A stretch of DNA of 50,648 nucleotides, filler included, from Jimgerdemannia flammicorona (Eukaryota), in assembly GCA_003990765.1 (NCBI GenBank). It is 2 parts of 2 records of this genome, joined end to end, with 100 filler letters (N's around TTAATTAATTAA, not from the genome) between each part and the next. Parts side by side here need not be neighbours in the genome. Positions count along the whole stretch, not along the records: positions 1 to 25,278 come from RBNJ01000856.1; 1 more part is not named here. One strand, given 5' to 3'. Numbering within the stretch: position 1 is the stretch's first letter; each line of letters begins with the position of its first letter. Positions 1-50,648 of this stretch are shown piece by piece. The position numbers and the translations under genes are program-made. A model generated the notes under the pieces. It did no database searches and was not told the DNA's origin. It saw only the letters and a program-made list of their open reading frames with translations.

Positions 1-699
1 TTTTTTTTTTTTTTATGCAGCTTTGCGGGCAAAAAAGTTTTTACAAGACCCATGAAGAGGTCGAAATATTGTCACCGAAGTATATACCTATACCTCCTCC
101 CCCCCCCAAAAAAAAAAAAAATTCTCAATATGGATCTAGACGAGGAACTCGACACACTCGATTTCTACCAACTCTCCGATACCCTCTCTGTTTCTCTTTG
201 CTTTGATGTCTTCTGCCGAAAATCGGATGCAACGACCAAGCCGCCGTCGACGCTGAACGCGCAACCGACCTGATGTCCGTTCCCGTCGTCGAACCGTGTC
301 CTTTTCTCTCCAATCTCTACTTCACATATATGCAGCTGCGGAGACCTCCAAAGGTTCAACCCAGGAAGCCTCTGGTTCAATTGTGATTTGATCAGTTTCG
401 AGATCACCCGTCAACGTAGAAAATATAACAGTGCTTCTATTCTGGGCTCTGAAAACGTTACAAATATATTCTAGGCTGTGGCTTCACCTTAAACACGCAT
501 TAATCTGAGACCTCATCTCACGTCCCGTGCTATAACATCCCGGGAATATATATATTTATTTATAAATATATATCTTAACATATAAATGTAGTTCAGATAC
601 AGATCTCACACAAATACTTTGCGATGATGCTTTGTCCATTGCGATAGTGAGATAGAGAATGACATTCGGGTACATATATACACACTCTGTCGAATCTCC

Positions 700-1431
700 G
701 CCATCATTCATTGTTTGATGCGATGGTCATCATTTTTTTGTCAATAAGAGCAATCAATTTGGTAATATGGCAGAGTGTTTTCTGGCAATCAAATACTAGT
801 TCTGATGCATCAACTCTCTTCCCGAAAATGTATTCTGGGGGGCTCTGAACCCTTCTATATTTATCACATGTGATATGTGATGTTTCAGAATCACCCAAAA
901 AGTACAGCCAAAATGACAGATTGTTGTTGGTGTTAATTTGTTATTGTATACCAACAAAGTCATGCTCTAGGCAGCATTTTTCACTGGTGATACGGTACCT
1001 GGCGACAGCAAACACCTCGAGATTGGCTATGCAGTACAGACACTACCGGACTCGGATATACATTGATGGGTCACGTTTGTATAGCTGCACTGCAACCCGA
1101 ACGTGTAGATAATCTTCATGGCAGCTGCGACTGCTTCGTCACTTGTGCATCACGAAAATGACTGTTCGTGCACCATGCGATCAAGGAAGGCATTCAAACG
1201 CCACTTCATTACCCCCTGCACACTGACCTTTGTTTGTATAATGACCACCCTCAATGCCTGATAGAGTCCTGGGTCAGAGTCTTGATCAAAGCCATGCTGT
1301 ATGCATAGACGTCTAGTTGCCTCGGAGTGAAATGTGAGCGAAATATCCATGCAGTAAAGCAGATCTATATATTCAAAATCATGGATGATGAGGGCACAGA
1401 TTTCAGCTGAGAGGCACACTGAGGTTTGCAT
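700..1431 (-). pseudogene. F-box-like domain protein relic
   Basis: ORF 1150-1431 begins LSAEICALIIHDFEYIDLLYCMDISLTFHSEA, matching the F-box pattern (LP.EI...I...L...DL..C..VS..F...A). The frame continues past a TGA stop; the 3' end is approximate. Confidence 0.5.
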
Positions 1432-1772
1432 GGTGGTGTTAGTGTTGATTCTGGCATATCTACACCTGCTATTTATTGTAAACCATGGTCAGCTTAGGGA
1501 CTGTTAATGCTATGATATAACTATATAGAGATGTACCACTCAGTACCATGTAGTATAGACACAAATGCAAGGCATTCACCATATGCCTTAATAGTAACTT
1601 TGAACTTCCCAATATGTATCGTATGTAAATGATGGTACTTCTAAAGAAGGATAAAATGTCACAGCATCAGTCTTATTTTAACATAGTCAACAGCTTTGTA
1701 GAATAGTATTTACAATAATGTCTCAGTCAGGAAATATATTATACCTTAGGCTTCAGACCAATATGCTAAACT

Positions 1773-1818
1773 GTGACATCAACTACCCACTCTGATAGAT
1801 GTGGGTAGTTGATGTCAC
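1773..1818. repeat. Perfect 18-bp inverted repeat with 10-nt loop
   Basis: GTGACATCAACTACCCAC (1773-1790) / GTGGGTAGTTGATGTCAC (1801-1818). Confidence 0.9.
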
Positions 1819-2102
1819 CTTGAACAATTTGTATTTATAGTCAATATGTTAACAATAGCAATACCTCAGCAGCCATTAGGTATACAAGACAGTCAATACA
1901 CATACTGTTTATATAGTAATATCCATAGTATTTATCTCTGTATGTAAAATTTGTAGGATTTTGATTTTCAAATTTTACCTGGTACTACTCTCAATTGAAC
2001 AAAAGTAATCATTGAATATAGTTCATATTGTATCAATCCTCTCAATAAATGTATGATATATAACCAGTTTTGTGACCAAGTCAAAATAGTGATATCATTG
2101 TC

Positions 2103-2159
2103 GGGAAAAGTGCATTCACATGGATGGAATAATCTCATCCACATGAATGCACTTTTCCC
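2103..2159. repeat. Dispersed ~57-bp palindrome, copy 1
   Basis: GGGAAAAGTGCATTCACATGGATGG-AATAAT-CTCATCCACATGAATGCACTTTTCCC. Confidence 0.9.
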
Positions 2160-2477
2160 AATGATAACATGAATGATACACTTTATAATTACTCAGTATG
2201 TCATTATACTATATAGATTATTTTGTATATAAGGTAGTTCTTGTCCACCCACATCTGAGCTATCATCAACTTCTATAGCATAAATTAACTCTGGTGATAA
2301 GGTGTATTTTACTATAGAACTACCAAACTTGCAAAATTCAGATTGTGATAAATACTATATATATATTGCAACTTAAAAAAATAAATTCTATTTTGTTTTA
2401 CTGACTAATTGTTGTATCAATAGTGACCATATCAGAAACTGGGTTTGACTGGATACATCTACACATAATAACTAAAA

Positions 2478-2880
2478 ATGTCAAAATACCATAGACTCTG
2501 GGTTACATATCTCCACCCCATAGGAATCCTATATAGTGAGTGCATCCATATTTTTAAGAATAGGATCCATCTTCATTACAGTGAAACTATTTCATTCCCT
2601 ACTTCTGTTCTGTATAGATTAGTGTCAAAAATGTTGAATGATTTGAATGAATGGATATTGGAAAGAATAGAACTGTTTGGACACAGACACCCTGTCATCT
2701 CAGGAGATACTGTAAAAATTGTGCCCACCTACAACAAATAGGATATTATTGCACACAGTGATGATGACTGTTATATGTTCACATCTAAGGAAGATGATAA
2801 CAAGTGGTGGTATATCTCAATAATAAATGAATAGAGTTTGGATCTTAAATAAATTTGTATTATCAAGAGATGTTATAAAT
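2478..2880 (+). pseudogene. Decayed ORF of unknown function
   Basis: 87-aa ORF continues in frame past TAG stops to ~2880. An intron-acceptor-like sequence (ctgactaat...tag) lies at ~2400-2423. Followed by a hairpin at 2900-2942. Confidence 0.3.
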
Positions 2881-2899
2881 GAACAAATAAATATTCATC

Positions 2900-2942
2900 A
2901 TTTGCAGATATGTATATTAGTATATTTTATACATCTGCAAAT
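2900..2942. terminator. Intergenic hairpin between convergent gene ends (possible 3'-end signal)
   Basis: ATTTGCAGATATGTATA ... TATACATCTGCAAAT with a 2-nt bulge. The function is inferred only. Confidence 0.3.
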
Positions 2943-3239
2943 TTATTATATATAAAATAATAGAGGGAAGACTGGTCTTAGTCGTAAATGATCAGGAGAT
3001 TCTTGTGAATAGAATGTAACAACAATATAGGTATCAGATAATCACTACCATCCTCTCATACTTTTAATATAATAGTACAAATATATTATCCTCAGGCTGT
3101 GAAGTTTAAACCCATAGTATGGTTACAACTATTTAGAAGAAGTAGTTGTCCAGAAATCTCTGAGCAAAGACTGGCCACTACTATGCATGTAGTCACTTGT
3201 GACTATTATCAGTAATGATGATGATTATTATTATTAATG

Positions 3240-6200
3240 AATGAAATATAGGCAAATTTGCAAAATTCTGCACACTTATATATTTCACAATATATTCATT
3301 CTTCGCCACCAAACATAGGTAAGAATGTCATCAGCAGTAGTCATATCAAACTCTGGAAGTAGTAATCCTGATCTATCAGTAGATGATCCTTAAGCATACT
3401 CTGGAGTAGTATAGCTCTATTGCTTATATATTTTACTGTTGGATATTAGTATACACATATATATATATATATTCATACATATATATATCATACTAATATA
3501 TTTCACACATCTCCAGCTTTGACTGTAATCACATATGTGATGCAATCACTATATTCGGGCGCATTGACTAACCTACTCCTGATGGTAGCAGCAATGTGTG
3601 GCTGCTGCTGCTGATGGATATCTGCTTGTGGTGGAGATTTGATTTTTGAACTCATAGCCTTCATGATGCTCTGGTGCAGACTTGTGTTATTTGTTGGACA
3701 TAGTGTATGTTGGGCTGGGACTGGTGACACCAGAGATGCATTCCACTATTTTGTAATAGCAAAGACAATAGGATCAAGTTTGCCTTGCAATAACTTACAG
3801 ATCTTGTCCTTGATGTGTATCATCATTGTATTGAACCCTCCTTATAACTCAGCAAATAGAATCTCAAGACACTGTTCAACAGTCATAGCAATATACTCAT
3901 ATGTGTCATACTTTACAGTCTGGATACTCTTGATGACCAGACTGTTATTGACTCCTGTCAGCCCTGCATAGTACTTCTTGCTAACAAGCAGAAATGGCAT
4001 GAATACTTACTTGAAGTTCAATGTCTTGCAGTGACCAGGTATGTTGGACAGCAATCCTGCAGTGCATTTGCTGAGTTCAATTGCATCTGCAACTAATATT
4101 GGTCCAAAACTAACCATCACAGAGTCTGTATTACCATACACTATCTGGGCATTGTATTTCTTGCCTTTTGCAGTAGTAAAAGTAGATTCAATCATCAATT
4201 TTGTCTATTCAATCATGCCCTGACCACTTGCTGTAACACTAGTGGTGACTGTAAGACTTACAAGCTTTCCACCAGCAATGCCTATTAGTCTGTAGAGTGA
4301 GTTTGCACAGAGCTTCATTATCTGCTGATATATATCTAGAATTATGTATTTCAGAGGGTTGCCTTCATCTTTGAGCTCTTTCTTAACTATATTCCTGTAG
4401 TCAAGTAGTGTCACAAGAATCTGTGGCATGACACCCCTGTATCATAATGTGGTTACAAAGTAATGGTCAGTTGTAGCATCAGCTTCATTACCTCTGATCA
4501 TAATGTAGTCTACATTCTTGACAAGCTGCAGATGTGCAATTATAGTAGTGTTGACAATTATACTATAGTACAGATTGTTGTCAATCATGATGGTTGGATA
4601 CAGTGAGCTATAGCCAAGTATGCAGATTAGTACTTGGTAGTAGTCAGGGGTTATGTCAAGCACTTTCACACCCTGGTACTGTGGTCCATTAGTGATAATG
4701 CCCTTGATGGGATCAGATATAGGAATGAGATGATTCAGTTTATATGTCTTTCAATAGAATTGCAACATTGCCCAGATCTGCTGGCCATGCTGTAATAAAT
4801 ATATAAATGGTATGCCTGTGACATATGCCAGCTCAATATATTTGGTCATACTCACAAATTGTGCCATTAGTAGTAATGGTAGTGTCATGTCCTGAATGCA
4901 GTACTTAGCTAGTTTGCATCTGTCATTATTACTATCTTTATGCAGCAGTATGATTATGTTATAGTATAGGTCTACCTTTATTTCACCATTAAGATAGTAT
5001 TTGCAGATATTATTGAGTTTGTTTCCACCAGAGAGCTTGTAATCGAGATGGACCATATCATAGATATCATGCAGTGAATAGCTTGCGATGTTGATTTTGT
5101 TTGTATTATTGATATTATATACCTTGGTCTTTATAACTTTCCAATTGATTGTGGTTTCCCTGCTGATAATCTGACTTAGCTGTACAAATGTATACCCAAT
5201 ACCCAATGCATATGCATAGTTAATCAGATATGAGATGTCAAACTTAGCAATCATATAGCCTGTCAGCACATCTGGATCAACCTCATATACTACAAACTGA
5301 TGCCAGTCGAGCAGGAGTGCCTTCTTGGAGGTGTACATCCATATCTTGCAATTGTCAAGCAGTATAGTACACCCTCTCAATATAAATACAATGTGTTTGG
5401 ATGGGTCTGCCATACCCAACACAGCCACAGTACAGCCAATCTGTATGATGGGATTATGTTCAGACTTCAGAAAGATATTCTTGCAACTGCGACACTCAAT
5501 ATTGAAGCTCAGTACCCACAAGGATGTAATGTATGAACCCATATTGCAGAAGTTGTAGGATATGCTCTGGATTGCATTGATGTCTATTTCAATCTCATAC
5601 CAACAGTATGATGTCTTTGAGATATACAGCATGTAATTTCCAGTGGAAATTTGCACCCATCTGGCCCCAGTTATCATGTGGTCGACCATAAATTGCAGAT
5701 CTGGACTCATATTGCTTTTATATGATTTTCCATTATGTACAATGATGCAACTGGGTGGACCAAAGACTGTTTGATTCTGTATAAAATTCACCAGTCATCA
5801 TCTAGTGGCATCTGTCATAGTGGTAAACCTAATGAATGGTTCCAAGTCTGACCCTGTGTAGCTATATATGTCTCTGCTATCAATAATACTATAGTTGCAT
5901 ATAGATACTTTCACATACTATTGCAGCCATACTACCAACAATAGTAGATTATCCTGTTGGACAGTGTCAGGTGTGCGGATGTAGAAATATAGTCTAAATC
6001 CATGCATCCAATACATAATACTATATTCCTTGATAGTTGTTCCAATTATAATCACAATCTCTTTACTATTGAGAAACTCTATATAAATATCCATTTGCTG
6101 AAACATGAGTTCATTGCTCTCACAGTTTACAATCAGAGCCTGTGGGCACATCCAATGCAGGCAGTGTGATAGCAGTAGTGGTTCTAATGTTTGTTGTGGT

Positions 6201-6277
6201 GGTTGGTTGGAGTTGTGTCATATATGATGTCTGTTTTCACTATTATTAAATTGTTATAGTCACTTATTATTCTCCAT
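3240..6277 (-). pseudogene. Family-B DNA polymerase, Pol-delta-like, heavily decayed
   Basis: Collinear motifs across frames: LMFQQMDI..HGFRLYFY (N-term), YKSN..LQFMVD..ITGARW, ExoI SFNIEC, ExoII GYMIAKFD, ExoIII KYCIQD, region II GYSSLYPTIMIDNNL, region III QQIMKLCANSLY, region I YGNTDSVMV, SKKYYAGL, QPHI..APEYSDCITYVI, IDQDYYFQSL. Catalytic D->N/G changes, stops and frameshifts. Putative ATG at 6277; 3' end approximate. Confidence 0.93.
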
Positions 6278-6382
6278 TTTAACAGAGTTACAATTCTTGT
6301 TATTTAATTGTCTTGGGATATACATATTGGGATGTGGTAAACCATTTTAACAACAATGAGACTAGATATAATAATGTCAACT

Positions 6383-6443
6383 TTGGGAAAAGTACATTCA
6401 CATGGACAGGATTATCCCATCCATATGAATACACTTTCTCCAA
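6383..6443. repeat. Dispersed palindrome, copy 2
   Basis: TTGGGAAAAGTACATTCACATGGACAGG-ATTAT-CCCATCCATATGAATACACTTTCTCCAA, ~105 bp upstream of the PolB start, between divergent genes. Confidence 0.9.
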
Positions 6444-6629
6444 CTATGGCCACAAACACATAATTAATCTAATACCAGTACTGTATAATATAATCCTGAT
6501 ATATATATATATTCAAAGGGTGTTTTATATATTCCAGCTCAATTATGCCACCCCTACAGCAGTTGTTAAATCTACAACACAAGATATTATAACAGTATAT
6601 CAATCACTCCTTTACAAAACTGAGCAAAT

Positions 6630-7810
6630 GCAATGGGGCTGTGTATGCTGAAATAAGGATGATAATCAGACAATAGAGTGGACAGATAATAGCTTTTGTG
6701 CTGTGGAATATTGTAGAGCTGTTTGGTAGTTGCAGATAATATTCTTTTGTATGAGAAATGTGGAAATATGTGGTCGAAATTTTGCAGACCACCTATCCTC
6801 ATATCAACCATTTTGTTGTGACTACATGAATTATGATGGCCAATATCTGGTGACTGAATGGAGATGTAGTCAAAGCTGGTATCATCTTCCAGTATCTTGA
6901 AATGCTGACAAATGATGCCTCTATATCTCCCCTTGTGAGGGTGGAGATGTTTGCAAACTATGGCTGTATGCTTGCTGAACAACCTGGTTACAATGTGGAT
7001 ACCTTGGTCCATCTCCAGAATGCCCTGATGTTGCTGGACAGCAATACATACCATGTACACCATCTGCTGATTCTGTGCATCACAATCTGGCTTGCTATAA
7101 TATATACATAACAAAGAAAGAATGACAATATAGAGTGCCTTCTGATATAGTCTATGTGGGACAAACTGTCCAACCAAGAACCATATGCTAACACATTAGT
7201 AGATCTGTGTGTATTCTACTACCACACAGATCACCTTGCAAAATGTGAAGAATATAGGTAACAGGCACTGGCACAAGTGTGTGAAAAACCTAGTATATAT
7301 ATACAGATCAGCATTACACTTGCAATATACTAGACTGTGTTACAGATTGCCCAGGACTGCAACCCATATATGATCAATACTATGGACAGTGTTTTATGTT
7401 TACACAACAATATACATCAGCCAGTACTTCAGTTTTATATCTGGCTAGTGTCGACATTGTGGATAGTGGCCAATGCAACCTTTACCAAGAAACTGTGAGT
7501 CATGAATATACTCTACACAGTGCTTGCTAACTGCAATATCCAACAATCAATCCAGCAGATTGGTGAGCTGCTGGAACTGTTACTATCAGATTTGCTGAAC
7601 AATAGCATAAATACTAACAGTGCAAATATGGCATCCAGTTGAAATGGCTTGTAAATCACTATTACTATCTCAAGAATACTGAGACTGCAGACTGCCACAA
7701 TATACAACTGATTGATCTATTGAAAGTGCAAAATTCAAATCATTGTTCTGTAAGGAGATGCTCACTGAACTCAAAGTAGATTTAATGCAACTGCTTGTGA
7801 ATTATATCTA
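6630..7810 (+). pseudogene. TPR-like helical repeat protein relic
   Basis: Reading through stops gives repeated units such as LQTTYPHINHFVVTT(*)IMMANIW(*)LNGDVVKA and LCITIWLAIIYT(*)QRKNDNIECLL, reminiscent of kinesin-light-chain-type TPRs. Boundaries approximate. Confidence 0.3.
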
Positions 7811-8065
7811 TGATATATAAACTATATTACAACATATTTTAAGCCAAACAACTATGTTTTATTTATAAATATATATAAGTTGTAGATATAATATATAATT
7901 TGAATAAACTTATACCACTATATTAAGAATAGTTTAGCTGGCTAAATATGATATCAATTACAACATACTCTTGCAATGATACCATATATGCTATTTAATA
8001 TTACATCTATATTACCAATTTCAAATATAATTGATTATATTACTCAAAAGTGCTAATTATATAGT

Positions 8066-8129
8066 GTTAGAGAAAGTGCATTCACATGGATGGAATAATT
8101 CCATCCACGTAAATGTACTTTCCCTGATA
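8066..8129. repeat. Dispersed palindrome, copy 3
   Basis: TAGAGAAAGTGCATTCACATGGATGG-AATAATT-CCATCCACGTAAATGTACTTTCCCTGA. Confidence 0.9.
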
Positions 8130-8336
8130 CTGATGTCATACAAATTATTTATTACTCAGATTCAACTCACTAATTCTACAATATCAAATTCTGCCAAATC
8201 TCAGGTGGTATTATGTGATGCTCTGAGAGATATTTAATTGTATATTAGTGGATTAGTTATCAAATTGTAAAAGCAGGTCTATCTGGTGCTAGTATATTGA
8301 TAATAACTTTATATATTAATAACTAAGTGTGATATT

Positions 8337-8408
8337 ATCATAAGAGAAAGTATATTCATGTGGATGGGATTATCCTGTCCCACATGAATGTACTTTCTCT
8401 AATGATAT
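8337..8408. repeat. Dispersed palindrome, copy 4
   Basis: ATCATAAGAGAAAGTATATTCATGTGGATGGG-ATTAT-CCTGTCCCACATGAATGTACTTTCTCTAATGAT. Confidence 0.9.
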
Positions 8409-8449
8409 CATATGAGTAGTTTGGACCATCATTGTTATAGTATGTCATG

Positions 8450-10270
8450 GTATAAATAGTCAGTCAAATATACATTTTTTGTAATACCAACCAACTACCA
8501 TAGAATACTCTACAAAAACCCTCTTTGATATTGGTGAAGTATACATAATTATAGATAGCATTATATAACAAATTCAAAACCTGAAACCCCCATACACAAA
8601 ACTAAATCTTCCAGAGCCTCTGATGGTATTTTACTTTAAAATCATACTAACAGAAGAATAATTAATCCAGTATGTTTGGTAGATAACATATGTAGTACAT
8701 TATCTTTAAATAATTTAATAACACCTTATCTTCTCTACAGAGGTGTGATTTTAGGAGTGGTTACCAAATGGTGGTTTACAGCCAAATGTTCTATGCTAAA
8801 AATTAGTAATTATCTAGATGTAACCCATTAGAGTGTGAATTTTAATACATTTGATAATAATTTTCCTATTTCTCAATTGGTCAGTTCATGGATGGATTCA
8901 TTGATTTGACTTTAAAACAGGTCATTTAGACTTTGATGGCACTACTTACAACAAGTTTCCAATCAACCTCACTATTGGATTTGGTATGCATTACCAAGAT
9001 TCATACAGCTCTACATTTCTATAGAGCAATATCAACAGAGAGATCTGTGAAATTGTTAAAAATAATAAGCCTTGATATCTTATTTATCTAGTTATATTCT
9101 TCACTAGAAACCATGGTGATATAAAAATTATAGTCCTCAATGTCCCCAGCAATACTACATATATGTAATTTACCAGACTATGTAATTTTGGCCCTCCTAT
9201 TACAGATACAACTAGCCCACACCATATGTAAATTGGATATTTTACCACAACACATGATTATATGATAGCTATCTGTTTCAGCAGCAGTAATGGCTGTATG
9301 TCTATATGGAATATATTAACAAAATCACCCATATTAAAGACCTCTATTACTTGCGAAGAATTTACATTACTGGTTACTACTATATTTGACTCTGATATAG
9401 ACATATATGATGTAATTAGCATAGTGATATCAGATACACCAAACTCGGCAATTTTACTGAGTAGATATCACAACTCTTTGCCACCACAGGATCAATACAT
9501 ATTCATTTTGAAACCAAATATCAATGGCTTAGTTACCAAGCCATCAATTCTTCTTGACAATAGTGATGAGCTGATTACAGGCAATATTGCTATGCTGGAT
9601 AATAGCATACAGGTGATTATTGTCAGTTGGACAACATTTTATATTATAGATCTTAACACACTTATAGTTATCAAATTATCCATCCACAACAATGACGTTG
9701 TCACCCATTTTGGAATTGAGTGTCCTGATATGACCAGATGTAACAGACTGCTGCTTGCATAAGTGGGAAAGGTTGTATTTATTTGATATAGTACTAACAA
9801 CTAGGCAAGGATGATCATAGCTAACAATCACAACAAAAGCAAGATGTTTAGACTGTCAATGGCCATATTCCATAAAATTACCATGAATCTGGACAAAACC
9901 CACATTGCACTCCATAAAGACAGTAAATTAGTAGTATTGTCAACTACTGATTTGCATCTAGTGTTCACTGTGGTAGAATGGATAGAGACTAATATCATGC
10001 TGATGAAAGTACTCTTTATTACCAAAAATAACAAAACATACATCCTGACAATAGATATATACACCCTAGAACAAGTGAGTAACACTGTCTATATCACTAT
10101 ATGAATCTGAGATATAGATGGGGATGATGTGTCTAGTGTTGTCTATAAGTGTAGAATTGATGAAATATTGATAAATAATATCAAGCATGGGAATGTATTC
10201 CTATCTATGTTGGGTAACACTACTAGCATTGTCTTTGTTTATGTGGAAAATGGTGTTGTTGTATAGTATG
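8450..10270 (+). pseudogene. Long decayed ORF, beta-strand-rich, possibly beta-propeller
   Basis: Successive + strand ORF fragments (9262-9762, 9811-10104) include a WD-like segment ICFSSSNGCMSIWNI. Family not confidently assignable. Confidence 0.25.
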
Positions 10271-11289
10271 ATTGTATGTTGTATAGATTCGAGTCAATTC
10301 AGTGACCAACTATGGGCAATATGTAGAGATTGATCATGCTAAACCAAGTAGTCTTCGAGAGCAAATAAATGTCATATTTTTAACAAAAAATATATCCCTT
10401 TTACTATTTTTGAAATTTGCAAACTCTAGTTGCCATTGTAAGAGAGATATTATGATACATAACAGTATCTCAAGTTTGTGTATTAAATGTAATTCACTAG
10501 TTTTGCAATATATGTAGCAAGATAGTTATATCATATATGTAGCCAGTATAATAACTGTAATCCCTACATATATTTTTCTTTATGATGATAGTCAGGGCAC
10601 AAGATCTATACAAATATATACATATATCAACCACCTTCATTTGTCTAAGTTGCCATATCTTATTGTTCTCTGATTATACCTATATCATTAATTAATCTCA
10701 CCAGTGCCTATAACTAGATAGTTGTAATTTTTTGTGCTAGTAGAGCCTATGTGAGTGTATCATAGAATTTGCATATATATATTGGATCAATTCATAATGC
10801 AATGGCCCTGTCAAAAAGCTCACTCATATGTATACTACCACTCTCACTATTCAATTCTATAATCAGTTACACTACAAGCTACATTTGTAGCTCATGCAGA
10901 CCCAGATGGACTGTGATACAGTAGAGTTCAGTAACATCAGTATTCATAATCTTTGGCAGTCACTCAGCATATAAGAAGTGCAGGATATGGTATAATATAT
11001 TGATAAATACATTGTCCAGCAGGATCTACTTGAAATGTACATCACTATAAAACATGGTTCAGAATAGTGGATAATGAGCTGCAAGTATTATACTATACAC
11101 ACTGATGATCTGCCTATTAGCACAGACAACAGATGCATTGTGTAGCACTATATCATTGATTATTGCTACCAGATCATCTTTGAATTAGGTTGTAATTGAT
11201 ATCATTACACAAAGTACATCGTGGTATATTGCAGTTGGGATATGATGAGGCTGTAATATATAAACATCATTTATTATATAATATAATTG

Positions 11290-11745
11290 CTAGACTATAT
11301 TGTCAAATACTGAATGACTTATACAATCATTATCAGAGAATTTCTTGACTGCTCAATAATGATTTCATAGGCATGACACTTATTAACCATCTATTGGTTT
11401 ATTCTTACAGAATTAGTCAAACCCTGCAGGATTATACATATACAGTAATCTGGAAATATCACTTTTAGATTTATGAGATCAGTGATAACTTGCATACCAT
11501 GACATATGAATTTCCAATACTCCTTCTTGTCTAGCAAGATGATAACACCTGGTCTCTTATTCTTACCAGATATTTGCCATCTGAGTTTGTATTTAAACAC
11601 CAGCAGAAAATCATCCAGTCATTGAAACTCCAACAGTTCTATGGCTTGATGATTGCAGAGATGTTCTCTTAATTTTGATTCTATCAATGTATCTATTGGT
11701 TGAAGGATTATCATTGGATCTACTTCAGTAACAATTGTCTATCTC
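11290..11745 (-). pseudogene. ERCC4-domain (EME1/Mms4-like) protein relic, copy A
   Basis: TIVTEVDPMII..LIESKLREHL..YKLRW..GVIILLDKKEYWKFI..ITDLINLKVIFPDYCICIILQGLTNSVRINQ resembles the fungal EME1 ERCC4 region (VLVV..A.EF..LK..FP...IYLIEGL...RKN). Matched by eye. Confidence 0.45.
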
Positions 11746-11842
11746 TATTATATTGTTATTTTGTAGTTTTTTATCTCAGTTTACTATAGTTTATATTTCT
11801 TTACAAGTTGTGACTGTGTTTCAAATTAATGATGATATCTAC

Positions 11843-11905
11843 ATTAGAGAAAGTGCATTCACATGGATGAGATAATCTCATCCATGTGAATGTACTTTCC
11901 CCAAT
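11843..11905. repeat. Dispersed palindrome, copy 5
   Basis: ATTAGAGAAAGTGCATTCACATGGATGAG-ATAAT-CTCATCCATGTGAATGTACTTTCCCCAAT, between the two divergent ERCC4-like genes. Confidence 0.9.
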
Positions 11906-12339
11906 CACATAGTATAGTCACACTAGACATATTTGGAATCTAATATGTGTATAATCAAAGTAATGTTGCCTTATTTATTTTTATATAATATTACTCAATA
12001 TATTATATAGACTAATGGTATATATAAATTCACACTACTCAATCTCCACTATATTCCTATGGTCCAACCTGAGCTTATTAACTCTAATGACTTGGTGTAT
12101 TTAATGGTGAAAGAAATGATATATACATTGTCAACAAATGTGACAATACTGCTATTATTGCAAGCCATAACTGCTATAGCTACATATCTATGTAATACTA
12201 TTTTATAGTAGTATCAAAATCAATTTATCAAATGAATAAACTGTTGAACTGATCATAACTTGTACAAGTTGAATGGCTTGCACCTGGTCAACAAACCTAT
12301 TTTGTCATTATATATATATATCTAGTAATCACTAATACT

Positions 12340-13165
12340 CATTCAACATACAAGATGTTGGAAGATGATGATTTTGAATTTCCATCCCCTGAAGAGGTTT
12401 TAAGAGGGGGTCATTTTTATTCTTGAGTGTCATCAACCATTGTCAGTATTGCTACCACTACCACTGCTGTTGCCTGTACACAGACATCTACTTTATTTTA
12501 CACATCTGCAGTATTGATATTAGAAGCGAAAATATATATATATGTGGATGTGTTTGAATAGCACAAACTTAATGGACTATTGCCATCATTCTACTACATA
12601 CTTTGCTGGGATTAGTGATAACAATGCCACCACATGACAGAAGGGTATTGTTGTCATTTTCTATACAACACATGATAGGCTAACAACTGATATCAATAAT
12701 CTAAAAATGCAATTCCTCAATCAGCAGATCTACCTATTGTTCAAGAGTGTATCTGTAGATATTGACTGCATAAAAATCTCATTGGAGCTATATTGTGATG
12801 ATGTTGTCATATATAAAACTACATCAATGGCAGACACAGCAACCACAGTTATACAACTACTGAAATGTGCTCAAAAGGATTGTTCAAAGATGTTGCCTGA
12901 GGATTATCTGGCCATAGTCTATGTCCCTAAGACATGACTCAGTCAGCATGCATTCCAAGATTTTCTGATGCAGATTCCAGACATATTGTGTGTGACTGCT
13001 GCTGTGCTTGTCACCAAATTTAATGACCTTTATTCACTTTACACATTTGTCCATACTCACAACAATATAACTGTGCAGTAGAGGCTAGTACATGTAGTAG
13101 TTATCCAGGTGAGATTGCATGATAAGACCATGCAGCACATACTTGATATTTTCTGAGCACGATGT
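12340..13165 (+). pseudogene. ERCC4-domain + HhH (EME1/MUS81-like) protein relic, copy B
   Basis: GIVVIFY..DINNLKMQFLNQQIYLLFK..IDCIKISLELYCDDVVIYKTTSMADTATTV resembles the ERCC4 C-terminal half. It is followed, through a TGA, by FQDFLMQIPDILCVTAAVLVTKFNDLYSLY, resembling the HhH motif LQQIPGV....A..I...Y.T...L. Confidence 0.5.
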
Positions 13166-13199
13166 ATATTTAAAGCAACTTAATTACACATATAATAAA

Positions 13200-14310
13200 A
13201 TTTGTTTGCAATGCAGAAATTCGTACCAATCAACTTAGATATGCATTCCCACATGATTCTGTTGCTGATCAATCAGCATCTGCTCGCAATACTGATGTAG
13301 GAGACACATTTGCTGATAACAACAGCTGGGTAATTATATGACAACAGCAGTATATTGGAGACCATTGACAATGTCTGCCTTCATGCCACAGCAATAGTAC
13401 TCATTAGAATCATACTGCAAGGAATTCTCATCGAATTTGTCAATATGTTTCCACCACTGGTGCAGCACTCATCTGAGTGATATGAACTGATTAGACACAT
13501 GCTCAGAGGTTCTGATGCACTTGCAACAATATTGTCCACAAACTCTATAGCATTCCGCAGTCTGGTCAGTCAGAAGGCAGGTATGATGTAAGCATTCAGT
13601 GAGTTTGGCAGATGTACATGTAGATGGGGTCAGATGTTAGAGGATCTAGCATTCACATATATGCAGCTACAGTACTGCTGTGATATTGTGGGTCGCAGCA
13701 TATATCTACAGATCATGCAGCATTATCGGTATTTGCCTGATATATTTGTGATAATGGGATATGATATAGATGGGATGATGTATCCTCAGGACCAGGATCC
13801 CAACTTCTTTATGTCTATTCTTGTCGATGCTAAGGTCCTATACATACAGGCACCTAACAGGGTGATTCTACCACAGTACCACACACAGCTGCAGGCTGGA
13901 CTGGTAGTCTGTACTGTCTGCAGTATGGCTTTGCTGTTTACTGCCATGGTCTGCAAATATTCATGACCACAGCTGCTCGAGTCCTGTACATATAACAACA
14001 AGTACCACAACAAATTGCCCTGCAATGCCGCATTTCCCGAGATTGCACGCGGTTATATATGGTTGGCCTGTGCAAACAACAAAGTACTACAATGTGTTAT
14101 GCAGAATTGTGACACAGATCTTGGCGTGGTAGCATACCTTACATTCAACACAATCTTTGAACAGATCTTTCATGGCAATCTAGTTGTGGTGCATACTGAC
14201 GTATGGTGTGTGGGTGAGTCTGCTCTACAACTGCAGCCCTTGACACCACTTGTGCTTAGATGTGTTCTAGTAAAATTATTTGGAGTTGAGTGTTTGACAA
14301 TTCAGTGAGA
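13200..14310 (+). pseudogene. PD-(D/E)xK endonuclease of phage/giant-virus type, with a putative 43-nt intron (13581-13623)
   Basis: Removing GTATGA...TAG joins IVHKLYSIPQSGQSEG-RWGQMLEDLAFTY...YRYLPDIFV...ILVDAK, matching the pattern T.Y.G..FRS.LEARW..F...L...Y...YLPDF...(I/V)E.K. Boundaries approximate. Confidence 0.5.
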
Positions 14311-14596
14311 CTCTCAGTTTCTTTCAAAGCTGATCACAGGAGTGAAAAATGTGTGGCATGCTGTACCCATAAAAAAGGGTCTTATTGCAGAAAAGATCAT
14401 TTTATAAAATTATATATTTTATAACTCTAGTCTATGGGTATATTGCCAATAGGCTTTCGAGGATAGTTTTTTCAAATATTCATATAACTCAACAACTCTG
14501 TTACTTTCTATATTGATTGTGGTCCAACACAAGTAATGTGTAAAATTGTTGTGGAAAATTCACAGGTTTCCACAGAGAGATTTAAAACATTATTAT

Positions 14597-15598
14597 TTAT
14601 TTATTATTGTATATCACTAGTAGGCTTTCAAGTGTGTTTTCTTCCAATACTCGTGCGACAACACTACTAGCTGCGTCAACATCCCCCCCACTCACACAAT
14701 CCTTTACTGTCGACCACACATCATCCCCACTATATGCATCATGTATTATACCTACAACATGCTCGTTCATTCGTAGGTACGTCACCAGTTCACCAAATAC
14801 TTGATTCGTCATTTTTGACATACTTGTGGCTCCCCACAATGACGCCGCAACAGATACACTGTTGAAGAGCTTAGCCAAGACAAGATACCGCCACCCACAC
14901 CTAATCCGCTTACCAAGCTTGCCGGCATTGTGTTGGCTGTACTGCGCGTTGAGCTGATTGGACACCGCCCTCCATGACACCAATTGATAATTATTCAGAT
15001 CAGTCGAATCTAGTAGATATTTGACACAAATGCTCATACTGCAAAGACGTAACCCTATACTACCCAAAATACATCTGAACGCTAACTGATTATACCAATC
15101 TACCACATTGTCCAAGATAGACCTCGCAGATTGCACTATGGGCAATTTGATAAACTTCTCTGACCGCACCCTGGCGGCCAATGATTCTGGATCTATACAC
15201 CTGGCGTGTTGATATATAGCGTGCAAAATTTGCGGCATCTGCAAATATTCACTCTCCTCTGCTGCTGTCTCACTCTCTGTCTCAGATTCTGAAGATGTCA
15301 CATTCAAATTGCGACTGATTTGTCTCTGGCCGTCTTTAACACGTCGTCGTCCGTGGCATTCTCTGGTTGGGTCATCTGCTCTTTTGGTAGCATGAGTTGC
15401 AGTTTCTCTCCGGGGTCTGAGCCCTTGTCTGGATGTTGCTATGACTTGTGAAACCTCATGGAGCGGAGATCCACCGGCTGGGGGAACCTCGTGTAGCGGT
15501 GATCCACCGGCTGGGGGAACCTCGTGTAGCGGTGATCTACCGGCTGGGGGAACCTCGTGTAGCGGTGATCCACCGGCTGGGGGAACCTCATGTAGCCC
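14597..15598 (-). CDS. Intact open frame of unknown function (334 codons; first in-frame ATG ~15238) with N-terminal LHEVPPAGGSP repeats
   Basis: Manual translation shows the 236-aa ORF frame stays open upstream through the 33-bp repeats to a TAA at 15599-15601. CpGs are retained. Confidence 0.5.
   Translation of the reverse strand, partial: GLHEVPPAGGSPLHEVPPAGRSPLHEVPPAGGSPLHEVPPAGGSPLHEVSQVIATSRQGLRPRRETATHATKRADDPTRECHGRRRVKDGQRQISRNLNVTSSESETESETAAEESEYLQMPQILHAIYQHARCIDPESLAARVRSEKFIKLPIVQSARSILDNVVDWYNQLAFRCILGSIGLRLCSMSICVKYLLDSTDLNNYQLVSWRAVSNQLNAQYSQHNAGKLGKRIRCGWRYLVLAKLFNSVSVAASLWGATSMSKMTNQVFGELVTYLRMNEHVVGIIHDAYSGDDVWSTVKDCVSGGDVDAASSVVARVLEENTLESLLVIYNNK
15450..15596. repeat. 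33-bp tandem repeat, ~4.5 copies
   Basis: Unit GGAACCTCGTGTAGCGGTGATCCACCGGCTGGG, contiguous with no spacers. Confidence 0.95.
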
Positions 15599-15605
15599 TT
15601 ACTAC

Positions 15606-17386
15606 TCAAAATCTACAACTCCCTACCCATCTAGGACACGCCACGACATCTCTCACGTTTTCCAACCCCGTCACGTACGCTATGAATCTCTCGAACCCTA
15701 TTCCGAACCCGCCATGTGGCACGGTTCCGTACCTCCTTAAGTCTAGATACCACGCGTACTCCTCCAAATCCAACCCCGCCTCGCGCATCCGATCCGCCAA
15801 CACCTCAAATCTCTCTTCGCGCATCGACCCGCCCACCAGTTCGCCAATTCCCGGCACAAGCAGGTCCGTGCACGCGACCGTGGCGTGCGGGTTATCGGGC
15901 CCATCGCTTGTATTGGTGCGCATATAGAACGGTTTCAGCCACCCTGGGTAATCTGTTACGAAGACCGGGTGCGCGCAGTGATTTGTGCTAAGGTATCGCT
16001 CGTGCTCGGACTGGAGGGCGGATCCCCATCGCGGTGGGAATGCGAAGTTGGTCTTTGCGGCCTGCTGTGCGCGTTCGAGAACGGCGACGGCCTCAGTGTA
16101 GGTCATGCGGACAAATGGTTTGTCAGCGGTGGAGCGCAGGCGGGCGAGCAGGGTTGGATCTGTAAACTTGTTGAAGAGGGCGAGGTCTGGCCCGCATGTG
16201 TCGAGGATGTGCTGGATGACCGACCGAATTGAGGCCTCGGTCAGATCGAGGAGGTGAGAGAGAGAATCAATGAAAGCGACCTCGGCTTCGAGCATCCAGA
16301 ACTCGGCGAGGTGGCGTGAAGTGTGGGAGGATTCTGCGCGGAAGACGGGGCCGAAAGTGTAGACGCGGGAAAGGGCCGAGGCCAGGATTTCGGCGTGGAG
16401 CTGACCCGAGACGGTGAGGTAGACGGTTCTGCCAAAGAATTCGAAGGTCGCGGGGAGGGATGCTGCGGATGATGATAATACGCTAGGAGCAGAGACCGGG
16501 GTGACTTTAAAGACTTCTCCGCCACCTTCGCAGTCGTGGGATGTGAGGATCGGGGTGTGGACGTTGATGAATTCTTGTTCCTGAAGAAGAGAATTGATGA
16601 AGGAGGAAACATATATACTTCGCAATCCAATACTATTCAACCGGACATAACCCATCCATCAATGAAGGTCTGAAAACGAATCTCAAAACCATACCTCAAA
16701 GAACTTGTGAAATCCTGCCACCGCTGCACTCCTGATCCTCATCACCGCGCTTCCGCTATTAGCTCTTGTGCGTAAATGTGCGTTCTCGCGCAAGAATTCT
16801 ATACCATGATGCTTCTTTTGAAGCGGATATGTCTAAAATTGCATGGTCCCTAGTTAATACATTTCCCAAGACGTGACGAGCCAGGCCAAACACACATTGT
16901 AAAAACGTGAGACATCCTACCTCCCCGTTGCATTTACCCAGCACTGCCACCTCACGTGCTTGCAGTTCGCGAGTCTGTTCCTCCCCAAGGCTCGCCACCA
17001 GAATACCCTCCATTCGCACCGACGTGCCCGTTGTCAATCTGTATTCCAAACGGTCAATTTATGTCCCCGATCGGCAACATCAGATCCCCATGCCATAACC
17101 ACACAAACACAATTCAAACTCACCTCTTAGCCTGCTCCTCATTCAAGATAACTTGTATCCCCGTGACGTTGCTTCCGTCGTTCACGTGCGCGAAGCACAC
17201 TTCCTTCTGCACGCGCACTGTACGCACCCATCCATGGATCGTGACGGGTGAATTGAGCGGCGCATGCTTGAGGACATGGGTGATGGTCTGAGAGGGGAGA
17301 ATCTGGCGGCTAGCGGTGGTATATAGCCGAGAGAAATGTAGAGGTATCGATACGGTTGGAATGACGCGTAGGAATAGGCGTGGCAT
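15606..17386 (-). CDS. SLM5: Asparaginyl-tRNA synthetase, mitochondrial; exons 17386-17124, 17038-16921, 16832-16695, 16580-15606 (~497 aa)
   Basis: Arg/Ser-rich presequence, OB-fold ([12 protein letters not shown]), [23 protein letters not shown], motif 2 [14 protein letters not shown], motif 3 [15 protein letters not shown] introns keep the frame. NARS2 ortholog. Confidence 0.93.
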
Positions 17387-18082
17387 GGTGGAGGTGGGAG
17401 AGGATAATTTCGGGTGGCGTTCGTCTTTGACGATCTTGGTATTTGTTTTTTTTTTTTTTTTTTTTTTTTAATCTTGGTATTTGTTTAATTATATATATAT
17501 CATTGCCACATTTGATGGTGTCGGCCTTCAATTTTCAGCCGTGTATGCCAACTAGACAAATGAATTACACATATCTCGCAAAATATAGGTTGCCATTATG
17601 ATGTTTTGTAGGGTTTAATTTTTCTCAATGAGCTCCTCGCTTCTCGACCAATGCTGGGAAATTTGATATAGACGAAATGATGATGGGAAAATGTAGACAC
17701 ATAAAAGTCTTTGTGAACATGGTCATGAGAGCAGGGGGAAGATAAGGAAAAGAAAACAGTCAACGACATTATGCAACAAACCAGAAAAGTAGTACGAGAG
17801 CAATTATCCTCCTGTATCGTGCGTGACATGGATAAATATACATATCGAGGAAAAGGGGAGGGAGGGAGGGGGGGAAGGTAGGCAAAAACGGAAAATAACA
17901 AACGAGGAAATAAAAAAGGAAAAAAAAAAAGTCGAAGATGAAGAAGAGCCACAAGTAAATTTCCCGACTTCCGTGGAGGGAGCATACGGATGAAAGTGAA
18001 AAATAAATAAGGAGAAATACTAAAATAAACGCAAAAGAGAAACGCATCAGAAACTAAGAACGACCCATGGACCCAATCCAGA

Positions 18083-21000
18083 TTACAACTTGCGCCCTCG
18101 AGACTAATGCATTGAAAGAGCATAAGACATGGAGTCAGGTATCAATACTTGTCAATAAACAAGTACTAAGTGAATGTTCAAAGCACAACGAGAAACACTA
18201 AAAAGGGACCGAATACTTACGGAGTAAGATGACCCGTCCCCGGTCACCACCGATCCCACCGTTCTGTACGACGAGGACGTATTCATCATGCTGTTATTCA
18301 AACCCATCCCAGTCCTCCCGAGGCTGCCCGAGCCCGAGTATCGGCCGATTCCGGAGACGCCCACATCACTGTTGCTATCACCTTGGAGTCTCCGCGAGGA
18401 TGAGGTCGGTACATATAGGCTCGTACTGCCTGAGAGGGTAGTTTTGCTGGATGTCGGGATCAGTAGAGAGGAGTGATATTGCGAGGTCGAGATCGACGAT
18501 GTCGATTTGCTTGAGATGGTCGATTGGTTGTCGTCATCCTTGCGGGCTCGGCCGCTGGAAAGCCATTCGTAGTAGAAAGTATTGGGATCAGCCCACATGT
18601 CATGATTGCCCTCTTTCGCCATTGCTCCAAACGTAATTTAGTGTTCGTTGAACTAGAAAACATACCGAATAACAAAACAAGACTTACATATTCTTCTTGG
18701 AGGTGGCCTTGTCATACCCAATAGGCGTCACGGGAGCCGACGCCGCATTTTTTGAGGGCTTTTGATTGCCTTCCAGGATCCACTCGTGATGCAACCCTCC
18801 CTCCGGCGTCATGCGCTTTTCCGGGTCCCAATCCAAGCATCGTGCAACGAAGTCGACAAAGATTGGGTCGTTGCATTTCAGAACTTGTTGAAGGGTTTTG
18901 GTACCCGGTCGGCGCTTCTTGCCCTTCGAGTTGGGAATGATCCGCGGATTACCATTCGAATCTGTTCAGCGGCGAGAAAATAAACGATGGATACAGGTGA
19001 TTCAATATAGAGATTCCTGAATCTTAAGGTACTGTGGTGTACGATTCACATATTATTTAAATCCTCAAACAGGGCATACCGAAGAACAACTTCTTTCTAG
19101 TACTCTTCTCCACTAGGTAACGTTCGGGAACGCCTTGGACTTCCATGATACAGGCCAGCTGCTCCTGTTCGTTCTCACCGGGGAATAACGGATATCCTGT
19201 GAAATACAAATGCAACCCATAGCAAATGCGTTAGAAGATGTTTCCATTTTTATCTCACATAAGGAGAACGAATAACCGTGTACCTACCGGTATAAAGTTC
19301 CGCGAGAATACAACCTAGACTCCACATGTCAATGGCCATGTTGTAAGTCATGCCTGCAGTTGAAGTTTCGATTAGTACAAAGCTCGTCTTAAGAAAACTT
19401 CTCATCATCCTTGTCCTTGGAGAACTTACCGAGAATAACCTCTGGTGAACGATAGAATCGACTTTGGATATACGTGTAGACTACAAAAGATAACAATTGT
19501 CGATATTTTGAGCCGTCAAAATAAAAAAATAAAATAAAACGAGTCTGTTGCTCTAGTTGATATGAGCGTGATGTTTACCCTTCTCGTTCTCCAAACAACT
19601 GCTTCCGAAATCTATTACTTTTATACCACTCTTCGTTGGGTGTTTTAATAGGACATTCTAAAAATAACAAACGAAGCGATGGACGTTTGGATAAGAACGT
19701 GCTGCATAGCGTGACCTCTATGACCACTAACCCTGTCTTCCACCCTCCATACAACTTAAATGAACAGAGGTCAGTACCATATTAACATACCTCCGGCTTC
19801 AAATCACAATGAACCACGCTATGCGAGTATAGCAGCGAAAGCGAATTCAGGAGCTGAGTCGTGAACCTATGATATCATCAATAACAAGGCAACATGTGAG
19901 TGAGTAAAGCACCTTAATCGTTCAGTATGAGGTAGACACGTAGACCAAATCAACATAAACGAAAGGGACATACCTGCGAATCAATCCCAAGCTGAAGCCT
20001 TGGAAATTGTTGCTCTTGATGAACTCGTATAGGTTGATGCTCAAGCACTCGCAACTGATGCACAAATGGTTGCGGAAGTAGAAGTGGTCGGTCATCCGCA
20101 CATTGTTATGCTTATCCTCAGGGTCCTACGTTTTGGATTGAATATCCATTTCGTTAGTATCACTTCAAGATAGCTCCGGTTGCGAATACGAGTGCCCAAA
20201 ACAAGCAAATTCTTACCCATTTCACAAGGTTCTCTAAAATCTTGACCTCGACCAGGGCCTGGCAATGGAAGCGCTTCTTGTTACGGATGATCTTGATGGC
20301 ACATGTCTGGCCCGTCTTGTGGTCAAAAGCCTTGACAACCTGGCCAAAGGAGCCTTTGCCGAGGGTCTCGATAACCTCGTAGCGGAAGCACAGGTGGTCT
20401 TGCACGATAATGTTGTAGTCACCACGCTCGTCGTCGAAGCCGAAGTTGTTGGCAGACTGCTCCGGGGTGGCCTGCTTTTTCTGGGCATGCTGGCCAACAA
20501 AGTAGATCTGCGGATATTCAAGAATCTCGGCGCGCTCGTACAGGGAGAGGTACGGAGCATAGAGTTTCAGGGCCGCTGTGTTGGTTCAAAACATCAAGGA
20601 AAATAAGTAATCAAGACAAAGGTCGAGTCAAATGTGAAGAATCGGAATAGCCCCAAGCGATAAACAAAACACACAGCCCTACCTTGCGGGCCCATCGCAA
20701 CCCTGATACCCGAATCCTTGTCACGCGACTTTTCCTTGGCTGCATCCTTCTCCTTGGGGACATTCTTCACGTACAAGCTCATCATCTCCTCACCAGTGCT
20801 TGTACTTGCCCCGCTCCTAGACGGTGTACCAGAATACCCTCTCGCAGCATCATCGTCCGCTGCCTCACCAGCATTCACCTTGGTCGACGACCCATTTTCC
20901 TTACCCTTCGCCGGTCGCGTCGACTCGTCCTCCTCAAGGATCTGGTCCTCCACCACCAAGCCTTGTAACCGATCGTGAAGACTCAATGCCTTGTTGGGTG

Positions 21001-24000
21001 CTTCGGGTTTAGACGTGCTGCTCTTGGTGACGGTGACCGGCTTCTGACCGGTGAGGGTGTAGCTCCCATTGCCACCGAGCAGCGGCACCGGACCACTTGA
21101 CATCGTGCCATGAGCCGCAACCGTGTTGACGCCGCTCTTCGGACCAGTGTGGAGCGCCTGGGCGGCCTTCTCCTTGTCCAACTGTTCCTGGATGCTCAAG
21201 CCGGTGGTGGGGGCGATCGAGTGGCGACGCGCTGATGTGCCGATCGTGCGCGACGCAACCGGTGAGGCATTGATCAGTGGAGACAAGTTGGCGCTGCTCA
21301 TCTTGCGGCTCCGCGAGGTCTTGGACGTGTCTATGCTAGACGAGAACGAGAGGTCCTTGTTGGAGCCCGTCGTGATGGTCGACATCGAGGACGTGAGCGA
21401 TGGCTTAGAGGTACTCGAGGGTTTCCGAAGGGCAGATTGGCTGTTCTCCTTGGATGGTTTTGACAATGTAGCGGTCGACGAGTACTCGGAGCCCGACTTG
21501 CTTAGCAGGGAGTTCGTCGACGAGCCTAGCCCGCCACCGCGGATCGTCTTGGGGGTCATGGTGACACTGGAATTAAGGTTAGCCGATGCGGATGGAGCAT
21601 GGCCTGAGGGCCCAACCTTGGGTGAAGGTGGTGGGATTTTGGACCTCTCGCCATTCGTGGAGCTGGTCAAGGTGTTGTACAGCAGCGACTGAGTCTTCTT
21701 CTTTTCGCTCAACGTCGGTGTCACTTCCGTCGTGGGTGTAAGCTCGTCATCGCTATTCGAACTTGTGCCGACGCCATTCCCGTCATCCTTGATGCGTGTC
21801 GAGTATGGGCCGCCGGAAGTCGACAAGGATTTGTTACGGCTGGATCCGATGGTCGGGATTCGTGTTGGCGTGGTCGCAATGGATCGCGAAGGCGACTTGG
21901 CTGTCGACTTGCGTGTACTCGTTTGGGGTAGATAGACATTGAGTGGCTCGACCTTCATGGGTGGAAGTGGTAGAGAAGGTACCGGGGGCGGCGTGGCAAG
22001 GCTTCCAGGAAGAGTCTAGCACGACGTACAAAGGAGCTGTAAGCCAAACCGTACCCCGTCTTACCAACAACAACCCAACAAGGAAACATAATACGTACCT
22101 TTCCCCTCTTCCTGGTCATCGTTACCTTCTTGTTTTGCACCGTCTGAACCGCTGCGGACGTCCCAAATGAAGTCGACGGAGCCGTGGTGGTGGCATGCGA
22201 CCCGATCCTTCTCGTCGTCTCATTCTTCTCGCTCCCACCAGTTGTCGCCGCAACCACGCTCTTCTTCCTCTTGCTCGCGGCCGAGGACGTGGTCGAGATG
22301 CTAGTCCTCGACGATGTCTTCCTCTCGGACCCGGACCGCTCCCCGGTGGCGACATCGCCTGCCAATGACACCTTCTTCTTGCGTCGCTTGCTACTGTCGA
22401 CGGAACTGGTCAGAATCTCGCTCGCCTCGTCCCCACCTGCCTCATCCTCCGTCGCCGTCCGTTCGCTTCCCCTGCGTCGCGTGCTGCTATGCACGTCGTC
22501 GTCCGTCCTGCCCTCCATTTCGTCATCGCCATGCCCGCTATACCCATCCACGTCCTCTTCACCCTGTTTTCCCCGCGAGCTGACGCTACTGTTCCTCGAC
22601 AGGTTCGAGTTCATCAGGTTCTTGATGGTGTTGGCGACCGACGCACTGGCGTTCGAATTCAACGAATGATGTTTGGGCACTGGCGGGACCGGCGGAATGA
22701 ACTCCTCGGGTCCGACTTCCTCCTTGGGTGTCCTTCGACCTGCACTACCAGGTCGCGTGGGGGGTGGCGGAGAATAAGTGCCAGACCGCCGCCTGGTGGA
22801 TGCGCCCGCTTTGTTGATGTAGCCATGGTAGTCAGCGAGACTTGCGCGAGTTGGGGTTGTGGAAGATTTGCGGTGCTCTGCCTTGTGTGACGAAGCAGAC
22901 GATAGATCGTTCGACGAACGATTGGAGCTCGGGATCGGAATGCTTGGCAGCGGCGCGGCCACACCAGTAGCCGACGAGGTGCGCGATCCCGATCTCGGCT
23001 GCGGTAGAAACGATGTCCTCGTGGGGGTACCATCTGGACCGATAGAGCTGGAGAGCCCGGACGACTTTGGGGTCGTCGCCCTCGTGGAGGCTGGCATCGA
23101 CGTTCTCGCGGAGGCCTTTTGCGCCATGGTTCCATTGGTCAGGCCATCGGGCGCCTCGCTATGGTCGAACAGACTCTTCCGCCGCTGCTTCAGTAGGCTC
23201 TGCGTGGCGTCACCGTTGGGCAGCATCGACTGCCCGTTCGACGAGACATGGTTGAATGATGGTGCCGTCTTAGACGTCTTGGGCGTCACGACGCCTGTGG
23301 GCGACGCGGTGTATGAGTAACGCTGCGCGCCCGACTGTCCGCCTGATATGGACGAGGTGTCGAGTGGCAAAGGCGGGGGCGGGGACTTCAACGACCTCTG
23401 CTTTGACCTGCTAGGTGTGCGCAGTTGAGATGATGTCGGTGTGGTGGAGTTGGTTGCGTCACCGTCGTACGGGTGTGTGTACTCGTAATCCGTCACCGGT
23501 GCATAGTACGCGTCGTTCTTCCTCTTCCCCGCACTATTCGCGCTCGTCGCACCGGCACCCTCTCCCCATGCGTTCGGCGGCGTCTTTGGCGGCATCGGCG
23601 GCGGGGTCGTCAGCATCAAGTTCTCCACGTCCATTTGATCGTACTGCAATTCTCCGTACCCCGCATACGGAGCTGGGGCGTCGGGGGACAGGGTAGCGTT
23701 CGATGCCGAATAACCCCGCACCCGACGCGCTACGGCGGAATCGTTATGGCTGTGGTGGCTGGCGCCGATGAGGGGTGGGCTGGACGACGACGGTATAGGC
23801 TGGCCGTAGTAGTCCCTGTCTGAGTGCTGCTGGGATGATGGCTGGTGCTTGCTTGCTCTCCGTGACTGGGATATCGGCTGGAACTGATCCAAAGCTGACC
23901 CGTTGTGATAGTCTGCGTGACCCTGCGACACGCTCAGCCGGTTCCGTGCCTTACTCGACGGCGGTGGGGTGTACCCGATCGCCATGTTGACGCGGTCTGC

Positions 24001-25190
24001 AGCAGCCGAAAGCGTGGCCATCATGGGAACGACGAATTGCTGTAGTTCGGCCGTAGGGCCGAAGGTGTTCCGCTTGGAGCTGGGGGCGGACGAGCGCGGG
24101 GTGATGGTGGACGTCAGGGCCGCATCGCTGGGATCACCGGTGAAGAAGTTGGTGGGTGAGTTGGTGGAGGACGATGCGTTCGAGGAAGCGTTCGCGAGGG
24201 ATATTGACGAGTTGTGACGATGCTTCGAGGCCGGTCGCTTGGTGGAGGTCGACGCTGAGGACGAGACCGAGGTCTGCGGCTGCGGTCCGACCTGCGGCAG
24301 GCGAGATGAGAACGCCGACGCCCGCGTGGACGACGAGGTAGATTCAGTACGTTTCCGCAACTCCTTGTCCCTGTCCCTGTCCCGTTCCCTATCACGGCTC
24401 TTCGGCGTCAACGCTGGTGCGCTGGTGACATCGAACGCTGAAATCGTGTTCCGATGCGCCCTGTGACTAGGTCCAGCCTCGTCCCTATTACTGCTGCTCG
24501 CCGACCCCTTGGGCCTCCTCCCTACATCCGCTCCCGACGTCGACCCACTCGTAGGCACGTTGACCATTGTTCTCCTCCGTATGCTTGCCAGATACTCATC
24601 CGCCGAAGCCCCCACCGCCGACGCAACGCCCAACAGGCTCGAGATCGCATCCTGTTCCTCCTGGTTCTGCACCCGCTGAAACTCGTCCATCTGCACGTCC
24701 TCCATTGCATCCGCCGACTTCCGATGGCGATGATGGTGATGTTTGCGAGGCGAATCCGGATATCCCGCGTCCGTTCCTAGGGCCGCCAAATCCATCTCGC
24801 CCGTCTCGCCCACCGTCCGCCGAGTCCGCGCCTCGCTCCCAAAATTAGCCTCGTACCCACGATGCCCATTCGCCATGTCCGCTAACTGCTGCTCGAGCTG
24901 CTCGAGCTGCCGCAAGCGTGCAGCGTGCTGCGCCTGCTGCGCGTGGTGGGCCTCTCTTAGCTGGACCCATGGGTCTGGGATGATGTTGGTGTTGCTGGAC
25001 GCCGTGGAAGAGGTCGAACTAACGGACGAGGTTTTGTTTTGCCGATTGGAGTTGGGCGAACTGTGGGATTGGGAGGGAGAGGAAGTCATGCGTGGAACTG
25101 GGGGCGTTGGGTAGTTTTGGGCGGTTGACGGAGACGCGAGGTTCGAGGATGTGGAGAAACGATTGGAGACCCGGGTTTTCGGTGTTGCAT
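18083..25190 (-). CDS. Class-2 DYRK dual-specificity kinase (Pom1/DYRK2-like) with very long Ser/Thr/Pro-rich N-terminus; 5' exon(s) probably lost in the gap
   Basis: Exons approx. 25190-22099, 22015-20683, 20575-20217, 20125-19974, 19866-19791, 19657-19579, 19480-19430, 19353-19289, 19196-19080, 18961-18688, 18554-18221, 18103-18083. Motifs: DH box [65 protein letters not shown]. Confidence 0.92.
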
Positions 25191-25278
25191 CTATGGATGA
25201 AATCATGGGTATTATTGTGAATGGCATGGTCAAGTTATCCGTGGTAAAAATAACAGTGAGGGTCATTGAGCCAAAAAA

Positions 25279-25378
25279 NNNNNNNNNNNNNNNNNNNNNN
25301 NNNNNNNNNNNNNNNNNNNNNNTTAATTAATTAANNNNNNNNNNNNNNNNNNNNNNNNNNNNNNNNNNNNNNNNNNNN
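25279..25378. other. Assembly gap / artificial contig linker
   Basis: N-run containing TTAATTAATTAA (25323-25334), which gives stops in all six frames. Confidence 0.95.
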
Positions 25379-28300
25379 CTCACACTTGAAAACCACCTTG
25401 CCCCCGACCACTCCAACTTTTCCTTCACTCTGCCCACTGATTTACTCTACTAAATAGTGCCACCAACCCCCCAGCAGACCCCATCCCAGCCACCAGCCTG
25501 TCAAGATGTTCTCTATAAACTCTTCCCACCTCACCAACCACTCCCTCAAACTCAAATGCTTTTCTTTCTCAAAAACAATAGCCAGTGACCTAGTAGTCTT
25601 ACTCATACTGCTAATATTTAACCCAAAATCTGCCACTCCTTCCTCACCCCCCCCCCCACCAATCTATCCCTCAGATACTCTCATTGTTCCCACTCATCAT
25701 TCCTCCTATGTACAACACCCAATCTATTTCCAACTACTAACTAGAATTCACCAAGTACCTTACACTCCTCCAGTATTCTAGTATTGGTACAAACCCCTCT
25801 TCTGTCTTACATTATAACACTCCTTACAGTCAAAGTTCCCCCCCTCTACAAAGTGACCTAAGTGAAAGTTGAGCATAACATTCTGCAGCATGCACCACCA
25901 AACCACCCAGTACTTGGGTGGCAACCATCATCTTATCTCTGCACTCTATACCCAGACTCCATTCCAGTCCCACTTCTCTCCAATTCCTGCTGCCTGTCAG
26001 CTGCTAGGCCAAACATCCTGTATCATCTCTCTCTGGCACTCTACTATATCACAAATATCAAAGTCCAAAAGAGGGGTGCTCTCCAGTAATACTCAATCCC
26101 ATCTCCACATTGCTGGACCCCAAGATATCTCTCCTTCATCCCTCTGCCAGAAAATTCCAATATAGTGAGCCCCATCCTCAAACTCCCCACCAGAAGCCCT
26201 TAAATCTCATATACCCACTATTTGAAAGCCCCACTAAGGACAGTAGATCCCCAGTAGCTCCTCTCAGTGAGCACCTCATCTCTCAGACCTTCTTCATCAG
26301 AGGAACTCAGCTACCACCCCTCAATTCCACTGCTCTCTTCAGCCACCATACTCTTAGATAATGTAATCTCTTCAGGAAGTCAACCAGTCCTAGGCCTCCT
26401 CTAGCCACTGGCAATGACAAGGTTTTCCAACTAATCTGACTCCTCTGCCCAGCCCAGATCTAATCTTTGGTCAGCTTCAAGAGCCTCTTCACTACCCAGG
26501 CCAAAAAGTCCAGATGGTATACCAAATACTACAACTTCAGTAGTCAGTAGACATTCAAAATCATAATACACTCTGCCAAAGAGAGGTGGTGGCCACCCCC
26601 TTTCTCTGCTACCTTACCGGTCACAAGGTTTGGTAGGCGACCTTCTGAGTCCCCTTTCCCCTATTATTACCCCCTCTACCTTGGGTTGGTTTGCTGTGCC
26701 TGTAGGGGCATGGTAGGAGGAGGGCAATGGTGATGAGTTGCCCCTTTATCAGTGTTGGATCGGTGCTTCCTCTACTTTTTCACAGATTCTGGTGCCCTCA
26801 GCTGCGTCTGGGGTATACCCATTTTGGTGCAGCGCCTTCTTCCTTTTGCCATTGCCAACAAGGTGTTGTCTCAGTATGTCTTGGGCTATGTAGGGAGTCG
26901 GCTGACCTTGGGCATCAAGTGTTCAGTGTAGATTACCTGCAGGTCCTCGGTGCCTGTGGTGGGGCCCTCTGGCTTTGGTGAGCTTCCCGGCGAGTGCAGT
27001 TCTGGCATAGGTGACTGTTTTTTGGGTGTTGTCGGGATGGGAGGGGAGATGGCCATCACAGATAGGAGGAAGGGCAATAATGGTGAACCAGTAGGGTGCC
27101 AGGCTTGGGGCAGTCATCGGGGCTGGGGCAGGTGCTGCTTCGGTGGGGCCTTTTGATTGGTACAGTGTGGTTAGGTGGTAGGTGTCACTATTGGCTTCTT
27201 TTGGCAGTCAGCGGGGTTGGGCCCCAGTCATCAGGGGGGGTCAGGAGGCCCAAGGCTACCCATTTCAGGCATCTTGGCTGCACTTAACTAGAACTGGGAG
27301 CTGATACAGCAATGTGATCGAGGCTCGCAGGCTTGAGTAGTGGGGTATTGGGGGTTTCCTCCTACCTCACATGTAAGTTCTTTACTCACCTCAACTGGGA
27401 GAACCAGGCCCTACCCACCATGTTGTACTTTGATGAGGGTTTTTTCTTTGTCTGTCATTCTCTTTGGAGTGGCAGGGGCTATTCTATTTGGCTCAGGCAT
27501 GGCCTTGTATATATGTTGGGTTCTCAGGCATGTGCTTTTGGTCGTTGGCATATGGTTGGGTTTCCCCTGGTGGTAGGGAGAGCATGGTGCACAGAATGAG
27601 GTGTGGGCCTAATCGGCCCTGCTGCACCTGGCATGGTCAAGCTGCTGGACAATAGCTAGTCTAGGTTAATGGGGGGGCAGTGCTTGGTGGGTGGTGGGGG
27701 AGGGTTTTGGCCTATATAGTCTAGGTTCCCTTCCAATAAAAATCTGTGGAACATGAGTCCATTAAAAAAAAAAAAAAAAGAGAGGTGGTGGCCTCCCCAA
27801 TCTTGTAGGATCTCTCTCTAGATGGCCACTTGTTGCCTACACCAAGGTCTTGGCAGAATGGATCCATATATAGAGAGATAGAGATAGATACCTAAGTACC
27901 TCACAGCTTCTTCAATATAGAAAATTATTCCAATAACATCCCCTCCTACCAGGACATTACCTAACACTATTGTTTTACACTTGTACTATTTAAGTTTAGC
28001 CCCAGAGTATGCCTCATACCACTCCTCTATTTCTTAGACTCAACAATAGTAATTGACCCCAGACCAACTACCATATCATCTACAAAAGCTCCAACCTTCC
28101 ACAAAATGCTGAATATAGAGAGTCCTACAATCTTCCAACTAATTCTATTCAACAATGGCTCTAAGGACAGAGCATATAAGATAGGAGACAGTAGGTCCCT
28201 CTGTGAAATGCTCCTCCCCAGAGAGAATGCTACCCCTCAATACCTATTGCATATGAGCACCAATCTACTCCCTTCTAGTATGCTGATCATTGCTACTAAA

Positions 28301-31300
28301 AACTGCCTAGAGATACCAATCCTATCCAGAACCTTTATTAGCCAGACTCACCACACACAGTCATAGCTTTCTCCTGATCCAAGAAGACCAATCTCCCATC
28401 TAGTCCACAGGCTTGAGTCCCTTCAATAATACCATATACTTAGGCCATACTATCCCTAATGAGCCAGCCCTCTACAAAACCTTGCTGCTCCTTACCCAAG
28501 ACTTGTTGGGCCACCTTCTGGAGCCATACCACCACCACCTTAGTGATCAACTTTCTGCCCATGTCCAGTAGCATGATGGGCCACCAGTTTCTCCAATCCT
28601 CCCTCCTACCCTTATCCTTAAATAGCAGAGCCACCAGCCCCAGATCCTGTTCCCCCACCCACCTCCTGGACTATAGTACCAAGTTACAAAGTACTATCAA
28701 CTCCCCCATTACTCCAGAGATACATATCTACCATCTTCTTCCAAATGTCTCAGAGCAAACCATACTCTCCTGGTGCCATGCCCAACATAGTCACAGCAAG
28801 AACCTGGTGAATTTCCTCCTCCCAAACTGGCCCCACCAAGCCCTTCAGCCCATTAGCCTGTGGTGGGTGCCATTTCTCCAAAGCATATTCTATGGTGTCA
28901 GCATCAGCCCCACCCTCCTCCTCACTTCACAAATCACTCCACCTCTCCTTCAATAAGCCCAAAATATCTTGTAAACTATGTATCAGCAGACTACCAGAAT
29001 CAAGAACTCCTTCCCATTACTGCTTCACTTCTCTCACCTGAAGGGACCTTAAAAGGTACCAAGAGGGCCTCTTCCCCTACTCCAATCCCTGGCATTATAG
29101 TTGTACAGCCAAACCATACACTCTTATCTCCTCCTCCTCTATCAATACCTGCTGTAACTCTGCAACCTCTAGTCTTGCTACATCAACCTCCAGTTCTTCA
29201 CTCCCTCTAGGGCCAAGAGCTCAGCCCAATCTTCCAAAAGCCCAGCCAATCTAGCAGAAACCCATGTCACCCTTCTTCTCCTCTATTTTTCTGTCTCCTT
29301 GCCATCTTCATTACAGTAAACCCAAGCAGCCTCCTTCAATCTCACCCACTGGATACCAACTGTGGCCCCCTCCTGTACCCAGCCCTCTATTCTCTGCCAA
29401 ATGTCCTCTGCTCACTTGCCCTACAAATCCTTCTCAGCCAACAAATAGGAATTGAGACACTAATGTCCAGGCCCATCCCCACTCCCCCTGAAATGTCCCT
29501 GCCCCAATAGTCCCCAGTGATCAGACCATGGACACCACTCAGTCTCTAGTGACTTCCAAACATCCAAGCCCCAGCAGTCCACCATTAACATCCAGTCAAT
29601 CCTCATACCCTGACCATTAGCCCAGTGCATGTATACCCTCCAATATCCACTAGAGCACTCAACCTCTCCACTTCCTCCCATGTCTCCAACTCTCCACTCT
29701 TACCCGCTGTCCTCTACCCACCATCAGTTCTATCCACCAATGTCTCTCTGACCTTATTAAAGTCACCTCCAAGGATATCCACTCCAGCCTCTACAAGAGT
29801 CTCACTCTCCAGGAGCACCTTCACCCAATCCACTCTCTCATCATATACAGTAGGGCAGTAGCAAGACCCCACCATAACTGGCTCCCAACCTGGTTAAATC
29901 CACTCTCCCCAGACTAGTCTGTCTCCCCAGCTCCTTATATCTTATATCTCCCCTCTTCCTCTCTATGCCAGGATCCCAATCTTACTCTTCCAAACTGCTA
30001 CACCTCTCCATTTTGTCATCCATTTCAGTCTATCTATATTATCTTTACATCTAACATCCTGCAGAAGAAAGAGATCAGCCTCCAAGCTCTTCAACCAAGT
30101 AAAAATATTTTGATGCCTAACTAAACTCTACAGCTCATTCACATTTAAAGAAAAAATGTTTGTTGTATTATTCATAAGAAATAATATTAAAAGTCATACC
30201 GACTCTCTACAACTCTACATTCATCCTTTCCTGAGCCTAGTCTAAGTTGTGTCTCCCAGCTACTGCCACCTCTTCAACTCTCCTTATCTCCAATCCAACC
30301 AGTAGTTCAGTTTGTTCCCAATCCTCCTTTTCCTCAAAATCCTCACAATACTTCAGCCAGGTCTTCTGCCAGAGCTATAATCCATAATACTCTATCCAAC
30401 AGAAGGTAGCCTGCTCACCAGTTGTAACTACCAGCTTGGCCTCCCTCTCCTTATCAACCTCATACTCTTTCTTCTCTAGGAAAACTGCAAGTATCTCTGT
30501 CTTTAGCACCTCCACCACTCTATCACCCTGTAGGATTCATGTCCAATACTCATCACTCATCACTCTTAGACCCACTTCTCCCAACTCTTCTGCTGCAATG
30601 TTGCTCATTATCTGATATATCCAAAGTAGATTTCCCACCTCTTTCCTCCCTGGAGTTGCTGGCCTTCCATTACCCATCATTAAAGTATCTGCCCCTATAC
30701 TTGTAGTCTCCTTCTACTCCTCCTTTGGGACATCCACCAGTTCATCCTTGCTAGCTGCCACCACCTGACCCTCTAATCACCATCTCAGAAACTCCAAAGT
30801 ACACATACTGGGTACTGTGCATTGGTACATCCTCTGCCACTCAACATCTCTCAGCTAGTCTCTACCTAATAAGAGGAGAATAAGTATCCTCTCAGACTTC
30901 AAATGTACCATCCTTTTATGGGTCCTGACTCAGTATCTTCCTGGCCTCCTCCAGACCCACCTCTATTCTCTTTACTTCCACTGGCCCAGACACTCACTTT
31001 GGCTCCTCCAGTATTCTCACTACCACCAGCAGCCCTCTTCGCCTCTCCCTCTAGTTTCATCAGTAACTCCCTCTGCCTATTGCATCCTTGAGTCCTCTCC
31101 CACAGCCTCTTATCTATGCAGATGCACTTCCCATCAACAATCTCCAAGTGTGTCAACTCTACATATACCTTCCAGGCCTTTGCCCTCTGCTCTACTGTAC
31201 CACTCAGCTCCTTCAGTGCCTCCAACAAGTCCTCTTCCTCCTCCCTCACTCCTCTTCACCCTTGTCACCTTGTATACAAAAGCTTCCCAAATCATTACTG

Positions 31301-31835
31301 AAGGCCAATCACAAGCCTTCCCAGTAGCCTCTCTCCCTGCCAACTAGATATAGACATCAACATCCCCCATCTGGAAAGAGGTCCCTTCTCAGATCTTGAA
31401 CCCCACATTGACCACCTCTCTGTACTTGGCTATGACTTCCTCAACTCTCCTCTTCATCTCTACAGCAGTCACCATAGGAACCCCTTTCACCAGGAGCTGT
31501 ACCAACCTGGGATTCCACCTCAAGCAGTGTGCTATTAGAATATATACATATCTCTCCAACTGTCAACCCAGTCTTCAGTATATCCTCCAATGGCCCAGTC
31601 TCCTCAAAGTCCACCTCTACCCCTTCTAGGCCTCTCAGGAACTTAACTGACACTGCACCATCCATCTGCTTCACAATCAGCCCTAAGATCATTTTTGCTA
31701 TCACTGCCATGCCCCAGTAACACAATGTAACTATTTACTCCAAGATTGACTTCTTGAGTAATAGGGCCACTGCCAGATCCATTATACCATCAACCAGGTC
31801 ACAAGGCCTCATATTCTTCCCACAACTCAGTCCAC
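25379..31835 (-). mobile_element. Decayed non-LTR retrotransposon (L1/Tx1-like LINE): ORF1 remnant + APE-RT ORF2, interrupted by a nested insertion
   Basis: ORF2 ATG at 30175 (MNNTTNIFSLNVNEL..LFLLQDV); RIDWML and WSDHWGL (APE); NWWPIMLLDMGRKLITK and QQGFVEGWLI (RT). Multiple stops, CpG-depleted. Confidence 0.88.
26595..27779 (+). mobile_element. Poly(A)-tailed retroposon insertion (~1.2 kb) with target-site duplication, nested in the LINE
   Basis: TSD GAGAGGTGGTGGCC at 26581-26594 and 27780-27793; AATAAA at ~27735; poly(A) 27764-27779; homologous to ~49470-50648. Confidence 0.92.
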
Positions 31836-31839
31836 CATC

Positions 31840-34800
31840 AGCAGTCGAGTTACTGGATATATCAGATAAGGAGTGGGATGAGTCAGTGAGGAGGAGCACT
31901 TTGGTGGACCCAGGGGTGGGGGGTGGTTGGGTCACCCAGGGTGTGGTAGAGGTGGTGGATGAGGAGAAGTGGCTGTAGAAGACTCTGGAAGGGGTGGCAG
32001 TGGAGGAGCTGGGGGGAGAGGACTTCCGGGTTATGGAAGAGAGGCATTGGGAGGAAATCCTTCAGGGTGAAGAGGTACCAAGGAAGGTGAGGAATGAGAT
32101 CCTGGTGGTCCTTTTGGAATCAGTTGAATATCAAGTTGATGATCAGAGAGAGGAGGAACTTAGGGAGATTGCGAATGACCAGGTGGCATACTTGTGGAGC
32201 TCAAGGAAGGGATTGGAGAAGTGGAGAACAGTCTGCACAGACTACCAGTCAGAGATAGAGATGGTGGATGAGGTGGAATGTCAGGAAATCTTGGAGGCAT
32301 TGGATGCTCAGGCTGTCATGGAGGGTGACTTGGAAGCAGAGAGGTACTTGGATCTGGCTGGGGATATAATGAGCATGGAATACTAGGCTGGGATCTTAAA
32401 TTCAAACCTTTCTTTCAATATGAACAGTATAACTAGAATATTCTCTTTGAATGTGAATGGGTTACAGGGAGTGGCTAAGAGGAAGTACATATTTGGATAG
32501 CTAAAGGGACTGGATGCAGAGCTCTTCTTGCTGTAGGATGTCCATTATGAGGTGGATGTGGACTTACAGAATTGGACTAAGGAATGGGGGGGGGGGCTGC
32601 AGTATGGATGGGGAGGGTGGGTATCCTCATTCGAAAAGAGATGGAGGACATTGGGGACATTGGACATTGGGTGTCTCCATTAGTGTGGGGAGTGTGGAAG
32701 AGGCCTGGATGGAGCCTGTTGACAGTTGGGTAATGTTACTGCCCAGCAGAGAGTGGGGAATGGGTGGATTGGATTTACAGTTTGAAAGAGGCCAGGGTCT
32801 TGGGTGAGGTTGGGTTGGACTACCTGGGGGGTGACTTCAACATGGTATGGGATAAGGGGATGGACAGGACAGATGGAGGGAGAGGAATGCAGAGCAAAAG
32901 TGGTGGGTTGGATGACTGGTTGGAGATGGAGAGGCTGAGTTCTTTGGTTGATTCAGGGAGATGGTTTTGGAATGATCGTCAAATTTATACTCACTGGGCA
33001 GCAGGGCTGGGCTCAAGAATTGATTGGATATTGATGGCAGACTGCTGGGGAGTGGATGTCTAGACAATGCTGGAGGTGGTCCGGTGTCTGTGGTCAGATC
33101 ACTGTGGTCTGCTAGGAGGGGGGAGGTTTGGGGGAAGTGGGGATGAGCCTGGACATTAGAGACTAAATTCCTTTTTGTTGGAGGATGAGGTTTTGTGGGT
33201 GGACTGAGAAAAGGAGGTTATTGGAAATATAGGGAGGTGGCAGGACCAGGGCCTAGTGATTGGGGACCACTGGAGGAGGCTGAAGGCGAGTACTCAGAGA
33301 TACTGGAGGGAAGCAGGGAAAGGAAGGTGTGCCCAATGATGGTGGAGAGTGCTATGGGCCTCACAGCATTTGGTGGTGCTCATGGAGAGATGGGCAGGGG
33401 TGCTAGAAGATTGGGAGGCAACCAACTGGTATATTGTGAGGATATAGAAGGAAGTTGAGAAGCTTAAGGAAGTGTTACAAAGGGAGGAAGAGGTTAGGCT
33501 GAAGGGGATGGTGGCATGGCTGTGGTGGCAGGGGCTTGAAGAGGGAGAGAGACCTACTAGGTTTTTATCATGGATGTTACAAGCACAACAAATGAAGCAG
33601 TGGTGGGATGGAGTCCTGGATGTGGATGGAGAGATGGTGGTGGGGACTCCGGCAATTCTGAGATGTCTGAGGACCTGTTGGGAGGATCTGTAGAGCAAGG
33701 AGGAAGGGGGGGAGGATGCTTTGAATATTGAGAGGCAGCTGGGAGATTGGCATCTGGACTCTGCAATGGGCCTGGGGACTTTGGGGGACCTAGTGAGAGG
33801 AGAGGAAATTTGCAAGGTTTTGGATATGACAAGTAAGGGGATGGCTCTGGGGGAGGACAGACTTCCCTGGGATTTTTGGAAGAAGATGGCTGGGGTGGGT
33901 GAGGTATTGAAGGAAATGTTGAATATGTGTAGTGAGGTTCTTCAGTCTGGAACTTGGATTGGGGGCCAGCACCTAGGGCTGGTCTCCTTGCTCTACAAGG
34001 ATAAAGGGAGATAGAAAGATTGGAAGAACTGGCAGCCAATCATACTACTCAACATGGACCACAAACTGGTGACAAAGATATTGGTGATGAGGCTGCAGGA
34101 AATCGCTCAGCAAGTGCTTGGTGTGGAGTAATGAGGATTTGTCAGTGGTCAGTTGATCCATGATGGGATGGCTTGGGTACATGATATGATTGAAGGGGCC
34201 CAGGCCACAGGGGTAGATGGCCAATTGGTCTTTTTGGATCAGGAGAAGGTGTATGATAGAGTGAGGAGGATCTGGTTAGAGGGAGTGTTGAAATGGATTG
34301 GTGTTCCCCCTGGATTTCACAGGTCATTGATCAGCCTTTTGGAAAACAGTCAGGCTGCATTGGTAGTTAATGGCCACAGGGGGGTAGCCTTTCCTCTTGG
34401 TCGTGGGGTGCCACTAGGTGACCCTTTGTCACCCATCTTATATGCCCTCTCCCTGGAGCCCCTACTGGACAGGATCCGGCATTGAATTGGAGGCTTGAAC
34501 ATTCTAGAGATAAATTGGAAGGTGGGGGCCTTTGCGGATGACATGGTGGTTGGACTGGGCTTGTTGGCAGATGTGGGGGAATTATAAAGGTCTGTTGAAT
34601 GGTATGAGAGGGGATCTGGTGCTAAACTCAATTGGCACAAATGCGAGCCTCTGGTGCTAGGGGGTGGAATAATTGGTGGTAATGTGATTGGGACAGTGGT
34701 GCTGGCAGGAGAGCCAGTGTGTTACTTGGAGATCTACTTCTCAGTGTTTGGGTCCCTTCTCCCCCATGCATGGTGGGACCAATGACTTCTGGAGTGGGGA

Positions 34801-35778
34801 AATGTACTTCTGTGATGGAGTAGTCAGCATATATCCTTAGCAGGAAGGGTGATGGTGCTGAATGTGTATTGGCTGCTGAAGCTGTGGTACATGGGGTATC
34901 ATCTGGACTTCCCAGCTTGGGTGGTCAGGGGGCTGTTGAAGATAGTGAGATCATGGATCTGGGGAGGGTGGCAAAGTCAGATAGGTTGGAAGGTTCTTAC
35001 CCTATCAGTGGAAAGAAGTGGGCTGGGTTTAGTGGACTTTACCAAATGGCTTCATTGCTTGTGAGCCTTGGCTGAGGAGGACAAGTGAGCTGAGGGACCA
35101 GGAGTGGGTGCCACTCATGCAGAGGGTGTGGGAGACCCGGTATTTCCCTCATGGAGCTTCTGGCAACCTGCTTACAATGGTGGCCATGGATGGGAGCAGG
35201 AGGATGCAGTATAAGGGCTTTTGGTGGGGGGTGGTGGATAGTGCTAAGAGAATTGGACTTTGGTAGTGGGGTGATAAAGGAGAGGAGGATTGGGGACTGC
35301 AGATGCGACAACAAGACAGGCCACTGCTGGGTAGTATTTTGGTGGAGGACTTCTAGCTTGGCAATGGTATAGAGTGTTTGTGGGGCTTGGGTGGAGATCT
35401 TTGGCCTAGGCCCGGCAGAGGGTTGGGATTGGTGAGGAGTGAGACTAGAATGGTATCTGGCTTTGGAGCAAGCAGGTGATACAGTGGCTGCCCCCCAAGT
35501 TTTGAATGGTATGGTGGCAAGTTCTATGGCGGAATATGATATTGAACTATCAGTCTGGGCACTTGGTGGCCAGTGGCACATTTGAGTGTGAGGAATGTTT
35601 CAATGTTGGACAGGAAGGGGGAGAGATACAAACACCTGAACATTGGCTTAGCGAGTGTGACATTTTGGGGATGTTTTGGGATATATCATGGTCCAGTTAG
35701 GGCTGTAAGCCCTGGAGGGAGGGGAAAGGGGGAGATGGGGAGAGCTCTGCCAAAGGCTGGTTGGAGGGGTTGGGGATG
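31840..35778 (+). mobile_element. Decayed L1/Tx1-like LINE (ORF1 3' part + ORF2), 3'-truncated just after the zinc knuckle
   Basis: ORF2 ATG at 32420: IFSLNVNGL..LL*DVH, LGGDFN, RIDWIL, SDHCGL; RT NWQPIILLNMDHKL, FLDQEKVYDRV, GVPLGDPLSPILYALSLEPL, AFADDMVV; CEEC..QTPEHWLSEC knuckle. Confidence 0.9.
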
Positions 35779-35787
35779 ACACCTGCC

Positions 35788-36858
35788 ATGTTGCAACTCT
35801 ACGTTTGGAGCCCGGCCCTTGACGCCCCCTCCATTGACCCGGGCTCGACCGCTATCATGGCTTACCTTCAGCTTATCGGCGCTAGCTTTAACGTTGTCGA
35901 GTCCAACGATCCAAACATCTCGCCCACAGGGGAACTCCCGCTCCTGAAGGACGGCCCGGCGTGGATCGGTGGTGCAAACCGTATCCTTGTTCATTTGGCT
36001 AAAAAGGGTATGGACGGAAACGAGAACCTGACGCCCGAGCAGAAAGCCCAATACTTTGCATACGCTTCGTTGGTCGAGGACAAGCTCTACGACTGCATGC
36101 TCTTCACATGGTACGCGGACACCACCAACTTCGTCAAGACAATTCGGCCGACCTACGCCAAGCTCCTGCCCTTCCCGACGCGGTATATCGTCCCAAGCCA
36201 GCTGCGCAAGGCCGCAAAATTCAGGCTCGAGGAGTATGGCGTCGAGGTCACAGAAGACGACGCCGTCGTGAGCCAAGCTACCGAGGAGAGGAAGTTCTTA
36301 CTCGAGACATGGCATAAGATGTATACCGTCGCGCGGACCGGGTATCATAGCCTGTCGATTAGGCTGGGCAATAAGAAATATTTCTTCGGTGATAAACCCA
36401 CAACACTAGACTGCCTTGTCTTCGCGCATCTCTCCCTACACATCTACAAATCGACCCCTCACCACCGCCTCCACACGATCCTGGTGACGGATTACCAAAG
36501 CCTCCTCCAGCACACGGACCGCATGCGCAAACGCTTCTTCGCCACCCCGCTCACACGCGGCGAGGCCTCGTCCAATTTGCCTTCGCCCTGGGCCGCCCTG
36601 TGGCGCGATCCCGTTGGGTGGTTCCGCGGCGTAAGGGCCGAAATCCGCGGCGAGACAGATCAGAACACGAAAGAGAAGTTGCACAAGAGCGAGCAGCAGA
36701 TCGATTTTGAGAGGAAGAGGGTGTGGGCTGTGGCGGGAGCAGTTGTCGTCGTTATCGCGTACGTTTTTGTGAATGGGATTGTCAGGATCGTGAAGGAGGA
36801 TGATGAGTACGCGGATGCAAGGGAGAGGGAAAGGGAGGTCGAGGTGGAATTGGAGTAA
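35788..36858 (+). CDS. Metaxin / Sam37-family mitochondrial outer-membrane protein (intronless, ~356 aa)
   Basis: LQLYVW..PSIDP....AYL, SNDPNISPTGELPLL, GST-like C-domain LS.RLG.KKYFFGDKPTTLDCLVFAHL, C-terminal TM (VWAVAGAVVVVIAYVFVNGIV). Alternative ATG at 35776. Confidence 0.9.
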   Translation: MLQLYVWSPALDAPSIDPGSTAIMAYLQLIGASFNVVESNDPNISPTGELPLLKDGPAWIGGANRILVHLAKKGMDGNENLTPEQKAQYFAYASLVEDKLYDCMLFTWYADTTNFVKTIRPTYAKLLPFPTRYIVPSQLRKAAKFRLEEYGVEVTEDDAVVSQATEERKFLLETWHKMYTVARTGYHSLSIRLGNKKYFFGDKPTTLDCLVFAHLSLHIYKSTPHHRLHTILVTDYQSLLQHTDRMRKRFFATPLTRGEASSNLPSPWAALWRDPVGWFRGVRAEIRGETDQNTKEKLHKSEQQIDFERKRVWAVAGAVVVVIAYVFVNGIVRIVKEDDEYADAREREREVEVELE

Positions 36859-37093
36859 AAAGCAAGAAGAGGGCGGGGGAGGGAAGTTACATTCTGGGGG
36901 TTACCGGTTCGTTGGGAAGATGTATTTTGCACATTCGCCTTTTTAAGTAAACGGGTCGGAACGTCTGATCCGTGAACCGTGAGAAACACACCACGTGTGG
37001 TCACGATGGTCATTTGGACTTCGCCCCCCAAAATCTCGTGCATAATTAAATAATCAGCCTCCATCATCGGTTACCCCACACTCCTCTCCAACT

Positions 37094-38084
37094 ATGACCG
37101 CCGTCGCCGAGAAGACCGCCATCCGTGAACCCACTCTCCGCTTCACAGGCAACTCCCTCCAACCCTCATCGCTCGATACCCTCACCGCCGACGAGAAGCA
37201 GCTCGTTACCTCCTTCCGCGACTCCGTCCCCACCATCTTCCCTGGAGAACATAGCCCCGCCATGGCGCGGTTCCTCGCCGACGACCTCACGCTCTACCGA
37301 TACCTGCAGGGCGAGAAGTGGAACCTCGGTCGCGCACAAGCAGCACTGCAGAAGACCATCGCGTGGAGGGACGAGAACGGTGTGGACTCAGGGCTGAGGC
37401 CTGAAGACGTCGAGAAACAGAGTCGGGGGAAGACGAATTATTTCAACGGGTTCGATCGGCATGGGAGGCCGCTCATGTACATAAAGAAGAGGAACGATAA
37501 GGGTGAAGAGTTGAACTTTAAGATGTAAGTACACCTATTTCATCCTTTGATTGGGCTATTCACCGATTTCCTGACACCGCAGAATTGAAATCAAAAGTCT
37601 AGTGCTAACTCCCACCATATCACACAGGGGTATCCAACTCATGGTCCTCGTGCTCGAGACAGCCATCGCGGCGATGCCAAACGGTGTGCACCAGCTCATC
37701 ATTATCCTCGACTTCACGCTCTCCAACCAGGCGCAGCCGACACCATTTTCGGTCGCGATCGAGACCCTGCGCATCCTGACCACACACTACCCAGAGCGCT
37801 TGGCCCGCGCCTGTCTCGTCAACGCGCCCACGGCCATGCGCCTCTCTCTCAACCTCATTTGGCCATTCATGGACGAGCGCACAAAGAGCAAGATCAAATT
37901 CGTCAACGCCGCCCCTACCGGAACCACACCCGCCACGGGAGGGTCCAAGACGGGCAAGAACGATTTGCTCGAGTGCATCGAGGCCGAAGCCCTCGAGACC
38001 ACGTATGGGGGGACGCTGGAGTTCGAATACAATCATGATGTGTATTGGCAGAAGGCGAGGGAGGAGGGGCTCGTGCAGGCGTGA
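37094..38084 (+). CDS. CRAL-TRIO (Sec14/Pdr16-like) lipid-transfer protein; exons 37094-37524, 37628-38084 (~295 aa)
   Basis: DLTLYRYL...KWN...A...L.KT..WR, GFDRHGRPLMY, HYPERLA....NAP, IWPFMD..TKSKIKF, LE..YGG.LEFEY.H..YW. One GT-AG intron restores the frame. Confidence 0.9.
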
Positions 38085-39362
38085 AGGTTGATGAGTGTTC
38101 TTGCATATATAAAGACATATCTTGTACAGTAGTAATCAGCTCGAATATTTTTTATATCCACGTTCTTCCGGATATATATATATTGTAACTTAATCTTGCA
38201 TACAGTTCATGGACCATTACCAAACATTTTTCGAGGATCTCTCGGATGGCATTCACATTCAACTTTTTATTTCCTCTTTTATTGACAATATTGACTTTTT
38301 TTTTTATGACATCTCAATGACAATTTCATGGTTCAGTTTAAGTTTAAATTTGCGAAGGTCCACTGTTCCTGTGCCCAGGTCTCAAAACGTGGTATAGAAA
38401 GAAATACTCTCTAATGGGCATTTCCCCTTTTTTAACAATTATGTTACCACTGGTCGACGTGCGTTTCCCAGTATGTAATTATATACATGATCCGAATAGC
38501 CGACGTCCGAAGAGCCATTGCGAAAAGGGCATCGCAGAAGGGCCGCTACATCTCATAAGGTGCCGTATAAACGCATATCCGCTTACCAGAACATACCAAC
38601 GCATACACGAAAATGGGGACGTGAGTGTGTCGTCTTGTTCTTGTTCACATCCTTCAACACTGGACGGCACACCACGAACAACGACGATTCTCCCAAGCCT
38701 TAAACGGAGAAATTCTCGTTAAAGGGAAAAAGCCCAAAACCGAAAACCGACCATGTCCAAGTCTTTCATGCAAGGAACCCAAGCTCAATCTCACGTCCAA
38801 GCACCGCAACGAGAGGATTCCCGTAACAAGCCAAAGGAGCAAGCGGTCATTGGAAGTACGTAATGTCGGGTTATATCTATCACCTTGTCGCGAAGAGAAG
38901 GTCGTGCGCAGCACTATAAGGTCTGCAATCATCCTATGCCACGATCACCACTGATGTTTTCAGCGGGTTTCATTAAGCCGCAGTGATATTCACCTTGAGA
39001 ACAGGATCCCTGATTGAAGATATTTCTTTCTTTTCAAGAAGACAAAAATCGCAGGGCTCAAAGTGTTTGTCAATTTCGGCATCTTCACGTTTTGCTACAA
39101 AGTTAAATTACGGTTTGCACTAGTCCAGTTTCATCAACGGCATGCCACTACCACCTTGGTCTGTTCCCGTTATTCCCAAACTGTATAAATCCACAAACCA
39201 GCTTCGGTTATTCTCGACAAGGATGCGGCGCAGACAGCGGCCCGCTTTTTTATCCCATATACGGCCGCGTGACAAGCCCCCCCACGAGAACGATTGCGTT
39301 CATGCAAAAGTTTAAAGCCGAGGGGGGGCAAGTCCGAAAATAGCAGTCACATATGGACTTCC

Positions 39363-39480
39363 GTTCGTCCTCCAACTTCCACCATCGCTCGTTCGTCCTC
39401 CAACTTCCACCATCACTCATTCGTCCCCTAACTTCCACCATTGCCCCCAACTGCTCATTTGTCACCTGACTTCCACCACC
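39363..39480. repeat. 28-bp tandem repeat, ~4 progressively decaying copies
   Basis: Unit GTTCGTCCTCCAACTTCCACCATCGCTC; later copies lose CpGs. Confidence 0.85.
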
Positions 39481-39489
39481 TTCTCATGA

Positions 39490-40488
39490 GTGAATAAATA
39501 AATGAATAAAACCCTTTATTTTGAAGTTATTACATACTAAATATTGAAGATGACATTCTGAGAAATAAGGTAATGTGATCTATACTTTTTAACCATATAT
39601 TCTGCATTTTTTGCATCAAGTTTTTTATAATATATATCTACACAACAAAAGTATAATAGTATATTAATAAATTATTATAAGGTTTACTGATAAAAGTTTT
39701 TAAAATAATATTAAAAGATGAGAAAATTTATTACTCTTCAGAAATATACTATATAATTAATTTTACAATAAAACTTTAGATAAAAAATATATTTATAATT
39801 AGTAGCTTCATTTTTTTATTATTATATATATATTATAATATTTATTATTATTATTATTATTATTAACTATAATTTATATTTTAAAAAGTATTACTTTTAA
39901 TTTTTTAACTTTATCTTAAAGTGTTACAATTAAATATAATTATTAAAGTAGATAATTTATTATTTAATACTATTAAATAATTCTAATTATATTAATAATT
40001 ATTTACTACTTAGATTTAGATTTATCTTATATATAGTAAAAATATTAAATTATTATTAAAAATAAATATATCAATATAGTTAAATAAATCTATTTAAAAA
40101 CAATAATAATCTAATACAAATATAAAAAATAAAAAAGATATATTTAGATGTTTAATAATATCAAATAAAATTACTTATTATAGTACTATAGTTTCTTAAT
40201 TTTTTTAAATTAAATTAAAGTTTAATTTGATTTGAGTTACAATTTAAATCTTAATTTTTAAAACTCAATAACTTTTATTAAATTTATCTTATTTAGAGAA
40301 ATCTATTATTATTATATTTATCTTTTTATATATATTTATTACTAATAATCTATTATCTAACTTTTGTCATTAATATGTATATTAAAGATTAATACTAAAG
40401 CTATCTTTTATTTTATTTTTATTTATCAGTTTAAATTTATTATTATTATTATTATTATATTTTTTTAAAAAAAATACTATATAGTAAG

Positions 40489-40524
<36 letters not shown>

Positions 40525-40740
40525 CTAAAAGTGAACTAGTAATAGAGAATAAATAAACAAGTAAGTAATAATAGAAAATAATTAAGTAAAAGAATAAATA
40601 AATAAATAAGATAATAATAGAACAAATAAGTATACTATATAGTGAGATAATAGTAGAGTCAAATAAGTAGATAATGAACAAGTATAATTATGGCTGTTTA
40701 ATAAGTTACATTATCAGTAACCTAGGACTATCACTAGCTA
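39490..40740. mobile_element. Extremely AT-rich hypermutated repeat relic
   Basis: Abrupt block nearly devoid of C/G, TpA-rich, with (TAA)n/(TTA)n runs. No credible coding signal. Confidence 0.5.
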
Positions 40741-41975
40741 AAAATGAATTTTTTCAAAGGCTTATTCTTCAACAAAATATTAAAAAGAGCTTTATATATT
40801 TATAGCCAAATAGTTTTCCTCAATACAATGAAGCTGTTTTTGAAATAATGTTTGTGTAAATGGGAGTAATATTACCTTAAAGATGTTTTTTGAGTACAGA
40901 TGAGTATAGACTTGGTGCCATAATCGAGCGATCATGTCTTTATCTTGCTTATATTGGCATCCTTCATACAAATACCCATTCAGAGTCCGCCGGGCGAAAG
41001 CCACCCCGAACTTGAGCTGACATTGGCTCTCACCGCTGGTATTGCGGACGATATATCAATATCAGGCAGTGTTCTCTGAACTATTGCTAGCGATTGTAAG
41101 TCATTCAGCCGGGTCTTGATTGAAAAAGATCACCTGGAGGTGATGCGATATCGGAGACACCGGAGGTGACCAACCAGGTCTCAGACCCCAGTATTCTCAG
41201 CAAACAATGCATCATTGATCTATAATTATTGTTTAACTATTAAGAACAGGCCAATGCAAGGGTTGCGTATGAACTATATACCACATAAGGAAATCGAATT
41301 ATATACCCTAGTCAGTAGGCATCATCTGCCTCGCCGCTTATTTATGCTTCTAAGGGAAGGGGCAATGAGGTAAGTGGGATTTCTACAGGAGCATTCGTGT
41401 TACCAGGGAAATTATGGAAATTATCAACTACGGGTGGTAATATATTAAAAAACCTCGTCTCGAGTATGAATTGTGTCAACAACTAATAGATTTGTAGGGT
41501 GAGATAATAATCACTGGGCCCACCCATCACGTCTATTAGTCATGATATTGAACAAAGCAAAGGTTTTGTTGCTGACAGTGTGTTTTACAAACCAACCCAC
41601 TAACATTCGAGGGCGCTGATCACAATCGATTATGGAAATTACCTAAAGCAGGTTTGCCAACTGCCACATGATATTTCAAGACACATTATAAACCACGCCA
41701 CCAATTTAGGTCTCGGCAAATGTGTTATTATGTTATTTGAGGTGGCTAGGACGAGAAAGGTAAGGCGGAAAGGAATGGACGCGAGGGTCGCACAAGATCA
41801 AACGGGTCCTGTCTCCTGTTGCCGATGGGTTCAGAACGATGTTTTGGATTTTGAATGTATACAGAAAGCCTGCGGCACGTGAAATCCAAGATTTACTTTG
41901 GCGATCGCCCTTTAAATACGCAGCTCGCTGAGGTTCCGCGACACTTGAATTCCGCTGGGTCATCCATCACGCGAT

Positions 41976-44331
41976 ATGTCAATTGACAAGCGCGAAGATG
42001 ACGGTCCCATAATCGACAAGAAGGATTTCGCAGAGGATTCTACAACAACCGACTTGGAGGGGGTGCTCGCGTCTGTAACCGAAGGCGGCACATTAACTCA
42101 AAGGGAGCTCTGGGGATGGTGGATCTGGGGTTGGGGGGTTAGTTTGATATCTCCTTATCGTCCGTCTTCTTTACGCCTTTATCGACGATACGATTTCTAA
42201 CGTCGATCCATTCGTATCCCCTCAAGGTCAACGGTTTTGGTGGATCCGCGCAAGGCGTCTTCATCCCAGTCATTCTATCCTCCTTGGCTGTAGCCGCCTC
42301 CTTCAGAAGTGATGATCCATCTCAGCCATGTGCCGGCGCCGAGAACTGCATCGTCCGGTTCGGAACCATGAACGTGTCACCGGCGTCTTTCTCTCTTTTC
42401 AACCAAGGCCTCGCCATAGCGTTCCAGGTTGTGACGTTCATCCAGCTGGGAGCCATCGGTGATCACGGAAGTGCGTATGCGTTGATAACTGATAACCCGT
42501 CTCACTATTCGTCCAAAGAGCCAAAAGGCCGGCCATTCTTCAAACTGATCCAACTTACCCCCTTCAGACTACCGCAAGCACCTTCTCTTCGGCTGTAGCT
42601 TGATTTCGCAAATCTGCTGCCTTCTTTTCATCGCCGTCGATTCAACCGGTTACCAGCTCGCCGGCATCATCAACATCATTGCCAACGTCTTCTGGGGCGC
42701 CTCTTGGGTCTTCGCGACATCATACCTTCCTCTCTTCGCCATGCTGTCCCCCCAGGTGAAGCGCGCTCGCCAAGAAGGCGTACCCCTCCATGAGCTCGTC
42801 CGCGTCGAGCAGGAGGTCATGTCACACATCTCCGGAAGGCTCATACTGATCGCCTACACGGGTGGAACCGTTTGTTTCCTCATCGCAGCCGGCGCAGTCC
42901 TGGCGCTGCGGCAGACCACATACAGCTTGCAGGTCGCTACCGCTATCGGCGGCGGGTGGTGGGTGACATTTGGTGCCGTGTCGTGGTTCTTGTTGACCTC
43001 TAGACCATCGCCGCCGCTGCCGGCGGGGGAAAATTATTTGACGTATCCGTGGAAGAGGTGTACGTATTTTTGGCGGATTTTTGGGAGTGATATTTTAAGA
43101 TATGCAGTAAGGCAGACGCACCCTTCGTTTTCTCTCGTCTAAAAACATACAACTACTGCAACTGGCTCGTTTTCATCAGTGTACCGTTCTCTTAAGACTG
43201 GGCATCGTTTGCCTGACATGACCACGATTTTGATCGCGAATTTCTTTTTCAGTGATGGTAAGTTGCCATATTGCTTATCTCAATATTGAATACACCGCAC
43301 ATATATTAACACAAAATTATATTTCAAAAACTTCAAAACAGCGAGACACACAACCATCAGTCTTGCAGTCCTCTTTGCGCAATTTGAACTGGTAAGCACG
43401 ACAATCCAATTCACCCAATTCCACACCCTCGCGCCCACTAACCTTCCCTCCCTACAAACAGAAAGCCTCGAACGCTATACTCATCGTTGCGGCCATCGTC
43501 GTGAACGCCGTCGGGGCCCTGACAATCCCCTGCTGGCGGCTCTTACAGAGACAGCTCAAGCTGCACTCCAAGACGATCATAATGACCGTCGTCATCACAT
43601 ACACCATCCTTCCCGCGTACATCCTTCTCGGCTTCATCCCAGGATCCCCCATCGGCCTCAAATCGACTACGGAGTTCATTATTATAGCGAGCTACTTGGG
43701 CTTCGTCAATGGCGCGCAGGATTACATCATGCGCAGCGTTTTCGCAGAGACTGTACCGCGTGGACATGAGTCGGAGATGTTTGGCTTGTTTGCGGTAGGT
43801 TAGCGGGTTGGGAGTAGGGCATGGATGGGTTTTAAGAGATGCGCATTGCATAGTTCAAGCGAAATGGGTTGGAAAGAGTGATATGTCAACCCTGCCCTTT
43901 CTTTTCAAAAAAAAAAAAAAAAAATGCGGACCCAATATCCTTGTGATCATATTGAAATTGCCATTATAATGAGACCGACCATCAAACGCTAACGACCCCT
44001 CATCACATTAACCACAGCTTACCGGACAAAGTGGAAGCTGGATGGGGCCCTTGATTGTCGGTAAGTGTTTTGGAGACTTTCGCTGCATCAGAGACGATAC
44101 ATTCCACCTGGCGAGAGTAATTTTTCACAATCTAACCGCTCTCTTTCTCCCATGTCACTAGGCGCCATCGGCGATTACACGGGTAATTTGCGACATGGAT
44201 TCATTTTCATTTTCGCGTTCTTTATCGTGTCGATTTTCATACTATGCTTTTTGGACATGGAGAGGAGCAAGCGGGCGGCAGAGGCCTTTGTAGAAAGAGA
44301 GAGAATGGAGGATGAGGAGCGGAAGAAATAG
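41976..44331 (+). CDS. ATG22: Atg22-family MFS vacuolar amino-acid efflux transporter (multi-exon)
   Basis: RELWGWW, VFIPVIL, SPASFSLF, GAIGDHG/NYRK, SYLP, RPSPPLPAGENYL, FFFSDG, RSVFAE.VPRGHESEMFGLFA..TGQSGSWMGP, TGNLRHGF. GT-AG introns from 42138 onward. Confidence 0.88.
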
Positions 44332-44499
44332 ATGCCAACCGGGCCATATTTAATATTCGACATAATTATATATATACCTCACTTTGTAATTACTGAATAA
44401 TTTTGTAAGGATAATGTACAGTACATACATTTGACATTCGCAAACAAAAAAATACAGCAAAACAAAACCGATACCCCGAACCCCTTTCCTTGACATTAC

Positions 44500-45090
44500 T
44501 CAAATATTCTCAACCAAACCGGCAATGATCTCGTCGACGCTGACCGTGCGCGTCTTCCACAGCTCCTCCAGCAGAGCCGACTGCAACCTGACGTTCGGCT
44601 CGAACGTACACTCACGCACGACCCTGTAGGGGAAATCCAGATCGGCCGCCGCCTGGGTCGCGCTCAGCACGCAGCCGCTAGTCGATATGCCCGCGAGATA
44701 TATCAGCTTGACATCGAGAGAGCGCAGCAGGATCTCGAGCTCGGTCCCGTAGAAGGCGCTGCCGCGACGACGCTTGATGACGAAGTCGCCCTCGCGCGGG
44801 GCCATGTCGGCGTGGAACGCGGCGCCGGTCGTGCCGGCGACGAAGACGCCCGTGCTCTCGATCCACTCCCGTAGGAAGAAGCCGCGGGCTTCCGGGTAGC
44901 CCGCACGGAACTCTATGGCCAAATGGACGATAACTATGTCCTTGGCCTTGTGGGCGGCGGCGTGGAGGCGCACCGAAGACGCCAGGAACGCGGATTTGAC
45001 AGGCGAGGCCGGGAAGAAGTCTAGAATGTCGTTTTGGTAGTCCATGAACAAGATGGCTGTGCGGCCCGTGGTCGCGTTCGGGGTCGTCAT
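44500..45090 (-). CDS. Isochorismatase-family cysteine hydrolase (intronless, ~196 aa)
   Basis: TAILFMDYQND, IKRRRGSAFYGTELEILLR, LAGISTSGCVLSAT..AADLDF..VV.EC. ATG at 45090. Confidence 0.9.
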   Translation of the reverse strand: MTTPNATTGRTAILFMDYQNDILDFFPASPVKSAFLASSVRLHAAAHKAKDIVIVHLAIEFRAGYPEARGFFLREWIESTGVFVAGTTGAAFHADMAPREGDFVIKRRRGSAFYGTELEILLRSLDVKLIYLAGISTSGCVLSATQAAADLDFPYRVVRECTFEPNVRLQSALLEELWKTRTVSVDEIIAGLVENI

Positions 45091-45321
45091 GGTTAGAGAG
45101 AGAGGGAGAGGTGTGGTGAAGCGCGAAAGCTTTATGTGGCTTGTTAATTTATGTTCCGCCAAATATTGATCGTAGGCCGTGAATTTGAATATGCGGATTT
45201 CTAGGGCGAATGCACGCGGATTCCCAATCGTTGGACTGAATTTATTGTTAACGACGAACATCCATTATTTATACCTAATACTACTCTTACGTAATCGCGC
45301 CGCGTACCCTCCTCCCTGGGG

Positions 45322-45395
45322 TACGCGCAAGCTGCGTAGAACCATTTTCAGCTTGGGTATATACGCGTAAGCTGCGTAGAACCATTTTCAGCTTG
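45322..45395. repeat. 34-bp direct repeat x2 (40-bp period) upstream of the isochorismatase
   Basis: TACGCG(C/T)AAGCTGCGTAGAACCATTTTCAGCTTG at 45322 and 45362. Confidence 0.9.
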
Positions 45396-45479
45396 TGTAA
45401 CCGCCATTCCAGATTTTGTTGCGCTAATGTTCCAAGTCGTCATTCCACCGGCCTCTATACTCGACACTAGTTTTCACTT

Positions 45480-46095
45480 GGAGATCGGGTTTATTTTTAT
45501 TTTTTATTTAGAGGTTATTTATTCATTTATTTCTTGGTGGGACTTGTACTTCTTCACTGCATGTTCAGCCGCTTTGTATCCGAGATCAATTTGATAAGTA
45601 CTCATATGTCTTTGAGCTCTGCAGCAGAATTTTCAAATCTTCTAAAGCTAGCATAGCTCTTACAGTTCTCTTCAATATATTCTAGATATAGTTACAGGAT
45701 ATACCACTTGATAGTCTTCTCAGAAGTATTTAATAAAGTTCAGTTTATAGTAAAATTTTAGTAAAAGAGATATTTATAATTTACCTTTTCAATAACTTTT
45801 TAGATTTGAAATATATATATATATATTCTCTTATAAAATGAAATTATATATATATAATATATAGTGATATTATCTTTACTGATATTTTACATTATGTCTC
45901 TAACCTTTCTATTAATTGGTCAAAGATACTAATCTTTAAACATAACTTTGAGGTTCTTGAGCTATTGATGAAATATCTTAATTAAGTAGTTATTAGAAAA
46001 TAAAGTTACTATGAAGATATATAACTATTTTGTTTATCTTACAAATAAAGAGGGTATTTAGAATAAAGACATATAGTTAAAATTATTCATCTATA
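45480..46095. mobile_element. AT-rich hypermutated repeat relic
   Basis: AT/TpA-rich core with CpG-containing flanks; boundaries approximate. Confidence 0.4.
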
Positions 46096-47159
46096 ATTCG
46101 CGTCCTCCAAGACCTCGGTGAAGACCACAAGTACCTGAATTATCTAGGAGTGGACGGGCAGTTGGTCCCAACCGAGTTTGCTGGATAGACACTTGCGTGC
46201 CAGGGGCAAAGCGCGGCGGGGCTCAGGTGACAAGTTGCAGATATTGATAAGCAGCGCAGCCCCCCTGCTATATTTGCGATTCCACATTCATTCACACACA
46301 GCTATGCAAAATAAAAATACATGTCACGATTTCTCAAACGAGGTTTTGGTATTGGGTCTTGATGAGGATAGCATGGTTTGCGGAAAAGATGTTGAAGAAA
46401 ATGTGGATGGAGGAGGAGATGAAAATATTTGTGGCCGAGTGAGCCAAATGAGTGGCTGTTGGTGGGAATAGGAACTCTGATGAACATGCAATCCTATGCC
46501 ACTGGACTTTATACTTGCACAATGCCGCCCGCTCTCATCATGACGCTGAATCTACGGCAACCAACTCAGTCCTAGTCATATTCAACGATGTTCAAACATT
46601 ACCAATGCACATTCTTACCAGACCTCTCCATCTTCACTCTTCTCATCACCACTGACGACCGCCAAGTTCTCTTGTCCTCGTCACCGCTCCTCAGACAACC
46701 TCGATGATCTCTTCCACCATACGGGCTGAGTATCTTAGGGCGATAGAAGCAATAGTCGGCGGTAATATGAGGCAACCTTTTTTGGAGTATGGTGACGAGA
46801 TCGTGTAGAGTAAAGAGCTCTTGAATAGCGGGAATTTTGGGATTGAGGTTGAAGATAGCCAAGATTCTGTGATATTTAGAACCCTGCCCTATGAACCAAT
46901 TTTCGTCGAAGTTCCGCATGCTACATGACGAATCCATGCTTTATCCTCTCTCCTCCGCCACCTTGTCGCGGGCACCACCCGTATCGCGCGAACATCCTCC
47001 TATCCACTTTTAAGATGGAGCTTTTACGCGGACAGGTGAGAAGAATGGAAGAGTGGTTTTCACTGATGCAATTTTTATTAATGGATAGAATAGCTGTGAC
47101 AAAATTGACTGGATGATGGATTGCTGAACCTGTGGAATCCCATTGTTCTTTCAGTCTGC

Positions 47160-47767
47160 TTTCACTGAGAAATTGACTGAGGTTTATTTGCTCAAATGCT
47201 AAGTGTATTTATACAAAATCCTTTAGTCATGTTCTATTAACTAAATAATAGATTCTGAAGCAATTGGGTGGAGCGGGTCTTGTGTCATGATGGAGCAGGT
47301 CACGTTATCCAGCAGATGAACGTTTTCTGCGATAGTGACATCACAATTTTGATTATGTCACAGTCTTGAGCACTCCATATTGCATTTTTGTTGATCTGAT
47401 AGAATTCCAATGATTCCAATGTAGATACCCTAGGGTGTGTACCTGACTGACAATCCAAAGAACGCCTATCAGCCAATCTACTCCCCTTATATTTCTTTTA
47501 TCTGCTTTACCCAATGTCGAAATCCACCTTCCTGGCAATTGTCACGTTGTTCGCAACCGTAGCCCATCTCGCCGGTTCACACCTGTCCTCTAGTATGGCC
47601 GGGCTGCCGTGCTTATCCACGACACTATCATCGTAGGCGATGTAGTAATTTTTCACTGAGAAATTGAATAAGGGTTTATTCGCTTAAATTACATGCAAAA
47701 TTCTTTAAGTAATAAATTCTAAAGCAATTGGGTGGAGCGGGTCTTGGGTCGTGATGGAGCAGGTCGC
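47160..47767 (+). repeat. Diverged ~120-145-bp direct repeat pair (47160-47302 and 47651-47767)
   Basis: Both begin TTTCACTGAGAAATTGA and end AGCAATTGGGTGGAGCGGGTCTTG.GTC.TGATGGAGCAGGTC. Confidence 0.85.
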
Positions 47768-47939
47768 AAAATCCGTGTGCTTACAGCGTGGACTGGAAGA
47801 ATGAACGAAAGTGGACTGGAAGTGCGGTGGCAACATCGTGACGTGACAGACCGTCCCGGATCGGGACGCGTAAAGTGGCAAAACAATTGTACTGTGACAA
47901 GCGAATAACATAGTATAGCCAGATGACGTGAACACTCAG

Positions 47940-50648
47940 CATAGCATAGTTACCCATACCTAGTTACTCACATGTGCCACCACCTATAATTAGCAAGATA
48001 CCAAATTAGGTTTGTTAATCTGTGTCCTAAGGACACACCTGAGCCCATTGGACACACCTGTGCCCACCAGACACACTTGGACACCCCCTTTCCAAATAAC
48101 ATTACTGCATATTCTATAGTTAGCTACATAATAACCAGATAGCAACCACAACTATATAAAATACTCCAGAGATAAGAGTGAATAAACCTCAGTCTAAAAT
48201 TGAAACCAAAAAGTAAAAGATAAGTCTGTCTACTATATTTTGAGAAATATATATGTCTATTAAAAGCTACTTAATCTAAGAAGAATTGCAACACTTAGGA
48301 GAAACATCTACTCTAAAGTCACTTTTAGAAGATTATAAGCTTGATATATTTTTCACTCTGGTCTACTTTCTGATATAAAGAAGAAGTCTGTCTACACAAA
48401 GTCAGTCTAGAATAAAATATACCTTTATAGTAAATTTATTTATATAAATAAAGTAGTTCTTTGATATAACTTTATCAAGTCAAAAAGAGAAGTCTGCTAA
48501 TTTAGAAGAATTTATACTATTTAAGTTATCCAAAAACTGCTATTTTCAAGTAATCTATATTATTTGCTATTTTTGAGAACTCTATATAAAGAATACTATC
48601 AAGATTGATAGATTATTATATAGAAATTATATACTTTTTAAAAATAAGATCATTATACAGAAATTATATACTTTTGAAATCTATTATACTATATAGAGAT
48701 TATTATATAAATTACTACTATGTATATCCAAGAACTTATCTCAAAAAGAAAATTAACCACTTAGTATCTAAATTTGTCTATTATACTACTAAATACCAAG
48801 AATATTAGAAATTATAGAATATTTTATTACTTTTTGATAAAGTAATTAAAGACTCAAGCCAATTTATATAGTAGCTCTAATCTTATAATTTATCTTTATT
48901 AAGTCAGTATATTATATTTGAGAGCTCAACTAAAAAGATTTTCTTTAGATCTATGTGACTTTTTAGCTCACAAGAACTAAATAGTCAAACTGGATATATT
49001 TGATACAATACTAATCTCTGCTATTATAGAAAAAAGAGTTATTATCAGTATTTATACAGAAAGAGAAATAATTACCTTAAGACTTATCAACTATTCAGTA
49101 TCAGAAGAATTCCAATCAGAAGCCAGTATAGTATAGAATTCTTAACTAGACTTATAATTAAAAGACCTAACACAACCAGATCAACCAGATCAATCAGATC
49201 AATTAGACAATATATTCTATTAGAAACTTTAATAAGCTTATATAAGAATTAGAAGATTTTATTATATAATTCTGGTTTCTCTCAGAAGCTCCACTAGTTT
49301 CTCCTATTAAATTACTATCAGGACTAGTAATGACAGAACCAGAAGGACTAGAAATAACTTCTTCAAAGATATTCAGATCTACTGTATCTTGTCTAAGATC
49401 AATAATATTATCTTCAAGATATCTAAGTATCTTAAGCTCTAGCAATAATTCAGAAAGTACAGATGTCTCTTTCTTCACTACCTTACCAGTCACATTGGTT
49501 TGGTAGACAACCTTCCAAGTTCACTTTCCATAATTATTACCCCTTCTATCTCAGATTGGTTTGCTATATCTATTGTAGAGCAGTGGGAGGGAGGCAATGG
49601 TGATGAGTTGCCCCTTTATTGGTATCAGATCAGTGTCTTCTCCACTTTTTCACAGTTTCTAGTACCTTTGGCTACATCTGGAATATGTATATCTATTTTA
49701 GTGCAGCACCTTCTTCCTTTTGTTATCACTAATAAGGTACTGTCTCAGTATATCTTGGACTATATAGGGAGTTGGCTGACCTTGGGCATCAAGTGCTCAG
49801 TATAGGTTACCTGCAGGTTCTCAGTATCTGTGGTGGAGCCCTCTGGCTTTGGTGAGCTTCCCAGCAAACACAGTTCTGGCATAGATAACTACTTTTCAGG
49901 TATTGTCAGGATGGGAGGAGAGATGGCCATCAAAGATAGGAGGAAGAGCAATAATGGTGAACCAGTAGGGTGCTAGGCTGGGGGCAGTTGTTGGGGCTGG
50001 AGCAGATACTACTTTGGTGGGACCTTTTGATTAGTATGGCATGATTAGGTAGTAGGTGTCACTCTCAGCTTCTTTTGGCAATTCGGTGGGTTGGGCCCTG
50101 GTCATCAGAGGGGGTCAGGGGACCTGAGGCTATCCATTTCAGACATCTTGGCTACACTCAACTGAAACTAGGAGCTGATATGGCAATGTGATCAAGGCCT
50201 ACAAGCTTAAGTAGTGGAGTATTGAGAGTCTCCTCTCACCTTATGTATAAGTCCTTTACTCACCTTAACTGAGAGAACCAGGCCCTATCCACTGTGTTGT
50301 ACTTTGATGAGGGTTTTTTCTTTATCTATCATTCTCTTTGGGGTGGCAGAGGCTATTCTATTTGGCTTAGGCATGGCCTTGTACATATGTTGGGTTCTCA
50401 GGTGTGTGCTTTTGGTCATTGGCATATGGCTGGATTTCCCCTGATGGTAGGGAGAGTATGGTACATAGAATGAGATATGGGCCAACATAGGTCCTGCTGC
50501 ATCTGGCATAGTTGAGCTACTGGACAATAGCTAGCCTAGGTTAATAGGGGGGCAGTACTTGATGGGTGGTGGGGGAGGGTTTTGGCCTATACAGTCTAGG
50601 TTCTCTTCTAATAAAAATCTGCAGAACATTGAGTCCATTAAAAAAAAA
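47940..50648 (+). mobile_element. Second, apparently longer copy of the poly(A) retroposon (3' ~1.2 kb homologous to 26595-27779)
   Basis: ~49470-50648 aligns with the nested copy through AATAAAAATCTG..GAGTCCATT-poly(A). The upstream AT-decayed sequence is assumed to belong to the same element. Confidence 0.75.

Follow-up and report, generated by a model that had tools for sequence, protein, structure and literature searches.

Five near-perfect palindromes of 61 bp are dispersed over a CpG-stripped island in the genome of the mycorrhizal fungus Jimgerdemannia flammicorona, within a window of 50,648 nucleotides (the whole stretch of DNA analysed). Judging from sequence features, they may function as hr-like bidirectional enhancers/promoters, and perhaps also as replication origins, of a nuclear virus-like element (probability about 0.5); the island would then represent a dead, C-to-T-decayed copy of this element in the fungal chromosome. 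Direct observations concern the anatomy, conservation, placement and decay of the palindromes and the gene content of the island (Table 1).

Table 1 Palindromes, island and genes in the window (positions count along the whole window)
Feature	Position	Strand	Remarks
Palindrome copy 1	2101..2161		centre A; divergent genes A/B on either side; CRE-like octamers on both flanks
Palindrome copy 2	6383..6443		centre T; flanked by polymerase gene and gene D, divergent
Palindrome copy 3	8067..8127		centre A; 3' of gene D; 213 bp to copy 4
Palindrome copy 4	8341..8402		centre T; right arm with one inserted base; 5' of gene E
Palindrome copy 5	11844..11904		centre A; flanked by BTB gene and gene G1, divergent
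Second palindrome	1773..1818		unrelated to the 61-bp family; 18 perfect pairs; CRE-like octamers at ends; upstream of gene A
CpG-stripped island	900..14500		about 13.5 kb; edges gradual; no terminal repeats found
Gene A	823..1431	-	reading frame; F-box-like start by eye only; no Pfam match
Gene B	2478..2812	+	small protein; intron-like signals upstream
Pol-delta-like family B polymerase	3300..6222	-	dead; 10 in-frame stops in 3500-6199
Gene D	6545..7800	+	TPR-like by eye only; no Pfam, PHROG or PDB match
Gene E	8447..10265	+	F-box-like start and beta-rich body, both by eye only; signal resembling a branch point at 8646
Gene F, BTB/POZ-domain	10420..11730	-	dead; Pfam PF00651, E=1.4e-5
Gene G1	12056..13198	+	reading frame; start uncertain
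YqaJ-like (lambda-exonuclease family) gene	13211..14308	+	dead; ESM features and YqaJ HMM

Anatomy and decay of the palindromes

The palindromic unit consists of two 30-bp arms around a single A or T as centre base (n=5 copies), with no internal sequence separating the arms. The initial annotation had reported five copies of about 57 bp; all five are present with starts off by 0-4 nt, and the reconstructed symmetry about the centre base holds, but the arms are three columns longer, giving 61 bp in total. Both orientations occur as described, the centre bases reading A, T, A, T, A along the island. Strict pairs amount to 24, 21, 24, 21 and 25 of 28 in copies 1-5, and to 28/28 in four copies once transition mismatches are counted as pairs. 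The near-perfect symmetry is real: in Markov-2 resampled islands (n=200) the best palindrome scored 18.1 on average and 21 at most, with 0/200 reaching 24. Fold z-scores of the copies range from -4 to -11, and an Rfam search yielded only miRNA hairpin matches, all of them sub-threshold. An inspection for target-site duplications (TSDs), envisaged already in the initial annotation, revealed none, the longest flanking direct repeats being 2, 2, 0, 0 and 0 nt in copies 1-5.

Differences among the ten arms comprise 54 C>T/G>A transitions, one transversion and one insertion. Since these differences are almost wholly C>T/G>A, the arms were near-identical prior to silencing. The earlier description of most differences as CpG decays applies to 32 of the 54 transitions, but CpC accounts for another 14 and CpA for the remaining 8. 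All A/T cells of the ten arms are invariant (130/130), in contrast to flanks and genes, which are unrelated or diverged. A test for arm-to-arm correction within copies gave no significant signal (24 mismatches vs 29.6 expected, P=0.083).

CACGTG had been proposed for each arm; CAYRTG is indeed found in nine of the ten arms, but the intact form in none (0/10), and it is from the former that we infer an E-box in each arm. Likewise, the CRE TGACGTCA proposed for the flanks is present in decayed forms but intact at no copy. Under a strict rule, a decayed CRE-like octamer is located 0-3 nt from four of the ten arms (vs 0.56% of background windows), and under a looser rule one is found beside seven of ten. 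Each copy possesses one such octamer at 3-nt spacing, on the left, left, right, left and left side of copies 1-5, without linkage to the orientation of the centre.

Island genes and palindrome placement

The island polymerase is tail-less, i.e., devoid of the C-terminal cysteine domain, and joins Pol delta with a support of 99/98 in a tree apart from four NCLDV-type PolBs, the branch being long and the sample small. Topology tests rejected neither an element clade (p-AU 0.45) nor a grouping with fungal Pol delta (p-AU 0.084). Further copies of the polymerase with 71% and 79% identity are present in J. flammicorona. No close relative with gene context was found among 80 NCLDV-type loci (34-41% identity) or among the 80 loci from a metagenome scan (25-52% identity), and both a further polymerase-based scan and one with a signature pattern gave zero matches. 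The polymerase gene contains a probable short intron close to its 3' end.

Assignment of the YqaJ-like frame is based on ESM features (0.95 with YqaJ clusters) and on our own YqaJ HMM (E=0.004, best among 810 window chunks); Pfam and a protein word search gave no match, pairwise BLASTP with one YqaJ gave no significant alignment, and hhalign returned a probability of 1.5%. The F-box, TPR and propeller labels received no support from Pfam, PHROG or NCBIfam, and six window ORFs had no exact-sequence match in the protein collection searched. Neither a capsid gene in the island nor a candidate palindrome-binding protein in the window was recognised, and two single-sequence structure models had a pLDDT (40) too low for use. 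Terminal repeats or TSDs were not found at the island edges.

When the whole window was scanned with a half-site matrix, the ten arms were returned (scores of 40.7-48.2, and 19.9 for the frameshifted arm), the next match scoring -5.1. Within this window, all five palindromes are confined to the island, with none in the other ~37 kb, in agreement with the initial annotation. Gene starts were read by eye from reading frames; with these approximate starts, the 5' ends of seven of the eight island genes face a palindrome (p about 0.03), palindromes occupy 4/4 promoter-side gaps vs 0/3 convergent gaps (simulated p=0.026), and the promoter-side position of all five copies, taken alone, corresponds to p=0.19. 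Overall, the placement statistic is weak. Copies 1, 2 and 5 lie between divergent gene pairs as originally claimed, again with gene starts by eye, and all five copies are intergenic; the more general claim that all are 5' of genes fits copies 1, 2, 4 and 5 but not copy 3, which comes after the 3' end of gene D and precedes a gene start only through copy 4.

Possible function of the palindromes

As enhancers/promoters of the hr type, the palindromes would constitute a cis-acting module, present in several copies, of a nuclear virus-like DNA element of large size. A dimeric protein, probably encoded by the element, would bind their symmetric 61-bp core, with host bZIP/bHLH factors acting on the CRE-like flank and the E-box-like site of each arm. 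Owing to its symmetry and its location between genes arranged head to head, one module would activate both neighbouring genes as bidirectional enhancer/promoter. The palindrome may also nucleate replication by the element's polymerase and exonuclease, as in case of baculovirus hrs, and its CpG-rich core may confer sensitivity to host methylation. Protein binding, enhancer activity, origin activity and the methylation switch are properties that we infer. The initially proposed element-specific cis-regulatory or origin system is partly supported, namely by features of anatomy: island confinement in the window, promoter-side position, strictly conserved arms, CRE-like flanks, absence of TSDs, and the island's own polymerase and exonuclease. 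Counting against an hr-like role, five origins in 10 kb are dense, a strict symmetry of 61 bp exceeds an enhancer's need, the homogeneity of the arms could alternatively originate from recombination or recent spread, and the alternation of orientations (1 in 16 by chance) does not follow from this model.

This alternation of centres, noticed post hoc, places each palindrome in inverted orientation to its neighbours and therefore keeps alive a tentative, clearly less probable explanation, according to which the palindromes serve as sites of recombination. Crossing over inside them would be carried out by a recombinase or by the element's exonuclease/annealing system, in a shufflon-like gene exchange; the A/T centre would provide polarity, and inverted neighbours would flip the gene modules between them without deletion. 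By reasoning rather than computation, alternation is preserved under any inversion between opposite sites. Also, exchange of flanks would be expected to leave the octamer side independent of centre orientation, modules 1-2 and 4-5 contain convergent gene pairs which, if inverted, would still have a palindrome at each 5' end, and the arms are homogeneous. However, a recombinase was not recognised in this decayed window, the sites number only five, and CRE-like flanks as well as promoter-side placement would be left unexplained. Known tyrosine-recombinase sites (loxP/att type) have short inverted arms and a 6-8-bp asymmetric core, unlike 30-bp arms with one asymmetric base. Less likely still is a selfish or passively spreading repeat, similar to Pithovirus M1/M2 or a MITE and tolerated in intergenic gaps without required function. 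While near-identical copies suggest recent spread, intergenic position would follow from selection on genes, and Pithovirus M1/M2 are palindromic intergenic repeats linked to rearrangement (PMC10664404), such an origin is at odds with the absence of TSDs (flanking direct repeats of 0-2 nt), with arms that enclose no internal sequence, with the avoidance of 3/3 convergent gaps, and with a flanking octamer whose side and spacing vary, which would not be the case for a unit with fixed ends.

It is very improbable that the palindromes are hairpin-telomere or concatemer resolution sites (telRL-like) cutting the excised element into hairpin-ended segments: their length is near that of the 56-bp telRL of N15 (PMC13236599) and their fold-back potential is strong, but they have an odd centre in place of a 6-bp palindromic core, telRL is a single inverted repeat whereas cutting at all five sites within 10 kb would yield pieces of 0.2-4.3 kb, and no protelomerase was recognised in the window. 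One may also speculate, with little confidence, that Endogonales harbour a hitherto undescribed class of nuclear DNA elements or viruses capable of self-replication. These would possess a tail-less Pol delta and a YqaJ exonuclease, and their gene modules would be bracketed by perfect palindromes of 61 bp acting at once as bidirectional promoters/origins and polar crossover sites. If true, the one-base centre and the alternation would allow modules to invert or swap while keeping their promoter, representing a eukaryotic integron/shufflon-like architecture.

What is known of large DNA viruses or self-replicating elements in land fungi comes almost exclusively from polymerase and marker genes; the island offers a preserved candidate control sequence of such an element in a mycorrhizal fungus. 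If hr-like, the palindromes would indicate use of the palindrome-plus-CRE design far beyond insect viruses and could supply an enhancer/origin part for Mucoromycota vectors; if polar crossover sites, they would represent a new route of gene-module shuffling in a eukaryote. Either way, the palindrome provides a specific probe for intact elements.

Comparison with known systems

Palindrome patterns had 0 matches in the viral contigs, metagenome contigs and prokaryote genomes searched. Two viral loci obtained with a looser pattern were judged chance matches, since their flanks are unlike the repeat. A literature search, mainly among open-access papers, retrieved nothing on this element or repeat. 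Starship giant transposons are likewise large fungal islands with cargo, but their DUF3435 captain, located at the 5' end, and terminal direct repeats were not found in this island copy, and an own replicative polymerase, exonuclease and dispersed palindromes are not known as hallmarks of Starships.

Endogenous giant-virus regions of early-diverging fungi (Rhizophagus GEVE, PMC10640383; Mycodnaviridae, PMC13533422) resemble the island in being chromosomal and carrying a B-family polymerase, but belong to the Nucleocytoviricota, whereas the island polymerase groups with Pol delta; the main texts of both papers contain neither "palindrom" nor "Jimgerdemannia". Features of an endogenous element of the Nucleocytoviricota were not seen: the PolB, on a long branch in a small sample, grouped away from the four NCLDV-type PolBs, and NCLDV marker genes were not recognised. 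As for mirusviruses, no HK97-fold capsid, portal or terminase was recognised, with four frames lacking a family and the trees lacking a named mirusvirus PolB. Pithovirus M1/M2 share the intergenic palindromic repeats, the virus-like genome and the link to rearrangement, but are described as about 140 nt long, with internal spacer, putative TA TSD and hundreds of clustered copies (PMC10664404), in contrast to the five spaced island copies without spacer or TSD.

By analogy, the palindromes appear to most resemble the enhancer/origin repeats of baculoviruses, although they are not baculovirus hrs by descent. Baculovirus hrs contain palindromes with CANNTG and TGA(TG/CA)TCA motifs acting as enhancers and origins (PMC13513840). 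The island likewise contains several related palindromes, dispersed and mostly between genes, with CRE-like and E-box motifs in or beside them in decayed form; IE1 and baculovirus core genes were not recognised in the island, nor were 70-bp units in tandem, of the alphabaculovirus type, with an EcoRI-centred palindrome of 28-30 bp. Alphabaculovirus hrs (AcMNPV, BmNPV) are alike in the dispersed palindrome with E-box and CRE-like motifs, and in being enhancer and origin bound by a dimeric transactivator, which is only proposed for the island; they differ in that 72-bp units are arranged in tandem, with an EcoRI-centred palindrome of 30 bp to which IE1 binds (PMC13513840, PMC6669502), as compared to single 61-bp island palindromes with an A/T centre, no EcoRI core and no IE1 homologue seen. 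Granulovirus hrs consist of 1-3 palindromes of 49-83 bp, and some of those in PiGV are located inside genes (PMC4966970), whereas the five of the island are all intergenic and promoter-side. Further differences are the fungal host, arms once close to perfect with one asymmetric base, and the delta-like polymerase, no baculovirus gene being recognised in the island. Nevertheless, granulovirus hrs of the PiGV and CpGV type are like those of the island in being palindromes of comparable size that are dispersed, alone or in small groups, and have CRE-half-like ends; they too belong to a large DNA genome that encodes its own polymerase, and some of them are origins (PMC4966970).

Palindrome anatomy and decay

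The CpG-stripped, virus-like island of the first contig contains five palindromes (copies 1–5 along the window), each consisting of two 30-bp arms around a single A or T, with A, T, A, T and A as the centre base of copies 1–5, respectively. Their reality, claimed in the initial annotation, is confirmed: copies 1–5 have 24, 21, 24, 21 and 25 strict pairs per 28, and none of 200 Markov-2 resamples of the island reached 24 (mean best score 18.1). Once transition mismatches count as paired, four copies have 28/28 pairs. A half-site matrix scan of the 50.6-kb window recovered all ten arms and nothing arm-like elsewhere, i.e., in ~11.7 kb on the island's own contig and 25.3 kb on the second; this negative thus spans two contigs that are not genomic neighbours. 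The N linker joining them (25279–25378) has a short palindromic core. A check for TSDs yielded none, the longest direct repeat flanking any copy being 0–2 nt.

Features of the island (positions along the window)
Feature	Position	Remarks
Palindrome copy 1	2101–2161	
Palindrome copy 2	6383–6443	
Palindrome copy 3	8067–8127	
Palindrome copy 4	8341–8402	one extra base
Palindrome copy 5	11844–11904	
Pol-delta-like polymerase	3300–6222	broken, 10 in-frame stops
BTB gene		Pfam E=1.4e-5; broken
YqaJ-like exonuclease	13211–14308	broken; ESM features and custom HMM

C>T or G>A is the sole variation in 29 of 30 arm columns; the ten arms together carry 54 of these changes plus a single transversion and a single insertion, while the A/T cells are invariant (130/130). 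Since the arms differ almost purely by C>T/G>A, they were near-identical at the time of island silencing. The supposed predominance of CpG decay applies to 59 % of the changes (32 of 54), but the remainder is in CpC (14) and CpA (8) context. Likewise, no arm retains the proposed E-box CACGTG intact, but CAYRTG is present in 9/10, and no flank has an intact CRE (TGACGTCA); both motifs are reconstructed from complementary decays. Similarity between both arms of one copy does not significantly exceed that between arms taken from different copies (P=0.083), providing therefore no evidence of arm-to-arm repair or of selection for the cruciform itself.

Under a strict rule satisfied by 0.56 % of 5,378 background windows, 4/10 arms have a decayed CRE-like octamer 0–3 nt outside them; when further decay or one mismatch of another kind is tolerated, such an octamer accompanies 7/10 arms. 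At 3-nt spacing it is present in all five copies (left, left, right, left, left for copies 1–5), its side not being tied to the centre base. A second palindrome of different sequence (1773–1818; 18 perfect pairs, ~22 with one gap) has CRE-like octamers at both ends and is located ~340 bp 5' of gene A; near 2247, a 10–12-nt piece of it is found again. Inside the BTB gene (11197–11219), a partial outer half-site plus octamer matches the end of copy 4 in 21/23 nt.

With gene starts read by eye and hence approximate, palindromes occupy 4/4 promoter-holding gaps and 0/3 convergent gaps, and the 5' end of 7/8 genes is ~50–670 bp from a copy, the exception being the YqaJ-like gene, which starts 13 bp past G1. 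In length-weighted simulations, occupation of all four promoter gaps has p=0.047 and both conditions together p=0.026, but promoter-side location of all five copies alone only p=0.19. The upstream placement originally described thus receives modest support.

The island and its polymerase

The CpG observed/expected ratio is <=0.22 over 2–14 kb and ~1 in the first kilobase and beyond 15 kb; the island edges are gradual, and no terminal repeats were found there. The best solved-structure match of the polymerase, which lacks the C-terminal cysteine domain, is yeast Pol delta (E=6e-112). The YqaJ-like frame scores 0.95 with ESM features, 20/30 matches falling in YqaJ-bearing clusters (30–44 % of whose members carry the family), and is the best of 810 chunks with an HMM built on 53 viral YqaJ sequences (E=0.004; next unrelated E=4.4); Pfam, BLASTP and hhalign gave no confirmation. 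Five further frames have no family assignment, resemblances to F-box, TPR and propeller proteins being visual only. The element is virus-like by gene content but cannot be filed as a virus, since no capsid gene was recognised in the island. Branch-point- and 3' splice-like signals in or before three island genes, at 3430–3507 (-), 2345–2424 (+) and 8646–8654 (+), suggest that the polymerase gene and genes B and E have short introns, and may point to nuclear transcription.

An open 333-codon frame without CpG loss (14597–15598, minus strand; 33-bp tandem repeat at its start; no family or Atlas match) sits between the island and a class II tRNA synthetase gene (15606–17400, minus strand), and could be a gene at the element's edge. 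An intron-bearing protein kinase (18000–25266, minus strand) is a further ordinary host gene on this side. On the second contig, a CpG-free block (25379–35600) with a GC skew flip near 32 kb, inverted arms (29404–29627 and 32992–33215) and a decayed reverse transcriptase (33400–35000) probably represents two head-to-head LINE-type elements. A CpG-free repeat occurs there twice (26627–27773 and 49497–50648; 75–86 % alike, ~22.9 kb apart), and 39500–40900 is strongly AT-rich (18–30 % GC) with TAA/TTA runs.

Among the best 150 of 7,303 polymerase matches (1.84 billion representatives), close relatives are three fragments only (71, 79 and 99 % identical), without any intact full-length relative. 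All three are from J. flammicorona, the 99 % one matching part of the window polymerase; the element is therefore multi-copy. A second tail-less Pol-delta-like lineage from J. flammicorona and an ENA metagenome contig (RUP09780.1/RUP49873.1 plus an ENA protein; P0273 = RUP09780.1, P0126 and P0123, with P0273 and P0123 near-intact) is 45–47 % identical to cellular Pol delta and 31–33 % to the window polymerase. In an 18-row tree, the three tail-less proteins fall outside a set of 11 further Pol-delta-type proteins (97/99) and are separated from 4 PolBs of NCLDV type (99/98). The window polymerase falls within the delta radiation in a 51-row FastTree, and AU tests are compatible with an element clade as well as with a fungal origin. 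Viral PolBs are placed around the delta clade in passages of PMC12198294.

Possible roles and comparison with baculovirus hrs

By analogy, the palindromes may form a module resembling baculovirus homologous regions (hrs; probability about 0.5). The symmetric palindrome would be the site for a dimeric protein, alongside host CRE/E-box sites; the module would drive head-to-head genes both ways and might start replication by the element's own polymerase. Anatomy, conservation and placement are direct observations, to which protein binding, enhancer and origin activity are added by this analogy.

The main rival, a polar recombination site, appears rather unlikely: the alternating centres put neighbouring palindromes in inverted orientation and the flank type varies independently of the core, but no recombinase was recognised in the decayed window, the geometry is atypical for such a site, and the alternation is a 1-in-16 pattern among five sites, spotted post hoc. 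Both readings can hold together. That the palindrome is a selfish repeat like Pithovirus M1/M2 (excerpts of PMC10664404) is less plausible still, and a telRL-like resolution site (excerpts of PMC13236599) is highly improbable.

Literature searches listed no published work on this repeat or element. Term searches retrieved neither Jimgerdemannia nor palindromes from PMC13533422 and PMC10640383, no Jimgerdemannia from 10.1101/2025.04.19.649669 and no palindromes from PMC12768974; PMC10827195 excluded fungal assemblies. The feature is specific and testable and belongs to an undescribed element family, although dead in this copy.

In the consulted sections of PMC13513840 and PMC6669502, hrs of BmNPV contain CANNTG and TGA(TG/CA)TCA motifs together with palindromes, and serve both as enhancers and as origins; those of granuloviruses comprise 1–3 palindromes of 49–83 bp (PMC4966970, in part). 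On the best reading, the palindrome of J. flammicorona is proposed to work like an hr, yet it is not a baculovirus hr.
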